From: an uncultured Anaerolineaceae bacterium
Lineage (GTDB): Bacteria > Chloroflexota > Anaerolineae > Anaerolineales > UBA4823
Assembly: GCA_964606085.1 (NCBI GenBank)
Contig: CAZSFD010000011.1
Span: 17,763-81,762 of the forward strand
DNA length: 64,000 nucleotides
Direction: 5' to 3'
Position numbers and translations under genes: made by a program. The number at the start of each line of letters is the position of its first letter. The stretch's first letter is position 1. The notes beneath the pieces are model-generated. The model did no database searches and was not told where the DNA came from. It was given only the letters and a program-made list of their open reading frames with translations. This document shows positions 1-64,000 of the stretch, in pieces.

Positions 1-253
1 GGATTTCGGGCCGCTTTGCCAGGAACCACGCCACCGCTTCAGAAGCGCTCTGATCGGTGAAGGTGATGGCGAATGTTTGTCCTTTGTGCTTGCCCGACCA
101 CAGCTTTTCGCGCAACTCGGCAATCTCTGGGGCCAGCCGCGGCGTCACCTCGGGCAGCGCCGCCGCCGGGGCCGCTCCCAGCCACGCCCAACCGTTCCAT
201 GCCAGCAACAACACCGCAATCAAGCCATGCCGCCAGGAAGGAATTTTTTGCAT
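1..253 (-). CDS. Hypothetical exported or membrane protein, N-terminal part only (gene continues past the window start)
   Basis: ATG at 253-251 is preceded by GAGGA. The reverse-strand translation MQKIPSWRHGLIAVLLLAWNGWAWLGAAPAAALPEV... has a signal/anchor-like N-terminus and stays open to position 1. It is absent from the ORF track because there is no stop in the window. Confidence 0.4.
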   Translation of the reverse strand, partial: MQKIPSWRHGLIAVLLLAWNGWAWLGAAPAAALPEVTPRLAPEIAELREKLWSGKHKGQTFAITFTDQSASEAVAWFLAKRPEI

Positions 254-272
254 GTCATCCTCATTCCATATC

Positions 273-315
273 GAAGGTCGAAAGTCACCGACCTTTGACC
301 TTTGACTTTCGACTT
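273..315. repeat. Heptamer-word hairpin between the giant membrane gene and the next gene
   Basis: GAAGGTC GAAAGTC ... GACCTTT GACCTTT GACTTTC GACTT. The right half is the reverse complement of the left half; arms AAGGTCGAAAGTCA / TGACTTTCGACTT pair with one bulge. Confidence 0.7.
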
Positions 316-318
316 GCC

Positions 319-3300
319 TCACTCCCACGTCTCCAACCGCTTCCGCACCTCCGCCGAAAGCGCCATCACCTGCGCCAGCCGCCGCTCGATCAGAATCGCC
401 AGCGTGACCAGGATGACGCCGCCGACGCCGAAGACCACCCAACGGTTGGCCGAAAGCAGCGGGTCAATCAGTTGTCCGAAGATGTCCAGCATCATGCCCA
501 CCACGCCAATGTAGAGAAAGCGCCGCAGCCGCCGGGCGCTGCCCCACCAGAGGATCAGCAGGCACTCCACGCCCATCAGCAGCGCATAGCCGCCACCGGC
601 ATCGCCCAACGACTGCCAGAAAGCGGAACCGAGCAGCAGCAGCAAGGCCGTCCGGTCAAGCCAGCGCGCCAGCGCCTTACCCGCCTCGCCGCCCACACGC
701 CACTCGACGAAACTGATCGCCAGGATGTAGAGGCCGGTTGGCAGCACATACCACTGAATTTCACGCTGTCCCCACACCAGCAGCCATTCCAGGCTCCATG
801 CCCCCAGCAGCAAGGCCACCGCACCGTAAGCCAGGGCGCGCCAGCGTTCGACCAGCGCCACGGTGAGATAGAAAATGCCTTGCACCGCCAGCACGCCTAC
901 GGTCATCTGCACCAGCCGGATGGTCGCGGCATCCAGCAGCGGTTGACCCAAAATGGCACGCACGATCAGCGCCGAAATGTTCAGGTTCATCACTCCCGCC
1001 AGCAGCAAACTCAACAATGACAGCGCCCAGCCTGCCAGGCACAGGGGCAATTCCCAAATTTGGTAAGGCGAAATTAATTTCGCCTTACCCCAACGCAGCA
1101 GATACCCGCCGACGCCATACGCCGCCGCCATCAGCGAGTACACCCACGGCCACATCAGCGCTTCAGCCTGCCCAAATAACAGCACCTGCCCGGCGGCCAC
1201 GATGCCCCCGGTCAGCGCCACAAACGCCAGGTTTTGCGAATGCCACCAGAAAGCCAGCAGCACTGCCGCCAGCGCGTGCGAAAGCGTTATCCAGGCCGAA
1301 GCGTTCTGCAATTCTGACATCCCCGCCAGTTGCAGCAGGATGACATCGAGCAGTGCCAGCAGGTAGAGCGGGCGTGACCAGCCAACCAGCGCCTTTGCGC
1401 CAATCGGCGTGCCTTCTTTCAGGCGTTCTTCCAGCCACAGCCCGGCCAGCAGCGTCACCCACATCACTGGCGAGAAATACAGCGCCAGGTCAACGATCGT
1501 GCCGTCGCCGCCCAACGATAGCAGGCCGTTCAGCGCCGCCAGTTGCAGCGCCGCCGCGCCCGCCAACAGCCAATAGCGGCGGCGGAACAGGACGATGGCG
1601 ATGCCATAGACCGCCCCCGCCAGCAGCCAATTGACCATGCCGGCGGTGTGGCTTTCCGACATGATCCCGCTCAACGCCGCGCCTGCGAACGCACCCACAT
1701 AAAGTGGAAACGCCCACCACTTCCAGGCGTACTCGGCCAGCACCAGCGGCCAGCGCCACGGCTGCGCCCACGGAAAGGTCTGCCCGCCGCCGCGTTGCCC
1801 GTCCAGCCAGATGGCCGCCATCAGCAGAACACCCGTCCACGGCCACAACGCCAGGCCGGCATCGGCAGAGGGAAGCAGGCCAATCAGACCAGCATAGGAG
1901 GCCAGCGAGAGCAGCGTGGCCGGGGTCAGGAAGATTGGCAGGCGCAGCCAGAAGGCACAGAAAAGGCAGATTAGCGCGGCCCCGCCGTAGCCGATCAGCA
2001 CTCCCAGGTTGTCGAAGCTAGAGGGGGGCAGGGCCAGGGCGGTCAGCGCCAGGGCCGAAATGATCAGCGGGGTGGCGTAGGCGTGTAAGGCGGTGCGCCG
2101 CTCAGCCAGCCAGCGCAGCAGCCAGGCGGTCAGCAAATAGGTGGCGGCCAGGGCCAGCAGACCCCATCCCAGGCGATCCAACTTGACATTCCATTCGTTA
2201 AGGGCAATCACCCAGGCCACCGTCAGGCTGCTCGCTGCGGCGTATAGCCACAATGGAAAAGCAAATTGCCAGGCCGAAAGCGCAAAAACCAACGTACACA
2301 GCAGCATGGCCGCGGCCAGCCCCCAGTTTGTATTGGCGGCCAGCAGCACGCCTGGCAGCAGGATAAGATAGGTCAGCCAGTAAAAAGGCATCCGATAGGC
2401 CGGTTGGCGGCGCGCCAGCCAGCGTCCGATGAACAGGGCGGGGAGGGAGAAGGCCAGCAGCAGCGCGGCATAATGACTTGGTGAAGCCGCGGGAGCGATG
2501 TTGGCGAGGATAGAACATGCCCACACCGGCGTGAGAAATAGCGCCGGATACAAAAATGCCGAACTGGGTGCGGCGCGGTTCATGCGCCAGCCCTGCCAGG
2601 CGTTGGCGGCGTAGAAAATGACGCCGACGCCAATCGTCAGCACCGCCGAATCTGCCGGGCTGACAAAGCCCAACACCAGGATCATCGGCATCACCGTCAG
2701 GGCCAGGTTTTGCAGCGGGGCGGCCAGTTTGCGCAGGCGTGGCCTTGCGCCCCAACCGGAAATCGCCATCAGCAGCGCGCCGATGATCCATTGCAGCAAG
2801 GCCAGCACGGCCCAACCTTCGGCGTGTTCGGCGTAGCCGTAATACGGCCACAGCAGCCAGATCATCAACGACCAGGGCAAATAAGCCAGCCCGCCGGCCA
2901 GGTAAAGAAAGCGCGGCGCGGCCCGCCAGCCGGCATACAAACGGCTGGAGGCCGCCAACAACCCCACCACCAGCCACAACGCCACCACCGCCCAGGTGAT
3001 CGGCGTGCGCCCGCCCAGCAGCACGATGTTGCGAACCAGCGCCAGGCCCACCGTGCCAGCGGCGATCAGCCAGGCCGTGGTCAGCAGCGGCCAGCGAAAG
3101 AGTCTGAGCAGGCGGCGAACGCCGTTCGCAGCCGAATCTGCGCTTTGTGGTCTCGACAAGCTCGACCGACGAACGCTGGTTGAGCTTGTCGAAACCGAGC
3201 CTGTCGAAACCAGTGAGACATTCTGAAGGCGAGTTAAACCACGTTCGATCAGGATATACCCCCACGCCCCCAGGGCGGCCAAGGCCGTCGAACGCCCCGT

Positions 3301-6138
3301 TCCCTGGCTGAAGGCCAACGCCGCCAGCCCGCACGATGCCGCGCCGAGCCAGGCCGCCAGGTAGGCGTCGAAGCGGCTGCGTTGCCAGAGGGCGCGCAGC
3401 ACAAAGGCCAGCCCCAAGAGCAGCGTCGTCCCTGCCGCCCACAGCAGATGGGCATCCAGAATTTTCCAGTGGCGCAGGGCAAAATTTGCCAGGAAGAAGA
3501 AGTTGAGCGCCAGCGCCGCCGGGCCAAGCAGGTAAAGCGAGCGATACAACGGCAGCAGGAAGGCCCGCGGCCAGTCACGTTTGCATTCGAGAAACTGGCC
3601 GATCAACAGATAGGCCAACGAAACCAGCGCCAGCACAATCGGCTGCGCCTCGGCGCGCAGGTCGGCCAGGTCGAGCGCCAGCGCCAGGCCGAGCGGCAAG
3701 AGCAGGCTGGCCGGCCATAGCAGCCACGCCTGCTTCTGCACGACCGCCGCGGTGAAATAGAAGGCCGCCAGCCCCAGGCTGAACGCGGCTCCCCAATTTT
3801 GCGGCTGCCCTGCCAATAGCAGCACCCCCAACGCTGCGCAAACATTGGCCGACCAATGCCACGGTCGGCGGTAGGCGGCCCGGACGCGCCCCAGCCATGC
3901 GCCCCAGCCGAGCAGCGCCCAGGCCAGCAGCAGCGCCACAAGCGGCAGGGGCAGCCAACTGGGGTGGCCGTTCAGCCAGGTTAGCCACGCCCAAATAGGC
4001 AGCGAGAAAGCTGCCAGCCATTGGAAGATCGTTGGTTGAGTGGCACGTTGATCGGGCCTGTCGAGACCCAAAGTGTTGGTCGAAACCCGTTTCCCCACCC
4101 AAAAGCGTCCTTCATGCGTCAGCAGCGCCAGCCAGCCATTGATTGCCGTCCATTGGCCCAGGGCATAGGCCAGCAGGTTGCGCTCGAAAAAGACGAGTGG
4201 CGGCATCAGCGCCAGCAGCGCCGCCAACCATCCTGAAACGAACCACTCCCGGCGGCTTGTCCGCACCCCTGCTGCCACGAACCCCACTGCCAGCAGCGCC
4301 CACGCCAGCCCAACCTGCCCCCAGGCCAGGCCGCGCCCGGCCACCAATCCGGCGCTGCCCGTCAACAGCAGCAGATTGCCCAGGTAGATCAGCCGCGGCT
4401 GCTGCCACCAGCGCGCCGCCAGAAAAACGGTGACGGCCAAAAACGGGTGAACGACAGCGGCGGCGTTGACATCGCCCAACGCCCACAGCGCCGGGATGAT
4501 CACGAGCAGGGGGCCTATGGCAGCGGCGGTCTCCGCTGAAAATGTGCGTTTCTCGCCAGCGATAGGCCGGCCAAATTCGAGGTAGGGCAGCGCAAGCAAC
4601 GCCGGGCCGAGGGCGTACCATGCCCAGCCCAGGCCAACCTGCGGGAAGATGTATGCTTCGCTGATCAGCACAGCAATGGGGTAGATGAGCGCGGCAGCCA
4701 GTGAGAAGGTGCGGCTGTTGGCCCGCCCGGCGGCGAAGCTGAACAGCAGGCCGCCGAGCCACCAGGTCAGCGCCAGGGGCAGGCGGAAGGCCACGTCGGC
4801 CTGCCAGCGTGTGAGCGCCAGGGCCAGGTTCCAGGGCAGCAGCACCGCCGCGGCCGTCAAGGCCAGCAGCCACAACGGCGAGGCCAGCACCTTCCAGCGT
4901 TCTGGCCCGCGGCGGAAGAGCAGTTCGCCGGCCAATCCGACCGCCAACGTATAAACGGTCAGCGCCGTCTGCCACCAGGAAACATCCACGCCGAGTAATT
5001 GCAGGCTGGCGCAAAGTAAACTGCCCCCGGCCAGCCCCACCAAATAGCCGAAAAACCCGGCCTGGATCAGGTAAGCGGTGAGCGTATAGGCCGCCAGGCA
5101 GAGCAGCGAAGCGCCCCACCACACTTCAGGCCAGCGTTCGGGCGGGAATCCCCCCGACAGGTAAATGGCGTACACTTCGAGCGGCACCAGCAGCGAGGCG
5201 AAAGCGCTCAGGGCAATGCCCGACCCGCGTAATTTGAGCTGCGTGCGCACATACCAGCCCAGGCCGTAGAAAATGGCCGTGAACAGGGTCAACACGCCCA
5301 CCTGCACCAGCGGTGGGAAGGCGTTCCAATTCCACACGACCAGCGAAACGGCCGCGGCCACCAGCAGCGCCACGCCCAGGAAGAGCAGCGCGTGCAGCGT
5401 GCGCTCAGAGACGAGCGTATCCCACAGGCGATCCCACGTCCAGGGCTGGCGCGGCGCTGCGGCCGGGCGGGCGGGGGTGGGGGTTTGGATTTTGGCTGGA
5501 GGAGATTGGGCTGGCGTGTGTGCAGGGCGGGGCGACGGGGCGGCTACGGCCACGGGTTTTCCGCTCAGTCGGTTTTCCATGCTGTCGAGCGATTGCTGAA
5601 TGGTCTGGCGGGCGCTGTTCAGCGCGTCGCCTTCGGCCAGCCGCCCCTGGGCGATCCATTCGTCCAGGCTGGTGATGAGATAGCGGTAACAGGCCAGGGT
5701 TAGCAGGTTTAGGTTTGTGGTGGGTTCGGGCGTGGGTGGGGCGTCTTGCAGGCGTTGGCGCAGATCGCCGATCTGGCTGGTGAGTTCGTGGGCGATTTCC
5801 GCCGGGATGTGGATGCCGCGCGGCTGGAAGAAGGCCGCGAAGGTGCGCAGGGCATACTCGCGCTGCCTGATCGCCAGGCGTACTTCGGCGGCCTCGCTTT
5901 CACTGAGCGTGGGGGGGCGCAGCCCCAACTGGCGTTCGAGGTCGCGGCGTTGGCGGTCGTAGCGTTGGTGCAGGTCGCCGCGTGACTTGATCGGCACATC
6001 TACCCAGCCGTTAATTTCCCCCAACAAAAAGATGATGTGCGAAAGGGCTTCGACCGGGCCCGCCTCCCCCGTAAATTGGCAGGTTGGGCAGGCTGAACCG
6101 ATTTGGTAGGTTGGCTCGTGGCACTTTGGGCAGTTCAT
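319..6138 (-). CDS. Giant polytopic membrane protein (1939 aa) with N-terminal zinc ribbon; function unknown
   Basis: One uninterrupted ORF with SD GGGGGAGGG about 10 nt upstream of the ATG. The N-terminus MNCPKCHEPTYQIGSACPTCQF has a CxxC...CxxC pattern. It is followed by ~230 aa of soluble helical sequence, a P/A-rich linker, then ~1700 aa of near-continuous W/L/A/G-rich hydrophobic segments. Confidence 0.8.
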   Translation of the reverse strand: MNCPKCHEPTYQIGSACPTCQFTGEAGPVEALSHIIFLLGEINGWVDVPIKSRGDLHQRYDRQRRDLERQLGLRPPTLSESEAAEVRLAIRQREYALRTFAAFFQPRGIHIPAEIAHELTSQIGDLRQRLQDAPPTPEPTTNLNLLTLACYRYLITSLDEWIAQGRLAEGDALNSARQTIQQSLDSMENRLSGKPVAVAAPSPRPAHTPAQSPPAKIQTPTPARPAAAPRQPWTWDRLWDTLVSERTLHALLFLGVALLVAAAVSLVVWNWNAFPPLVQVGVLTLFTAIFYGLGWYVRTQLKLRGSGIALSAFASLLVPLEVYAIYLSGGFPPERWPEVWWGASLLCLAAYTLTAYLIQAGFFGYLVGLAGGSLLCASLQLLGVDVSWWQTALTVYTLAVGLAGELLFRRGPERWKVLASPLWLLALTAAAVLLPWNLALALTRWQADVAFRLPLALTWWLGGLLFSFAAGRANSRTFSLAAALIYPIAVLISEAYIFPQVGLGWAWYALGPALLALPYLEFGRPIAGEKRTFSAETAAAIGPLLVIIPALWALGDVNAAAVVHPFLAVTVFLAARWWQQPRLIYLGNLLLLTGSAGLVAGRGLAWGQVGLAWALLAVGFVAAGVRTSRREWFVSGWLAALLALMPPLVFFERNLLAYALGQWTAINGWLALLTHEGRFWVGKRVSTNTLGLDRPDQRATQPTIFQWLAAFSLPIWAWLTWLNGHPSWLPLPLVALLLAWALLGWGAWLGRVRAAYRRPWHWSANVCAALGVLLLAGQPQNWGAAFSLGLAAFYFTAAVVQKQAWLLWPASLLLPLGLALALDLADLRAEAQPIVLALVSLAYLLIGQFLECKRDWPRAFLLPLYRSLYLLGPAALALNFFFLANFALRHWKILDAHLLWAAGTTLLLGLAFVLRALWQRSRFDAYLAAWLGAASCGLAALAFSQGTGRSTALAALGAWGYILIERGLTRLQNVSLVSTGSVSTSSTSVRRSSLSRPQSADSAANGVRRLLRLFRWPLLTTAWLIAAGTVGLALVRNIVLLGGRTPITWAVVALWLVVGLLAASSRLYAGWRAAPRFLYLAGGLAYLPWSLMIWLLWPYYGYAEHAEGWAVLALLQWIIGALLMAISGWGARPRLRKLAAPLQNLALTVMPMILVLGFVSPADSAVLTIGVGVIFYAANAWQGWRMNRAAPSSAFLYPALFLTPVWACSILANIAPAASPSHYAALLLAFSLPALFIGRWLARRQPAYRMPFYWLTYLILLPGVLLAANTNWGLAAAMLLCTLVFALSAWQFAFPLWLYAAASSLTVAWVIALNEWNVKLDRLGWGLLALAATYLLTAWLLRWLAERRTALHAYATPLIISALALTALALPPSSFDNLGVLIGYGGAALICLFCAFWLRLPIFLTPATLLSLASYAGLIGLLPSADAGLALWPWTGVLLMAAIWLDGQRGGGQTFPWAQPWRWPLVLAEYAWKWWAFPLYVGAFAGAALSGIMSESHTAGMVNWLLAGAVYGIAIVLFRRRYWLLAGAAALQLAALNGLLSLGGDGTIVDLALYFSPVMWVTLLAGLWLEERLKEGTPIGAKALVGWSRPLYLLALLDVILLQLAGMSELQNASAWITLSHALAAVLLAFWWHSQNLAFVALTGGIVAAGQVLLFGQAEALMWPWVYSLMAAAYGVGGYLLRWGKAKLISPYQIWELPLCLAGWALSLLSLLLAGVMNLNISALIVRAILGQPLLDAATIRLVQMTVGVLAVQGIFYLTVALVERWRALAYGAVALLLGAWSLEWLLVWGQREIQWYVLPTGLYILAISFVEWRVGGEAGKALARWLDRTALLLLLGSAFWQSLGDAGGGYALLMGVECLLILWWGSARRLRRFLYIGVVGMMLDIFGQLIDPLLSANRWVVFGVGGVILVTLAILIERRLAQVMALSAEVRKRLETWE

Positions 6139-6286
6139 GGCAGTTGCCCTCCCCCTTTACTTTACAGCCATTTGCCCGGATTGGCAATCCATTGGGCCGC
6201 GGGAGGCCCACGCGGGCATGATGAAGATCAAGAATTGAATGCCGCCTTGGGGCTGTCGCCAAACAGGCGTGTTTGCCTGCCGGGCC

Positions 6287-6310
6287 CGCCCGGCGATTTA
6301 TCGCCGGGCG
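6287..6310. repeat. REP-like palindrome CGCCCGGCGAT-TT-ATCGCCGGGCG
   Basis: Perfect inverted repeat in the aroKB / giant-gene spacer. The same arms (GCCCGGCGAT / ATCGCCGGGC) recur at 51185-51207. Confidence 0.7.
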
Positions 6311-6380
6311 AGAAAGCAGCGCCGGTTGAAACTGGCTTGAGGCCCGGTTGATCGGGCGCTGCGGATGGGCGAAGGTCGCG

Positions 6381-7970
6381 TTAGCCGGGCGATTGCGCCA
6401 GCACTTCAGCGACCAGCGCATCCGGCGCTTCGAGGCCCACCACCACCTGGCCAACCTGCACCGGCAGGGCAAATTTGACCTTGCCGCCCGCTTTTTTCTT
6501 GTCGGTGTACATCGTCTTGTGGATCGCCTGGCGATCCAGTTCAGGCGGGATTTCGGTCGGCAGCCCGACTGCCTGGCAAATCTCTGAGATGCGCGTAGCC
6601 AGATTGTCGTGCATCAGCCCCATTTTGACGGCCAGGCGTGCCTCGGCCACCATCCCGATAGCCACGGCCTCGCCATGCTTCAATGCAAAGCCCGATACCA
6701 ACTCGACGGCGTGTCCGATGGTATGCCCCAGGTTGAGCGCCTGACGCCGCCCCTTCTCGTAGGGGTCATCCTGGATAACCTTGATTTTGACGGCCATCGA
6801 GCGGCTGACGAGTTCGTGCCAATCGTGCGTGAGGTTGCAGCACATCTCGATCAACCGCGCATCTTCGATGATGCCATGTTTGATCACCTCTGCCAGCCCG
6901 TTGCGGATTTCGGCTTCGGGCAGGGTCGCCAGCACATTCGGGTCGGCCAGCACCAGGGCGGGGGGGTGGAAGGCGCCGACCAGGTTCTTGCCTTCGGGCA
7001 GGTCGGCGCCGGTTTTGCCGCCCAGGGATGAATCGCACATCGCCAGCAGGGTGGTGGGGATGTTGACCCACGGCACGCCGCGCAGCCACATGGCGGCGGC
7101 AAAGCCGGCCAGGTCGCCCAGCACGCCGCCGCCCAGGGCGACGACGGTGCTGCCGCGTTCGATGCCCGCTGCCAAAAAGCCCGCCCACATCTGTTCGACG
7201 GTGTGCAGGGTCTTGTGCTGCTCCCCCGCCGGGACGAGGATGGTCTGCACGTCATACCCGGCAGCCGCAATGGATGCCGCGGCGCGTTCAGCGTACAGCT
7301 TGCCCGTGTTCTCGTCGCTGACCAGCGCCACCGGGCCCTTCAGCCCGCGGGCGGCTATTTCATTGCCAATGCGGTCAATCAAACCAGGGGCCACGCGCAC
7401 ATCGTACTCCTTGCCCATGCCGGTCACGCGGAACATGCCGAGCAAAATCTGCGCCTGCCAGGCGGCTTCGGCGGGGCTGATGTGGGTGGTATCGAGCTGC
7501 AAGGCAAACTCGGCATAATGCGGGCCGCGCCGTTCGAGCATGGCAGCGAGTTTGGCGTGCGGGTCTCCCTGTAGGAGCGGGCGCGGGTTGGATGTGTCGG
7601 CCTGCAGGCGGGCGATGATCACAGCCGGGTCGGCTTTGAGCAGCAGCACATGGCCGCCGGCGGCCTCGGCCAGGGCACGCGTGGGGGCGTGGGTGAGCGC
7701 GCCGCCGCCAAGCGAGATCACGCCACCGATCGCCAGCAGGCGCTCCAGCCCGGCGCTTTCCATCTCGCGGAAGGCGGCTTCGCCATCGCTGGCGAAAATT
7801 TCGGGGATTTTGCGGCCGCTGGTGGCTTCGATATCTACATCGAGATCGTTGAAAGGCAGAGCCAGGGCTTCGGCGAGTAGTTTGCCCATGCTGGTCTTGC
7901 CGGTGCCGGAGGGGCCGTAGAGGAGGATGGGGTGAGTGGGTGATGGGGTGAGTGGGTGATGGGGGAGCAT
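6381..7970 (-). CDS. aroKB: Bifunctional shikimate kinase / 3-dehydroquinate synthase (AroK-AroB fusion)
   Basis: The N-terminus has the shikimate kinase P-loop LLYGPSGTGKTSMGKLLAE and GGGA motif. The C-terminal ~360 aa is typical DHQ synthase (GGGVLGDLAGFAAA, HTIGHAVE). Start chosen at ATG 7970, because the ORF-track start 8015 would overlap aroC. Confidence 0.85.
   Translation of the reverse strand: MLPHHPLTPSPTHPILLYGPSGTGKTSMGKLLAEALALPFNDLDVDIEATSGRKIPEIFASDGEAAFREMESAGLERLLAIGGVISLGGGALTHAPTRALAEAAGGHVLLLKADPAVIIARLQADTSNPRPLLQGDPHAKLAAMLERRGPHYAEFALQLDTTHISPAEAAWQAQILLGMFRVTGMGKEYDVRVAPGLIDRIGNEIAARGLKGPVALVSDENTGKLYAERAAASIAAAGYDVQTILVPAGEQHKTLHTVEQMWAGFLAAGIERGSTVVALGGGVLGDLAGFAAAMWLRGVPWVNIPTTLLAMCDSSLGGKTGADLPEGKNLVGAFHPPALVLADPNVLATLPEAEIRNGLAEVIKHGIIEDARLIEMCCNLTHDWHELVSRSMAVKIKVIQDDPYEKGRRQALNLGHTIGHAVELVSGFALKHGEAVAIGMVAEARLAVKMGLMHDNLATRISEICQAVGLPTEIPPELDRQAIHKTMYTDKKKAGGKVKFALPVQVGQVVVGLEAPDALVAEVLAQSPG
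7929..7960 (-). repeat. 16-bp tandem duplication (GGGGTGAGTGGGTGAT x2) just inside the aroKB 5' end
   Basis: In mRNA sense this gives four UCACC at 8-nt period (GGTGA at 7931, 7939, 7947, 7955) and encodes PHHPLTPSPTHP. Confidence 0.85.
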
Positions 7971-7995
7971 GGGATTATGGAATGTAGGGCTGAAT

Positions 7996-9174
7996 TTACT
8001 CCGGCCAAAACACATGCGGCTGCCCGCTCATCGGCACATCTTCCAGGCGGGCTTGCCGCAATGCTTCGAAGCGCGGCTTCATTTCGGCCAGCGAGTCGCC
8101 GCCGAGTTTTTCGAGCAGGGCTTCGGCCAGCACGTAGGCCAGCATGGCCTCGACGATGACGACGCCGCGCGGCACGGGGCAGAAGTCGGAGCGCTCGTAT
8201 TGCGTGGGGGTGGGTTGGCCGGTGGCGAGGTCAACGGTCTGCTGGGGGGTGAGCGTGGTGGGGATCGGTTTCATGGCGGAGCGCACCACGATAGGTTGGC
8301 CGGTGCTGATGCCGGCTTCGGTGCCGCCGGAACGTGATGCGTGCCGGGTGATACGTGAGTCGCCATCGAGACCAATGCCATCGTGGACTTGCGTGCCGGG
8401 CAGACGCGTGTTGGCGAAGGCCGGGCCGATTTCGACGCCTTTCATGGCCTGGATGCTGAGAATGGCGGCGGCGATGCGGGAATCGAGGCGGCGATCCCAT
8501 TGGGCATACGTCCCCAGGCCGGGCGGCACACCGAGGGCAACCACCTCGATCACGCCGCCGAGCGTGTCCTTTTCGTCCATCACCCGGCGGATGCGGGCGC
8601 GCATGGCTTCGGAGGCGGCGGGGTCGGGGCAGGTGACGTCGGATTGCAGAGCGTTGGCGATGCGGGTGGGATAGTCGAGGGCCTCCAGGTTGGCGTCAAT
8701 CTCGCCAAGCGAGGCTACGTAGCCGCCCACGGTAATGCCAAATTCGCCCAGCAGCGCCCGGCAGATAGCGCCCACGGCCACACGGGCGGCGGTTTCGCGG
8801 GCGGAGGCGCGTTCGAGGGCGGGGCGCAGATCGTCGTAGCCATATTTGATTGCCGCGGCCAGGTCGGCGTGTCCGGGGCGGGGGGTGGTGAAGGCCTCCA
8901 CGGCTTTGCCGCGCCATTTGACGTGGTCGCGGTTTTCGATCAGTAAGGCAATCGGTGCGCCGATGGTGCGGCCTTCCATCACGCCGCTGAGAATCTGGGC
9001 GGTGTCCTTTTCAATTTTCATGCGCGGGCCAGCGCCATAGCCGGTCTGACGGCGGGCCAGGTCGTGGGCGATCTGGTCTGGAGACAGCGAAAGGCCGGCC
9101 GGGATGCCGTCAAGAATGGCGGTGAGCGCCGGGCCGTGCGATTCGCCAGCGGTGAGGAAGCGGAGAGGGGGCAT
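7996..9174 (-). CDS. aroC: Chorismate synthase
   Basis: MPPLRFLTAGESHGPALTAILDGIPAGL... is full-length and has the typical AroC signature. Confidence 0.95.
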   Translation of the reverse strand: MPPLRFLTAGESHGPALTAILDGIPAGLSLSPDQIAHDLARRQTGYGAGPRMKIEKDTAQILSGVMEGRTIGAPIALLIENRDHVKWRGKAVEAFTTPRPGHADLAAAIKYGYDDLRPALERASARETAARVAVGAICRALLGEFGITVGGYVASLGEIDANLEALDYPTRIANALQSDVTCPDPAASEAMRARIRRVMDEKDTLGGVIEVVALGVPPGLGTYAQWDRRLDSRIAAAILSIQAMKGVEIGPAFANTRLPGTQVHDGIGLDGDSRITRHASRSGGTEAGISTGQPIVVRSAMKPIPTTLTPQQTVDLATGQPTPTQYERSDFCPVPRGVVIVEAMLAYVLAEALLEKLGGDSLAEMKPRFEALRQARLEDVPMSGQPHVFWPE

Positions 9175-9175
9175 A

Positions 9176-9212
9176 GGTGATCAGGTGAGTGGGTGACTAG
9201 GTGACTAGGTGA
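9176..9212 (-). repeat. Five UCACC (mRNA sense) at exact 8-nt period ending 1 nt before the aroC AUG
   Basis: GGTGA on the + strand at 9176, 9184, 9192, 9200 and 9208. The mRNA reads CAG TCACC TAG TCACC TAG TCACC CAC TCACC TGA TCACC T ATG. No purine-rich SD is present. Confidence 0.85.
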
Positions 9213-10042
9213 CTGAGCGCTTGCTGCATGGCGAGGGCAGATGGGAAACGTTTGTCGAGGTCTTTTTGCAGGGCTTTGAGCAGGATGCTCTCGAAGGCGG
9301 GGGTGATGTGGGGGTTGAGGGTGCGCAGGGGGACGGCGTCGAAGGTGAAGGGGGGCTGGGTGCGCGGGTCGCGGCGGGTGATCAGGTGGTGCAGGGTGGC
9401 GCCGAGGGCGTACAGGTCGCTTTGGGGGGTGACGTAGCCTTCGTATTGTTCGGGCGGGGAATAGCCAGCGGTGCCCATGTCGAGGCCGCGCCACAGGTGG
9501 GCGAAGTGGGGCTGCTCTTCCTCGAAGAAGCGCGGTGGGTAGGCGCGGGCCAGGCCGAAATCTACCAGGAAAACCTGGTTTTCGGGCGTGACCATGATGT
9601 TGTTGGGCTTGAGGTCGCGGAAGATGATCGGGTGGTAGGGGTGGGTGTGAAGGTAATGCAGGGTGGCGCAAATTTGCAAGCCCCAATTGGCGACGGTTTT
9701 TTCGGAGAGGAAGCCTTTTTGCCGGGCGAGGACGATTTCGAGATTCCAACCGGGGATCAGTTCTTGTACCAGGTAGGCGTGCGGCTCGGCGACGAAGTAG
9801 CCGAAGATGCGCGGGATGCCGGGGTGGTCGAGTGCGCCGCGCAGATCGGCCTGGCGCTCGCAATCTACAATCATTTGCATCGGCATCTCTTTCAACGCCA
9901 CCTCGTTTACTCCGGCCAGGCGTCCCGTGCCATCAGACGGGCGGTGGTAGCTGGCGCGGTAGACTGTGCCAAAGTCGCCTTGCCCGATGGTGCTGATGAT
10001 GCGGTAGCGGTCGTTGAGAAGCGTGCCGATTTCAAGGGCCAT
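9197..10042 (-). CDS. Ser/Thr protein kinase, catalytic domain only
   Basis: GQGDFGTVYRA glycine loop, VALKEM, HRDLKPNNIM-like FRDLKPNNIM, DFGLAR, SPPEQ. No extra domains. Confidence 0.85.
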   Translation of the reverse strand: MALEIGTLLNDRYRIISTIGQGDFGTVYRASYHRPSDGTGRLAGVNEVALKEMPMQMIVDCERQADLRGALDHPGIPRIFGYFVAEPHAYLVQELIPGWNLEIVLARQKGFLSEKTVANWGLQICATLHYLHTHPYHPIIFRDLKPNNIMVTPENQVFLVDFGLARAYPPRFFEEEQPHFAHLWRGLDMGTAGYSPPEQYEGYVTPQSDLYALGATLHHLITRRDPRTQPPFTFDAVPLRTLNPHITPAFESILLKALQKDLDKRFPSALAMQQALSHLVT

Positions 10043-10051
10043 GATGTCGTT

Positions 10052-10405
10052 TTATCCTGCCCGGTTTACTCGCAGTAGTTTTCCTTTGAGTGAGAGGCCT
10101 GCCGATTGGTCTTGTATGGCCTGGTCAATGCGTTTTGCCAGGGCTTGAAAATCGGGATCGAACGAGCAGACGATGATCCCTGCATGTTCAGGCTGATCCT
10201 GGTGAAGGCGAATGAAATGGCGGCGATTGATGGTCAGTACGGCTCGGTTTTGATCAAATGCATAAGCCAGAACACTTTCATCATTCATCGAACGGTCTGC
10301 ATTGCCAGTTTCCTGAATGATCAGTACATCATGCCCCATTTGTCGCAGGTGATAGACACATGGGATGGGGAAATTCTCGTTTGAATAGAGGCTGGCCACG
10401 CTCAA
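10052..10405 (-). CDS. DUF5615-type PIN-like putative toxin
   Basis: SNENFPIPCVYHLRQMGHDVLII...DESVLAYAFDQNRAVLTINRRHF matches the DUF5615/Mut7-C-like pattern. The start is TTG or GTG and overlaps the upstream stop. Confidence 0.6.
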   Translation of the reverse strand: MSVASLYSNENFPIPCVYHLRQMGHDVLIIQETGNADRSMNDESVLAYAFDQNRAVLTINRRHFIRLHQDQPEHAGIIVCSFDPDFQALAKRIDQAIQDQSAGLSLKGKLLRVNRAG

Positions 10406-10731
10406 GCCTCCTCATTGAGCCGAATTTGTTCTTCGATTTCTTCGCGATGGCCGCGATAATAAGCCCAGGCGTTGACGACGTCTTCAGCTCGTAAGGTGGG
10501 ATAACTTTGAAGAATCTCTGCTTCGTTCATACCCAGGTGACGGGCTTGTACAAGCACCCAGACGGGAATGCGGGTTCGCACAAGGCAAGGCTCGCCATCG
10601 CAAACCCCTTCGATGCTCTCCACGCCTGGGAAGGCATCGCCTAAATCTTGCACAACCCATTGAAGAAGTTGTGCTTTTTCGGCCCGGCTTAAATCAGAAA
10701 GCTGTTTTTCGGCTTCGAGCAAGCGGTTCAT
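10402..10731 (-). CDS. DUF433 family putative antitoxin
   Basis: GEPCLVRTRIPVWVLVQARHLGMNEAEILQSYPTLRAEDVVNAWAYY is the DUF433 core. Its ATG overlaps the ABC ATPase stop (ATGA). Confidence 0.65.
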   Translation of the reverse strand: MNRLLEAEKQLSDLSRAEKAQLLQWVVQDLGDAFPGVESIEGVCDGEPCLVRTRIPVWVLVQARHLGMNEAEILQSYPTLRAEDVVNAWAYYRGHREEIEEQIRLNEEA

Positions 10732-12218
10732 AACGAGCCTCCATCAAGCGAATGCCAACCTTTTCCGCCGATGAACTGCCCTAACTGCTCCACACTGGTT
10801 ATCGAAGCATCCAGCGGCTGCGAGACCTTTCCGGCGAAGAAAACCAGCAGTCGGTCGCTGTATTGCAAGAGTTCATCGAGGTCTGCTGAAATGAAAATAA
10901 TGGAGCTGCCTTCCTGGGCGCAGCGTTCTTTGAGTTTGCGCCAGATGTAAATGGTCGATTCGATGTCGAGGCCGCGGGTGGGGTGTTCGAGCAGGATCAG
11001 GGCGAGGGGTGTTTGCAGCAGGGCGAGCAGGGCGCGCTGCTGGTTGCCGCCCGAAAGCGCTTCAACGGTGGAGGCGGGGCGGCCGCGGATGTTAAATTCG
11101 GCGATGCGTTCGTTGGCCTGGGTTTCGCCGTGCTTCCAGTCCACGAAAAAGCCGCGTGCTTCTTCGGCGAGGATGAAATGCTCGGTCAGGGTCATGCCGG
11201 CGGCCAGGCCTTCTTCCAGGCGGGAGGCGGGCAGGTAGGCCACGCGGCGCTGCTGGAAGGTGTGGTAGGGCTTGCCGGTCAGGTTTTCGCCTTTCAGCAG
11301 GAGTGTGCCGCCCACGGGGCGCACCAACCCGGCGCAGGCCCGCAAGAAGAGCGCCTGCCCGCTGCCTTCCATGCCGGCCAGACCGATCACTTCACCGGCG
11401 CACACCTCCAGGTTGACGTTTTCGATGTGCAGCCGCGGGTCTTCGAGTTCGAGGCCGCGCAGGGTCAGGGTAGTATTTTCCTGTTGGCAGGAGACGCGGT
11501 CACCCAGGGTGATCACTTTGTTGAACATCCATTCGACCAGTTGGCTGGTGAGGTACGGCGGCGTCATCTCGCCGACCAGTTTGCCCTGGCGCAGCACGGC
11601 AATTTTGTCGCAAAGCTGCTCGACATCTTCGAGCTTGTGCGAGACGAAGATGATCGTCTTGCCTTCTTTGACGAGCACTTTGAGGGCGGCGAAGAGCTTG
11701 TCTTTCTGGATGGCGCTGATGCCGGTGGTGGGTTCGTCGAGGATCAGCACGCCGGCGCCCAGCCACAACAGGCGCAGAATTTCGAGCTGCTGGCGTTCGC
11801 CAACGGTCAAAGTGTCTACATAGGCGTTGGCGTCGAGCGAGAAGCCCAGCCGTTCTTGCAGCGCCCTTAGTTCAGATGCGCCGCGCCGTCGGTCGGGGAA
11901 AAGCCCGCCGGCGTGGCCGAGCAGGAAGTTATCTACTACCTGCATGGCGGGGAAATCGAGCGGGTCCTGGTGCAGCATCCCCACGCCGTGATGGATGGCG
12001 TCGGCAGGTGAGTGGATGGTGACCGGGTGGCCCTCCAGCACGATTTCGCCCGCGCTGGGCTGGTAGAAGCCGGAGAGAATCTTCATCAGGGTAGATTTTC
12101 CGGCGCCGTTTTCGCCCAAGATGCCCTGGATTGTCCCGGCGGGGATGCTCAGGTTGATGTCATCGTTGGCCTGGAGACTGCCGAAGGTTTTGTGGATGTG
12201 GCGTAATTCGACATTCAT
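10728..12218 (-). CDS. ABC transporter ATP-binding protein with duplicated ATPase domains (BMP/nucleoside or sugar type)
   Basis: Walker A GENGAGKST, signature and Walker B (LILDEPT), and a second, degenerate half (LSGGNQQR, LLEHPTRGLD). Confidence 0.9.
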   Translation of the reverse strand: MNVELRHIHKTFGSLQANDDINLSIPAGTIQGILGENGAGKSTLMKILSGFYQPSAGEIVLEGHPVTIHSPADAIHHGVGMLHQDPLDFPAMQVVDNFLLGHAGGLFPDRRRGASELRALQERLGFSLDANAYVDTLTVGERQQLEILRLLWLGAGVLILDEPTTGISAIQKDKLFAALKVLVKEGKTIIFVSHKLEDVEQLCDKIAVLRQGKLVGEMTPPYLTSQLVEWMFNKVITLGDRVSCQQENTTLTLRGLELEDPRLHIENVNLEVCAGEVIGLAGMEGSGQALFLRACAGLVRPVGGTLLLKGENLTGKPYHTFQQRRVAYLPASRLEEGLAAGMTLTEHFILAEEARGFFVDWKHGETQANERIAEFNIRGRPASTVEALSGGNQQRALLALLQTPLALILLEHPTRGLDIESTIYIWRKLKERCAQEGSSIIFISADLDELLQYSDRLLVFFAGKVSQPLDASITSVEQLGQFIGGKGWHSLDGGSL

Positions 12219-12268
12219 GGGTGGATTTATAAACTATCCCGGTCAATCCGTCAAACTCTGTTAAATAA

Positions 12269-12315
12269 AAAACTTCCGAAGTTGCGAACCGTAGGTTCGC
12301 AACTTCGGAAGTTTT
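12269..12315 (-). terminator. 22-bp perfect hairpin with U-tract between the SBP (substrate-binding protein) gene and the ATPase gene (intra-operon attenuator/terminator)
   Basis: AAAACTTCCGAAGTTGCGAACC GTA GGTTCGCAACTTCGGAAGTTTT. On the mRNA strand it is followed by UUAUUU. Confidence 0.7.
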
Positions 12316-12326
12316 CATGCTTTGGC

Positions 12327-13559
12327 TTACTCGCTGACGCTCTGGCCTTCCATGCCTTCGAGCAATTGCGGCAGGTACCACACTTCCTGGTCGGTGCCAA
12401 CTTTGCCATCGGCCAGGTAGACCGTGCCATCTTGCAGGTTGATCGGCCCCGTCCACAGGTTGAGGCCGCCCGCCAGGGCTTTGATGAATGAGTCGACATC
12501 CACCGATGCTTCGCCGCTCAGGGCTGAACCTTTGACGAAGCCGATGGCGCTGGTGTCGTGGTTGTTGATGTCGGCCCAGTCGGGGCCATTCCACTGGAAG
12601 TTAGATGTCCAACTGCCATCTACGGCGGAACCGATCTGCTTCAGATAAGCCGGGCCCCAGTTGAAATAAGGCACGCCCAGGCAGATTTCTTTGCCTTCTT
12701 CGCACGAGCCGATGTAATCGTAGGGGATGGCCCACACTTTTTTGCCGGCTTCGCTGAGTTTCTTGGCTTCGACGACGGCTTCGGTGGTGTCAATGCCCGA
12801 AATGACCACATCATGGCCGCTGTTGAAGAAGTCGTTGGCAACCTGGGTGGGGTCGGAGGTCACGCCGGGGATGTTGAACCAGAAGCCGATCCAGGTGACT
12901 TTGAAATCGAGATCGTTGAAATCGCCTCCGGCATAGGTTTCATAGCAGTATTTGGCGCCCAGGTAAGCGGAGGCGGCCAGGCGGCGGGTTTCGTCGTTGA
13001 TTAACGGGCCGAGGTAGCCAATTTTGCCGGTTTGGGTGGTCAGGGCGGCGGCGCAGCCAGCGATCATCTTGCCATATTCCATACGGCCCATGATATTGGT
13101 CATGTTGGCCATTTCGGTGTAGGCTTTGCCATCTTTCCAGACCTGATCGCCAGAGGCCATGATGACTTTGATGTCGGGGTGGGCTTTGGCAAACTCGGTG
13201 GAGCTGTCTTTCATGTCATCGGAGTTGAAGATGATCAATTTAGCGCCTTTGCCCATCAGTTCCTCGGCCAGTTGGGCGGGCGTGGTGCCGGGGCGGTCGG
13301 CGGGGTTGACCTTGTCAATGTAGATCATCTTGGCGCCAGGCAGTTTGCGCTCTACATATTGGCCGGCCTCATAGTGCGCCTGGCTCCAGCCGCGGTCGTT
13401 GTAGGGGCCAACGAGCAACATGCCGAAGATAAATTCTTCACCGCTGCTGGCGGGTGCGCTGCTGACCTGGGTTGGCGCGCTGGTAGCTGTCTGGCAGGCG
13501 GTGAAGAGCATGGTCATGATGACCAATAGGGAAGTGAGAAGCAGTAACTTGCGAGACAT
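12327..13559 (-). CDS. BMP-family (PnrA/Med-like) ABC substrate-binding lipoprotein
   Basis: Signal plus lipobox LFTAC, then a typical BMP family body (LLVGPYNDRGWSQAHYEAG..., GYLGPL). SD AAGGAGG lies upstream. Confidence 0.9.
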   Translation of the reverse strand: MSRKLLLLTSLLVIMTMLFTACQTATSAPTQVSSAPASSGEEFIFGMLLVGPYNDRGWSQAHYEAGQYVERKLPGAKMIYIDKVNPADRPGTTPAQLAEELMGKGAKLIIFNSDDMKDSSTEFAKAHPDIKVIMASGDQVWKDGKAYTEMANMTNIMGRMEYGKMIAGCAAALTTQTGKIGYLGPLINDETRRLAASAYLGAKYCYETYAGGDFNDLDFKVTWIGFWFNIPGVTSDPTQVANDFFNSGHDVVISGIDTTEAVVEAKKLSEAGKKVWAIPYDYIGSCEEGKEICLGVPYFNWGPAYLKQIGSAVDGSWTSNFQWNGPDWADINNHDTSAIGFVKGSALSGEASVDVDSFIKALAGGLNLWTGPINLQDGTVYLADGKVGTDQEVWYLPQLLEGMEGQSVSE

Positions 13560-13676
13560 CGTTCCTCCTTAGCTGAGAACTGAGAATGGTTATGGTTGAA
13601 AGGGCGCTTCACAACACCTTTTCAACCAGCGTGATTAATTTTACACCACCTCCCTGGCAAGCTAAAAGGTAATTAT

Positions 13677-14882
13677 TTACGTCGTCGCGGCGGGCAACTG
13701 AATTACATCGAGTGCCTGCCCCAGGTCAGCGATCAAATCATCTACATCTTCCAGGCCCACGGCCAGGCGCACCAGGCTGTCGGTGATGCCTACGGCCTGG
13801 CGTTCTGCGGATGAGAATTCGAAATGCGACATAAGCGCTGGTTGTTCGACCAGCGTTTCTGTGCCACCGAGCGAGGCCGCGATGAGCGGGATGCGCAGCG
13901 CGTCTACGAAGCGCTCAGTCTCTTCGAGCGATCCGGCCACCTCGAAGCTGACCACGCCGCCGAAGCCGCGCATCTGCGCTTTGGCTATGGCGTGATCGGG
14001 GTGCGAAGCCAGGCCGGGATACCACACACGCCGAATGGCGGGGTGGCCTTCCAGAAATTCGGCGATGCGTTGGGCGTTGTGGTTGTGGCGTTCCATGCGC
14101 ACGGCTAACGTTTGTACGCCGCGCAACACCTGGCTGGCGGTGTGGGGCGCAGCAATGCCGCCCAACAACAGCAGGTGTGGCCGCCTGGCGCTGATCAATT
14201 CTGCACTGCCGATCAGCACGCCAGCCAACAGATCATTATGGCCTCCCAGGTATTTGGAAGCCGAGTGAATGACCAGGTCAATGCCGAAATCGAGTGGGTT
14301 TTGGTTGCAGGGGGTGGCGAAGGTGGCATCTATGAGCGTTTTCAGGCGATATTGCCGGGCCACGGCAACCAGCCTTTCCATGTCCAGCACGCGCAAATAG
14401 GGGTTCGTGGGCGATTCGCACAGGAGCAGCCGTGTGTTGGGGCGGATGGCGGTTTCGAGCGCGGCGAAATCGCCCATGGGCACGATACTCGTTTCGATGC
14501 CAAATTTTGGCAAGAACTCGAGGCAGAAATCTCGGGTATGGCGATAACTATCGTCACCGAGGAGCAGGTGTGAACCGCTCGAAAGCATCGAAAGCAAGGT
14601 GGTGGTGATGGCTGCCATGCCCGAGGCAAATAAGATGGCTGCCTCGCCATGTTCGAGGGCGGCCAGGGCTGTTTCGCAGGCGGTGACGGTGGGGTTGGCA
14701 AAGCGCCCATATTGCGTTCGATCACTGCCGCCCCACAGACGCGCTTCCTGGTAGGCGCGCAAATCTGCGCTGCTGTCAAACGTAAAGGTGGCCGATTCGA
14801 CGATGGGGGTATGAATGGCGTGGTAGGGTTGTGGGTGTTCGCGCCCGGCGTGAACTGACTGCGTGGATGCGTGGGTCTTCAT
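13677..14882 (-). CDS. Cys/Met-metabolism PLP enzyme (cystathionine gamma-synthase / beta-lyase family)
   Basis: NPT motif and SASKYLGGHNDLLAGV with the PLP lysine. Start taken at ATG 14882; the ORF-track TTG is at 14894. Confidence 0.85.
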   Translation of the reverse strand: MKTHASTQSVHAGREHPQPYHAIHTPIVESATFTFDSSADLRAYQEARLWGGSDRTQYGRFANPTVTACETALAALEHGEAAILFASGMAAITTTLLSMLSSGSHLLLGDDSYRHTRDFCLEFLPKFGIETSIVPMGDFAALETAIRPNTRLLLCESPTNPYLRVLDMERLVAVARQYRLKTLIDATFATPCNQNPLDFGIDLVIHSASKYLGGHNDLLAGVLIGSAELISARRPHLLLLGGIAAPHTASQVLRGVQTLAVRMERHNHNAQRIAEFLEGHPAIRRVWYPGLASHPDHAIAKAQMRGFGGVVSFEVAGSLEETERFVDALRIPLIAASLGGTETLVEQPALMSHFEFSSAERQAVGITDSLVRLAVGLEDVDDLIADLGQALDVIQLPAATT

Positions 14883-14897
14883 TGCAGAACCCAATTT

Positions 14898-15557
14898 TCA
14901 AACGTCCAGCCGGTAACCAACGCCACGGATTGTTTTCAAGAACTCTGGCGAGCGTGGGTTCTCCTCGATGGCATTGCGCAGCCAACTGATATGAACATCC
15001 AGGCTGCGCGTGTCGGCTGTGTATTCGGTTTGCCATACTTCGCGGAATAGCTTTTCCCGTTCATGCACTTCCCCCGGCTTTTTGAGAAAGATTTGCAGCA
15101 AGTGGGTCAGGCGAGGCGTCAGGCGCGCTTCGCGGTTATTGCAGGTGACACGTCGTTTTTCTACGTCCAGGCGGATTGCGCCAGCCTGTAAGAGCATTTT
15201 TCCCGCGCCGGGCAGCAGGTGGCTGATGTGGTTGAGCAGCTTGCGCTGTGAAAAGGGCGGTGTAAGGGTAGCGCTGGCGCAATGATCGTTTTCATCGAGG
15301 GGATGCTCCGGATTGGTTAGCAGCAGGATCGGCAACTCTTTCATCTGGTCATGCACATCACAGCAAATTCGTTTGCCGCTGCTGCGCATCGAAGCAGCAT
15401 TGATGACGATCAGGTCAGGGGTAAATTCGGGCAGCCTGGCGATGGCAGCAACCCCGGTAGACACAACATCCACAATATAATCTTTCTTGCGTACAACAGG
15501 GACAAAAGACGGGCTATCAGCCCGTTTGCCTTCTACCCATAAAATTTTAGCTTTCAT
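14898..15557 (-). CDS. Atypical OmpR-family response regulator (receiver lacks the phospho-acceptor Asp)
   Basis: Receiver plus winged helix (RSLDVHISWLRNAIE...GVGYRL). Start at ATG 15557 (MKAKILWVEG). The expected DD is EG, the acceptor D is N (PDLIVINAAS), and the conserved K is P (LTPPF). Confidence 0.8.
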   Translation of the reverse strand: MKAKILWVEGKRADSPSFVPVVRKKDYIVDVVSTGVAAIARLPEFTPDLIVINAASMRSSGKRICCDVHDQMKELPILLLTNPEHPLDENDHCASATLTPPFSQRKLLNHISHLLPGAGKMLLQAGAIRLDVEKRRVTCNNREARLTPRLTHLLQIFLKKPGEVHEREKLFREVWQTEYTADTRSLDVHISWLRNAIEENPRSPEFLKTIRGVGYRLDV

Positions 15558-15755
15558 CGCAGCGCCCCTTTTCTGAAAGGCCCAAGTGGTGATGAGTGGT
15601 GCGGAATTATACCCCAATCTTAAAAGGATACAATAGAACTCGCGTACTGATTTTTTTAACATTGTGGGTTGGTTGCATCCCCGTAAAGCCCATGTTACAA
15701 TCCATTCATCCATGCGTAAGTACGATGGAGCCGCATCGCTTTTTGTGGAGGCCAC

Positions 15756-16313
15756 ATGGCAACGATGGTTGAAGTTTCAATTGACAGCATTCGCGTCAGC
15801 CTGATGTCGCAGCAGCGCATTGTGATTTTGCGCGAGCGCGATGCCGAACGCTACCTGGCGATTTTTATTGGTGTTTTCGAGGCTGAAGCGATTACCCTGG
15901 CTTTACAGGATTTTGAAATTGCCCGGCCGCTGACCTGGGATTTACTGAAAAATTTAATCACCGAGTTAGGCGCGCGCGTGTTACGCGTCGAGGTTGTGAC
16001 GCTGCGCGAGGATACCTTTTACGGCAACATCGTTTTGGAAACCAATACCGGGCGAATTATGAACGTTGATTCTCGCCCATCTGATGGGTTGGCGCTGGCG
16101 GTGCGAGCGCGTGTGCCGATTTTTGTAGCCCGTTCGGTGATGGATGCTGCCGGGATTACCCCAGAAGAAGACATGCAGGCCGCACCGCCTGCCCGGCCAA
16201 ACACGCCAGAACCGAGCGAGGAACGCCTCTCGGTTTTTGAAGACTTCCTCGAATCATTGGATAAGGGGGATACGGAGGCCGATGATGACGAAGAGGATAG
16301 CCAGCGGCCATAG
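15756..16313 (+). CDS. Bifunctional nuclease (BFN/DUF151) family protein
   Basis: RIVILRERDAERYLAIFIGVFEAEAITLAL...RPLTWDLL core with an acidic C-terminal tail. Confidence 0.8.
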   Translation: MATMVEVSIDSIRVSLMSQQRIVILRERDAERYLAIFIGVFEAEAITLALQDFEIARPLTWDLLKNLITELGARVLRVEVVTLREDTFYGNIVLETNTGRIMNVDSRPSDGLALAVRARVPIFVARSVMDAAGITPEEDMQAAPPARPNTPEPSEERLSVFEDFLESLDKGDTEADDDEEDSQRP

Positions 16314-16340
16314 TTCCTGTTTGGATATTTCCCACAGACC

Positions 16341-17189
16341 ATGTTTTCTTCGCTCTCGCCTGAACCGGTAGACTACCTGGTGATCGGCCATCTCACCTGT
16401 GATGTGACCCCGAACGGCTTGCAGGTGGGTGGTACGGCCTCCTATTCAGCACTGACGGCGCGAGCGTTAGGCTTGCGGGTAGGGATTGTGACCGCCTGGG
16501 CCAACGAGATTTCATTGGAACCGTTGAGCGGTATCCCGGTTGCCAGCTTTCCCACCGAAAAAAGCACCACATTTGAGAACCTCTATAACCCGGCTGGGCG
16601 GATTCAAATCCTCCACCATGTTGCTCCGCGGTTGGAATACTTCATGATTCCCTCGGCCTGGCGCAGCCCGGAGATCGTTCACCTGGGTCCGGTGGCGCAG
16701 GAAGTACAGCCATCGCTGGCGCGTCACTTTCCCAATGCCTTGCTGGCTGCCACGCCGCAAGGCTGGCTGCGCCAATGGGATGCCAACGGGCGCGTCTCGC
16801 CGGGCGAGTGGCCCGAAGCGACGGCGGTTTTGCCGCAATTGGGCGCCGCCGTGATCAGCGTGGAAGATGTGCAAGGCGACGAAACTCGCATCGAGGAGAT
16901 GGCGGCTTGCTGTCCGATATTTGTGGTGACCGAAGGGGCCTGTGGGGCGCGGCTCTATTGGCATGGCGATGTGCGCCGTTTCCGCGCGCCTGAAATGGAC
17001 ACGCTGGATGCCACCGGCGCTGGCGACATCTTTGCCGCCTGTTTCTTCACCCGCCTATATCTCACCCGCGACCCATGGGAGGCGGCCCGCTTTGCCACGC
17101 AATTGGCCTCGCTCTCGGTGACGCGGGCCGGCTTACAGGGCATTCCAACGCCGCAGGAAATCGAATCTATGACTGTTGAGGTGTTGTAG
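16341..17189 (+). CDS. PfkB-family carbohydrate kinase
   Basis: Ribokinase-like fold motifs, including DATGAGDIFAACFF near the C-terminus. Confidence 0.8.
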   Translation: MFSSLSPEPVDYLVIGHLTCDVTPNGLQVGGTASYSALTARALGLRVGIVTAWANEISLEPLSGIPVASFPTEKSTTFENLYNPAGRIQILHHVAPRLEYFMIPSAWRSPEIVHLGPVAQEVQPSLARHFPNALLAATPQGWLRQWDANGRVSPGEWPEATAVLPQLGAAVISVEDVQGDETRIEEMAACCPIFVVTEGACGARLYWHGDVRRFRAPEMDTLDATGAGDIFAACFFTRLYLTRDPWEAARFATQLASLSVTRAGLQGIPTPQEIESMTVEVL

Positions 17190-17191
17190 GG

Positions 17192-17971
17192 ATGGGAAAA
17201 ATTTACACACTCGTCAACCAAAAGGGTGGGGTGGGAAAAACCACCACGGCGATCAACCTGGGGGCTTACCTGGCCTACTTTGGACAGCGTGTGCTGCTGA
17301 TTGACCTCGACCCGCAGGCCAACGCTACCTCATGCCTGGGTGTGGATAAGCGCACGGTCAAAGGCGGCACGTATGAAGCGCTGATCGGTTCGGCGGCCGC
17401 ATCCAGCCTGGTGCTGCTCAACCCACGGCTCAAGCTCTCGCTGCTGCCCTCCACGCAAGGCTTGGCCGGCGCTGAGGTGGAATTGGTGAGTGAGATGGCG
17501 CGCGAAACCCGCCTGCGCGAAGCGATCAAAACACTGTCTGATCGTTATGATTACATTCTGATAGATTGCCCCCCCTCCTTGGGTTTGCTGACGCTCAATG
17601 GCCTGGTGGCGGCGCAGCATGGCATCCTCATCCCGGTGCAGTGCGAGTATCTGGCACTCGAAGGCATTGGTCTGCTCACCAATACCATTCAGCGCGTACG
17701 CCAGGTGCTTTTCCCTGAATTGGCCATCCGCGGCGTGGTGATGACGATGTTCGACCACAACAACCTGAGCAAAGATGTCGTCAGCGAAGTGCAGCGTCAC
17801 TTCCCATCCCAGGTTTTCCAGACCGTCATTCCCCGCAACGTGCGCCTGGCCGAAGCGCCCTCGTTTGGACAGCCCATCTCCGTTTATGCGCCCACGTCCA
17901 CCGGCGCACAGGCTTATGAAGCCCTGGCGCGCGAAGTGCTGGCGGGCGATGGAATAACGATCCATGTCTAA
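17192..17971 (+). CDS. parA: Chromosome partitioning ATPase ParA/Soj
   Basis: Deviant Walker A NQKGGVGKTTTAINL; full-length ParA. Confidence 0.9.
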   Translation: MGKIYTLVNQKGGVGKTTTAINLGAYLAYFGQRVLLIDLDPQANATSCLGVDKRTVKGGTYEALIGSAAASSLVLLNPRLKLSLLPSTQGLAGAEVELVSEMARETRLREAIKTLSDRYDYILIDCPPSLGLLTLNGLVAAQHGILIPVQCEYLALEGIGLLTNTIQRVRQVLFPELAIRGVVMTMFDHNNLSKDVVSEVQRHFPSQVFQTVIPRNVRLAEAPSFGQPISVYAPTSTGAQAYEALAREVLAGDGITIHV

Positions 17972-18824
17972 ACGCCCCGGCCTCGGACGAGGCCTCGACT
18001 CCCTGATCCCTGCGGGTGAAGCATCGGCATTGCCGGCCAGCAATATCACCCAACTGCCGGTCAGCGCCATCACGCGCAACCCCAGCCAACCGCGCACGCA
18101 TTTCGACCCGAAGGATTTGGATGAACTGGCCGCTTCCATTCGGGAACATGGCATCATCCAACCACTGATCGTCACGCACGGCCCGACGCCCGAATTGTAC
18201 ACGTTGATTGCTGGCGAGCGGCGCTTGCTGGCGGCGCGCCAGGCCGGGCTGACCACCGTTCCCGTCATCGTACGGGATGCCACCCCGCAAGATTTACTCG
18301 AACTGGCGCTGGTCGAAAACGTGCAGCGCGCCGACCTGGGGGCGCTCGAAACCGCCGAAGCCTTCCGCCACCTGGCCGATGATTTCAAGCTGACCCACGA
18401 ACAGATCGCCGTCCGCGTGGGCAAGAGTCGTGTGGCCGTCTCGAATACATTGCGTCTGCTCGACCTGCCGGAGGCCATCCGCAAAGCCCTGGCCAACGGC
18501 ATGATCACCGAAGGCCACGCCCGCGCCCTGCTGGGGCTGAAGACGCCGCAATCGCAGGCCGCCGCCCTCGACCGCATCCTCAACGAAGACCTCAACGTGC
18601 GCCAGACCGAAGAACTGGTGCGCCGCCTGAGCGGCGAAAAGCGTCCCGGCAAGCCGCGTCCCGCCCCGCCGCCCGAACTGACCGACCTCGAAGAACGCCT
18701 GATGCAAAGCCTGCACACCAAAGTCAACCTTAAGCGCAGCCGCAAGGGGGGGACGATGGTGATCCACTATTACTCGGATGAAGAGTTGGATACGTTAGTC
18801 AGTCGGATTACGGGGGATGCGTAA
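17964..18824 (+). CDS. parB: Chromosome partitioning protein ParB/Spo0J
   Basis: GLGRGLDSLIP, GERRLLAARQAG and an HTH region. It overlaps the parA stop by 8 nt. Confidence 0.9.
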   Translation: MSKRPGLGRGLDSLIPAGEASALPASNITQLPVSAITRNPSQPRTHFDPKDLDELAASIREHGIIQPLIVTHGPTPELYTLIAGERRLLAARQAGLTTVPVIVRDATPQDLLELALVENVQRADLGALETAEAFRHLADDFKLTHEQIAVRVGKSRVAVSNTLRLLDLPEAIRKALANGMITEGHARALLGLKTPQSQAAALDRILNEDLNVRQTEELVRRLSGEKRPGKPRPAPPPELTDLEERLMQSLHTKVNLKRSRKGGTMVIHYYSDEELDTLVSRITGDA

Positions 18825-18850
18825 CGAAACAGCATGACCGGCGAATTCTT

Positions 18851-19768
18851 ATGAATGATTTCCGAAAACTCCCCCGTTTTGCCCAATACACCTGGTTTGT
18901 CCTCCTCTACAACCTGATCGTCATCTTGTGGGGGGCGTATGTGCGCGCCACCGGCGCCGGCGCCGGCTGTGGCAGCCATTGGCCGCTGTGCAATGGCGAG
19001 ATCATCCCGCGCGCCCCGCAGATCGAGACCGTGATCGAATTCACCCACCGCCTGAGCAGCGGCCTGGCGTTGATTTTGATCCTCGTGCTGCTGATCTGGG
19101 CGTGGCGGGCATTCCCGACGGGCCACCGCGTGCGCAAGGGCGCAACAGCCTGCGCGGTGTTGATCTTGCTCGAAGCGCTGTTTGGGGCGGGGCTGGTGCT
19201 GTTCGAGTGGGTGGCGCAGGATGCCTCGTTGGGACGGGTGATTTCGATGCCTGTTCACCTCGTGGTGACCTTTGTGCTGCTGGCGGCCCTCTCGCTCACC
19301 GGGTGGTGGGCGGCGGGCGGCAATGGACTGCGTTTGCAGGGCCGCGGCTGGCCGGCCTGGGGCTGGCTGCTGGGGCTGGCCGGCGTCCTCGTCATCGGCA
19401 TGACCGGGGCGGTGACCGCCCTCGGCGACACGCTTTTCCCTGCTGAGACACTGGCCGAAGGCTTGCAGCAAGACCTCGACCCGCAGGCGCACTTCCTCCT
19501 TCGCCTACGCGTCTGGCATCCGCTCATTTCGGTGGGGGTGGGCTTTTTCCTGCTCTTCTACACCTATTTCTTCGGCCACACGCACGCCAGCCCGGCAGTG
19601 CGCTGGTTCTCGAAGGCCCTGTTCGCCCTGGTGATTGTGCAGTGGGTGGCCGGGATGGTCAACATCGCTTTGCTGGCCCCGGTGTGGATGCAACTGCTGC
19701 ACCTGCTGCTGGCCGACCTGACCTGGATCGCCCTGGCTTTGTTGGGCGCAGCGGCCTTTGAAGGATGA
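18851..19768 (+). CDS. ctaA: Heme A synthase (COX15/CtaA family)
   Basis: Eight hydrophobic segments, GAGAGCGSHWPLCNG and conserved His in helices (FTHR, VHL, WHP). Confidence 0.8.
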   Translation: MNDFRKLPRFAQYTWFVLLYNLIVILWGAYVRATGAGAGCGSHWPLCNGEIIPRAPQIETVIEFTHRLSSGLALILILVLLIWAWRAFPTGHRVRKGATACAVLILLEALFGAGLVLFEWVAQDASLGRVISMPVHLVVTFVLLAALSLTGWWAAGGNGLRLQGRGWPAWGWLLGLAGVLVIGMTGAVTALGDTLFPAETLAEGLQQDLDPQAHFLLRLRVWHPLISVGVGFFLLFYTYFFGHTHASPAVRWFSKALFALVIVQWVAGMVNIALLAPVWMQLLHLLLADLTWIALALLGAAAFEG

Positions 19769-20472
19769 AGCGCTACTCCACCCTGCTCTTCGACGCCGAC
19801 GATACGCTGTTCGATTACAACCGCGCCGAAGCCGATGCCCTCCAAATAACCTTCGCGCAGCATGGCATCGCCTGGCAGCCTGATTTCCTCGCCACGTACC
19901 GCCAGATCAACCGCGAAATGTGGCAACAGCTCGAACAAGGCCGCCTCACCCCGCAAACGATCAACCACCAACGCTTTGTGCGCCTGCTGCAAACGCTCCA
20001 GCTTGACCCGCCCAGCGAAACTTTCGCAACCGGCTACCTTGCCAATATCGCCGCCTGCGCCGCTTTGCTGGAGGGCGCGCTGGATGTGGTGACGACCCTC
20101 GCGCCGCATTACCGCCTCGCCATCCTCACCAACGGCCTCCAAGCCGTGCAGTATTCCCGCCTGGCGCGTTCACCCCTGGCAGCCTACATCCCCCCCTCGC
20201 ATTTGATCATCTCCGAAGAAGTTGGTGCAGCCAAGCCCGACCCGGCCATCTTCGCCATCGCCCTCGAACGCCTGGGCAGCCCGCCAAAGGATGAAGTCCT
20301 GATGATCGGCGACAGCCTGTCCTCCGATATCCGCGGCGCGGCCAACGCTGGCCTGGATAGCTGCTGGTACAACCCCGCGGCTGCCCTGCGCCCCGCCGAC
20401 CTGCCGATCACCCACGAAATCCGCCATCTTTGCGACATCGTTCCCATCCTCATCCATTCACCCAACCGCTAA
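19765..20472 (+). CDS. HAD-superfamily hydrolase (YjjG-like nucleotidase subfamily)
   Basis: LLFDADDTLFDY motif I, ILTNG, and GDSLSSDIRGAANAG motif IV. Confidence 0.8.
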   Translation: MKRYSTLLFDADDTLFDYNRAEADALQITFAQHGIAWQPDFLATYRQINREMWQQLEQGRLTPQTINHQRFVRLLQTLQLDPPSETFATGYLANIAACAALLEGALDVVTTLAPHYRLAILTNGLQAVQYSRLARSPLAAYIPPSHLIISEEVGAAKPDPAIFAIALERLGSPPKDEVLMIGDSLSSDIRGAANAGLDSCWYNPAAALRPADLPITHEIRHLCDIVPILIHSPNR

Positions 20473-20489
20473 ATTACCCATCTTTGGAT

Positions 20490-22040
20490 ATGCTGACCAT
20501 TCATAACGCTCGTATCTACACCTTTGACCCTGCCTGCCCCATCGCCACCACGATCACCCTTCATGGTGGGCGGGTTGTTGCGCTCAACCGGCCTGCTGCC
20601 GATGGCGAACACCGCGATTCTGGCGGCAAGATCATCCTGCCCGGCCTGACCGACGCCCACTTTCACCTCGAACATTACGCCCTCGGTCTGCAAAAGGTGA
20701 ACTGCGAGACAAGCACCCTCGATGAATGTCTGCGCGGCGTGTCCGACCGTGCCGCCATTACCCCGCCCGGCGAGTGGATTCTCGGCCACGGCTGGAATCA
20801 GAACAACTGGGGTGGCGCTTTCCCCACTGCCGCCCAACTCGATGCCGTTGCCTCGCACCACCCGGTTTACCTGACCGCCAAATCGCTGCATGCCGGTTGG
20901 GCCAACAGCGCTGCCCTCAGGCTGGCCGGCATCACCGACCGTACGCCCGACCCCGCCGATGGGCAGATCGGGCGCAGCGCCGATGGCAGGCCAAACGGGA
21001 TGCTCTTCGAGAGCGCCATGCAGTTGGTGAACGCGGCCATCCCCGCGCCCTCGGAGGAGCAGGTGGCCGAGGCCATTCGGGCGGCCTTGCCCACGCTGTG
21101 GCAGGTGGGTCTCACCGGCGTCCACGATTTCGACCGTGCGCGCTGCTTTGCCGCTTTGCAGCGCTTACATGCGCATAGCCAGTTGAAGCTGCGCGTGGTC
21201 AAGAGCATTCCACTGGACGATTTGCCGCACGCCGCGGCCCTGGGGCTGCGTTCGGGCTTTGGCGATGACTGGCTGCGCCTGGGGGCGGTGAAGGTCTTTG
21301 CTGATGGGGCCTTGGGGCCGCGCACGGCGGCCATGCTGCAACCCTACGAGGGCGAACCCGATAACCGCGGCATGTTGTTCCTCGATGCCGAAGAGCTTTT
21401 CGAGCGGGGTAAGTTGGCCGTTGCCAGCGGTTTCCCCCTGGCCGTCCATGCCATTGGCGACCGTGCCAACCACGAGGTGTTGAACGCCTTCGAGCAGCTT
21501 CGCCCGCTTTCTGGCAATTTGCGCCACCGTATCGAACACGTCCAATTGATCCATCCCGATGATGCGGCGCGCCTGGCGCAACTGGGCGTGATCGCCTCGA
21601 TGCAGCCGATCCACGCCACCTCCGATATGGCGATGGCCGACCGGCACTGGGGCGCACGCGTGGCTCTTGCGTATGCCTGGAAGACCCAACTTGACGCCGG
21701 GGCGGTGCTGGCCTTCGGCTCAGATGCGCCGGTGGAAGCGCCCAACCCGTGGTGGGGCATCTATGCCGCGGTCACGCGCCGCCGTCACGATGGCGCGCCC
21801 GGCCCAGAAGGGTGGATTCCGCAGCAGCGCCTGGCCGTGGCAGATGCTATTCGTGGGTTTACCACGGGTGCGGCGTTTGCGGCGGGTCTGGATGGCCGCC
21901 ACGGCCAGTTATCTCCCGCTTCTCTGGCCGATTTACTCGTCCTCGATGTCGATCCTTTTGCCTGCGATCTGGGTGTGCTTAAAGACATCCGCCCCCGGGC
22001 GACGATGATCGGGGGCGAATGGGTGGTGGATGACCTGTAG
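20490..22040 (+). CDS. Amidohydrolase-family metal-dependent hydrolase (YtcJ-like)
   Basis: GLTDAHFHLEH (HxH), AVHAIGD, HVQLI, GSDAPVE. Start at ATG 20490 (MLTIHNARIY). Confidence 0.8.
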   Translation: MLTIHNARIYTFDPACPIATTITLHGGRVVALNRPAADGEHRDSGGKIILPGLTDAHFHLEHYALGLQKVNCETSTLDECLRGVSDRAAITPPGEWILGHGWNQNNWGGAFPTAAQLDAVASHHPVYLTAKSLHAGWANSAALRLAGITDRTPDPADGQIGRSADGRPNGMLFESAMQLVNAAIPAPSEEQVAEAIRAALPTLWQVGLTGVHDFDRARCFAALQRLHAHSQLKLRVVKSIPLDDLPHAAALGLRSGFGDDWLRLGAVKVFADGALGPRTAAMLQPYEGEPDNRGMLFLDAEELFERGKLAVASGFPLAVHAIGDRANHEVLNAFEQLRPLSGNLRHRIEHVQLIHPDDAARLAQLGVIASMQPIHATSDMAMADRHWGARVALAYAWKTQLDAGAVLAFGSDAPVEAPNPWWGIYAAVTRRRHDGAPGPEGWIPQQRLAVADAIRGFTTGAAFAAGLDGRHGQLSPASLADLLVLDVDPFACDLGVLKDIRPRATMIGGEWVVDDL

Positions 22041-22048
22041 CTGGCGGG

Positions 22049-23746
22049 TTATGGGGTGTTTTCGACCTGTGTGTTTTGCAGGGGCAGGGTATCTTTCAGG
22101 TCGGCGTAGACGACCAGCCGTTTGAGATAGCGCTTGAATTCGTCGTTCCAGTCGGTGCAGGTGATCAGGCTGATTTGGGGGTTTGTGGTGGGGTGGGTCA
22201 CGGCTAAATCGCCTTCTTCAACGACAACTTGTTCGCGTACGGTGTAGGTGTACAGGTTTTCTGCAGTGTAGACCTGGATGACATCGCCGGTTTTGAGTTG
22301 GTCGAGATAGCGGAAGGGGCCGTTTTCGCCGACCAGGGTGACATGCCCGGCCAGCGCTGTGTTGCTGCCCAACCCCGGCCAGGAGGTATTGCCCAGCCAG
22401 GCGATCTCCTGTTTCAGGCCGGCGATCATCCAGCTTTCGCCGTCGAAAGGCACGTATTTGACGATAGTATCCACGTTTAGGGCGGGAATGGCCAGACGGG
22501 TGACGGGGCTGGTATCGAGGACGATGCCGGGTTCTGTTTCGGGCAGGGCGGTGGGGGAGGGGATGGGAAAATCGGGCAGTGCGCTGATTTCGGTGGGGGC
22601 AGTGAAGATGTACCCGGTGGTGTCTTCGGTGGGGAAGATGGGGGCGATGGCATAGCCGGCCATTTTTTCGGCGAGGTGGGTTGGGGCAATGGCGATGGGG
22701 AGGCGCGCCTCGGGCGAGCGCCAGAACCACCCACTGCCGGCCGCACCAACGACTGCCCCGGCGAGCAGTAAGGCGACTCCGGCAAGAAGGTAGCGGCCAA
22801 TTTGGCTTTGTTCTTGTTGGCGCGCCCACAGGGCATACCAGATGGTGAAGAAGCCGGCCAGCGCCGCCGCGCCTGCCAGGAAGAGCAGCGACCAGTCTAT
22901 GGGGTGGGTGGGATTTTCAAGCGGTTGGAGGCCGGTGCCAGGCAGCCCAGAGACGACGACGCGGTAGTTGGCGGTGGCGGTGCGGGTGTTGTTGGGGGCG
23001 TAGGTAAGGCTGATGCTGTTAACCAGGTTGACGGTTGCGTTGGCGGTGCTGTTGACGCTGGTTTCGATGGTGACGGTGACAATTTTACTCGGCAAGATTT
23101 CGCCGATCAGCACTGTTACGGCATGGTTCTGGCGGTTGATTGTTCCCTGGGTTGTTTTGGTGTTGCTGGTGATATCTATGGTGGTGGGGAAGGAATCGGT
23201 CAGGATGACATCTTGTGCGGGGGCCAGGCCGTTATTGGTGATTTTGACGATGAAGGTGATCTTTTGCCCGACGCGCGCTTCTGAGGGGTTGACGGTGATG
23301 GCGATGGTGGGGTTGGGGGTGATTGTTCCGGTGGCGGTGGGGGTGGGAGGGGTGCCGGTGGTTGTGCGGGTGGCCGTGGGTGTGGGTGTGGCGGTATCGG
23401 GTATTTGTTTGAAGATGAGCGGTAAGAATTTTCGAATGGCTGTGGCCGTGTGTGTGGGCGTTGCCGTGGGGGTGGCGGTCGTTGTGGCCGTCTGGGTGGC
23501 TGTGCCTGTTTCGGTGGGGGTGCTGGTAGATGTGGCCGTTCCGGTGGTGGTACCCGTGGATGTGGCGGTTTCGGTGGCCGTTGCCGTCGGCGTGCTGGTT
23601 TCGGTGGGGGTGGGGGTATCTGTGGCTGGTTCGGGTTGGCTGACGGCGCTGAATTGGGGGATGGCCGCGGCTGCGAACCAAAGCGCCAGGCCGAAGATCA
23701 CCACGAATAAAAAACGGGCAATGCGTTGATGATTAAGGGGAAGCAT
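22049..23746 (-). CDS. Sortase-substrate fusion: signal peptide, T/P-rich linker, DUF11-like domain, LPGTG + TM + basic tail, second TM, sortase catalytic domain
   Basis: LPGTG is encoded at 22931-22945 (CTG CCT GGC ACC GGC). It is followed by WSLLFLAGAAALAGFFTIWYALWA RQQEQ. The C-terminal domain has LAGH, SLITC (TLxTC-type Cys) and RLVV. Confidence 0.8.
   Translation of the reverse strand: MLPLNHQRIARFLFVVIFGLALWFAAAAIPQFSAVSQPEPATDTPTPTETSTPTATATETATSTGTTTGTATSTSTPTETGTATQTATTTATPTATPTHTATAIRKFLPLIFKQIPDTATPTPTATRTTTGTPPTPTATGTITPNPTIAITVNPSEARVGQKITFIVKITNNGLAPAQDVILTDSFPTTIDITSNTKTTQGTINRQNHAVTVLIGEILPSKIVTVTIETSVNSTANATVNLVNSISLTYAPNNTRTATANYRVVVSGLPGTGLQPLENPTHPIDWSLLFLAGAAALAGFFTIWYALWARQQEQSQIGRYLLAGVALLLAGAVVGAAGSGWFWRSPEARLPIAIAPTHLAEKMAGYAIAPIFPTEDTTGYIFTAPTEISALPDFPIPSPTALPETEPGIVLDTSPVTRLAIPALNVDTIVKYVPFDGESWMIAGLKQEIAWLGNTSWPGLGSNTALAGHVTLVGENGPFRYLDQLKTGDVIQVYTAENLYTYTVREQVVVEEGDLAVTHPTTNPQISLITCTDWNDEFKRYLKRLVVYADLKDTLPLQNTQVENTP
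23318..23626 (-). repeat. Thr/Pro/Ala low-complexity coding repeat (linker of the sortase-fusion protein)
   Basis: TDTPTPTETSTPTATATETATSTGTTTGTATSTSTPTETGTATQTATTTATPTATPTHTA...TPTPTATRTTTGTPPTPTATG. Confidence 0.8.
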
Positions 23747-23781
23747 GAAATTCTCCAGAAGGATGCGTTGGGCGTGCGAGC

Positions 23782-23787
23782 ATTATA
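23782..23787 (-). promoter_or_regulatory. Possible -10 element (TATAAT) for the sortase-fusion gene
   Basis: The minus-strand TATAAT lies ~36 nt upstream of ATG 23746, with SD GGAG between. No convincing -35. Confidence 0.25.
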
Positions 23788-23932
23788 CCGCGCTCATTGG
23801 GGGCGTTTTCCTGTCGGTTTGTAGCGCTGGTGATATACTGCCCACGGGGATAATCTGCACTTTTCCCCATCGCCCCACCCGGCTCACCTGGGCCCGACCA
23901 ATTGCCCCTGTACGTTGAAAGCGAGACCTGCC

Positions 23933-24286
23933 ATGACTCAACACACTGCCGTCTTTATCTTGGGTTTTACCCCGGAAGCCCTGAGCAGTAATCAGTTAGT
24001 TCAGATGATACGGGCGGCCGACACCGGCCTGAAAGTGAAATATCCCGCTTTCAGGCAGATTATGCGGCAGGCTGACGTCAGTCAGGCTGAGATCAACATT
24101 GCCAACCAATTGTTAGCGCCGCCCATGGATACCCTGCAAAACATGCAGGCAGCGTTAGGCGATTGGTTACAAATTGAAGAACTGCCCTTCCAACCCGTGC
24201 TTGGTGAAAACTTTTTTATCAGTGACTCGCGTAATGAACAGGGGCAAGGAAACTGCATGTTGTTTTACATTCATCGCACCGCATAG
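23933..24286 (+). CDS. Hypothetical protein
   Basis: ORF with ATG at 23933 (the track uses TTG 23915). It has no recognisable motif and lower GC than its surroundings. Confidence 0.4.
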   Translation: MTQHTAVFILGFTPEALSSNQLVQMIRAADTGLKVKYPAFRQIMRQADVSQAEINIANQLLAPPMDTLQNMQAALGDWLQIEELPFQPVLGENFFISDSRNEQGQGNCMLFYIHRTA

Positions 24287-24347
24287 TGCGGTTTGCTGCT
24301 CTCCTTGCGTCTTTTCACTGGTATCTCTCGCTTGGTAGGTTTTGCTG

Positions 24348-24885
24348 ATGGCATCTCAGATGGCGCAAATTTTAGACGAAGCCCGGCAGTTTTTGAACGA
24401 AAGTTTGCGTGGCAAGCAAAACGGCCGCGAGATGTTGCATCCCTGGCGTAAGAGCTGGAAATTCACCGTAGATCACTCCCTGCGAGTCGAAGCTATGACC
24501 GTGCAGATTCTGTCCCTGCAAATGCCCCCATTCCCCGAAAATGAAATCATTCAGCGAAAAACTGCTCTCTCTGATCGCCCATCACTCCGAAAAAGACATC
24601 CCCGGCCCCGATCTGTTGCACGGCATCCTCAAAGATACCGACACTCTCGACGAGATCGGCGCGGTCTCGATCTGGATGGCAACCAACTGGCTCGACCGCA
24701 CCTCGCCCGATTTTTTGGCCGACTTGCTCGAACGTCTGCGGATGGTCGAAATCCCTTTCTGCGAACGCACCCTATCCCAACTCAACACCCCGGCAGCCCA
24801 GGGTATTCTGCGTCAGAAACAGCAATTCATCCAGACATTCATCGTGCAATTGGAAAGTGAACTGCAAACCATCACCAGGAGTTAA
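24348..24885 (+). pseudogene. HD-domain phosphohydrolase (YedJ-like), apparently split by a +1 frameshift near 24530-24545
   Basis: Frame A carries ...FTVDHSLRVEAMTVQIL and then turns R/P-rich. Frame B (from 24541) carries LLSLIAHHSEKD and LKDTDTLDEIGAVSIW (the DxxDxLGA motif of HD proteins). The two halves together make one HD domain. Confidence 0.4.
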
Positions 24886-24887
24886 CC

Positions 24888-25253
24888 ATGCCCCGTAAAC
24901 CAGCCATTCCCGAAGAAGTCAAAGAAGAAGTACTCAAAATCGTGGCAGATTTCAACGCCAAAAACTTCACGCCCGCTCACCCACTGGCAAAGGCCCTTTT
25001 TGGAGGCCGCGATGTCGGATATGTGGCGCGTTTCAAAGGGAAATTCCTCTACCTCGATAATGCCGCCCGCAAACATGCCGCTGAAATCTGCCGCTTGACG
25101 TGGACCGGCAGCATGGACAACTGGGAATTTGCCATCTACCGCCACAGCCGCAACGCTTACGATCCGCATGAATGGATGTTCCCCGGCGCACGTGAAGTCA
25201 ATGGCACTGTCGAAGGCGCCATGCGCGCCGGTATGCAAGCCTACCCCATGTAA
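24888..25253 (+). CDS. Hypothetical protein (121 aa)
   Basis: SD AGGAG upstream and protein-like composition (…FKGKFLYLDNAARKHAAEICRLTWTGSMDNWEFAIYRHS…). No family assigned. Confidence 0.55.
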   Translation: MPRKPAIPEEVKEEVLKIVADFNAKNFTPAHPLAKALFGGRDVGYVARFKGKFLYLDNAARKHAAEICRLTWTGSMDNWEFAIYRHSRNAYDPHEWMFPGAREVNGTVEGAMRAGMQAYPM

Positions 25254-25260
25254 CCGCCCC

Positions 25261-25302
25261 CAACCTTCAACCCGCAACTTTCAACCTTCAACCTTCAAAC
25301 CT
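25261..25302 (+). repeat. Six tandem heptamers (CAACCTT family) in the leader of the DUF5107 gene
   Basis: CAACCTT CAACCCG CAACTTT CAACCTT CAACCTT CAAACCT, then TCCCCCCT ATG (25311). Confidence 0.85.
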
Positions 25303-25310
25303 TCCCCCCT

Positions 25311-28300
25311 ATGACCCCCACTCCCTACCCCTCCCCCGTCCACATCTGGCAAGAACTTGTCACCATCCCCACCTACCCCGTCCCCTCGCCCGACCCCAAC
25401 CCGATGTTCTTCGAGAAGCGCGTCAACCAGGGGGCCAGCGGGCGCATCTACCCCAACCCGCTCACCGACCATGTCAACCACGAGACGAAGGAAGACCGCG
25501 CCTACCAGGCCGTCTTCCTGGAAAACGAATACATCCAGATCATGGTCATGCCGCAGTTTGGCGGGCGCATTCACGCTGCCCTCGACAAAACCAACGGCTA
25601 CGACTTCGTCTATCGCCAAAACGTGGTCAAACCAGCATTGATTGGCCTGTTCGGCTCGTGGGTTTCTGGCGGCATGGAGTTCAACTGGCCGCTGCACCAC
25701 CGCCCATCCACCTTTATGCCGGTGGAATACACCATCGAGCATGGCGAAGATGGCTCGGCCACGGTCTGGCTCAGCGAACACGAGCCGATGAACCGCATGA
25801 AAGGCATGTTGGGCGTGTGCGTCTACCCCGGCAAAGCCTATTTCGAACTCAAAGTGCAGCTATACAACCGCACGCCGCTGCCGCAGCCCTTCCTGTGGTG
25901 GATCAACTGTGCTGTGCGTGTCAACGAGAATTATCAGATCATCTTCCCGCCCGATGTCGAGAGCGTCACCTTCCACTCACGCGCCGACATGGCCTCCTAC
26001 CCCATCGCTCGCCAGTTCTTCGCCGGCTGCGACTGGCGCGACGGTGTGGACATTTCCTTCCCCAACAACGTCGGCCCGGCCACCTCGTACTTCGCCAACC
26101 CGTCTGGCTATGATTTCTTCGGCGGGTTCGACCACGGCAAGCAGGGCGGCATCATCCATGTGGCCAACCACCACGTCTCGCCGGGCAAAAAATGCTTCAC
26201 CTGGGGCACCGGCGATTTCGGCACCGCCTGGCAAGGTTCGCTCACCGACGCCGACGGCCCTTACATCGAACTGATGGCCTCCAGCTACTCCGACAACCAA
26301 CCCGATTTTTCCTGGCTGCAGCCCTACGAAACCAAGCGCTTCAGCCACCTCTGGTACCCCATCCAGCAGATCGGCTCGGTCAAAAACGCCAACCGCCAAC
26401 TCGCCGTCAACCTCACCGACGACTTCGTCGGCGTCTGCGCCACCGAAATCATCCCCGAAGCCCGCATCCTCGTCACCGCCACCTCCCCCCACGGCGACGA
26501 AATCACCCTCTTCGACTGGCAAGGCGACCTCATCCCCGGCCAACCCCTCACCGCCCACCAGACCTTCGACCTTCGACCTGCAACCTTGCGCGTCCTCGAC
26601 TCCTCCGGCTCCGAGTTAATCTCCTACACCCCGCAGCCTCGCCGTGACGATCCCCTGCCTCCCACCGCCAAACCGCCCACGCTGCCGCACAAAATTGACA
26701 ACCTCGAAGAACTCTACCTCACCGGCCTGCACGTCGAGCAATATCTCCATTTCAGCCTCGACCCCGCCCCCTATTGGGAACGCGCCCTCACGCTCGATTC
26801 CGGCGACTCGCGCAGCAACACCGCCCTCGGACGCCTGAAACTGCGCCGCGGCGATTTTGCCGCCGCCGAAGCGCACTTCCGCGCCGCCATCGCCACCCTC
26901 ACGCGCTACAATTTCAACCCCTACGACGGCGAACCCTATTACCAGCTTGGCCTGGCGTTGGTTTACCAGGCGCGCTACGCCGAAGCCTACGACGCCTTCT
27001 ACAAGGGTATCTGGTCGTATGCCTGGCGCAGCGCTGGCTATTACGCCCTCGCCCAAATTGACGTGCGCCGCGGCGACTACGCCCGCGCTCTCGACCACAT
27101 CGAACGCGCTCTCGTCACCAACGCCCATCACAACCAGGCGCGCGCCCTCAAAGCCGCCGTGCTGCGCCGCATGGGGCGCGTCGAAGTGGCCCTGCAAACC
27201 GCCCGCGCCGCTCTGGCGCTCGACCCGCTCAACCTGTGGGCGCGCGCTGAGATGGTGCTGGCGTTGGATGAACTGGGTGATCCTGCCGATTTCCAGCAAT
27301 CTGAGTTAACCCGCCTGCTGCGCGGCAGCGCCCAAAACTACCTCGACCTGGCCCTCGATTACGGCAACAGCGCCCTCTACCCCGAAGCGTTGGATGTGCT
27401 GTTGAGCTTCCTCGAACTCGAAAACGCCAGCGAAGCTCCCCAGGCCGGGGCCAGTTATCCGATGATCCCCTACGCCCTCGGCTACTTCGCCACCCGCGTC
27501 GGCGACACGGCTTCGGCGCTCGAATGGTTCCGGCAGGCCGCCAGCCAACCACCCGATTGGTGCTTCCCGCACCGCCTCGAAGAGCAGATCATCCTTGAAG
27601 CCGCCCGCGCCGCCAACCCGTCGGATGGGCGCGCCGCCTATTACCTGGGCAACCTCTATTACGATAAGAAGCAGTACGAAAAAGCCATCGCTGCCTGGGA
27701 AACCGCCACGCACCTCGAACCGGGCTTCGCCACCGCCTGGCGCAACCTGAGCATCGCGCGCTACAACAAGCGCGGCGACAAAGATGGGGCCAAACTTGCT
27801 TACCAGCAGGCCCTCGTTGCCAACCCACACGACCCGCGCCAGATCATGGAGCACGACCAACTGGCCCGCCGCCTGGGGGCTGCCCCCGCCGACCGCATCT
27901 TCGCCTTCGAGCATCACCTGGCCGAAGTGGCCCAACGCGACGACCTCACCGTTGACCTGGCCGCTCTCTACAACCAGACCGGCCAGCCGCAAAAAGCGCT
28001 CGACCTGCTGCTCAATCACATTTTCCACCCCTGGGAAGGCGGCGAAGGCCAGGCGGCCACGCAGTATTCGCTGGCGCACCTGTTACTTGGCGAAGCGGCC
28101 ATCGGCACCAACCCGCACGCCGCCCTCGAACACTTCGCCGCCGCCCGCCAGCATCCCGCCAACCTGGGCGTGGGGCGCGCCATGCAGGGTGTCCATGCCG
28201 TGGTGGATTTCCACACCGCGCAAGCTTATGCCGCCCTCGGTCAGCCCGATGTTGCTGCTGAACACTACCGCAAGGTTGCCGATGACGAGGCTGCTGCTCC

Positions 28301-28637
28301 CGCCTGGCAGAATTTCTCCCCGTTGACCTATTACGCTGCCCTGGCCCTGCGTCAACTGGGCGATGAAGCCGCCGCGCAGTCCAAATTGCAAGCCCTCCTC
28401 GACCACGCCACCGAACAACTCAACGCCGACGATCAAGGCGGCTTCTATACATCTATCCCTGCCACTGTCATCTTCGAGGAAGAACCCGGCCGCGCCGCCA
28501 AAATAACCAATCACTACCTGATCGGCCTGGCGCACAAGGGCCTGGGTCACGCCGCCGAAGCGCGTGCCGCTTTCGAGGCTGTGCTGGCCCTCGACCCGCA
28601 CCATTGGGAAGCGCAGCGCGAGATGAAATCGCTTTAA
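25311..28637 (+). CDS. DUF5107-like N-terminal domain protein with C-terminal TPR repeats (1108 aa)
   Basis: The N-terminus PTYPVPSPDPNPMFFEKRVNQGASGRIYPNP... is typical of DUF5107 proteins. The C-terminal ~650 aa has repeated TPR-like A/L/Y patterns. Confidence 0.65.
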   Translation: MTPTPYPSPVHIWQELVTIPTYPVPSPDPNPMFFEKRVNQGASGRIYPNPLTDHVNHETKEDRAYQAVFLENEYIQIMVMPQFGGRIHAALDKTNGYDFVYRQNVVKPALIGLFGSWVSGGMEFNWPLHHRPSTFMPVEYTIEHGEDGSATVWLSEHEPMNRMKGMLGVCVYPGKAYFELKVQLYNRTPLPQPFLWWINCAVRVNENYQIIFPPDVESVTFHSRADMASYPIARQFFAGCDWRDGVDISFPNNVGPATSYFANPSGYDFFGGFDHGKQGGIIHVANHHVSPGKKCFTWGTGDFGTAWQGSLTDADGPYIELMASSYSDNQPDFSWLQPYETKRFSHLWYPIQQIGSVKNANRQLAVNLTDDFVGVCATEIIPEARILVTATSPHGDEITLFDWQGDLIPGQPLTAHQTFDLRPATLRVLDSSGSELISYTPQPRRDDPLPPTAKPPTLPHKIDNLEELYLTGLHVEQYLHFSLDPAPYWERALTLDSGDSRSNTALGRLKLRRGDFAAAEAHFRAAIATLTRYNFNPYDGEPYYQLGLALVYQARYAEAYDAFYKGIWSYAWRSAGYYALAQIDVRRGDYARALDHIERALVTNAHHNQARALKAAVLRRMGRVEVALQTARAALALDPLNLWARAEMVLALDELGDPADFQQSELTRLLRGSAQNYLDLALDYGNSALYPEALDVLLSFLELENASEAPQAGASYPMIPYALGYFATRVGDTASALEWFRQAASQPPDWCFPHRLEEQIILEAARAANPSDGRAAYYLGNLYYDKKQYEKAIAAWETATHLEPGFATAWRNLSIARYNKRGDKDGAKLAYQQALVANPHDPRQIMEHDQLARRLGAAPADRIFAFEHHLAEVAQRDDLTVDLAALYNQTGQPQKALDLLLNHIFHPWEGGEGQAATQYSLAHLLLGEAAIGTNPHAALEHFAAARQHPANLGVGRAMQGVHAVVDFHTAQAYAALGQPDVAAEHYRKVADDEAAAPAWQNFSPLTYYAALALRQLGDEAAAQSKLQALLDHATEQLNADDQGGFYTSIPATVIFEEEPGRAAKITNHYLIGLAHKGLGHAAEARAAFEAVLALDPHHWEAQREMKSL
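26561..26588 (+). repeat. Four in-frame heptamer units inside the DUF5107 gene
   Basis: GACCTTC GACCTTC GACCTGC AACCTTG, the same ACCTTY word family as 25261-25302 and 273-315. Confidence 0.7.
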
Positions 28638-28638
28638 C

Positions 28639-28694
28639 CACGAAGGACACAAAGGATTCAAGGATTTCCTTCGTGAACCTTCGTGCCCTTTGTG
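28639..28694. repeat. Word-hairpin: three 8-9 nt words followed by their reverse complements
   Basis: CACGAAGG A CACAAAGG ATTCAAGG ATTT CCTTCGTG AA CCTTCGTG C CCTTTGTG. It lies between the DUF5107 stop and the ABC ATPase start. Confidence 0.7.
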
Positions 28695-28706
28695 GTGAAT
28701 CATTTT

Positions 28707-29705
28707 ATGCCCACCATCGAAGTTCGTCACCTCACCAAAACCTTCACCGCCAAGCAAAAGGCCGCCGGGCTGGGCGGCAGCCTGCGCTCGTTGTTCCGCC
28801 CGCAGATGCGCACGGTGGAAGCGGTGCGCGGCCTGTCGTTTGAGATGGAGCCGGGCGAACTGCTCGGCTTCATCGGGCCAAACGGGGCCGGCAAATCCAC
28901 CACGATCAAGATGCTGACGGGCATTTTGCATCCCACCAGCGGCGAGGCCAGCGTGTTGGGCTTCACCCCCTGGAAGCAGCGCCAGCAACTGGCCTACCAG
29001 ATCGGCACCGTCTTCGGGCAGCGCCCGCAACTGTGGTATCACCTGCCCGCCATAGATACCTTCCACCTGTTCGGCAAAATCTACGAACTCGCCGACGCCG
29101 AGACCAAAAAGCGCATCGCCTTCCTTTCTGAAGCCTTCGAGATTGAAGACCTGCTGCAAACCCCGGTGCGCAAGCTCTCGCTCGGACAGCGGATGCGCTG
29201 CGAAGTGGCCGCCTCGCTGCTGCACCGCCCCAGGCTGCTACTGCTCGACGAACCCTCCATCGGCCTGGATGTGGTCGCCAAGCAACACATCCGCGATACC
29301 ATCCGGCGCATGAACCAGGAGGAAGGCGTGGGTGTGTTGCTCACCTCGCACGACGCGGGCGACCTCGAGGCGTTGTGCAAGCGTGTCATCGTCATCAATC
29401 ACGGCCAGATTGTCTATCACGACAAGGTATCCAATCTCAAGCGCAATTACCTGACCTCGAAGGTGATTGACGTGCGCTACGCCGAACAAATTCCCGATGA
29501 CTTCAATATCGCAGGCACCGAAACGATCAAGGTTGCTAAAACGCACTACGCCGCCAAATTGCGCTTCGACACACGCACCACCGCCATCGCCGCCGTCATC
29601 AGCCGCCTGGCCGAGGCCGGTAACATGCTCGACGTGACCATCTCCGACCCGTCGTTGGAGGAAGTGATCCGTTCGATTTATCAGGAAGTGGCAGGGAGCA
29701 AGTAG
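28707..29705 (+). CDS. ABC transporter ATP-binding protein (ABC-2 type)
   Basis: GPNGAGKSTT, LSLGQRMR and LLLLDEPSIGLD. Start at ATG 28707 (MPTIEVRHL). Confidence 0.9.
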   Translation: MPTIEVRHLTKTFTAKQKAAGLGGSLRSLFRPQMRTVEAVRGLSFEMEPGELLGFIGPNGAGKSTTIKMLTGILHPTSGEASVLGFTPWKQRQQLAYQIGTVFGQRPQLWYHLPAIDTFHLFGKIYELADAETKKRIAFLSEAFEIEDLLQTPVRKLSLGQRMRCEVAASLLHRPRLLLLDEPSIGLDVVAKQHIRDTIRRMNQEEGVGVLLTSHDAGDLEALCKRVIVINHGQIVYHDKVSNLKRNYLTSKVIDVRYAEQIPDDFNIAGTETIKVAKTHYAAKLRFDTRTTAIAAVISRLAEAGNMLDVTISDPSLEEVIRSIYQEVAGSK

Positions 29706-29718
29706 CAGGGAGCAAGTT
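29691..29718 (+). repeat. 14-bp tandem duplication (GCAGGGAGCAAGTA / GCAGGGAGCAAGTT) spanning the ATPase stop codon
   Basis: G-rich words partly complementary to the downstream CCTGCC/CTTGCC heptamers. Confidence 0.75.
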
Positions 29719-29723
29719 TGCCT

Positions 29724-29793
29724 CCTGCCATCTGCTACCTGCCACTTGCCCCTTGCCCCCTGTCGCCTGCCATCTGCCACCTGCTACCTGCCC
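29724..29793 (+). repeat. Ten tandem heptamers (CCTGCCA family) ending 1 nt before the permease ATG
   Basis: CCTGCCA TCTGCTA CCTGCCA CTTGCCC CTTGCCC CCTGTCG CCTGCCA TCTGCCA CCTGCTA CCTGCCC C ATG. Confidence 0.9.
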
Positions 29794-29794
29794 C

Positions 29795-30577
29795 ATGAAA
29801 TACCTCGCCATCTTTCGCATCCAGCTTTCCAACCGCCTGGCGTACGTGGGTGATCTGATCACGGGCAGCCTGTCCATTTTGATTTTCCTGTGGGTGTTCA
29901 TCCAGTTGTGGGCAACCACGTACCGCGTGATGAATCAGGAAAATATCGGCGGGCTGACGCTGGCGAACACCCTGTGGTATCTGATGTTGACGGAGGCGAT
30001 CCAGTTGAGCAAACCGCGCCTGACCAAAGGCATTTCCGATGCCGTCAAAGATGGCTCGATTGCTTACCTGCTCAACAAGCCCTACAACTTCCTGCTATAC
30101 CAGCTGAGCGTGGCACTGGCCGATGGCGTCTCGCGTTTCGGGTTCAATCTGTTGACGGGCGGATTACTGCTGGTGCTGATGGTCAGCGCGCCGCCGAACC
30201 CCATGGGTTGGCCGCTCGTGCTGGTGGCGGTGTTTTTCGGTTGGGTGCTTGATTTTTGCATCCAGGCGCTGATCGGTCTGGCCGCCTTCGTCACCGAGGA
30301 CGTTACCGCCTTCGATTGGATTTACCAGAAGCTCGTTTTCATCCTGGGTGGAATGTTGATCCCGCTCGATTTTTCCCCCGATTGGCTGCGCAATATCTCG
30401 CTGGCGCTGCCCTTCGCCTACACCATGTATGGCCCGGCGCGGCTCTTTGTCGAACCAGACCTGCTGCGCTTCGTCACCTTGCTGGCCGGTCAAACCATCT
30501 GGATCATCGTGCTGGGCGGCCTGCTGGCATTGGCCTATCAGCGCGGGTTGAAGTGGTTGGTGGTGAACGGCGGGTGA
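29795..30577 (+). CDS. ABC-2 family transporter permease
   Basis: Six hydrophobic segments, MKYLAIFRIQLSNRLAYVGDL... typical of ABC-2 membrane proteins. It follows the ATPase. Confidence 0.7.
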   Translation: MKYLAIFRIQLSNRLAYVGDLITGSLSILIFLWVFIQLWATTYRVMNQENIGGLTLANTLWYLMLTEAIQLSKPRLTKGISDAVKDGSIAYLLNKPYNFLLYQLSVALADGVSRFGFNLLTGGLLLVLMVSAPPNPMGWPLVLVAVFFGWVLDFCIQALIGLAAFVTEDVTAFDWIYQKLVFILGGMLIPLDFSPDWLRNISLALPFAYTMYGPARLFVEPDLLRFVTLLAGQTIWIIVLGGLLALAYQRGLKWLVVNGG

Positions 30578-30713
30578 TTGGGTTGGTATTTATCTTGTAA
30601 AGTGTTTGTAAGGTAAAACCGGGGGCTTTTGGGGGATAATCAGGACGTATTCGGTTGATGGAGAATTTTGAAAGAGCCGAACAGCCCCCTACACTCACTG
30701 AAATCCGTAGCTC

Positions 30714-31187
30714 ATGTATTCCATACCTTATGTCGGGAAGGCCCGCTTGATAAAAGTTTTGATCATTGATGATGATGTAGATATGACCGATGTACTTAAA
30801 TTGGTGCTGACCAGTGCCGGCTTTCATGTTGACGCGACCAGCGCCAGTACCCAGGCTGTCGAATTGACACAGCGTATCAATCCCGATGTGATCTTGCTGG
30901 ACTTGCTGATGCCTGGTATGGATGGCTGGCAAGTTTGCAAGGCCATCCGCCAGTTTAGCCGGGTGCCGATCATTATCCTTTCGGTCTTCAATACCCCAGC
31001 GGTCTTACAGCAAGCTTTCGATGCCGGTGCAGATGATTACCTGACCAAGCCGGTCACCAGTGGGATGTTGATTGCCCACATCAACGGCCTGGTGCGTCGT
31101 TCGCGTGGCGAGATGAAAACCGGGCAACTGATGGTCAACGCGGAAACCTCGCGTCGCGAAATATCGGCGCAATCGTACCATTCTTGA
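30714..31187 (+). CDS. Single-domain (CheY-like) response regulator
   Basis: KVLIIDDDVDM, DVILLDLLMPGMDG, PIIILS, ADDYLTKP. No output domain. Confidence 0.85.
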   Translation: MYSIPYVGKARLIKVLIIDDDVDMTDVLKLVLTSAGFHVDATSASTQAVELTQRINPDVILLDLLMPGMDGWQVCKAIRQFSRVPIIILSVFNTPAVLQQAFDAGADDYLTKPVTSGMLIAHINGLVRRSRGEMKTGQLMVNAETSRREISAQSYHS

Positions 31188-31213
31188 CCGACCCGGCTCG
31201 AATATAGACAGAC

Positions 31214-31268
31214 ACACAGCGCCCCTGGAGCAATTCCCAACCAATGGGATGCTCCAGGGGCGCTGTGT
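31214..31268. terminator. 18-bp perfect hairpin between convergent genes
   Basis: ACACAGCGCCCCTGGAGC (19-nt loop) GCTCCAGGGGCGCTGTGT. Confidence 0.65.
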
Positions 31269-31290
31269 TTGCGGCGCAAGAGAAGTGCAC

Positions 31291-31572
31291 TTAACCGATG
31301 GGGCGCTTCTGGCTTGTCTGGCGGGCGAAGATGAAAATCGTCAGCAGCACCAGCTGGCCGACGATCATCCCGGCCAGCTCGGGCAGCCTGACCGAGAGCA
31401 TTTCGACCCAGGTGCGCCCGCCGACCGTGGCTGGCTGGCCGAACGAACGGATGAACGCGGCGATGGCGGCGGCATTTTCGATGAGATAAGCCGCGCCAAT
31501 CAGGGCCGCCACGGTAAAGGGGATGGCCAGGGCCAGTGTCCAGAAAATTGCCGCCAGCGATAGCTTGAACAT
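31291..31572 (-). CDS. Small membrane protein (93 aa), unknown function
   Basis: AGGAGGTCGT ATG at 31572. Two hydrophobic helices (MFKLSLAAIFWTLALAIPFTVAALIGAAYLI..., GMIVGQLVLLTIFIFA). Confidence 0.5.
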   Translation of the reverse strand: MFKLSLAAIFWTLALAIPFTVAALIGAAYLIENAAAIAAFIRSFGQPATVGGRTWVEMLSVRLPELAGMIVGQLVLLTIFIFARQTSQKRPIG

Positions 31573-31736
31573 ACGACCTCCTTTTTCGAGCACGTCGAGC
31601 GCAGTTAAGACGCATGCTGCTTCTTCAACTTTGCTCAACAATTACTTCAACGTGCTTGCGATGTACTCTCAGCGTATGAAAATTTGGGCGCGGCGTCAAT
31701 AGGCTGGCAAAAGCATCTTGATATGGCGAGATAACC

Positions 31737-32387
31737 CTATGGGCTGATCAGGCCTTTGCGGATGGCATATTTGACCAATTCCCCCCGGCTGTGCAGGCCC
31801 AGCTTACGCATCAGGTTCTCGCGGTGGCGGGCCACGGTGTGCTTGCTGATCGAAAGCATCTCAGCGATCTCCTCGTTCGATTTGCCCTCGGCCAGCACGG
31901 CCAACACCTCCTGCTCGCGGGCGGTCAGGCCGTCCATTTGGGCGGGCGGCACGTCGGTGGCGCGGCTGAGAAAATCGCTGACGAGCAGCTTGGCTAACGA
32001 TGGGTAGATGTAAACCTCGCCGCGATGCACCGATTCGATGGCGGCGATCAAGTCTTCAGGGGCGGCGCGCTTTGGCACATAGGCCGATGCCCCCGCTTGC
32101 AGCATCTCGAAGAAATACTGCTCATCTTCGTGGATGGTGAGGGCGATGATGGCGGTTTGCGGGAGGCGCTGCTTGAGCCGCCGGGTGGCCTCGATGCCTG
32201 AAATATCGGGCAGGGTGATGTCCATGATGACGATATCGGGTTGAAGCTGCCCGGTCATGTGGATGGCTTGTTCACCGGTGGCCGCCTCGCCGATGATCTT
32301 CAAATTGGGCTGGCTTTCCAGCAGCATACGCAGCCCGGTGCGCACCACGGCGTGGTCATCTACCAACAACAGGCGAATTTCATCCAT
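31737..32387 (-). CDS. NarL/FixJ-family response regulator
   Basis: LLVDDH, DIVIMDITLPDISG and a LuxR-type HTH (LTAREQEVLAVLAEGKSNEEIAEMLSISKHTV). Confidence 0.9.
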   Translation of the reverse strand: MDEIRLLLVDDHAVVRTGLRMLLESQPNLKIIGEAATGEQAIHMTGQLQPDIVIMDITLPDISGIEATRRLKQRLPQTAIIALTIHEDEQYFFEMLQAGASAYVPKRAAPEDLIAAIESVHRGEVYIYPSLAKLLVSDFLSRATDVPPAQMDGLTAREQEVLAVLAEGKSNEEIAEMLSISKHTVARHRENLMRKLGLHSRGELVKYAIRKGLISP

Positions 32388-33864
32388 GTTTTTCTCCGTT
32401 TTCTCCCAGGGCGACGGTCACTTCGACCAGGGTGCCATGCCCCGGCGACGAGGCGAGCAGGCATTGGCCGCCGATCAATTCGGCGCGTTCGATCATCCCG
32501 AGCAAGCCCCAGCAAGGTTGATTTTTTTTGTTGTAGCAGGTTTCATCCACGTCGAATCCGCAGCCGTTATCTTCGATGCGCAGGGTGATGTCGTGGTTGA
32601 CCTGGATCAGCGTCACGCTGACGTGGCTGGCCTGGGCGTGACGGGCGGCATTGGTGAGGGCCTCTTGGGCGATGCGATACAGCGCTACGCGGATTTCCTC
32701 GGATAAGGCCGGGATATTGCCCCGGCTGCTGACCTGGATTTGCAGCCCCGAACGCTGCGAAAATTCGTTGGCATACCAGCGCAGGGCGGCCAGCAGGCCC
32801 AGGTCGTCGAGTTGGGGCGGGTGCAGGCCGGTAACGAGGTGCTGCAACTCGTCCAGGCCGGTTTTGACCAGTTTTTCGAGTTGGGCGGCCTGCTGCGCCA
32901 CGCGTTCGGGGTGGGTGGGGATGTTTTCGGACACGCCGCGCAGTCCCATACCGAGGGCGGTGAGCGTCTGGCCGAGTTCATCGTGCAGTTCGCGGGCGAT
33001 GCGCTGGCGTTCGTTCTCCTGTGCTTTGACGGTCTGGTGCAGCAGGGCAGCGCGCAGTTCTTCCAGGCGGTGCTGTTCGGCGTTTTGCTCCTGGCGCATT
33101 TTTTCCAGTTTTTGGCTGGTTTCCACCTCGAAGGCGCGCAGCGAGCGGACGATGGCTGCCGCTGCCCATGCCGCTGTGACGGCACGGAACACTTGCACCG
33201 GAAAGCCAAACCAGGCCAGAAAGGTTGTCGTGTTGAGGTAGGACGAGGGGAACAGCGGCGACGGCGCGGTGAATAACTGTCCGAGGCACCCATAGAGCAA
33301 GAATGCCAGCGCCGCCAGCGTGACATCGCGCCGGATGCTCTGCATCCCGCTGGCCGCGAACTGATCGCGTTGGACGATCAGCCCCCGCGCGACCAGCAAT
33401 CCGCCAGGGATGGCCAGGGCGTAGCGCGTGTAGACATCGGCTGTCACCACCCAATCGGCCCGGCCCTGCAAACTCCAGAAAATCCACCCCAGGCCAACCA
33501 GCCAGATCGCCGTTACGACGCCAAGCATGATCGTCCGGCGTTTCAGGTGGGCGGGGCCGATCAGCAGGCGCACGCCGAACGTGACCAATAATAAAAACGA
33601 GACCGCTAACAGAATGACGCGCAGGGGGGCGATCCAGGCGATGGCCGGTTCGACTTCGCGGTGATCGTGGATCAGCACGAACATCTCCAGCCACTCGTGG
33701 CCGCCGTGGATCAGGCCAAACCAGGCCAACGGGCGCAATGCCTGGGCATATTCGAGTGACGAAGTACGGCCTGTCTCGATCAGGATGGCGAAGCCCATGC
33801 TGAAGAAAGACAGGCCGTAGAGGAAGTAGACGAGGATGATATTTTGGGTGAAGAAATCAGCCAT
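32380..33864 (-). CDS. NarX-type sensor histidine kinase with a polytopic membrane sensor domain
   Basis: ~250 aa with 6-7 hydrophobic helices (includes HGGHEWLEMFVLIHDH). The HisKA_3 H-box is ARELHDELGQTL. The HATPase has an N-box and GHGTLV. Confidence 0.9.
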   Translation of the reverse strand: MADFFTQNIILVYFLYGLSFFSMGFAILIETGRTSSLEYAQALRPLAWFGLIHGGHEWLEMFVLIHDHREVEPAIAWIAPLRVILLAVSFLLLVTFGVRLLIGPAHLKRRTIMLGVVTAIWLVGLGWIFWSLQGRADWVVTADVYTRYALAIPGGLLVARGLIVQRDQFAASGMQSIRRDVTLAALAFLLYGCLGQLFTAPSPLFPSSYLNTTTFLAWFGFPVQVFRAVTAAWAAAAIVRSLRAFEVETSQKLEKMRQEQNAEQHRLEELRAALLHQTVKAQENERQRIARELHDELGQTLTALGMGLRGVSENIPTHPERVAQQAAQLEKLVKTGLDELQHLVTGLHPPQLDDLGLLAALRWYANEFSQRSGLQIQVSSRGNIPALSEEIRVALYRIAQEALTNAARHAQASHVSVTLIQVNHDITLRIEDNGCGFDVDETCYNKKNQPCWGLLGMIERAELIGGQCLLASSPGHGTLVEVTVALGENGEKHG

Positions 33865-33872
33865 ATCTGGCT

Positions 33873-35051
33873 TTATTTTTCAGGCGCGCCTGATTTAATC
33901 CATTCAATGACACTTTGCAGTTCTTCATCGGTCAGTTGGCCGGGGTGGCTGCCGGCCTGTTGAATTTGCACCAGGATGCTGTTATCGGGGTCGCCAGGGA
34001 TGATGCCAGGGCCGCTGTTGCCTTCGGCCAGGGCATCCTGGTAGGTTGCCAGCGAATAGCCGCCAACCTTTGTCACGCCGTGGCAGGTGGAACAGCGGTT
34101 GCGGAACAGGCCCTCGTAGTTGCCCGCCCACGAGTTGGCTGAGACGCCCTCGCCGAGGGTGGGCGTGGGTGCAACTGTGATGGTGGGCCGCGGGCTGGGC
34201 GTGACCGGGGCAAATACCTGCGCCGTCTCGCCCTGCGGCACCGTGGTGATGGCGGTGCTTTCATAGCCGAGGAAGAAATAGCTGAAAATGCCAAAGCCGA
34301 TCACGATCACCGCGGCGATGGGGGCGTAGATCATCTGGCGCTTGCGCAGCACCGCCGCAGGGATGGCTTCCTTGTGACTGGCCTCGATTTCGGCCAGTTG
34401 CGCCGGGTGCTCGTCTTCCATCTCGTGGCGGGTCATCTGGCCGGTGAAGATGCTCTTGTTGAACATCTTGATGTGGACGTGGTAGAAGTGCCACAGGATG
34501 ATGGCTGCCACGGCCAGCACGGCCTCTGCTCCGTGGGCGGCTTTGGCCGCAGGGATGGCCTCGCCGGGCAGGAAGCGGGTGGACAGCACCGGGTTCCACA
34601 TCAGGAAGCCCGTCAGCGCCATCAACACCGTTCCCCACACCACCGCCAGGTATTCAGCCTTTTCGGCGTAGTTGAACTGGCCGTATTGGGCGTGCTCTTT
34701 GCGGATGCCAAGATAATAGGCGATGTCCTGAAAAACATGCTTGATGTCATCCAGCCAGGGCATCATCGTCCAACGGGCGCGCAGCACGATGATGCGGTAC
34801 AGCAATTCCAGCACATGATACAGGCTGACAATCAACATCACGATGGCAGCCCAGTGATGGATGACACGCGTCCCTTCGATGCCGCCGAACAGGCGCAGGA
34901 AGAACAGGCTGATGGGTGACTCGGCGAACTTCTGGATCAACCCGGTCAGGCCGAGCAGCGAGAACGAGACCAGGAACACGCCATGTTGGATGCGCTGGCT
35001 GAGGTCGAAGCGCTGGTAGGTTTGGGGCGAGGCGGCGTGATGCTCACTCAT
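33873..35051 (-). CDS. FdnI/HydC-type cytochrome b fused to an extra TM helix and a C-terminal monoheme c-type (Planctomycete-cytochrome-C-like) domain
   Basis: Start at ATG 35051 (MSEHHAASPQTYQRF...). There are four helices with conserved His (IQHG, IHHWAA, AAHGAE, WHFYHVH), a fifth TM (MIYAPIAAVIVIGFGIFSYFFLGY), a T/P linker, then NRCSTCHG...IIPGDPDNSILV. Confidence 0.8.
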   Translation of the reverse strand: MSEHHAASPQTYQRFDLSQRIQHGVFLVSFSLLGLTGLIQKFAESPISLFFLRLFGGIEGTRVIHHWAAIVMLIVSLYHVLELLYRIIVLRARWTMMPWLDDIKHVFQDIAYYLGIRKEHAQYGQFNYAEKAEYLAVVWGTVLMALTGFLMWNPVLSTRFLPGEAIPAAKAAHGAEAVLAVAAIILWHFYHVHIKMFNKSIFTGQMTRHEMEDEHPAQLAEIEASHKEAIPAAVLRKRQMIYAPIAAVIVIGFGIFSYFFLGYESTAITTVPQGETAQVFAPVTPSPRPTITVAPTPTLGEGVSANSWAGNYEGLFRNRCSTCHGVTKVGGYSLATYQDALAEGNSGPGIIPGDPDNSILVQIQQAGSHPGQLTDEELQSVIEWIKSGAPEK

Positions 35052-36450
35052 GGCGGGCCTCCTCGCCGAGTTGGGCGGGTTCGTCGGGTGGAACTGGGTC
35101 ATCGCTGAGGGGGCTGGGTTTTTCTGGCGGGGATGCCTCTGTTGGGATTTCTGCAGGCGGTGTAGGGTTTTCCCTGGCCGTGTCAGGCGGCATGGCAGCC
35201 TGATCGGGTTCGAGTGGCCCGGTTGCATCTGCTTCGGTGGGAATGGCGTCGGGTTCGGGTTGCGGGGCGGCAGGCTCTTCAGAGGCCGGGGCGTGCGGCT
35301 TGCGTGGCAGGCGGTTGATCACCCGGCGGCTGGCATCCAGCACTACCATCACCCCCATGCCGCCCAACACCAGCGGGATGAAGAATTTGTAGAACAGGTC
35401 TACATAATAGACGATGGGGTATTTTTCGGGCGAGGGGTAGTAGTGCGACATCCACGAAGCGGGGAAATCGGACGTGGCATCGGGGTGGCAGGTCTGGCAG
35501 CGCGCCAGCAGGTTTTCGCGCACTTGCAGGCCCTTCTGCGGGTCATCGGTGCGCAGGATTTCGTGGACGCCGTGGCAGTCGTAGCAGACGGGCTTATTGG
35601 TTTCAGCGTCAGGCGACTGCTTCTCGAAGATCATCACTGTCGTGCCGTGAAAATCGGCCACATAAGTATCGAGGACTTCGGTGGTCAGGCCGTACTTCGC
35701 CATGCGCGTGGAGTCGGTGTGGCAGTTGGCGCAAATCTGCGGCGATTGCAGGCGGTAGGCGGCGGTGGTGGGGTCGCCAATGTTGTGGACGCCGTGACAG
35801 TCAATGCAGGTGGGCACGTCCAGGTTGCCTTCGGTGAGCGCCGCGCCATGCACGCTGGCGGCATATTTCTCGTAAATGGCGCTGTGGCATTTGGCGCAGG
35901 TTTGCGGTATCCACAGGTGCGCTTCGGGCAAAATTTCATTTGTTTCGGGGTTGGTAAGGCGCTGCACGGCATGGGCGCTGTGGCAGTCAGTGCAGGCGGC
36001 GGCCTCACGCTTTCCGGCGGCCAGGGCCTGGGCGTGGACGCTGTCGGCGGCCTGGCTGGCCTCGCCGCTGTGGCAGAAGGCGCAGCTTTCGTTCAGCTTC
36101 AGAGTCACTTCGCGCCCATCCTGGGCGCTGAAGGCCGGGTGCGGGTACGCCCCCACGTCGCGGTGGCACTGCACGCAGGCGTAGCCTAACGCACCGTGGA
36201 CGGAATTGGTGTGTTCGAGCGGGTCTACGAACAGGTCGAGCGTGCTGCCATCGCCGAGCGGCATGGTCTGGCCAGGCTGGCCGTGGCAGCTCAGGCAGGT
36301 TTCGTCGCTAATCGAGAGTGGCGCGGGGGTCGGTTCGGCGGCCTGGGGCAGCGGTGCGGCACGAACAGGGATCGCCAGGATCAGCAGGCTGCTTGCCAGC
36401 AAGATCACGCCGGATAGGAGGGGGAAGAATTTGGGGATGGTGAGGTGCAT
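35044..36450 (-). CDS. Nonaheme c-type cytochrome with C-terminal TM anchor and Pro-rich tail
   Basis: Signal peptide and 9 CXXCH (CLSCH CVQCH CAFCH CTDCH CAKCH CIDCH CANCH CYDCH CQTCH). The TM is FIPLVLGGMGVMVVL. Confidence 0.9.
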   Translation of the reverse strand: MHLTIPKFFPLLSGVILLASSLLILAIPVRAAPLPQAAEPTPAPLSISDETCLSCHGQPGQTMPLGDGSTLDLFVDPLEHTNSVHGALGYACVQCHRDVGAYPHPAFSAQDGREVTLKLNESCAFCHSGEASQAADSVHAQALAAGKREAAACTDCHSAHAVQRLTNPETNEILPEAHLWIPQTCAKCHSAIYEKYAASVHGAALTEGNLDVPTCIDCHGVHNIGDPTTAAYRLQSPQICANCHTDSTRMAKYGLTTEVLDTYVADFHGTTVMIFEKQSPDAETNKPVCYDCHGVHEILRTDDPQKGLQVRENLLARCQTCHPDATSDFPASWMSHYYPSPEKYPIVYYVDLFYKFFIPLVLGGMGVMVVLDASRRVINRLPRKPHAPASEEPAAPQPEPDAIPTEADATGPLEPDQAAMPPDTARENPTPPAEIPTEASPPEKPSPLSDDPVPPDEPAQLGEEARHE

Positions 36451-36461
36451 ATTCGATTTCC

Positions 36462-37142
36462 CTACTCGCTTTTCTCGCCGCTCAGGCGTTCATATTCTTT
36501 GGCGTGGAACTGGCGCATCTCTGCTTCGCTCAACTTGCCGGTGAACATGCTCAAATTCAGGCGTTCAATGTGGACGTGGTAGATATGCCACACCATGATG
36601 AAGATGGTCGCCACGATGGCTTCGGTGCTGTGGGCCAATTTCGCCGCTGGCACAATCCCGCCGGGGAAAAGCTGCGTGAACTGCACCGGGAACCAGATAA
36701 TGAACCCCGAAATGACCATGATCCCGATGCCGAAGAACAGAAACCAATAGGTGATCTTCTGCTCGAAGTTGTAGCGGCCAAAGGCGGGGCGGTCTTTGCG
36801 CAGGAAGAGCAGGTACTTGAGCATCTGCCAGGCATCGCGCACGTCTTGCACCGTCGGCAGCATGTCGCCGGGCAGTTTGCGCCGCACCAACAGGATGATG
36901 ATCACGGCCAGGTGGTAGATCACTTCGAGCGTCAGCACGATGGCGGCGACGTGGTGGATATTGCGGATCAGTTCCACCTGTTCGGGCGTGGCGAGCAATT
37001 GCTGGCTCCAGGCGGCCTCACGGTATTTTTGCGGCAGGCCGGTCAGCAGCAGCACCACGAAGCTCAGGATCAGCAGGGCGTGTTCCCAGCGCTGCGCCAG
37101 CGAGAAGCGCCAGAAGGTGCGTTCTTGCGTAATGGTTTTCAT
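36462..37142 (-). CDS. FdnI/HydC-type (Ni/Fe-hydrogenase b-type) cytochrome b
   Basis: Start at ATG 37142 (MKTITQERTFWRF...), an ATGA overlap with the upstream stop. Four helices with His ligand candidates (RWEHA, IHHVAA, LAHSTE, WHIYHVH). Confidence 0.8.
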   Translation of the reverse strand: MKTITQERTFWRFSLAQRWEHALLILSFVVLLLTGLPQKYREAAWSQQLLATPEQVELIRNIHHVAAIVLTLEVIYHLAVIIILLVRRKLPGDMLPTVQDVRDAWQMLKYLLFLRKDRPAFGRYNFEQKITYWFLFFGIGIMVISGFIIWFPVQFTQLFPGGIVPAAKLAHSTEAIVATIFIMVWHIYHVHIERLNLSMFTGKLSEAEMRQFHAKEYERLSGEKSE

Positions 37143-38305
37143 GGCAGGTTCCTCCGCACGCGCCCGGCCGTGTTGCGGACGATTTGCAGCAGCACATAAA
37201 TGACCGAGGCCCACAGCACAACCGGCATGAACCAATCGTAGAACGATTTGACGTAAAACACGAACGGCGTGCGGGCCAGGCTGATCTCGTTGTGGCCTGT
37301 CCAGGCCGCGGTCCAGTTCGGGCCTGCGCCGGGGTGACACTCGGCGCAGGTGGCTTGCAGGTTGGCCGGGTTGACTTTCGAGGCCGGGTCGTCGGTCTGA
37401 CGGATGTCGTGGATGCCGTGGCAGTCGGTACACACGGCGCTGTCGTGCCAGATGGCCGGCCAGCGTGCCTTGTAGACGGAAACATCCACGCCATGCCAGG
37501 AGAGCTTGTAGATGTCGTAAACATCGGCTGGCAGGCCATATTGGCTCATCATGACTTCATCGGCGTGACAGTTGGCGCACATTTCGGGGGTCTGCACGCG
37601 GAATTGCTCGGTGCGTGGGTCTTGAATATCATGCACGCCGTGACAATCGGTGCAGACGGGCACATCGGGGTTGTCCTCGCCGATCAGGGCCGCACCATGA
37701 ATGCTCTGCTTGTAGGCATCCACGATCTCGCCGTGACATTGAGCGCACGTCTCCGAGATGTGGGCGCGCGGCTCGTTGGGCGGGCGCACGTCGTGTGCGC
37801 CGTGGCAATCGGTGCAGACCGGGGCTTCGGGGTGGCCGGAAGCGGCCATCTGGGTGTGGATGCTGTCCTGGGCCTTCTCGTAATTGTTGGAATGGCACTT
37901 CTGGCAGGTCTGGTAGTAACCGAGGGAGAGTTCGCGGCGGCTGGTGTAGGTCTGCGCCGGGTGCGGGTAGGTGGTGATGTTGTTGTGACACGCCTCGCAT
38001 TCGATTCCGAGCGAACTATGGATGGAATGCTCGATCTCGTCGGCTGAGATCACCAGCGAAAGCGTCTCGCCGCTGGGCAGGGCGATGTCTTTGACCTTAT
38101 CGGGGTTGCTGTGACAGCCCAGGCAGTATTTTTCGGTTTCCTGTGCGGCGGGGGCGGTCACATCGGCGGCGCGGGCGGGCGTGGAAATACCAAGCAAGAC
38201 CGCGATCACAAGGAAGGTAAGACCGACAATTTGTGGCGCAAATCTCAGATTTGCGCTACGTTTGGCGGCAGCTGGAAACCGCGCTTTGGAGGGGTTACTT
38301 GCCAT
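37139..38305 (-). CDS. Nonaheme c-type cytochrome with C-terminal TM anchor
   Basis: Start at ATG 38305 (MASNPSKARF..., signal anchor). 9 CXXCH (CLGCH CEACH CQKCH CTDCH CAQCH CTDCH CANCH CTDCH CAECH). Paralog of 35044-36450. Confidence 0.9.
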   Translation of the reverse strand: MASNPSKARFPAAAKRSANLRFAPQIVGLTFLVIAVLLGISTPARAADVTAPAAQETEKYCLGCHSNPDKVKDIALPSGETLSLVISADEIEHSIHSSLGIECEACHNNITTYPHPAQTYTSRRELSLGYYQTCQKCHSNNYEKAQDSIHTQMAASGHPEAPVCTDCHGAHDVRPPNEPRAHISETCAQCHGEIVDAYKQSIHGAALIGEDNPDVPVCTDCHGVHDIQDPRTEQFRVQTPEMCANCHADEVMMSQYGLPADVYDIYKLSWHGVDVSVYKARWPAIWHDSAVCTDCHGIHDIRQTDDPASKVNPANLQATCAECHPGAGPNWTAAWTGHNEISLARTPFVFYVKSFYDWFMPVVLWASVIYVLLQIVRNTAGRVRRNLP

Positions 38306-38447
38306 TCTTCTCTCCCGCGGGCGGTTCAGCCACCAGCCCCAGGCGGCGCAAAAGATACGAGATGCCGAACAAAATCCCCAACGGCACCGCGCAGCGCACC
38401 ACAAACAGCAACCCGACGAAAATTGGGTTGGGATCGGCGTGTTCCAT
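38295..38447 (-). CDS. Uncalled 50-aa single-TM peptide, translationally coupled to the nonaheme cytochrome gene
   Basis: GGAGATCAATACTT ATG at 38447. The product is MEHADPNPIFVGLLFVVRCAVPLGILFGISYLLRRLGLVAEPPAGEKNGK. Third codon positions are mostly G/C. The stop TAA (38297-38295) overlaps the ATG 38305 of the next gene. It is below the ORF-track size cut-off. Confidence 0.45.
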   Translation of the reverse strand: MEHADPNPIFVGLLFVVRCAVPLGILFGISYLLRRLGLVAEPPAGEKNGK

Positions 38448-38473
38448 AAGTATTGATCTCCATTTTGCCACAA

Positions 38474-38502
38474 ACTTCCGAAGTCTTTAAGACTTCGGAA
38501 GT
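38474..38502. repeat. 12-bp perfect hairpin 5 nt after the NrfD-like stop, same arm word as 12269-12315
   Basis: ACTTCCGAAGTC TTTAA GACTTCGGAAGT. Confidence 0.75.
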
Positions 38503-38506
38503 CTCA

Positions 38507-39739
38507 TCACTTCTCGCCATCGAACAATGGCAGCAGCTTGACGCCCAACGTCAGCAGCAGCAGCGCATAGCCGATGATCCCCACCGCCACGCCCCACTCC
38601 ACCAGCGACGGCCAGTATTCCCCGGCGGGCAACTGGTACAACGTCCCCGGCGAATAGGCCACCGGCACGAACAACCCGCTGACCGTGATGTTCCAGCGGT
38701 GGGTGATGATGCCGAGCATGCCCGAAATGCCGCCGATGACGAGGAAAAGCGGCGAACGGTTGAAGCGCGGCGTCAGAAACAGCACCGCCGGGACGATGAT
38801 GCCCAGGCCCACTTCGCCCACCCAAAAACTGAAATTGTAGGGCGTCTGCTGGTTCAAAATGAACAGCGACTCGCTCACCAGCGGCGTGCGGCCATAGTAG
38901 GCCACCGTGGCCAAATCCCAAAATTTGATGTAGCCGTAGGCCAAAAAGGCCAGCCCGCTGAATTTGGCAATCGTGCGCAGTACATCGTGCGGCACGCGGC
39001 GCTTGAGCGTGATCCATTCGACCACCAGGGCAATCGTCATCGTCAGCGCCGGGCCGGCCGCCACCGCCGACAGGATGAACATGATCGGCATCGAGGGCTT
39101 GAACCAGATCGGGCGCGACTTGACGATGCCGTAGGTGGCTCCGAGCGAAGATTGATGCAGCAGCGAAATGCCCAGCCCCAACACGGCCAGCGCCGGGGCC
39201 AGCTTGTGCAGCAGGTGAGCGGCTTTGCGGATGTAGTCAATGTAGCGCACCCGGTCGAAGATTTTGGCCTCGGCGATCACCGGCAAAAACTCCACCACCA
39301 TGATCACGAGATAAATGGTGATGCACCAGGTAATTTCCCACAGCACCGAGTGGACGTTCCAGAACGCCCACGGATGCCAGAAGCGGTCGGGGCGGCCAAT
39401 ATCCATCACCAGCGTCAGCAGCGCCGACGTGTAGCCGATGAAGCCCACCAGCACGGCCAGGCGCACAATGGATTGGAAGTGTTTCAAGCCAAAGATGTAG
39501 ACGATGGCCGAAAGCGTGAACGCGCCCGCCCCCAGGGCGATGGACGACAGATCAATGGTGATCCACAACCCCCAGGGGACGAGGTCGCTCATATTGGTGA
39601 TCCATAGCCCCTGCCAGAACACATCCACGGCGGCCACCAACCCGATGGCCAGGCACAACCCGATGAAGGCCAGCCATGCCAGCATGGCCGGGCTGAGACG
39701 CGGCAGCGTGAAACCTTTGCGCGGCGCCAGGGTGGTCAT
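38507..39739 (-). CDS. NrfD/PsrC-family polytopic quinone-interacting membrane subunit
   Basis: 410 aa with ~10 hydrophobic helices. The N-terminal pattern VPWGLWITIDLSSIALGAGAF is typical of the NrfD family. ATGA overlap with the NrfC-like gene. Confidence 0.85.
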   Translation of the reverse strand: MTTLAPRKGFTLPRLSPAMLAWLAFIGLCLAIGLVAAVDVFWQGLWITNMSDLVPWGLWITIDLSSIALGAGAFTLSAIVYIFGLKHFQSIVRLAVLVGFIGYTSALLTLVMDIGRPDRFWHPWAFWNVHSVLWEITWCITIYLVIMVVEFLPVIAEAKIFDRVRYIDYIRKAAHLLHKLAPALAVLGLGISLLHQSSLGATYGIVKSRPIWFKPSMPIMFILSAVAAGPALTMTIALVVEWITLKRRVPHDVLRTIAKFSGLAFLAYGYIKFWDLATVAYYGRTPLVSESLFILNQQTPYNFSFWVGEVGLGIIVPAVLFLTPRFNRSPLFLVIGGISGMLGIITHRWNITVSGLFVPVAYSPGTLYQLPAGEYWPSLVEWGVAVGIIGYALLLLTLGVKLLPLFDGEK

Positions 39740-40566
39740 AGGCCCTCCTTTGGCGGGATATAGTAGACGTTGGCCTCCGTCCCCAGGTCTTCGCGCAGGC
39801 GGATGGTGGCGTGGGCGCGGATGTACTCGGAAACCGGGCTTTGTTCGTCGTTCAGGTCGCCAAAGACGCGCGCCCCCACCGGGCAGACGTTGACGCAGGC
39901 GGGCGTGGCTTCGGCGTCTACGCCGGGCATCAGGCCGCTGCGCAGGCCGTCATCAATGCGGTGAATGCAGAAGGTACACTTTTCCACCACACCGCGCGGC
40001 CGGCGTTCGACCTCGGCGATGCCCCAGGTGGGGATGTAGGGATTTTCCTCGCTGCGTTCCTGCCAGTTGAAGCGGCGGGCGTCGTAGGGACAGGCCACCT
40101 GGCAGTAGCGGCAGCCGATACAGCGGTCGTAATTCATCACCACCAGCCCATCTTCGCGGTGGTAGGTAGCTTGCACGGGGCAGACCTCCACGCAGGGGGC
40201 GTTCTGGCAGTGCAGGCAGGGCCGGGTGAAGAAAAATTCGCGCCCGGTGGATGTTTTCTCGTTGACGATGATGTTCCAGGGTTCGCCAGAAAGGACATCG
40301 TTGGTAGCGCTGCACGCCCGCTGGCAGTAGCCGCAGCCGATACATTTATCCAGGTCAATTGCCATGCCCCAACGGAACGGGCCGTGGCCGTCGCCATGCC
40401 CGTCGCCGTTGATGGAAAGTTGCTCGCTCTTGAGTTGTCCGAACGGCGAGAGCGGCCCGGTGGTAACGACCTGCGCCAGCAGCACCGAACCCGCCGCGGC
40501 CACCCCCACTTTGAGAAAATCACGGCGGGTCAGATCGACGACGACTTTGGTCTTTTTCTTAGCCAT
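39736..40566 (-). CDS. Tat-exported 4x[4Fe-4S] ferredoxin subunit (NrfC/PsrB-like)
   Basis: Twin-arginine signal LTRRDFLKVGVAAAG. Cys clusters CIGCGYCQRAC, CLHCQNAPCVEVCP, CIGCRYCQVACP, CTFC...CVNVCP. Confidence 0.9.
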   Translation of the reverse strand: MAKKKTKVVVDLTRRDFLKVGVAAAGSVLLAQVVTTGPLSPFGQLKSEQLSINGDGHGDGHGPFRWGMAIDLDKCIGCGYCQRACSATNDVLSGEPWNIIVNEKTSTGREFFFTRPCLHCQNAPCVEVCPVQATYHREDGLVVMNYDRCIGCRYCQVACPYDARRFNWQERSEENPYIPTWGIAEVERRPRGVVEKCTFCIHRIDDGLRSGLMPGVDAEATPACVNVCPVGARVFGDLNDEQSPVSEYIRAHATIRLREDLGTEANVYYIPPKEGL

Positions 40567-41563
40567 TCTCTTCCACCTCCACCAGCCGGATACGCTTGCT
40601 GACTACCCAGGCTGCCGCGCCGCCGGTGATCAGGCCGACAATCGCGCCCTGCGCCAGGCCGGTATACAGCCGCACCGTGCCAGCCGCCTTCAATTCGGCA
40701 ATCGCCTGCTCCTGCTCGCTGACTTTTTCTTCCAGCGAGAGCATTTCGGCGGTGTTGATGGTTTGCGTGATCTGCCCGGTCAGCTTGACGATCTCGTCGC
40801 GCGTGTGGACGGTATCCTGGTGGCAGCCGATACACGCATCCGAGCCGACGGTGAAGGTATGGCCGGTGGGGATCAGACCGCCGATGGGGTCATCCATACG
40901 CGGGCGGGTATACATGTGACAGTTGGAGCATTCCAGGCCGGCGTTGGCGTGCGTGCCGTGCGTAAAGGCCGTTCCGCTCTCTTTGTGGCAGTTGGTGCAT
41001 AGCTCGGTGACGGTGGGCGCGACCGGCTTCTGGGCGTGCGGGTTGTGGCAGGCCTGGCACTGAATCCCTTGCTGGCCGTGAGCGCTGGCGCGCCATTCGT
41101 CGGTGGTGTTTTTGTGACAGGTGGCGCAAAGGTTCTCATCGGGGGTGAGCGGCATCTGCGTGGCGGGGTGGCCTGGTTGGAAAGGCCCGTGGCACGATTC
41201 GCACGTCACGCCCTCTTCGTTGTAAGCGCCGTTGGCGGGGTTGAAGCCGGTGGTGTGGCATTCCAGGCAGGCCACCTGCGAGCCGAGTTCGCTCCAATCG
41301 CGCTGGAAGATGGGTGAGGAGAAGGCATGGGCGTGGCGGGTTTCCTGCCAATCGGTGTACAAATCTTCGTGGCAACTCTTACAGGATTCTGACCCGGCGT
41401 AGGATGCGACCGTCGGCGTTGCATCGGCGGCCACATCTGCCGCCTGGGCAGGCTGCGCCTGGCTCAACATGGCTCCTGCCGCCACACAAACTGCAAAAAC
41501 CAGCATAAATGCCAACCCGCTGCGTCCCCAAATTTTTGATAGCGTTAGCCATTTTCGATCCAT
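40559..41563 (-). CDS. Octaheme c-type cytochrome with coiled-coil and C-terminal TM anchor
   Basis: Signal peptide and 8 CXXCH (CKSCH CLECH CESCH CATCH CQACH CTNCH CSNCH CIGCH). The C-terminus is ...EEKVSEQEQAIAELKAAG...LAQGAIVGLITGGAAAWVV SKR. Confidence 0.9.
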   Translation of the reverse strand: MDRKWLTLSKIWGRSGLAFMLVFAVCVAAGAMLSQAQPAQAADVAADATPTVASYAGSESCKSCHEDLYTDWQETRHAHAFSSPIFQRDWSELGSQVACLECHTTGFNPANGAYNEEGVTCESCHGPFQPGHPATQMPLTPDENLCATCHKNTTDEWRASAHGQQGIQCQACHNPHAQKPVAPTVTELCTNCHKESGTAFTHGTHANAGLECSNCHMYTRPRMDDPIGGLIPTGHTFTVGSDACIGCHQDTVHTRDEIVKLTGQITQTINTAEMLSLEEKVSEQEQAIAELKAAGTVRLYTGLAQGAIVGLITGGAAAWVVSKRIRLVEVEENG

Positions 41564-41709
41564 ATTTCGACCTCTTCACATTTCAAACTGGTAGGTTTAC
41601 CCTATCGAACATTATTTTTATGGGAGATTCTTCCCATTCGATTGTAGGTGCGAATGGATGTCACTCACAGTTAGCAATGTCACGCCCCCTCTCGATAGAT
41701 GTAACCAAA

Positions 41710-41751
41710 ATGGATGCCACAGGCTTTTTTGCAAAAACCTGTGGCATCCAT
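41710..41751 (-). terminator. 14-bp perfect hairpin plus U-tract directly after the collagen-like cytochrome gene
   Basis: The mRNA sense reads ATGGATGCCACAGG TTTTTGCAAAAAAG CCTGTGGCATCCAT TTTGGTT, beginning 8 nt after stop 41760. Confidence 0.6.
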
Positions 41752-41759
41752 AATTCCTG

Positions 41760-42989
41760 TTATGGTTCTGGGGTTGGCTCGACCGGTTCGGGCGTGGGCG
41801 GCGTGTGGAAGCCGCTGGCCTCGGCGATCATCTCTTCGTCGGTGAAGTCGAAGCCGCCGGTGTGACAACTGCGGCAGGCAAAGTTCAGGCCGATTTGCGC
41901 GCCGCCGTTCTCGCTAAATTGTTCGATTTGGGTGGGGTTGATGGCAACCTGGTGGGTGCGCACGTCGCCGGTGAAGAGGGCGGCATTGCTCCAGGCGCTC
42001 TGGATGGCATAGGGCATGTGGCAGCTTTCGCAGGCCACATTCTTCATACTTTTGCGATATTGCGCCTCGCGCCAGTGACAATCGGCGCAGGCCGTGCGGG
42101 TGGCCGGCTGGCTGGCCTGGCGCAACTGCTCCACCCCGGCGTGCGGGTCGTGGCAGACCACACAGTCTATGACAGTGTGCTTGCCGGGAAAGAGATCACC
42201 GTAGGTATCCTGATGCTGAATGAAACCGTCGGCGATTTCGATCTCGCTGGAGCGGTGACATTGGTCGCACAGGGCGCTGCTGCGGTCAATGGTGGGATGC
42301 ACCATGGTCGGCGCGGCGACGTGCAGGCTGCCCGGCCCGTGGCAGGCTTCGCATTGCACGCCTGCCTCGGCCCAGGTTCCGGTCACGCCAGGCAGGGCGG
42401 CCGGGTTGTTGCTGCTCGGCCAGGTGGTGTAGCCGGTGGCATGGCAACTGCCGCAGGTGTTCGAGAGATTCTCCTCGCCGCTATGAAAGGCTACCCAGCC
42501 AGCCTGCGCTTTGACTTTGGAATTGGCGTAGTTGTATTGGCTGTCACCCGCGGTGATGATGTAGCCATCGGCGTTGGTGAAGACGGCTTTCCATTTGTAG
42601 CCGCCGATCACGTAGCTGATGTTTTCCCAGGTGCTTCCGGCGGGCGGCTCGGTCAACTGCGTGAAGGGATAAGCCGGGGCCTGGCCGCCTTCTACCTTGA
42701 CCATATTCCAGGCATGGCCCGATTTCATAAACATATCATACGTTTCTTGGTGGCATCCGGCGCAGGTTTGCGACCCCACGTATGTTGCGCCAACCGGGCC
42801 GGGTGGGCCAGCTTCGCCGGGCGCGCCGGCTGGCCCGGCGGGTCCTTCTTTGCCCTCTGGCCCTTGTGGGCCTTCCGGCCCAGCGGGTCCGGAAGGCCCC
42901 ATTGGTCCCACAGGACCGGTCTCACCGGCGCAGGCGGCCAGCAGCAGCGCCGTAAGGATGAGCAGGATACCAAATAAGATTCTTTTCAT
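41760..42989 (-). CDS. Lipoprotein octaheme c-type cytochrome with N-terminal collagen-like (Gly-X-Y)16 stalk
   Basis: SD GAGGAG fits ATG 42989 ([20 protein letters not shown]; an alternative ATG is at 42995). The lipobox is LLAAC, followed by 16 uninterrupted G-X-Y. There are 8 CXXCH (CAGCH CGSCH CEACH CDQCH CVVCH CADCH CESCH CRSCH). The tail is [14 protein letters not shown]. Confidence 0.9.
42783..42926 (-). repeat. Collagen-like triple-helix repeat coding region (16 x Gly-X-Y)
   Basis: [48 protein letters not shown], read directly from the reverse strand. Confidence 0.9.
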
Positions 42990-43019
42990 GGGCATTCTCC
43001 TCGCACTCGTTGTGAGCGT

Positions 43020-43028
43020 ATTATAGCA
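43020..43028 (-). promoter_or_regulatory. Possible extended -10 promoter (TGCTATAAT) for the collagen-like cytochrome gene
   Basis: Minus-strand TGCTATAAT lies ~25-30 nt upstream of the start codons. No good -35. Confidence 0.3.
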
Positions 43029-43117
43029 AAGATTAAAAGAAGATTAGGACGTTTCTCCTATCTGGAATATGGTGAATCTCCCATAACGCGGCCTCCAGCC
43101 GCAACCAAAGATTTCAC

Positions 43118-43172
43118 CGCGAAGGGCGCGAAGAACGCGAAGAATGCAAAGGTTTTCTTCGCGCCCTTCGCG
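43118..43172. repeat. 18-bp perfect inverted repeat built from CGCGAAG words in the divergent intergenic region
   Basis: CGCGAAGGGCGCGAAGAA (19-nt loop) TTCTTCGCGCCCTTCGCG. Extra CTTCGCGGT copies lie at 43174-43182 and 43191-43199. Confidence 0.8.
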
Positions 43173-43298
43173 GCTTCGCGGTTCAAATATCTTCGCGGTC
43201 ATGATAGTTTTTCAAGGGCAATTCTATACGGAATCGTTGGGTTAAGATTAACGTGCATTCCAGTTGATCAAAACCGTCTCATGGCGTAAACTATATCC

Positions 43299-44531
43299 AT
43301 GACCCCCGGTGAACTGCTCCGAAGTATACGTCCCCAATGGCTTGAACGGGTTTCCGGCCACCTGGCGCGGGCTGACCGCGTGCGCGAGACCTTTCGCCAG
43401 CAATTAGCCATCTTTTTCGATGCCCTCGTCCGTTCGGTCGAGACGGGCGACCCGGCGTTGCTGACCCCGGCCATGCAAGGCTGGGGCGAAGACCGCACGC
43501 AAAGCGAACTGGAAAACCCGCGCAGCAGCCTGCCCATCGTCATCAACCAGATTTTGGTGGCCACCTTCAACCTGCTGCGCGAAGAATTGGCCGATGGCGA
43601 CGCCATGCAGGTCATCGCGGCAATCCTGCCGGTCTATAGTTATGCCCTCGAACAATCCTCCATTGCTGAGACACAGATGCACGTGCGCCATGTCGCCCAG
43701 GAATTGGATCAGGTGCGGGCGATGTTGGAACGCCTCGAAAAGAGCAAATCTGATTTCATTGCCGTTGCCGCCCATGAGTTGAAAACCCCACTGACCTTGA
43801 TCGAGGGCTATGCTTCGATGCTGCAAGAGAATCCACCGGAGAGCGATCCGATGGCAGGCATGTACCTGAAAGGGATCAACAGCGGCACGCGCCGTTTGCG
43901 CGAAATCGTAGACGATATGATTGATGTCTCGATGATTGACAACGATCTGCTCTCGTTGAGTTTTCAGCCGGTGTGGGTCAACCGCCTGATGGATACGGTG
44001 CGCCGCGAAGTCGCTGACAGTGTCAAAGAGCGGCAGCAAACCCTCAAGTATCGTCAGTTCCACGGTATAGACGAAATGACGTATGGCGACGGCGAGCGTT
44101 TGCTGCAAGCGTTCCGCAATGTGATTACCAACGCCATCAAATACACCCCCGATGGCGGCACAATCAGCGTGGATGGCCGGATGCTGCCCGGTTTCATCGA
44201 GATTATCGTCACCGACACCGGCATTGGCATTGATCCCGAACATCACGCCGTCATTTTCGAGAAATTCGGCCGCCTGGGTGATGTGCTGACGCATTCCAGC
44301 GGCAAAACCAAGTTCAAAGGCGGCGGCCCGGGGCTGGGGCTGCCGATCACCAAGGGGATCATCGAAGCGCACGGCGGCACAATTTGGGTCGAGTCGCCGG
44401 GATATGACGAAAAACGCTGCCCGGGTTCCACTTTTCACATCTTGTTGCCGATGCGTAAATCGGCCCCCGACGATAAAACCGATAAGCTGTTCAACCCCAC
44501 CATAGACGCCAAAAAAACCGGGCGTTTCTGA
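43299..44531 (+). CDS. Cytoplasmic sensor histidine kinase (HisKA + HATPase_c), no TM segments
   Basis: H-box FIAVAAHELKTPLTLIEGY, N-box NAIKYTP, DTGIGI and GGGPGLGLPI. The ~130 aa N-terminal domain is unassigned. Confidence 0.9.
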   Translation: MTPGELLRSIRPQWLERVSGHLARADRVRETFRQQLAIFFDALVRSVETGDPALLTPAMQGWGEDRTQSELENPRSSLPIVINQILVATFNLLREELADGDAMQVIAAILPVYSYALEQSSIAETQMHVRHVAQELDQVRAMLERLEKSKSDFIAVAAHELKTPLTLIEGYASMLQENPPESDPMAGMYLKGINSGTRRLREIVDDMIDVSMIDNDLLSLSFQPVWVNRLMDTVRREVADSVKERQQTLKYRQFHGIDEMTYGDGERLLQAFRNVITNAIKYTPDGGTISVDGRMLPGFIEIIVTDTGIGIDPEHHAVIFEKFGRLGDVLTHSSGKTKFKGGGPGLGLPITKGIIEAHGGTIWVESPGYDEKRCPGSTFHILLPMRKSAPDDKTDKLFNPTIDAKKTGRF

Positions 44532-44540
44532 ACCGATTGT

Positions 44541-45860
44541 ATGACCAAACATTCTCTCGAATCAACCGTCCTGCCTGCCGAGCGTGCCTTCGTTGTGGGC
44601 GTTGAACTGCGCGGGCGGGAGGGTTTGCTCTCCCTGGATGATTCCCTGGCCGAACTCGCCCTGCTGGCTGATACGGCTGGCCTGGAAGTGGTCGGCCAGA
44701 CCTACCAACGCCTCGAAACGCCGCATTCGCAAACCTTCATCGGCCCTGGCAAGGTGGAAGAAGTACGCGCCCTGGCCGACGAGTTTCAGGCTGACGTGAT
44801 CCTTTTCGACGATGAACTGCTGCCGCGTCATCAGCGCGAACTCGAAGCCATCTTTGGCGAAAAGCTGCGCGTCCTCGACCGCACCGCCCTCATCCTCGAC
44901 ATCTTCGCCCAGCACGCTCACACCAGCGAAGGCGCCTTGCAGGTGGAACTGGCGCAATACGAATACCGCCTGCCCCGCCTGACACGCGCCTGGACGCACC
45001 TGGCCCGCCAGGCCGGCGGCGGCGGTGGGCGCACCGGCAGCGTGGGCGGCGTGGGGCTGCGCGGCCCCGGTGAAACCCAGTTGGAAGTTGACCGCCGCGA
45101 CATCCGGCGGCGCATCTCCCATCTCAAAGATCAGTTGGAAAAAGTGCGCACACAACGCGCCCAGCATCGGGTGCAGCGTAAACGCGCCCGGCTGCCGGTA
45201 GTGGCGCTGGTGGGCTACACCAACGCCGGCAAATCTACCCTGCTCAACCACCTGACCCATGCCGAAGTGTATGTGGCCGATCAACTCTTCGCCACGCTCG
45301 ACCCCACCACCCGCCGTGTGGAACTGCCCGGCGGCAATGTGGCCCTCTTTACCGATACCGTGGGCTTCATCCAAAAGCTGCCCACCTCGCTCGTGGCCGC
45401 CTTCCGCGCCACCCTCGAAGAGATTGCCGAAGCCGACCTGCTCTTGCATGTGGTAGACATCACCCACCCCAACGCCCAGCAGCAAGCCGAGGCCGTCTAT
45501 CAAACCCTGCGCGACATCGAAGCCGATCAAATCCCTGCCATAACGGTGCTCAACAAAATTGACCGCCTGACCGACCCCGCCGCGGCCCAACAGGCTGCCG
45601 CGGTTTTCCCCAACTCGCTGGCGGTTTCGGCGCTCAAGGGCCTGGGCATTGGCGAGATGCTGCAAAAGGTCAATCAACGCCTGTACGAAGCGCAATCGCT
45701 GATCACCGTGCGCCTGCCGTATGCCGAGGGCGGCCTGGTGTCGCTCTTCCACGAGCAGGGCCAGGTGACACGCATCGAACACGGCGAGGGGGGTGTCACC
45801 ATCCAGGGGCGTTTGCCGGGGCGCTTGCTGGCCGCCTTTCGGGCTTATCTTGTGAAGTGA
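44541..45860 (+). CDS. hflX: GTPase HflX
   Basis: The HflX N-terminal domain is followed by G1 GYTNAGKST, DTVGF and NKID. Confidence 0.9.
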   Translation: MTKHSLESTVLPAERAFVVGVELRGREGLLSLDDSLAELALLADTAGLEVVGQTYQRLETPHSQTFIGPGKVEEVRALADEFQADVILFDDELLPRHQRELEAIFGEKLRVLDRTALILDIFAQHAHTSEGALQVELAQYEYRLPRLTRAWTHLARQAGGGGGRTGSVGGVGLRGPGETQLEVDRRDIRRRISHLKDQLEKVRTQRAQHRVQRKRARLPVVALVGYTNAGKSTLLNHLTHAEVYVADQLFATLDPTTRRVELPGGNVALFTDTVGFIQKLPTSLVAAFRATLEEIAEADLLLHVVDITHPNAQQQAEAVYQTLRDIEADQIPAITVLNKIDRLTDPAAAQQAAAVFPNSLAVSALKGLGIGEMLQKVNQRLYEAQSLITVRLPYAEGGLVSLFHEQGQVTRIEHGEGGVTIQGRLPGRLLAAFRAYLVK

Positions 45861-45867
45861 GGAAACC

Positions 45868-46080
45868 ATGCTGCAAAAATTCAACAAATGGCTCGATGTA
45901 CTCTCGAACTACTTCGCTCACCGCAAGGGCCTGCTGCCGCTGATTGGCCTGGGGCTGATCCTGTTCAACTGGTTTTTGCAGCTTTTCCCGTTTTTGGGGT
46001 GGATTGTAGATAGTCAGAGCTTTCTGCACCTGGGGTTGATCGTCACGATCATCGGTTTTATGCTGGCCTGGGTGCTTTAG
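45868..46080 (+). CDS. Small membrane protein (70 aa)
   Basis: SD GAGGAA upstream and two hydrophobic helices (LLPLIGLGLILFNWFLQLF, LGLIVTIIGFMLAWVL). Confidence 0.55.
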   Translation: MLQKFNKWLDVLSNYFAHRKGLLPLIGLGLILFNWFLQLFPFLGWIVDSQSFLHLGLIVTIIGFMLAWVL

Positions 46081-46365
46081 GGGTAAGCACCTCACGAGAA
46101 TGTCTGACAAAAATGTTGACCAAAAGGGCGTAAAGGGTGGGGATATAACAAAGTTGATAGGTGAATCCCTATCATTTCTTGCTAAAATTTTGTCAATTAT
46201 AGGTGTTTTCAGGCTTCGATAATAGTAAACCTGCTGCGAAGCAGGGGCGAAAAGCCTAGGGTCTTGTGTGTGACACAAGACAGCCGGGTTACCGAAAAGC
46301 CTCGCCGTTGGCCTTTTTTCTCATCTTCAGGCCAAGCGGGGCTTTTTCGTTTTCTGTGAGGCATT

Positions 46366-49300
46366 ATGTTCAAAAAAATCTTCTTTCTACTGCTTTCATT
46401 GCCTTTGGTCGTCGGGTTGATCATGCCACCCCAGGTTGGCCTGGCCGCTGAAGCGCGGCAGCAGGGCCAGCCGCCCGCCGACGATCTCAAGCGCGCCGAC
46501 GCTGAAGCGCTCACCTTGCTGCCGCAGCCCGAGCCGCCCGCCGGCGGCGCTGAACCTTTGCTGGCGAAGGCGGCCCAAAATGGCAGCCTGCGCGTCATCG
46601 TGGGCCTGAAAACGGATCAACCGGGCCGGCCCTCGGTGGCCGCTAACCATGCCGCGCAAGAGCGCCTGCTGGCCGCCATGACTGACTATGCCTTGAAGCC
46701 CTACGTGGTGTACGATTTCATCCCCTTCCTGGCGCTGGAAGTTAACGCCGACACCTTGAAGGCCCTCATGGATCATCCCCTCGTCGCCAGCATCGAAGAA
46801 GATATCCCCGTGCCAGCCGATTTGGCAAGCAGTGTGCCGAGTATTGGCGCACCGGCGGTGTGGGATGCCGGGAATACCGGCGAAAATTGGGCCGTGGCCG
46901 TGCTGGATACCGGCGTGCAGTGGGATCACGAGTTTTTGGGCGGCAGCGCGAACAGCCGTGTCATTGCCGAAGCGTGTTATTCGCACGACCAGGGCAGCCA
47001 GCAAGACCCGCTTTGCCCCAACGGCACCACGCTGCAAGAGACCGGCCACGCTGCCAATCCGACAGTGGGCCGCTGTATCAATGGAACAACCAACCTGTGT
47101 ACGCATGGGACGCATGTCGCCGGCATCGCCGCCGGGGCGGGCGCTTCGTTTTCGGGCGTCGCGCCGGGCGCCAATATCATCGCTATTCAGGTGTTCACCC
47201 GCTTTAATCGTTGGCAAGATTGTGGCATTGGCAATGCGCCTTGCATCATGTCGTACACGACCGACCAAATTTTGGGCTTGCAGCGTGTCTTGGCGTTGAG
47301 CGCCACCTATGACATCGCCGCGGTCAATATGAGCCTGGGCGGCGGGCGTTATTACGACCAGGCCACCTGCGATAACAGCGATCCTGCGCTGCGCGCTGCC
47401 GTGCAAGCACTCTATACCGCCGGGATTGTGACGGTCAGTTCGGCCGGCAACAGTGGCTACACCGACAGCATGGGCGCTCCCGGCTGCATTTCCGAGGTCG
47501 TCGGCGTGGGCGCTACCACCGATGGTTACTCGGTGGCGAGTTTTTCCAACAGCAGCAGCATGGTAGATTTGCTGGCCCCCGGCACCAGCATCACTTCAGC
47601 GGTGCCGCCGACCAACGCCTATGCCACATACCAGGGCACTTCCATGTCCACCGCACACGTCAGCGGGGCGTGGGCGCTGCTCAAAAGCGTCGCTCCCACG
47701 GCTACGATCACCCAGGTATTAGCCACCTTGCAATCTACCGGCATCCCCGTCACCGATGCGCGCAATGGGCTGACGCGTTCGCGCGTGCAGCTCGATGTGG
47801 CCGCGGCCGCCTTGCTGCCGCCCAACACCTGGCAAGGCGGCGTCTCCACTTCCTGGAATGATATAAGCAACTGGAGCGCCGGGCGGCTTCCGGGCCGCGC
47901 CGACAGCATCACCATCCCCGCCAGCCCCGTTGGCGGGCGCTTCCCGGTGATTGATGCGCCCGGCGCGACGGTCAATGACCTGACCATTGCCTCCGGCGCG
48001 ACGGTCAGCATGTCGGCCAACATGCTGACCGTGTATGGCGATTGGTGGGTGCAGGGCACGGGTGCGTTCAACGCCACCGGCGGCAGTGTCATTTTTGCAG
48101 GCAGTAACAGCCACGCCATCACGCAAACCGCCAATACAGACGATCACTTCTATCATCTGCAAATTGGCACAGGCGCCGACCGCCCCCAGGTGGTGCTGCA
48201 CAGCAACCTGGATGTAGATGGCGATCTGAGCATTCTGCCGGGTGGGCAGCTTGCGCCGGGCGCGTATTCGCTCGAACTCGCCGGAGATTGGCTCGATCAC
48301 GCCGCCTCGTTCTTGCCCGCCGCCAGCACGATGATCTTGAATGGCGGCAGCCAGGTGGTTTCCTCCACGGCGCAAATGGTCTTGCTCGACGAAGATTTTT
48401 CCGCTTTCGACAGCACGCCCACTGGCACATGGTACTTCGCCGGGCCAGACGGCTGGAGCGTTTCGCAGGACATCAACCCCTCCACCAGCCTGCCGTGGCT
48501 GTTTGGCCGAACGACCAACGCCCCCAACACGCCCGACCAGGGCGGCCACGTCAGGCATGTCTGGAGTAATTCTTATACCGGCGATTTCGACACCTGGCTC
48601 TTCACCCCCGGCCTGACCCTGCACAGCAACGGCACTTACCGCCTCGAATTTGACTATGGGGCGCGTTCCGCCTCGTATCCCGAAAGCCTGGTCGTGCGTT
48701 ATGGCAGTGGGCAAAGTTCCGGGCAGATGAGCGGCGATCTCTACCAAAACCTGAACATCGTCAACACGGCATGGAATACGGCAGTCGTCACGTTCACCGT
48801 TCCTGCCGATGGGCAATACTACCTCGGCTTCCGCACCGAGGGACCAGAAGCCACTACCTGGGAAATTGCCCTGGACAATATCAAAGTCACGCAGTGGGTA
48901 GATACCACCTTCGACGGCCTGACGGTTCTCAGCCATTCGGCGGGCGCAACGCTGGCTGCCGACCTGTTGGTGCGCGGCAACCTGGCCGTCAACGCCGCGG
49001 CCACGCTCAACCTGGCCGGCCACACCCTGCGGGTCAACGGTTCACTCGCCAACAATGGCACGCTGATTCAAAGCCTGCCGGCCCCCGCTGGCACAACCAC
49101 CGAATTTCTCCATATCCAGAGCGAGGCAGGCGTTGATCGCTATCACGGCGTAGACATCACCCCCGCCGCTGACATGGGCCAGACGGTCGTTGCCATTCGC
49201 GGCAACCAGACCTCCGGCTGCACCACCAACCCTGCCGATGCGCTGATGTTCCGCTGCTTCGAGATCACGCCCGCCAGCCCGCAAGCGGCCACGCTGCGCC

Positions 49301-49644
49301 TGTGGTACACCGAGGCCGAACGCAACGGTCAGCTTGCCAACGACCTGGCGCTGTGGCATTTTGACGGGCCAGGAAGCTGGAGCCGCGCCGGCAGCGCGTA
49401 TACCTATTCTGAGACAGGCACCGGGTGCGTTTCGGGCGGCGGCGCGGCGTGTTGGCTGCAGGCCAGCAACGTCAGCGCTTATTCACCTTTTGGCGTGGGC
49501 AATGACCTGCCCGATGCGCCGACGGCCATCCAATTGACGGCCTTTTCGGCCAGCGCCGCGCCGGCGGGCCTGCCGTGGGGGTGGGCGGGCGTACTGCTGC
49601 TTGCTGCGCTGATCCTGATCGGGCTTTATCGTTCCAGGGCTTAA
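46366..49644 (+). CDS. Secreted S8 (subtilisin-family) serine peptidase with large C-terminal extension and C-terminal TM anchor
   Basis: Signal peptide, propeptide-like region, and catalytic triad motifs AVLDTGV, HGTHVAG and GTSMSTAHVSG. About 600 aa is unassigned. It ends GWAGVLLLAALILIGLYRSRA. Confidence 0.9.
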   Translation: MFKKIFFLLLSLPLVVGLIMPPQVGLAAEARQQGQPPADDLKRADAEALTLLPQPEPPAGGAEPLLAKAAQNGSLRVIVGLKTDQPGRPSVAANHAAQERLLAAMTDYALKPYVVYDFIPFLALEVNADTLKALMDHPLVASIEEDIPVPADLASSVPSIGAPAVWDAGNTGENWAVAVLDTGVQWDHEFLGGSANSRVIAEACYSHDQGSQQDPLCPNGTTLQETGHAANPTVGRCINGTTNLCTHGTHVAGIAAGAGASFSGVAPGANIIAIQVFTRFNRWQDCGIGNAPCIMSYTTDQILGLQRVLALSATYDIAAVNMSLGGGRYYDQATCDNSDPALRAAVQALYTAGIVTVSSAGNSGYTDSMGAPGCISEVVGVGATTDGYSVASFSNSSSMVDLLAPGTSITSAVPPTNAYATYQGTSMSTAHVSGAWALLKSVAPTATITQVLATLQSTGIPVTDARNGLTRSRVQLDVAAAALLPPNTWQGGVSTSWNDISNWSAGRLPGRADSITIPASPVGGRFPVIDAPGATVNDLTIASGATVSMSANMLTVYGDWWVQGTGAFNATGGSVIFAGSNSHAITQTANTDDHFYHLQIGTGADRPQVVLHSNLDVDGDLSILPGGQLAPGAYSLELAGDWLDHAASFLPAASTMILNGGSQVVSSTAQMVLLDEDFSAFDSTPTGTWYFAGPDGWSVSQDINPSTSLPWLFGRTTNAPNTPDQGGHVRHVWSNSYTGDFDTWLFTPGLTLHSNGTYRLEFDYGARSASYPESLVVRYGSGQSSGQMSGDLYQNLNIVNTAWNTAVVTFTVPADGQYYLGFRTEGPEATTWEIALDNIKVTQWVDTTFDGLTVLSHSAGATLAADLLVRGNLAVNAAATLNLAGHTLRVNGSLANNGTLIQSLPAPAGTTTEFLHIQSEAGVDRYHGVDITPAADMGQTVVAIRGNQTSGCTTNPADALMFRCFEITPASPQAATLRLWYTEAERNGQLANDLALWHFDGPGSWSRAGSAYTYSETGTGCVSGGGAACWLQASNVSAYSPFGVGNDLPDAPTAIQLTAFSASAAPAGLPWGWAGVLLLAALILIGLYRSRA

Positions 49645-49647
49645 CCC

Positions 49648-49694
49648 AAAAGCCCGGTGAAGAAGACAAAACCTGCCTTCTTCACCGGGCTTTT
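49648..49694. terminator. Bidirectional intrinsic terminator between convergent genes
   Basis: AAAAGCCCGGTGAAGAAG (11-nt loop) CTTCTTCACCGGGCTTTT TT. A/T tracts lie on both sides. Confidence 0.8.
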
Positions 49695-49712
49695 TTGATT
49701 GATGCGGGCCGC

Positions 49713-50369
49713 TCAGCCTTTGCGCAGGCTGAATTTCACCGTGGCGCCCTGCTCATGCTCTTGCAGGAGAATTAACTCGCCTCCGTGTAAGTAAAGGATT
49801 TGCCGGGCGATAAACCCGTGCATGGTCAGGTCACATTCGGGGGGGGGAACTGCTTTCGTGCCTTCGCTGCGAATGGTGAACAGCAACTCGCTGGCGTGGT
49901 CTTCAGCTACCACGTGGATGGTGGCGGCATCCTGGACAAATTCGTTGACATACGAAATCCACTTGCCCAGGCCCTGGCGCAGCATCAGTTCATCGGCCAT
50001 GACAGAAACATCGGGAACCTGGGGGATGATTTCGACCGTGTTTTCCTTGTGATATTGCCTTTTCCATTCGACGATGACTTGTTGGATGATCGGGGCGAGC
50101 GGGCGGGGCGTCAGCTTGGGGCTGCGCTCGCCGCGCCCCAGGCGGGCCATTTCGACCAGGCTGTTCATCATTGCCAGGGTGTACAGGATGTTTTGATGGG
50201 CGATGGTCAGATCGTCTTTGGCCTGATCGGTGATCGGGCCATCCATCCCTTTCATCACCAGCTTGAGAAACCCCAGGGCGCGGTTGAATGGCGACTTAAG
50301 GTCGTGCGCCTCTTGCGAAATGAACGCCGATAAATCTACTTGAGTGGGGATGTGCAATTCACCAGACAT
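49713..50369 (-). CDS. Histidine-kinase core-only protein with apparently degenerate ATP-binding boxes
   Basis: H-box EAHDLKSPFNRALGF. The C-terminal domain aligns to HATPase_c, but the DxGxG position reads RSEGT and the GxGLGL position reads TMHGF. No sensor or TM region. Confidence 0.6.
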   Translation of the reverse strand: MSGELHIPTQVDLSAFISQEAHDLKSPFNRALGFLKLVMKGMDGPITDQAKDDLTIAHQNILYTLAMMNSLVEMARLGRGERSPKLTPRPLAPIIQQVIVEWKRQYHKENTVEIIPQVPDVSVMADELMLRQGLGKWISYVNEFVQDAATIHVVAEDHASELLFTIRSEGTKAVPPPECDLTMHGFIARQILYLHGGELILLQEHEQGATVKFSLRKG

Positions 50370-50429
50370 AGGCGCATTATACCCCGTTGTGTTTTGCCCG
50401 GTGCTTTGCTGTCTTGTTAGCCCCGGCGT

Positions 50430-51092
50430 TCAGGCAGATTTTGCGGGGCTTGTCTCCAAAACCACCAACTGCCACAACCCGCCGATCACCACATCGGCAG
50501 CTTTCAGCACGGCGGGCTTGCCAATGCCCACCACGCCCATCCCCGCACGCAACGCTGCCTCGACGCCTGCTTCGGCATCCTCAAACACGACACAACTGGC
50601 CGGTGGAATGCCCAGCGCCTCTGCGCCGCGCAAGAACACCTCAGGGTCGGGCTTGGCCTTGCTGACTGAGTTGCCATCTATGACGGCATCGAACAACGGG
50701 GCGATGCCCAGCCGTTCGAGGATCAGCGGGGCGTTCTTGGAGGCGCTGCCCAGGGCAGTTTTGACACCGCGCCCGCGCACCAGCCGGAGATATTCTGCTG
50801 CGCCCGGCAGGATTTCGCTGGCATCCATCTGCGTGATGTACTCGACATACCAGCTATTTTTTTTGGCGGCCATCTGTGCTTTGGCCTCGTCGTTGAAAGA
50901 CAGGCCGCCGATTTCGAGCAAAATTTCTAGCGAACGCACCCGGCTGACGCCTTTCAAGCGCTCATTGTCGGTTTCGGTGAAGTCGAAGCCGAGTTCCTGG
51001 GCCAGGCGCTTCCAGGCCAGGTAGTGATATTTGGCGGTGTCTACGATGACACCATCGAGGTCAAAAATGGCTGCGCGCATTTCCTTAATCAT
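50430..51092 (-). CDS. pgmB: Beta-phosphoglucomutase (HAD family)
   Basis: AAIFDLDGVIVDT..YHYLAWKRLA...LKGVSR...ASKN...VVFEDAEAGVEAA. Start at ATG 51092. Confidence 0.85.
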   Translation of the reverse strand: MIKEMRAAIFDLDGVIVDTAKYHYLAWKRLAQELGFDFTETDNERLKGVSRVRSLEILLEIGGLSFNDEAKAQMAAKKNSWYVEYITQMDASEILPGAAEYLRLVRGRGVKTALGSASKNAPLILERLGIAPLFDAVIDGNSVSKAKPDPEVFLRGAEALGIPPASCVVFEDAEAGVEAALRAGMGVVGIGKPAVLKAADVVIGGLWQLVVLETSPAKSA

Positions 51093-51184
51093 GGGGATTT
51101 TCCTCTGTAGGGCAAACTTCAGTTTGACCATATTCCATGTTCGACTGTCTGTCTGACAGCCCCGTTTACGGGGCGCTGCTCCTA

Positions 51185-51207
51185 GCCCGGCGATGGATCG
51201 CCGGGCG
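51185..51207. repeat. REP-like palindrome GCCCGGCGAT-GG-ATCGCCGGGCG (second copy)
   Basis: Same arms as 6287-6310. It is preceded by two smaller hairpins (CTGTC..GACAG, CCCCG TTTA CGGGG) in 51145-51175. Confidence 0.7.
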
Positions 51208-51221
51208 GAATGTGGGTGATA

Positions 51222-52037
51222 TCAATGCCGGAGGCCATGGATCATCTGCCACAACCGCGGCACCTGTTCGGCAATCACCCCCGCATCGCAATGCTCGCCG
51301 AAGAATTTACCCACCCCGCCATATTCGAACGCCAGCAGCCATGGCCGCGCCCATTCGCCGGTTTGGATGCGTTCCAGCACCCACGCCAGTGCGTCCCAAT
51401 CGGCGGGTTGGGCAGAGAGATGATCTTGTGGCCGTTGGCCGATTTCGTGTATGCCGGTGAAGTGCATTTCGCGCAGCCGCTCGGTGGGCAATTGGCGCAG
51501 GTAGGTTTTTTCGTCCATGCCCAGGTAGCGGGCGGCAATACGGGCGTGCGAGATGTCGAGCAGCAATCCGCAGCCCGTTTCCTCGCATACCTGGCGGATC
51601 GTAGCGGGCAAAATGGCCGGGCGCAGGTAATTGCTCTGCCGTCCGTAATACATCACGTTTTCGGCAATCACATTTTCTGGCCCGAAGCGCTCGACCACCG
51701 CGCACACGTCGTTCAGCAGGGCATCCACCACCCGGCAGGCATCGGCGGGTTCCTGGGTATCGGCGGCCATGCCGGGAAAGTGATCGGTGAGGGCGGCCAG
51801 GTGCAGGTTGACATAGGGTGTGCCGGTGAGGGCCTGAAATTCGTCAATGACGGCCCATTCCGTTTCGTGCAGGCGGCCTGTGCCAGCCGTCAATTCGAAG
51901 TGGATGGCTACCGGGCAGAGTGCTTGGGCGGTGGCAATCATATCGGGCCAGGGCGGGCATTTGAAAAAGTCAATTTGGATTTTGCCAGCCTGGAAGAGCG
52001 CGGCGGCAGCAGGGGAGTAGTTGATGGCAAGTTTCAT
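51222..52037 (-). CDS. TIM-barrel protein, DUF692/UPF0276-like (uncertain)
   Basis: The pattern LLLDISHARIAA...LREMHFTG...QDHL...PWLLAFEY resembles DUF692 family proteins. No experimental analog is assigned. Confidence 0.5.
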   Translation of the reverse strand: MKLAINYSPAAAALFQAGKIQIDFFKCPPWPDMIATAQALCPVAIHFELTAGTGRLHETEWAVIDEFQALTGTPYVNLHLAALTDHFPGMAADTQEPADACRVVDALLNDVCAVVERFGPENVIAENVMYYGRQSNYLRPAILPATIRQVCEETGCGLLLDISHARIAARYLGMDEKTYLRQLPTERLREMHFTGIHEIGQRPQDHLSAQPADWDALAWVLERIQTGEWARPWLLAFEYGGVGKFFGEHCDAGVIAEQVPRLWQMIHGLRH

Positions 52038-52041
52038 AGTT

Positions 52042-52076
52042 GGGCAGGGGGCAGGTAGCAGGGGGCAAGGGGCAGG
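52042..52076 (-). repeat. Five tandem heptamers (CCTGCCC family, mRNA sense) ending 4 nt before the start codon at 52037
   Basis: The minus strand reads TGA TTT CCTGCCC CTTGCCC CCTGCTA CCTGCCC CCTGCCC AACT ATG. This is the same word family and orientation as 29724-29793. Confidence 0.85.
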
Positions 52077-52079
52077 AAA

Positions 52080-53219
52080 TCAGGGGCAGGCGTTGGCCTG
52101 GTGTTCGGCAAAGGTGGCGGCGAAGTTGTGGCGGCCAGCGCCGTCGCAGGCGGCGCGGAAGTAGTAGTAGGGGCTGTCGTCTGGGTTGGCGGCGGCTTGC
52201 AGGGCGGCCTGGCCGGGGTTGCAGATGGGACCGGGCGGCAGGCCGGGGTTGCGGTAGGTGTTGTAGGGCGAGGCCACTTCCAGGTCGGCCAGGGAGAGTG
52301 GGTTGGTCCACCAGGTTTGTTGGGCGGTGTTGTAGCCCAGGGCATATTGCACGGTTGGGTCGGCGGCGAGATTCATCCCCGCGGCCAGGCGGTTGTGAAA
52401 GACCGAGGCGATCAGGGGCATTTCCTCATCCAAAATGGCCTCGCGTTCGATGATCGAAGCCAAGATCACCCCTTCGTGCAGGCTCAGGCCCTGGTGCAAA
52501 AAGCCCTGGCGCACGGCATCGTTGGCGTCGAAGGCGGAGAGCAGCGCCTGAAGCAGGTCATCGGCCTGGCTGGCGCGCGGCAGTTCATAGCTGCCGGGGG
52601 ACAGGTAGCCTTCGGCCGTGCTGGCTGGCGTCAGGCCGTCGCTGAAGGCGTGGCCGCCTGGGAAACGCCGCGCTGCCTGCAAAAATTCATCAGGCGCAAT
52701 CGCCAGGCCCGAAGTGGGCAGCGCCGCGGCGATCTCCTCCATCCGCCAGCCGGCCAACACGTTGAACAGCACATTCGTCGGCGTGGCATCTTGCATGGTG
52801 TGGGCCATTTCCACCGCCGTCATGCCAGATGAAAGCGGATATTCACCCGCCTGCAAGGAAACATCCAGGCCGCGGTAGACCAGGTAGGCCCGTAGAGCGG
52901 CTGCCTCGGCGATCAGGCCTTGCTGCTGCAAGCGGGCGGTCACGCTGGTTACGCTTTCGCCCAGTTCGACGCGGAAAATTTGCTCACTGCCCGGCGGGTT
53001 GAAGGGTGTGATCAGGTGTTGGCGTTGCTGCCAGATTTGCCAGAAAAGGGTCGCCTGCTGGAGCGGGCTTAACTGCGGCGAAGGCTGGCCGAACGTTTCG
53101 ATCACCTGGGCCGGGATGGCGATGGCGATCACCGCGCCGATCACGATCAGCAAGGCCAGCGCAGTCAAGCCGAACAGCGCACAGCCGAAGGAGGGGGTTG
53201 AGGAGCGTTGGGGAGACAT
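52080..53219 (-). CDS. mltG: Endolytic murein transglycosylase MltG (YceG-like)
   Basis: N-terminal TM and the YceG signature SPYNTYRNPGLPPGPICNPG. Confidence 0.85.
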   Translation of the reverse strand: MSPQRSSTPSFGCALFGLTALALLIVIGAVIAIAIPAQVIETFGQPSPQLSPLQQATLFWQIWQQRQHLITPFNPPGSEQIFRVELGESVTSVTARLQQQGLIAEAAALRAYLVYRGLDVSLQAGEYPLSSGMTAVEMAHTMQDATPTNVLFNVLAGWRMEEIAAALPTSGLAIAPDEFLQAARRFPGGHAFSDGLTPASTAEGYLSPGSYELPRASQADDLLQALLSAFDANDAVRQGFLHQGLSLHEGVILASIIEREAILDEEMPLIASVFHNRLAAGMNLAADPTVQYALGYNTAQQTWWTNPLSLADLEVASPYNTYRNPGLPPGPICNPGQAALQAAANPDDSPYYYFRAACDGAGRHNFAATFAEHQANACP

Positions 53220-53487
53220 GCTGGTTGGGGCCGATGCCTGGGAACGGAACGGGGCGATTGTATCACCCCCGGTGGGTAAAATTCGTCCATCTTGCCCTGG
53301 TATAATTTTTCTATGAAATCTATCGGGAGTGTTTCATTTGAGTTGAAAAAGCCGGTTTCGACAAGGATTTCGGCAGGCTCAACCCAAGTCAATGGAATGC
53401 ACCCGCTTCAAACAATGATTGACCCGCAAAAGATCGTGGCTGGTTTGGCCCTGGCCTCGTTGTTCCGTGGGCTGCGGAGAAAAAACA

Positions 53488-54300
53488 ATGAGCGACCCGA
53501 TTGCCGATTCGTACAACGCCAACCCTTCCCGCGAGTGGAATCGTCTGACGCAAGATGCTTACCACGCGCTCGAATCTACCATTACCTGGTATCACCTGCG
53601 CCAACACCTGCCTCCCACCGGCCACATCCTCGATGCCGGCGGCGGCCCAGGAAGGTACAGCCTCGACCTCTGCCGCGTCGGTTACGATGTGACGCTGCTG
53701 GATTTATCGGAAGGCAATATCGCCCTCGCCCGCCAGAATTTTGCTGCCGAACCGCCGGAAGTGCAATCCCACCTGAGCGCAGCCCTTCTTGGCGATGTTA
53801 CCGACCTTTCGCGTTTTGCCGATGGCGGCTTTGATGCCGTGTTTTGCCTGGGAGCGGTGCTGTCGCATATCCAACCGGCGGCGGCGCGACAGCAGGCGGT
53901 GCGTGAACTGGCGCGGGTGGTCAGACCGGGCGGGGTGGTCGCATTATCGGTCGTCGGCTATTTCGCTGTGTTGCGTGTGATCTTGCTGGAATTCAGCCAC
54001 GAGATACTCTGGCCCACCTGGCACGAGTTCTTACAAACCCATGACTCCGAAGGCCCCACTGGCACGCCCTGGCACTGGTTTACCGGCGCCGATTTGCGCG
54101 GTCTGGCAGAAAGCTGTGGGCTGCAAACGGTCACATTGGCGGGCTGTCATGGGCTTTCTTCCAATTTGATTGAAGCCACCAACCGCCTGGCCGAAGAACC
54201 TGAAAAATGGCAGCGCTGGTTTGATCTGTTGCTGCAAACCTCCACCGAACCGTCCATTGTGGATACATCCATGCACTTGTTGTACATCGGACGAAAATAA
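53488..54300 (+). CDS. Class I SAM-dependent methyltransferase
   Basis: Motif I ILDAGGGPGRYSLDL and DAVFCLGAVLSH. Start at ATG 53488. Confidence 0.8.
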   Translation: MSDPIADSYNANPSREWNRLTQDAYHALESTITWYHLRQHLPPTGHILDAGGGPGRYSLDLCRVGYDVTLLDLSEGNIALARQNFAAEPPEVQSHLSAALLGDVTDLSRFADGGFDAVFCLGAVLSHIQPAAARQQAVRELARVVRPGGVVALSVVGYFAVLRVILLEFSHEILWPTWHEFLQTHDSEGPTGTPWHWFTGADLRGLAESCGLQTVTLAGCHGLSSNLIEATNRLAEEPEKWQRWFDLLLQTSTEPSIVDTSMHLLYIGRK

Positions 54301-54303
54301 GGA

Positions 54304-55140
54304 ATGAAACATCAGGAAACCGACCGCTCAATCTCCCAATTCTCCAATCCCATGCCTACCATCCAATCCATCATTCACACTATCCTCACCGCCATCCCTG
54401 GTTCGATCACCACCGATACCGTGGATACGGTGAAAACCGGTGACGCTTCGCACGAAGCCACCGGCATCGTCACCACCTTCCTGGCCAGCCAGTCGGTGCT
54501 GCAAAAGGCCGTCGCCCTGGGCGCCAACTTCATCATCACCCACGAGCCGACCTTTTATAACCACCTCGACCGCACCGACTGGCTGGAAAATGACCCCGTC
54601 TACCAGGCCAAGCGCCAATATATTGACGATCACGGCCTGGTGGTCTGGCGTTTTCACGACAACTGGCATACCCACCGGCCCGATGGTATCCTGCTGGGCG
54701 TGATGCGCCAACTGGCCTGGGAAGCCTATGCCGACCCCGACAACCCGCTGCTCTTCCATCTCCCGCCCACCACGCTCGGCAGCCTGGCACAAACCCTCAA
54801 GGCCGGCCTGGGTATCGCCACCTTACGGATGGTGGGTGATCCATCTATGCCTTGCCAAAGTGTGGGCTTTCTGATGGGCGCCTGGGGCGGTGAGAACCAC
54901 ATTCGCTATGCCGGTGAATGCAACCCCGATGTGCTGGTGGTCGGCGAGACGCCCGAATGGGAGACATCCGAATATATCCGCGACGCGGTGATCCAGGGCC
55001 GCGCCAGGGGGCTGATTGTCACCGGCCACGCCGCCAGCGAAGAGCCAGGCATGGCCTATCTCGTCGAGTGGCTGCGCCCCAAGTTTCCCGGCCTGCCCAT
55101 CCAGCATGTGCCGGTAGGCGATGCCTTTGCCTTTGTTTGA
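54304..55140 (+). CDS. NIF3-like dinuclear-metal-centre protein
   Basis: GANFIITHEPTFY and the C-terminal GHAASEEPG pattern. The start could instead be ATG 54352. Confidence 0.8.
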   Translation: MKHQETDRSISQFSNPMPTIQSIIHTILTAIPGSITTDTVDTVKTGDASHEATGIVTTFLASQSVLQKAVALGANFIITHEPTFYNHLDRTDWLENDPVYQAKRQYIDDHGLVVWRFHDNWHTHRPDGILLGVMRQLAWEAYADPDNPLLFHLPPTTLGSLAQTLKAGLGIATLRMVGDPSMPCQSVGFLMGAWGGENHIRYAGECNPDVLVVGETPEWETSEYIRDAVIQGRARGLIVTGHAASEEPGMAYLVEWLRPKFPGLPIQHVPVGDAFAFV

Positions 55141-55150
55141 TGGAGAAGCG

Positions 55151-55630
55151 ATGCCTCCCAGCCTGTTCAACCGCTTGTTTACCTATCTGTTTGTCGAACG
55201 CCCGGCACGCCAGCAATCGTTGGCCCAACTGGTTGCCCAATTGCAACAATCTACCCACGAACTGGCCTTGCGCCTGACGACCGTGCCAAACACCGCCGAA
55301 AATTACCATCAGATGGCGCACATCCTGACCCTGGAGCGCTGGGGGCAGAGCCGTTTACGCGTGGCGTTGGGCCAGCCCTTCGTGGCCGACGAATCGGATG
55401 CGTATGCGCCTTCTGCCGAACGCGTTTTTGTCGAACTGATCAACGATTTTCTCGCCGCCCGTGAGCAGACATTGGAGATTGCCCAGGCCATTCAGCAGGC
55501 TAACCCGCCCGCAGACCTGAAAATCCTGCACGATCAGTTTGGCCCGTTGAGCGTCAAAGGCTGGTTGCGCTATCTCACCGAACACGCCGACCTGGAGAGC
55601 GAACGCCTGCACACCAGCGTTTCTCGGTAA
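55151..55630 (+). CDS. Hypothetical protein, possibly a DinB-like helical bundle
   Basis: Helical, with scattered conserved-looking His (YHQMAHIL, LTEHADLE). The assignment is weak. Confidence 0.35.
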   Translation: MPPSLFNRLFTYLFVERPARQQSLAQLVAQLQQSTHELALRLTTVPNTAENYHQMAHILTLERWGQSRLRVALGQPFVADESDAYAPSAERVFVELINDFLAAREQTLEIAQAIQQANPPADLKILHDQFGPLSVKGWLRYLTEHADLESERLHTSVSR

Positions 55631-55649
55631 TGTATAATCAGTGCCTAAC

Positions 55650-55686
55650 CCAGGAACTCCTTGCACAAAAAGCAAGGAGTTCCTGG
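55650..55686 (+). terminator. 15-bp perfect hairpin after the DinB-like gene
   Basis: CCAGGAACTCCTTGC ACAAAAA GCAAGGAGTTCCTGG. The T-tract is weak. Confidence 0.5.
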
Positions 55687-55756
55687 ATTAGCGCCCTGGT
55701 CGTTCCGTTTTACACGGGTTAGGGCCTTGAATCTTGCTGATTGATGAAGGATTGCC

Positions 55757-57424
55757 ATGTTTCCCCCCAGACGCCCCAAACCATCCAGACCGAAGAAAGA
55801 AAAACGCCGACCGGGCGTGGTCTTGCAGCCGCAGGTTTATCAGGCCATGCAGCGCGGCGTGACCACACTGGTCAATGCCATCCGGCCCACCCTGGGGCCG
55901 CTGCCGCGCACAGTGGTCAGCCAAAAGACCACCAGCGCCAACGCTTTGCCCGAAATCCTCGATGACGGTGGCACCATCGCCCGGCGCATGATCCAACTGC
56001 CCGACCGCGAAGCCGACATGGGCGCCATGTATTTGCGCCACTCGCTATGGCGCTTGCACGAAAGCGTGGGCGATGGCACCGCTACTGCGGCGGTGATTTT
56101 CGATGTCCTCTTCACCCAGGGCGTCAGGTACATGATCGCTGGCGGCAATGCCATGCGCATCCGGCGTTACCTCGAAGAGGGCTGTAAACTGATCGGGCAG
56201 GAATTGGCTGCCCAAACCCTGCAATTGCAAGGCAAAGAACGCCTGGCAGCCCTGGCCGAAAGCATCTGCTACGACCCTCCGTTGGCGCGGCTGCTGGGCG
56301 AAATCTTCGACATCATTGGCCCCTATGGGCAGTTGGATGTACGCCAGGGGCGCAGCCGCGAGTTGGAGCGTGAATACATCGAAGGCATGTATTGGGATGG
56401 CGCAATTTACTTGCGCACGATGATCGAAGACCTCAAATTGGGCCGCGCCACCCTCGAAAACCCGTCCATCTTCATCAGCGATCTGGAAGTGAAAGAGCCG
56501 CAAGACCTGCTGCCCGTGCTGGAAGCGGCGATACGCGGCGGGGTCAAGTCGCTGCTGCTGATTGTCAGCGCCCTGCCCGATAAAGTGATCGCCCTGCTGA
56601 CTACGCCGCAAAACCGCCAGAAAATCCAGGTGGTGGCGGTCAAATCGCCAGCCATCCATGCCGACGTGCGCCGCCACGCCCTCGACGACATCGCCATCCT
56701 CACTGGCGGGCGCGTCTTCCACAAAGCGGCCGGCGATACCTTCGCGGCGGTCAAGGTGGATGATTTCGGCAAGGCCCGCCGCGCCTGGGCCGATACGTTT
56801 CATTTCGGCCTTTCGGGCGGGCGCGGCGACCCACGTCAATTTCGCCAGCACATCGCCGAACTGCGCGCCCAATTTCAACGCATGACCGAAAAAGACGAGC
56901 GCCAGCGCGCCCTGAAGCGCATCGGCGGGTTGATGGGCGGATCGGCGGTGCTGTGGGTGGGGGCCAATACCCCGCTCGAAGTGGATCAGCGCAAGGCCCT
57001 GGCCCAACGCACGGCCGATGCCATGCGCGGCGCCCTGCGCGATGGCGTGCTGCCCGGCGGCGGCGTGGCGCTGCTGGCCTGCAAACCCGCCCTCCACGCC
57101 CGCTATCAGCAGGCCGCCAACGACGATGAACGCGCCGCCTACGCCATGCTGTTGCAAGCGGTCGAAATCCCGGCGCGCACCCTGTGGGCCAACGCCGGCC
57201 TGGATGCCAGCGCAACCCTGGCCCAGGTGATCCAGGCCGGTGCGCCGCATAGCTACGATGTCATCCGACGGCAAATGGTCAATGCTGCCGAACAAGGCCC
57301 CTTCGACTCAGCCGCCGTCTTACAACAGGCACTCTTGACCGCCGTACATGGCGCCGCCCTGGCGCTGACCGTGGATGTTTTCATTCACCGCACCAATCCC
57401 CCCGAATCGATGGAGACCGGTTAA
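55757..57424 (+). CDS. Divergent GroEL/Cpn60-family paralog with basic N-terminal extension
   Basis: Aligns by eye to GroEL landmarks: TLGPLPRTVV (TLGPKGRNVV), GDGTATAAV (GDGTTTATV), VGANTPLEVDQRK and PGGGVALL. There is no GGM tail and no adjacent groES. Confidence 0.8.
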   Translation: MFPPRRPKPSRPKKEKRRPGVVLQPQVYQAMQRGVTTLVNAIRPTLGPLPRTVVSQKTTSANALPEILDDGGTIARRMIQLPDREADMGAMYLRHSLWRLHESVGDGTATAAVIFDVLFTQGVRYMIAGGNAMRIRRYLEEGCKLIGQELAAQTLQLQGKERLAALAESICYDPPLARLLGEIFDIIGPYGQLDVRQGRSRELEREYIEGMYWDGAIYLRTMIEDLKLGRATLENPSIFISDLEVKEPQDLLPVLEAAIRGGVKSLLLIVSALPDKVIALLTTPQNRQKIQVVAVKSPAIHADVRRHALDDIAILTGGRVFHKAAGDTFAAVKVDDFGKARRAWADTFHFGLSGGRGDPRQFRQHIAELRAQFQRMTEKDERQRALKRIGGLMGGSAVLWVGANTPLEVDQRKALAQRTADAMRGALRDGVLPGGGVALLACKPALHARYQQAANDDERAAYAMLLQAVEIPARTLWANAGLDASATLAQVIQAGAPHSYDVIRRQMVNAAEQGPFDSAAVLQQALLTAVHGAALALTVDVFIHRTNPPESMETG

Positions 57425-57425
57425 T

Positions 57426-58361
57426 ATGGACGAATCAGACGCTTTGGAGCAATTGCAAGATACCGTTTACCAACTGACCGGGGGCGGTGGCGTGTTGTTT
57501 GCCGCCCGCCAAACGGGCCTGTTCTGCTCGTTGGATGGCGGCCAAAGCTGGCAAGATGCCTTTGCCAGCCTCAACCTTACGGAACCATTGCCCACCGTGG
57601 CTGTGGCGCTGCCGCCCAATTTTGCCACTGGCGGGCCTGTTTTCGCCGGGCTGGCGGGTGGCATCCTGCGTTCGACCGATGGCGGCGCAACCTGGGAAAC
57701 CCTGCCCCTGCCGCCGCCCCCGCCGATGATTGCCGCCCTGGCCTTCTCTCCCCACTACGAACAAGATGGCGTGATCTTCGCCGCCACCTTTGAAGATGGT
57801 GTGCTGTTTTCCTCCGACCGCGGCGGGCATTGGGTGGCGTGGAATTTTGGCCTGCTCGACCTGAACGCCCTGTGCCTGGCGGTCTCGCCCAACTTTGCCG
57901 CTGATGAAACCGTGTTCGTTGGCACGCAAAGTGGCATTTTCCGCAGCACCAATGGTGGGCGTGCCTGGCGCGAAGTGGAACTGCCCATTGGCTACGAGGC
58001 GGTGCTGAGCCTGGCCTGCTCGCCCAATTTCGCCACCGATCGCACGATTTGGGCTGGTACCGAGGCCCAGGGCCTGCTCGCCTCCTACGACGGCGGCGAT
58101 ACCTGGCAACGCCTCGCCGCCGATCAACTCCTCGACCCAATCAACCAGATCGTGATCGATCCGGGTTCTTCGCAAAATATCCTGCTCTTGCACAGCGGCA
58201 GCGTGCTTTTCTCATCTGATGGCGGCGCGAACTGGTCGCCGTGGCAGGCTGAAGCCCTGGCTGACCAGGATGTGAGCGCTATTATTGCCCCGCAAGGCGT
58301 CAGGCCGGGAGCGGTGGTTTGGCTGGGGACGGCCAATGGCATGGTTTACTGCACAGGCTGA
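57426..58361 (+). CDS. Six-bladed beta-propeller protein with BNR/Asp-box-like repeats (Ycf48-like)
   Basis: Six repeats: DGGQSWQ, DGGATWE, DRGGHWV, NGGRAWR, DGGDTWQ and DGGANWS. The ATG lies 1 nt after the GroEL-like stop. Confidence 0.75.
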   Translation: MDESDALEQLQDTVYQLTGGGGVLFAARQTGLFCSLDGGQSWQDAFASLNLTEPLPTVAVALPPNFATGGPVFAGLAGGILRSTDGGATWETLPLPPPPPMIAALAFSPHYEQDGVIFAATFEDGVLFSSDRGGHWVAWNFGLLDLNALCLAVSPNFAADETVFVGTQSGIFRSTNGGRAWREVELPIGYEAVLSLACSPNFATDRTIWAGTEAQGLLASYDGGDTWQRLAADQLLDPINQIVIDPGSSQNILLLHSGSVLFSSDGGANWSPWQAEALADQDVSAIIAPQGVRPGAVVWLGTANGMVYCTG

Positions 58362-58415
58362 GAGCTTGAATTGGTCGTCAAGTTCGATGTACAGATTTTT
58401 TAAGGAGCAGCCTGG

Positions 58416-59954
58416 ATGAAAAATACCATCGCTCGTGTTGAGCAATTTCTCGAAAAAATTGTCTATTACCCCGTTTTGTTTGCGATTAACGACATATTGC
58501 TGCTCGCCGGGCCAAACATGGCAAGGGTGAAGCTGACAGATACGGCTGCGCCAATCTTGGTGTGGGGGGGCGTGGCCGCGGGGCTGCTCATCTTGTGGAG
58601 CCTGCTGTTTAAAAATCGTCATCGAGGCGGTCTGGTTACCCTGATCGCTTTGCTATGGTTTGGTAAGTATGGCCTTTTAGCGCAAACGTTGGATGCTTTG
58701 CCCTGGCTGGAAATGGCGGTGGCGCAGCACCTGGTGTTAATGGTGATGTGGAGTGCTTTTTGGGGACTGCTGATCAGCCCGTGGCTGTGGGAGAAAATCA
58801 AGAAGCCATCCACGCTTACGGTTTATTTCAACTTCCTGATGCCCATCCTGGTGGTTTTTTCTTTCTCGCGCATTGTGTGGTACCAGCTTGGCAAAGTTGC
58901 CCAGGAACCTGCCGATGAAAAGACCGCCGATCTGTTGAACCTGACTGCGGATGTTCAGCCAGATATTTATTACATCATCCCCGATGGGTATGGGCGGCAA
59001 GATGTCTTGCGCGAAGTTTACAGCCTGGATAACCAGGAATTTATTGATGCGCTGAAAGCGCGCGGTTTTTATGTGGCTGAACAAAGCCACGCCAATTATG
59101 TGCGCACCATGCTGGCGCTATCTGCCTCGCTAAACTATGCCTACTTGCCCGATTTACCCCCCGATTCTCCAGATATGCAGCCTCTGGAAGAACTGATGGC
59201 CCATAATCGGGTGGAGCGCTCGCTGGAAGCCAGCGGTTATCGTGTGTACGCCATCAACAGCGGCATTTTTGTTGCCCCCCAGAGGATATTGGAGAGTTTA
59301 TTTTGGCTCAATTCGGTGGCTGCGCTGCCCATTGACGCCAATTGGGTTGCCTCGCCAATGCCCCGCAATCGGGACTTCCAGAGAATGTTTGATAGCCAGG
59401 TTGAACAGGTGAAAACCGTCGCGGCTTTACCTGGGCCGAAATACATTTTCGCGCATCTGTTGCTGCCGCATCCGCCGTTTATTTTCGACCGTAATGGCCC
59501 GATAGCACCAGAACGAGTATACCGCTTAACCGATGGCGAAATATTCCCTGGCACACCCGAAGAGTATATCCAGGGCTATCGTGAACAGGTGCTGTATGTC
59601 AATGACCTCCTGATCGAGATTATTGATTCGATCCTGGCAAATAATCCAACGCCGCCAGCGATCATCATCCAGGGGGATCATGGCGGCGGGGCCTATTTGG
59701 ATGAAAGCGGGCCAGAAAAAAGCTGCATGCGCGAGCGCTTCTCCATTCTGAGCGCCTATTACCTGCCCAACGCCAGGCAGAATCAGCTTTATGCTTCCAT
59801 CACACCCGTCAATAGCTTCCGTGTTGTCTTCAATGCCTATTTTGATACGCAGCTCGAATTACTCCCCGATGAAAGCTACTACTCTCCCATACCTCTGCCC
59901 TATCAATTAACTCGTGTGACCGATTGGCTCGATCAGCCCTGCCAGGTTCCATAA
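58416..59954 (+). CDS. Membrane-anchored alkaline-phosphatase-superfamily (sulfatase/LTA-synthase-like) protein
   Basis: About 5 N-terminal TM helices, then PDIYYIIPDGYG, HLLLPHPPF and IIIQGDHGG motifs. GC is lower than in neighbouring genes. Confidence 0.6.
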   Translation: MKNTIARVEQFLEKIVYYPVLFAINDILLLAGPNMARVKLTDTAAPILVWGGVAAGLLILWSLLFKNRHRGGLVTLIALLWFGKYGLLAQTLDALPWLEMAVAQHLVLMVMWSAFWGLLISPWLWEKIKKPSTLTVYFNFLMPILVVFSFSRIVWYQLGKVAQEPADEKTADLLNLTADVQPDIYYIIPDGYGRQDVLREVYSLDNQEFIDALKARGFYVAEQSHANYVRTMLALSASLNYAYLPDLPPDSPDMQPLEELMAHNRVERSLEASGYRVYAINSGIFVAPQRILESLFWLNSVAALPIDANWVASPMPRNRDFQRMFDSQVEQVKTVAALPGPKYIFAHLLLPHPPFIFDRNGPIAPERVYRLTDGEIFPGTPEEYIQGYREQVLYVNDLLIEIIDSILANNPTPPAIIIQGDHGGGAYLDESGPEKSCMRERFSILSAYYLPNARQNQLYASITPVNSFRVVFNAYFDTQLELLPDESYYSPIPLPYQLTRVTDWLDQPCQVP

Positions 59955-60053
59955 TGTGTTGTGATTGCTTAACACTTGATGAAAATATACATTGATTGCG
60001 GTGGGATGATTATAATTGGATAAATAATATCTGAATATAATCCTGGAGGTTTT

Positions 60054-60536
60054 ATGGAACGACGTATATCAAAATCGGTTTTCGTCCTGGCGCTGGTTGT
60101 GGTGATGCTGGCGCTCTCAGCCTGCGCGGCGCAAAACACGCCGATGCCCGCAACCGCTATACTGAAACCTGCTGATGCCACTGAGCCCGTTGCCGCCACC
60201 GATGAGCCAACGGCACTCCCCGAAGCCGAGCCTACCGCCGCCCCGGTGGATGCTGACCTGGTCAGCTTTGCCAGCGACGTGATGCCCATTTTGCAGAATA
60301 GCTGCTGGAAATGTCATGGCGGTGATAAGACCGAGAAGGGCTTTGATGTCGGCAGTTATGCCACGCTGATGGCTGGTTCTGAAAAGGGTGCGATGGTCGT
60401 GCCGGGGGATGCCGCCAATAGTAAGTTTTACACATTAATCGAGCAAGGCAAGATGCCGAAGCGAGCCGATAAACTGCCCGATGATCAAATCCAGTTGATA
60501 CGCGATTGGGTCAACCAGGGCGCTTTGGATAACTAA
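60054..60536 (+). CDS. Lipoprotein monoheme c-type cytochrome (Planctomycete-cytochrome-C-like domain)
   Basis: SD GGAGG and lipobox LALSAC, followed by a P/A/E linker. The cytochrome domain reads CWKCHG...VVPGDAANSKFY and resembles the C-terminal domain of 33873-35051. Confidence 0.8.
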   Translation: MERRISKSVFVLALVVVMLALSACAAQNTPMPATAILKPADATEPVAATDEPTALPEAEPTAAPVDADLVSFASDVMPILQNSCWKCHGGDKTEKGFDVGSYATLMAGSEKGAMVVPGDAANSKFYTLIEQGKMPKRADKLPDDQIQLIRDWVNQGALDN

Positions 60537-60556
60537 CCCAACGGAATAGCTGATCC

Positions 60557-60592
60557 AGGGTGCGAAGAGCAATCTTCGCACCCTTTTTGTTT
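60557..60592 (+). terminator. Intrinsic terminator after the cytochrome c lipoprotein gene
   Basis: AGGGTGCGAAGA GCAA TCTTCGCACCCT TTTTGTTT. Confidence 0.8.
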
Positions 60593-60680
60593 AAGCGGGA
60601 CGATATGACCGTCATGCTGCGAATGTGACCGGTCATGGTGACTGCTGGCACATGCGCTCCATGCGTTGTGGGGGTATCCT

Positions 60681-61412
60681 ATGGACGGTCAGAATGAAAT
60701 TCTGCAGGAGTGCGAAATGGATGGTTTACTGCTCGGTTTAGCCAACGGAATAACCTGCGTGGCCTCGTGCGCCCCGGTGATGATCCCGCTCTTTCTGGGC
60801 GAGGGGCGGCGTGTGCAGCAAAACGGCTGGCTGCTGGCCCAGTTTTTGCTCGGACGCCTGGCGGGGTATCTGCTCTTCGGGGCGCTGGCCTGGGTCACCG
60901 GGCGGCTGATCTTCCAGGGCAGTGGGCCATCGGCGGTGGTGTTGGGCGGCGTCTCGCTGCTGATGGGCGGATTGCTGCTGCTCTACGGGTTGAGTGAATT
61001 TATCGGGCTGCCACAACCCCTGAAGTTTGCGCTGGCCGGTGTGCCACAAGATTTATCGGCGGGGCATTCACCGTTGGCCTGCCCGGTTCCGCCGCGCCAG
61101 GTGCGCCAATGGCTGCGCTTCGCCCCGGCGCTGTTCCCGCTGGCGCTCGGCTTCCTCACCGGGCTGAATCTGTGCCTGCCGTTCATCGTCGCCTTCACCG
61201 GGGCCGCCGGGCAAGCATCGCTGCTGGGCAGTTTGTTGTTCTTTGCTTCGTTTTTTGTTGGGACGGCGGTCTTTTTCCTGCCGATCCCGTTTGTGGGCGC
61301 TTTCCGACGCGTGCAGGGGTTACGCACCATTGGCAAGTTCGCCGCTATTTTTGTGGCCGTGTACTATCTCTACACCGGCCTGATGACCTTGATGGGAGGG
61401 TTGATTTCATGA
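60681..61412 (+). CDS. Polytopic membrane protein with CxxxC in TM1 (DsbD_2/CcdA-like, uncertain)
   Basis: GLANGITCVASCAPVMIPLFLG plus about six hydrophobic helices. The start is uncertain (60666 TTG, 60681 or 60717 ATG). Confidence 0.5.
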   Translation: MDGQNEILQECEMDGLLLGLANGITCVASCAPVMIPLFLGEGRRVQQNGWLLAQFLLGRLAGYLLFGALAWVTGRLIFQGSGPSAVVLGGVSLLMGGLLLLYGLSEFIGLPQPLKFALAGVPQDLSAGHSPLACPVPPRQVRQWLRFAPALFPLALGFLTGLNLCLPFIVAFTGAAGQASLLGSLLFFASFFVGTAVFFLPIPFVGAFRRVQGLRTIGKFAAIFVAVYYLYTGLMTLMGGLIS

Positions 61413-62620
61413 CCACGCTCGCGCAAAATTTTCCCCGTTTCTGGGGCAAGGGCAAACCCAACCGCAGCCCGTATAAGCTCGGTTGGGGCAAATCTATCGT
61501 TCTGGCGCTGCCCATGCTGCTGCTGACGGCGCTGCTGACCTTCGGCCAGATCATGCAGCCGGGCAGCACGCCCGACCCGCTGGTGCTGCTGGCAACCACG
61601 CTCACCTGGCTGCTCTTCAATGGCATCTTCTTCGCCATGCTCAAAACCGGCCAGACCGACCGCTATCGGGCGTTCTTGTTCGTTTCGATGGCTGTGGCGT
61701 TCATCATTTTCTTCATGAGCACCATCATCGAGACACGCGGCAGCCTGGCGCTGACTGGGGCCAATATGGTCGAAGGCGAGACGCCTTTCTGCCACCTGGT
61801 CATCCCGATGGTACTCGTGCCGGCCGCCGTGACGCGCACGATCATCTTCCCCGGATCGCTGATGGAAGGCTTTGCCAGCGTGGCCGGCATGATCGTGCTG
61901 TGGACGGGCGCTTCGCTGGTCTTGGGACGGGCCTGGTGCAGTTGGGGCTGCTTCTATGGCGGGCTGGATGAAGGCTTTGCGCGTCTGCTCAAGAAGCCGC
62001 GCATCACCCACATTGACCGCCGCTGGACGCTGCTGCCGTGGGCGGTGCTGCTGGGCGTGGTGCTGGTTTCGGCCATCACGCTCTCGCCGGCCTACTGCGA
62101 GTGGCTGTGCCCCTTCAAGGCCGTGACGGAGTTCGAGGCCATCACCTCGTTCAAGGTGGTGATCCAGACCATCATCTTCGTCTCGCTCTTCATCGGCACC
62201 GTGGTGGTGTTACCGCTGCTGACCAAGAAGCGCACGCAATGTGGCCTGTTCTGCCCGATGGGTGCGCTGCAAGGAGCCACCAACAAAATCAACGTTTACG
62301 ACATCCGCATTGACCCGGCCAAATGCACCGAATGCGGCCATTGCGAAAAGAACTGCCCCACCTTCTCGCTCGATGCCACCAGCTACAAAAGCGGCCAACC
62401 GCTGATGAGCTGCACCAAATGCGGCAAGTGCGTGGACGTTTGCCCCAACCATGCCATCTCCTATCACATCAAAGGCACGCAGCCCGGCGCACATCCATTG
62501 GCCGCCCGCCTGCTCTTCCTCTACCCGGCCTTCCTCTTCCTGGCAACCTTTGGCGGCGGGATGTTCATCTCGGCTATCTGGCGCATTTTGCGACTGGTGA
62601 CAACGGGAAGCATGATCTGA
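61409..62620 (+). CDS. Membrane-bound polyferredoxin (NapH/NosR C-terminal-like 4Fe-4S protein)
   Basis: Start at ATG 61409 (ATGA overlap). It has TM helices carrying CSWGCFYG, CEWLCPFK and CGLFCPMG, plus CTECGHCEKNCP and CTKCGKCVDVCP. Confidence 0.8.
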   Translation: MTTLAQNFPRFWGKGKPNRSPYKLGWGKSIVLALPMLLLTALLTFGQIMQPGSTPDPLVLLATTLTWLLFNGIFFAMLKTGQTDRYRAFLFVSMAVAFIIFFMSTIIETRGSLALTGANMVEGETPFCHLVIPMVLVPAAVTRTIIFPGSLMEGFASVAGMIVLWTGASLVLGRAWCSWGCFYGGLDEGFARLLKKPRITHIDRRWTLLPWAVLLGVVLVSAITLSPAYCEWLCPFKAVTEFEAITSFKVVIQTIIFVSLFIGTVVVLPLLTKKRTQCGLFCPMGALQGATNKINVYDIRIDPAKCTECGHCEKNCPTFSLDATSYKSGQPLMSCTKCGKCVDVCPNHAISYHIKGTQPGAHPLAARLLFLYPAFLFLATFGGGMFISAIWRILRLVTTGSMI

Positions 62621-62644
62621 CCCCCAAAAGAAAAGGAACACACC

Positions 62645-63106
62645 ATGAACAAGCTCAAATCTTTCTTCGGATATTTCCTGGCCGCTCTGGGCGTGCCAGC
62701 ACTTCTGGTCATGTTTATGGGCACAGCCGCCTGGATGGAACTGCTCGTTTCGACCACCGGACTCAAGATCAACCCGCTCTATACCGGCGGCGAGGTGGCA
62801 AGGGCCTACTCGCAAGATGGGATGCGCATCGAAATCCATGAACCCGTTTTCGCAGCGTTGATCGGTGAGTCGAAAGAAGGTTTCGTGCAGGTGACATTTG
62901 GCCCGAAAGTGGCCGCCCGGCAGATTGACGCCGATATTGACTACGACAACAATGGCGCGGCCGATTTCCGCCTGCAATGGGATACCGCTTCTGGCGAACC
63001 CATCATCCATTCGTATGCGCCGCACGTGGTTGGCCTGGAAGCATCGTATGAATTGCAAGACACCTACGCCATCCGCGTTCACCTGCTCAATCAAAAAGGA
63101 AAGTAA
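62645..63106 (+). CDS. Hypothetical exported/anchored protein (153 aa)
   Basis: N-terminal hydrophobic helix FFGYFLAALGVPALLVMFMG. No motif recognised. Confidence 0.5.
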   Translation: MNKLKSFFGYFLAALGVPALLVMFMGTAAWMELLVSTTGLKINPLYTGGEVARAYSQDGMRIEIHEPVFAALIGESKEGFVQVTFGPKVAARQIDADIDYDNNGAADFRLQWDTASGEPIIHSYAPHVVGLEASYELQDTYAIRVHLLNQKGK

Positions 63107-63109
63107 CCT

Positions 63110-64000
63110 ATGTCTCTCATCGTTCAAATCAACGACCTCGTCAAACAATATCCCGGTGCGCCGGAACCCGCCGTCAAGGGCATCAGCTTTGGCATTTTGC
63201 AAGGCGAGATTTTCAGCCTGCTCGGGCCAAACGGGGCCGGCAAAACGACCACCATCTCCATGCTATGCACCCTGCTGCAACCCACGCGCGGTGATGCCGA
63301 GATCGGCGGGCATTCGGTGGTCAAAGACCCTATGGCTGTCAAAAAATTGATCGGCATCGTGCCGCAAGACCTGGCGCTCTATGGGCAGCTTACCGCCCGG
63401 CAAAATCTCACCTTTTGGGGTGAAATGTATGGCCTGACCGGCAAGGCGCTCAAGGCCCGCATCGAAGAAGTGCTGGCCCAGGTCAACCTGGCCGACCGCG
63501 GCAACGACAAGGTGGATAAATACTCTGGCGGCATGAAGCGCCGCCTGAACATCGCCATCGGCCTGCTGCACAAGCCCAAATTGGTCTTCATGGATGAACC
63601 CACCGTCGGCATTGACCCGCAATCGCGTCGCAGCATCCTCGACATGGTCAAAGACCTGCGCGCCCAGGGCATGACGGTGCTGTACACCACGCACTACATG
63701 GAAGAAGCCGCCGAACTCTCCGACCGGGTGGGCATCATTGACCACGGCAAGCTGATCGCCCTCGGCACACAGAAGGAACTGACCAAAGTGGTCGGCCAGC
63801 AGGAGACCCTGCGCCTGCACTTCGGCGAGGAAGAATCCACCGAAAGCCTGCTGCCGCACTTCGAGAAAGTACACGGCGTGCTGGCGGCATCAGCCACCGA
63901 TCATCAAATTGTCCTCTCCGTGGCCGAGGCCGCAGACAGCCTGCCCGCCATCATCGCTGCCGCCACCCACGCCAGTGTGCGCGTGCGCTCGATTGACATC
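63110..64000 (+). CDS. ABC transporter ATP-binding protein (ABC-2/DrrA-like), 3' end beyond the window
   Basis: Translated by hand: MSLIVQINDLVKQYPGAPEPAVKGISFGILQGEIFSLLGPNGAGKTTT...YSGGMKRRLNIAIGLLHKPKLVFMDEPTVGIDP. It stays open to position 64000 and is not in the ORF track. Confidence 0.9.
   Translation, partial: MSLIVQINDLVKQYPGAPEPAVKGISFGILQGEIFSLLGPNGAGKTTTISMLCTLLQPTRGDAEIGGHSVVKDPMAVKKLIGIVPQDLALYGQLTARQNLTFWGEMYGLTGKALKARIEEVLAQVNLADRGNDKVDKYSGGMKRRLNIAIGLLHKPKLVFMDEPTVGIDPQSRRSILDMVKDLRAQGMTVLYTTHYMEEAAELSDRVGIIDHGKLIALGTQKELTKVVGQQETLRLHFGEEESTESLLPHFEKVHGVLAASATDHQIVLSVAEAADSLPAIIAAATHASVRVRSIDI

Follow-up and report, generated by a model that had tools for sequence, protein, structure and literature searches.

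In sediments, digesters and sludge, Anaerolineae occur in large numbers, and they have many multihaem cytochromes; the question at stake is how they link their quinone pool to the outside. Jormakka et al. 2002 is said to place the C-terminus of the cytochrome b subunit FdnI in the cytoplasm. In Geobacter sulfurreducens, CbcL consists of a 9-haem domain and a HydC/FdnI-like b domain (PMC6295460), while the 7-haem CbcA, which has a C-terminal anchor, partners the four-TM dihaem CbcB (bioRxiv 10.1101/2021.04.15.440034). Both CbcL and CbcBA have been described as quinol oxidases for extracellular acceptors. Tethered c domains are known from the membrane-anchored cytochrome c_y, which is held on a linker (PMC7876108). 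The only related remark met in the literature concerned cbcB-cbcA fusions in Chloroflexi.

The window analyzed here is a stretch of 64,000 nucleotides from an uncultured Anaerolineaceae bacterium (GenBank assembly GCA_964606085.1, contig CAZSFD010000011.1, positions 17,763 to 81,762). On its minus strand, an ORF at 33873..35228 holds a gene (33873..35051) whose 392-amino-acid translation, matched by Pfam PF01292 and PF07635, consists of four parts: an FdnI-type dihaem cytochrome b, a fifth transmembrane helix (TM5), a Thr/Pro-rich spacer and a PSCyt1-type monohaem c domain with a CXXCH motif. The start at ATG 35051 chosen in the original prediction was right, as a GAGGAGG ribosome-binding site 5' of this codon, its overlap with the stop of the preceding multihaem gene (ATGAGTGA), the N-termini of homologues and independent 392-aa gene calls all agreed. 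The identical product was called in two independent assemblies, JGI 3300043177 and Logan SRR12686701. The TM5, linker and CSTCH sequences quoted in that prediction were found exactly where they had been placed when the coordinates were checked. Pfam domains, homologues and the two assemblies together confirmed that the added helix and c domain are a real part of this cytochrome b.

The frequency of the fusion was also surveyed, as had been proposed. All 120 best homologues carried both PF01292 and PF07635, and in species-representative genomes a relative was encoded by at least 526 matching stretches. The 80 listed of these at least 526 matches were all Chloroflexota MAGs; among the relatives seen there was no cultured host, and all were metagenomic. 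The literature on PSCyt1/PF07635, on Anaerolineae multihaem cytochromes with NrfD and on Chloroflexi cytochrome b clusters did not describe the fusion. It represents a conserved, undescribed protein family which varies a known theme, that of b-c respiratory modules, and does not introduce a new principle. Separate genes for TM5 plus the c domain, a sign of recent fusion, were also considered and rejected: the matches of 130 to 200 aa started within the b domain or TM5 and are apparently fragments from contig edges.

The cytochrome b core (residues 14-228; 34368..35012, minus strand), comprising TM1 to TM4 and a cytoplasmic amphipathic end, was delimited from Pfam, 1KQF chain C and a paralogue. 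Ni_hydr_CYTB (PF01292) matched residues 14-197 with 45.5 bits, above the cut-off of 30.1, and the best solved relative was 1KQF chain C, which is FdnI (profile match E 3.5e-12, residues 12-236). The presumed b-haem ligands H23, H65, H173 and H188, one in TM1, one in TM2 and two in TM4, were invariant in a 22-sequence alignment. They correspond to H18, H57, H155 and H169 of FdnI, the last with a one-residue offset. With 1KQF chain C as top solved relative and all four haem histidines kept, the FdnI-like character predicted for the core was borne out. The scores for the formate dehydrogenase gamma models TIGR01583 (57.7 vs cut-off 115.85 bits) and NF007558 (42.7 vs 339 bits) remained below threshold, and no molybdopterin subunit was found among the neighbours, which were multihaem cytochromes. 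A second, plain cytochrome b of 225 aa without fifth helix or c domain is encoded at 36462..37139 (minus strand; PF01292, 61.5 bits). The two proteins aligned without gaps over residues 10-228 at 36% identity; there the plain paralogue ends, and the fusion extends for another 164 residues.

Five hydrophobic segments were detected in the fusion (residues 21-39, 63-81, 134-152, 168-186 and 243-261), and no more than five in the multi-copy relatives checked. TM5, assigned by hydropathy and charge bias to residues 239-262 (34266..34337, minus strand), had the highest hydropathy of the five segments (2.23) and was preceded by RKRQ on the inner side. In the homologues, the 15 residues after TM5 contained on average 0.58 K+R compared to 8.95 in the preceding loop. 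Over the whole protein, K+R amounted to 16 inside vs 4 outside in the window protein and to a mean of 19.7 inside vs 3.8 outside in homologues, the inside exceeding the outside in 85/85 proteins. This bias placed the N-terminus and loops 2-3 and 4-5 inside and the tail after TM5 outside, thus indicating that the c domain lies on the outer face, as originally predicted. The Thr/Pro-rich spacer follows (residues 263-307, delimited by alignment; 34131..34265, minus strand). Its first approximately 30 residues were conserved in the 22-sequence alignment, with E264, T266, T284, P287 and P289 invariant, and the distance from E264 to the CXXCH motif was nearly fixed (56 residues in 26 of 35 orthologues, range 52-57). 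TM5, spacer and tail together have the layout of a membrane-tethered monohaem cytochrome c, with one anchor helix, a linker and an outward c domain. A full-length AlphaFold model based on 22 close homologues had a mean pLDDT of 56, with spacer and c domain below 50, and was unusable for haem distances.

The c domain itself occupies residues 308-392 (33876..34130, minus strand; Pfam and AlphaFold). The search with the PSCyt1 model that had been suggested found members in both places, with 31.4 bits for the fused domain (PF07635, residues 320-362, cut-off 22) and 41.9 bits for a stand-alone lipoprotein elsewhere in the window (E 1.5e-10); the Pfam model Cytochrom_C gave 23.7 bits with the fused domain. 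Modelled alone, the c domain was four-helical with a pLDDT of 93.9. Foldseek comparison of this model with the PDB returned nothing significant, and haem-free models may be distorted: the top matches were TsdA, FoxE, the cd1 c domain, c-553, caa3 and c_z at E 0.38-2.8 and TM of approximately 0.4, and those to c_z, c-553 and the caa3 c domain were at E 0.8-2.8. The haem-attachment motif CSTCH (C320, C323, H324; 34080..34094, minus strand, coordinates verified) was invariant in 60/60 fusions, as was the corresponding motif in 88/88 lipoprotein relatives.

The stand-alone protein (60054..60536, plus strand; 160 aa) was identified by Pfam and alignment as a PSCyt1 lipoprotein of His/Met type with a CWKCH motif (60303-60317) and Met134 (60453-60455). 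Its signal peptide ends in the lipobox LSAC with Cys24: MERRISKSVFVLALVVVMLALSAC. A lipobox-like motif was present in 86 of the 88 lipoprotein relatives. The stand-alone form also showed a weak match to the Leptospira LIC11213 lipoprotein family. Small cytochromes c of single-membrane bacteria are anchored by a helix or by lipid, and this protein is lipid-anchored likewise. It was 29% identical to the fused domain (E 2e-13) and, together with the PSCyt1 match in both, this confirmed that the same domain type occurs free and fused in the window.

The two copies differ, however, in their presumed sixth haem ligand, a difference that had been missed in the original prediction. His369 of the fusion (in SHPG; 33945..33947, minus strand) aligned with Met134 of the lipoprotein, that is, with the Met of the PSCyt1 Met-Pro motif located about 45 residues past CXXCH. 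At this position all 60 aligned fusions had His and all 88 lipoprotein relatives had Met, with an invariant adjoining Pro, so that His-Pro replaced Met-Pro throughout the fusions. An equivalent His was found in 120/120 fusion homologues by motif scan and inspection, and the fused c domain of the window contains no Met. Since the invariant His369 is the only candidate sixth ligand, the fused domain is probably His/His-ligated and of low potential, although a five-coordinate haem or a Lys ligand may be considered instead. As His replaces Met as the presumed sixth ligand, the fused and the free PSCyt1 domains are likely to differ in redox potential. The earlier suggestion that the lipoprotein acts as a lateral shuttle for the fusion was not supported, because the lipoprotein family lacked conserved gene linkage with the cytochrome cluster (no synteny in three long contigs, the contexts being varied and none adjoining the cluster); moreover, its presumed distal ligand is Met instead of the His of the fused domain.

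Taken by itself, the c domain had 3278 matches in a library of representative proteins. Its copy number in b-fused proteins was variable: clusters with 1, 2, 3, 4, 5 and 6 c domains numbered 11, 7, 6, 4, 1 and 2, respectively, and nearly all scored domains were of His type. Linkers between tandem c domains were variable Pro/Ala/Thr sequences. A multihaem gene lies immediately upstream of the six-copy variant, and in some relatives the multihaem part is joined completely to the rest in one protein of 829 aa with 10 haems. In related loci, a PSCyt1 domain of His type also ends a NapC/NirT-type cytochrome. Related loci, but not the window, also encode a PetD-like protein that has five or six c domains and ends in PSCyt1, mostly of Met type.

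Among the structural genes of a conserved cluster, the fusion gene comes last; the cluster is ordered 8-haem, 8-haem, FeS, NrfD, 9-haem, b, 9-haem, b::c, kinase and regulator, all on the minus strand in the window. This order was seen in the large majority of those of the 80 related loci whose DNA reached far enough. The cluster begins with an 8-haem lipoprotein cytochrome having a collagen-like Gly-X-Y stalk of 16 triplets (41760..42995; translation, Pfam Collagen). Its orthologues had 9-15 triplets in 32 of 35 cases and a lipobox in 41 of 44, and the comparison of stalk length with spacer length across loci was uninformative (Spearman 0.35, p 0.04) with the spacer almost constant. It is followed by a 334-aa 8-haem c-type cytochrome with a C-terminal hydrophobic segment (40559..41563; CXXCH count and hydropathy), a Tat-exported DsrO/QrcC-like 4Fe-4S subunit (39736..40566; Pfam Fer4_11, Tat signal; NCBIfam DsrO 201.8 bits vs cut-off 200) and an NrfD-family quinone-interacting membrane subunit (38507..39739; Pfam NrfD 114 bits). 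The best NCBIfam match of the latter was QrcD, whose score of 268.9 bits lies below the cut-off of 570.

Upstream of each of the two b genes lies the gene for a 9-haem cytochrome whose membrane anchor is C-terminal. The partner of the plain cytochrome b is a protein of 388 aa by gene call (37139..38305; Pfam, CXXCH count). That of the fusion has 468 aa, with a signal peptide, nine CXXCH motifs, matches to Pfam multihaem families, a TM helix at residues 352-370 and a 98-aa acidic, Pro-rich tail (35044..36450). The stop of this gene overlaps the fusion-gene start, and the pair was kept in nearly all related loci reaching upstream; the two genes are probably co-translated. Downstream, 8 nt past the fusion gene, begins a pair encoding a histidine kinase (HisKA_3, with a membrane N-terminal half) and a NarL/LuxR-type response regulator (31737..33864; Pfam, synteny), which accompanies the cluster in most related loci. 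A sortase-domain gene was also noted within the window; sortases are typical of single-membrane, wall-bearing cells.

As judged from its sequence, the fusion is the membrane subunit on the quinone side of a b-c respiratory module. The fifth helix takes the cytoplasmic C-terminus of its b core back through the membrane, and the spacer of about 45 residues then keeps the single-haem c domain at the outer face of this membrane. We consider it moderately probable that the c domain acts as a low-potential relay tethered to a quinol:cytochrome module of the CbcBA/CbcL kind, with net flow outward. In such a module, electrons would be exchanged between menaquinol and extracytoplasmic multihaem cytochromes, as in Geobacter CbcBA and CbcL. 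The 9-haem protein would be the direct partner of the outer b haem, a role more likely for it since the arrangement matches FdnH/FdnI and CbcA/CbcB. The fused c domain would then serve as a low-potential carrier on a leash, linking the membrane modules with cytochromes farther out; the envelope may have no closed periplasm in which soluble carriers would be retained. In relatives, two to six serial c domains might prolong the relay away from the membrane. Net electron flow is presumed, not established, to be outward, with quinol oxidation.

Electrons might also run the other way, which we regard as possible but rather unlikely. The module would then reduce quinone as FdnI does. Electrons taken up outside, whether from reduced iron, humics, a partner cell or another cytochrome, would enter by the c domain and the multihaem proteins and pass through the two b haems to menaquinone, which would be reduced on the cytoplasmic side; the module would thus act as a redox-loop arm that builds membrane potential. 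FdnI, the nearest solved relative, does reduce quinone in E. coli and has its four haem ligands kept here, and the adjoining FeS/NrfD pair most resembles Qrc, a menaquinone reductase. However, the characterized modules of a multihaem cytochrome with a dihaem b, CbcL and CbcBA, are those described as quinol oxidases. A low-potential His/His haem suits either direction and does not discriminate.

The original prediction had regarded the fusion as a hard-wired exit from the quinone site. The b-to-c fusion is real and conserved, while the fixed exit is only plausible, since the plain cytochrome b has no c domain and yet works with a 9-haem partner of this kind. On this account, which we find doubtful, the c domain would be permanently docked over the outer b haem as obligatory first acceptor, with the spacer as a structured strap. 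The near-fixed spacer length and its conserved first 30 residues are more in keeping with a defined strap or a docked state than with a free leash, and the c domain is covalently attached in every close homologue. Against this, the paralogous b of the same operon has a 9-haem partner of like kind but no c domain, the C-terminal anchor of the 9-haem proteins, like that of FdnH and CbcA, points to them as direct partners, and up to six c domains on variable linkers in relatives cannot all dock.

It is very unlikely that the c domain instead signals the extracytoplasmic redox state to the histidine kinase. Although the kinase and regulator genes come after the fusion gene in most related loci and the membrane half of the kinase has no known sensor domain, a c domain multiplied up to six times fits electron transfer, the domain also occurs on electron-transfer proteins of the NapC/NirT and PetD types, and in several loci the kinase lies elsewhere or is parted from the fusion by other cytochrome genes. 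That a missed stop or frameshift made one gene out of two, one for cytochrome b and one for a membrane-anchored cytochrome c, can be rejected with near certainty, given the identical product in two assemblies, the fused architecture of all 120 best homologues and an unbroken reading frame in the 80 listed genome loci.

A broader and more speculative proposal, which we hold to be improbable as it stands, is a 'beads-on-a-string' conduit in Chloroflexota. FdnI-type b proteins with one to six low-potential His/His domains on Pro/Thr-rich linkers, together with the collagen-stalked 8-haem lipoprotein, would carry electrons through the cell wall by hand-over, the c domain of the window being the founding unit. 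The one-to-six copy series suggests such a spanning of the cell wall by tethered small cytochromes. If true, it would be a third design of extracellular electron transfer beside porin-cytochrome conduits and polymerized cytochrome filaments. Since the fusion family is large, easily recognized and located where a highly conserved cytochrome cluster meets the membrane, its gene could be used as a marker of the pathway. The clean His/Met split between fused and free PSCyt1 domains leads to a direct, testable prediction of redox potentials, and a relay function would give the PSCyt1 domain its first defined role.

Compared with E. coli FdnI (1KQF chain C), the protein shares the four-helix dihaem cytochrome b and a partner with a C-terminal membrane anchor (FdnH in E. 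coli). However, the partner of FdnI is the FeS subunit of a molybdoenzyme whereas here it is a 9-haem c-type cytochrome, and FdnI has neither fifth helix nor c domain. Geobacter CbcBA and CbcL are likewise a dihaem b coupled to a periplasmic multihaem c cytochrome, with several modules per organism, and CbcA has a C-terminal anchor helix as do the 9-haem proteins of the window. The anchored 9-haem gene overlapping the b::c gene is an architecture of this type, a likeness by layout and published descriptions. In CbcBA and CbcL the multihaem c part either precedes the b part in the chain or is a protein of its own, and none has been described with a C-terminal fifth helix and a PSCyt1 monohaem domain. 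Their functions were shown genetically.

Covalent joining of an outward c domain to a membrane subunit of a quinone complex is also found in Bacillus QcrC, actinobacterial dihaem QcrC and Bradyrhizobium FbcH, but these belong to Rieske/cytochrome b complexes, a different b family. In Planctomycetes, PSCyt1 is N-terminal on large PSCyt2/PSD1 proteins, whereas here it is C-terminal on respiratory membrane proteins; CXXCH lies near the domain start in both, and in the fused form His replaces Met of the Met-Pro motif. Rhodobacter c_y, Bacillus CccA and CccB and Chlorobium c_z also have one anchor, a flexible Pro/Ala/Thr-rich linker and a small c domain on the outer face. These are, however, separate His/Met proteins of high potential serving bc1, oxidases or reaction centres. 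In the fusion, the c domain is not an independent protein of the c_y/CccA type, since it is joined to cytochrome b in 120/120 homologues: the anchor is TM5 of cytochrome b, the sixth ligand at the Met position is His and the linker is of nearly fixed length.

The minus-strand ORF of the fusion spanned 33873..35228. Its best start was the ATG at 35051, which overlaps the preceding gene's stop codon (ATGAGTGA), is preceded by GAGGAGG and agrees with the N-termini of homologues and with the 392-aa gene calls of two independent assemblies. Two Pfam domains scored above their curated cut-offs, a prokaryotic cytochrome b561 / FdnI-type domain (residues 14-197) and, as the original prediction had suspected, a PSCyt1 domain (residues 320-362). 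The plain cytochrome b paralogue (36462-37139, minus strand) aligned without gaps to fusion residues 10-228 at 36% identity and then stopped. The fusion is 164 residues longer: behind a short basic run (RKRQ) come its most hydrophobic segment (residues 243-261), a Thr/Pro-rich spacer and a CSTCH domain. The ORF, the two Pfam domains and the end of the paralogue at fusion residue 228 thus confirmed the predicted b-to-c fusion. Both domains were present in all of the 120 best database homologues, which shared 60-85% identity over the best local alignment and were mostly 393-403 aa long. When one genome per species was scanned by pattern, at least 599 stretches matched, of which at least 526 encoded relatives of the fusion; the best 80 of these relatives were all from Chloroflexota MAGs, labelled mostly Anaerolineae, Anaerolineales or Chloroflexia, with a few Thermoflexales, Herpetosiphon or Ca. 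Aquidulcis. As the same 392-aa product was also called in two assemblies, one a JGI metagenome and the other a Logan assembly from another run, a missed stop, a frameshift or any other assembly or annotation error behind the fusion was practically excluded.

The family profile matched E. coli FdnI (1KQF chain C) with an E value of 3.5e-12 over fusion residues 12-236. The FdnI haem ligands H18, H57, H155 and H169 corresponded to H23, H65, H173 and H188 (H169 and H188 being offset by one residue), and all four were invariant across the fusion family. Both termini of FdnI are reportedly cytoplasmic. Lysine and arginine numbered 16 in the predicted inner segments of the fusion versus 4 in the outer ones; among 85 homologues predicted to have five helices, the averages were 19.7 inside and 3.8 outside, with the inside count higher in all 85, and the first 15 residues past TM5 carried a mean of 0.58. 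The FdnI-like core and this charge bias therefore bore out the prediction that the fused c domain faces outside, which is what haem attachment requires. A further invariant residue, His79 (window 34815-34817, minus strand), lies in TM2, 14 residues past the outer haem ligand and at the level of the inner haem. It is shared with the paralogue, is absent from E. coli FdnI and might be part of the quinone site.

Pairwise comparison of the fused domain with the stand-alone lipoprotein (60054-60536, plus strand) gave 29% identity (E 2e-13) and placed His369 (SHPG) of the fusion on Met134 (KMPK) of the lipoprotein. When 60 fusions and 88 lipoprotein relatives were aligned, the CXXCH motif and the Pro after the ligand position were invariant in both groups, whereas the ligand position was occupied by His in every fusion (60/60) and by Met in every lipoprotein (88/88). 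Motif scan and inspection found His at the equivalent position in all 120 fusion homologues, and the fused c domain of the window contains zero methionines. In a weak alignment to cytochrome c6, the His369 position fell one residue off the axial Met. The AlphaFold model of the fused domain (149-row alignment) consisted of four helices with a pLDDT of 93.9; its PDB matches, to class-I-like cytochrome domains, were all weak (best E 0.38), with no close solved structure among them. From these comparisons we infer His/His haem ligation in the fused domain and His/Met ligation in the lipoprotein. His/His ligation lowers the potential by a few hundred millivolts relative to His/Met, implying a potential of the fused domain lower than that of the lipoprotein by this amount. 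A potential that low would be a good match for menaquinone and for multihaem partners with bis-His ligation.

The lipoprotein belongs to a family of conserved Chloroflexota PSCyt1 proteins of 155-175 aa (251 matches), with a lipobox-like motif in 86 of 88 aligned relatives. Three relatives on long contigs lay in differing contexts, two after a DUF2231 membrane protein and one near an ACIII-like cluster, and none of the three adjoined a b::c cluster. Given these varied contexts and the Met versus His ligand, the proposed lateral shuttle for the fusion was not supported, and shared domain ancestry is the sole tie between the two proteins. Two overlapping ORFs directly follow the lipoprotein at 60666-62620 (plus strand); the first encodes a DsbD_2 membrane protein (CcdA-like thiol-reductant transporter) and the second a membrane polyferredoxin (Fer4_5, NapH/NosR-like). 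The surroundings differ in two other genomes, where a DUF2231 membrane protein and a two-component system precede the lipoprotein.

The fusion is the last gene of a minus-strand cluster, which starts with an 8-haem lipoprotein bearing 16 collagen-like Gly-X-Y triplets (41760-42995) and continues with an 8-haem cytochrome (40559-41563), a Tat-exported, DsrO/QrcC-like FeS protein (39736-40566) and an NrfD-family subunit most similar to QrcD (38507-39739). The last three genes before the fusion encode two 9-haem cytochromes, each with a C-terminal anchor (37139-38305 and 35044-36450), and, between them, the plain cytochrome b. Among 80 related loci, the large majority of those whose DNA extended that far kept this order. 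The first pair was absent from two loci (L007 and L080) that kept the 9-haem/b::c pair, and in two others (L026 and L037) the 9-haem protein, b and c domains formed one polypeptide with 10 haems (829 and 783 aa).

The 8-haem lipoprotein runs from an LLAAC lipobox through the triplets into the 8-haem domain and resembles a cytochrome mounted on a rigid stalk about 12-14 nm long. Its orthologues had 9-15 triplets in 32 of 35 cases and a lipobox in 41 of 44. The JGI call (324 aa) starts too late, so that signal peptide, stalk and first haem motif are all missing from it. The second 9-haem cytochrome has a 98-residue acidic, Pro-rich tail past its anchor (residues 371-468; window 35044-35340, minus strand), predicted to be cytoplasmic since five K+R directly follow the helix; the first has only 15 residues there. 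Elsewhere on the minus strand, a 565-aa protein that combines DUF11 with a sortase domain at its C-terminus is encoded at 22049-23746. Sortases typically occur in single-membrane cells with a cell wall, a point relevant to the anchoring of all the cytochromes here. A 1939-aa ORF on the same strand (319-6138), in a stretch of higher G+C (0.64-0.66), starts with a zinc-ribbon-like CPKC...CPTC motif; at E 1e-5 or better, Pfam gave no match for it.

The 90-residue domain, used as query in an exhaustive HMMER search, returned 3278 matches, 355 of them at E 1e-10 or better, and the best were proteins with several domain copies. The same five-helix cytochrome b was joined through Pro/Ala/Thr linkers to tandem His-type c domains, five in one database protein (P0121, 830 aa) and six in two others (P0123 and P0125). 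The 150 best representatives included b-fused forms with one to six c domains, numbering 11, 7, 6, 4, 1 and 2 in that order; nearly all their scored c domains were His-type, and no Met-type multi-domain protein was attached to a b domain. A six-copy gene (locus L086, 8001-10745) overlaps the end of a 377-aa multihaem gene directly upstream and faces three more multihaem genes, and a Thermoflexales three-copy gene is located within a full cluster. Two further kinds of protein in related loci end in PSCyt1. One is a six-haem, NapC/NirT-type protein about 570 aa long, with a His-type domain in 39/40; the other, of 706 aa, has five or six c domains on a PetD-like membrane part (of the cytochrome b6f subunit IV type) and is mostly Met-type. 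Thus a tethered PSCyt1 domain ends three kinds of quinone-side membrane protein in these bacteria. The latter two genes lie between fusion and kinase in one related locus (L012, 11160-12914 and 14093-16213), with similar genes in about half of L001-L080, and are absent from that position in the window.

We lean towards a CbcBA/CbcL-like quinol:cytochrome module, in which the b subunit would bear its own haem-loaded, low-potential c-type carrier on the outer face. The tethered carrier would relay electrons between membrane modules and more distal cytochromes, with the 9-haem cytochrome as putative partner of the b subunit and extracellular electron transfer as a candidate role. Flow in the reverse, FdnI-like direction, towards quinone reduction, is possible but rather unlikely; this question is independent of docking. 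The 45-residue Thr- and Pro-rich spacer had a pLDDT below 50 in the full-length model. Its residues E264, T266, T284, P287 and P289 were invariant, and the distance from E264 to CXXCH was 56 residues in 26 of 35 orthologues (range 52-57). The spacer is therefore not a freely evolving linker, and its first 30 residues or more seem to follow a defined path or to bind a partner. The originally proposed 'hard-wired' exit from the quinone site, with a fixed, docked c domain, therefore survives as a rival, a doubtful one in our estimate. A HisKA_3 kinase (32380-33864) and a NarL-type regulator follow on the minus strand from 8 nt past the fusion gene, and that the c domain is a redox sensor for this kinase is very improbable. 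The hydrophobic N-terminal half of the kinase (about 250 residues, at least five segments) matched no sensor domain in Pfam. The kinase is kept beside the cluster in most related loci and may act as a sensor of the quinone pool or of the redox state of the membrane.

Both domains of the fusion are known families, and its homologues carry the automatic label 'cytochrome b subunit of formate dehydrogenase / mono/diheme cytochrome c family protein'. A literature search found no description of the b / TM5 / PSCyt1 architecture, of the His-type PSCyt1 domain or of the one-to-six series. Unions of b and c are familiar already from CbcL, QcrC and FbcH. CbcL unites nine haems and a HydC/FdnI-like b part in one fused protein (PMC6295460). 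Geobacter CbcA/CbcB comprise a multihaem protein with a C-terminal anchor and a four-helix dihaem b, and cbcB-cbcA fusions in Chloroflexi are mentioned in the same work (bioRxiv 10.1101/2021.04.15.440034). The 9-haem anchored protein beside a four-helix dihaem b found here has the layout described for CbcA/CbcB.
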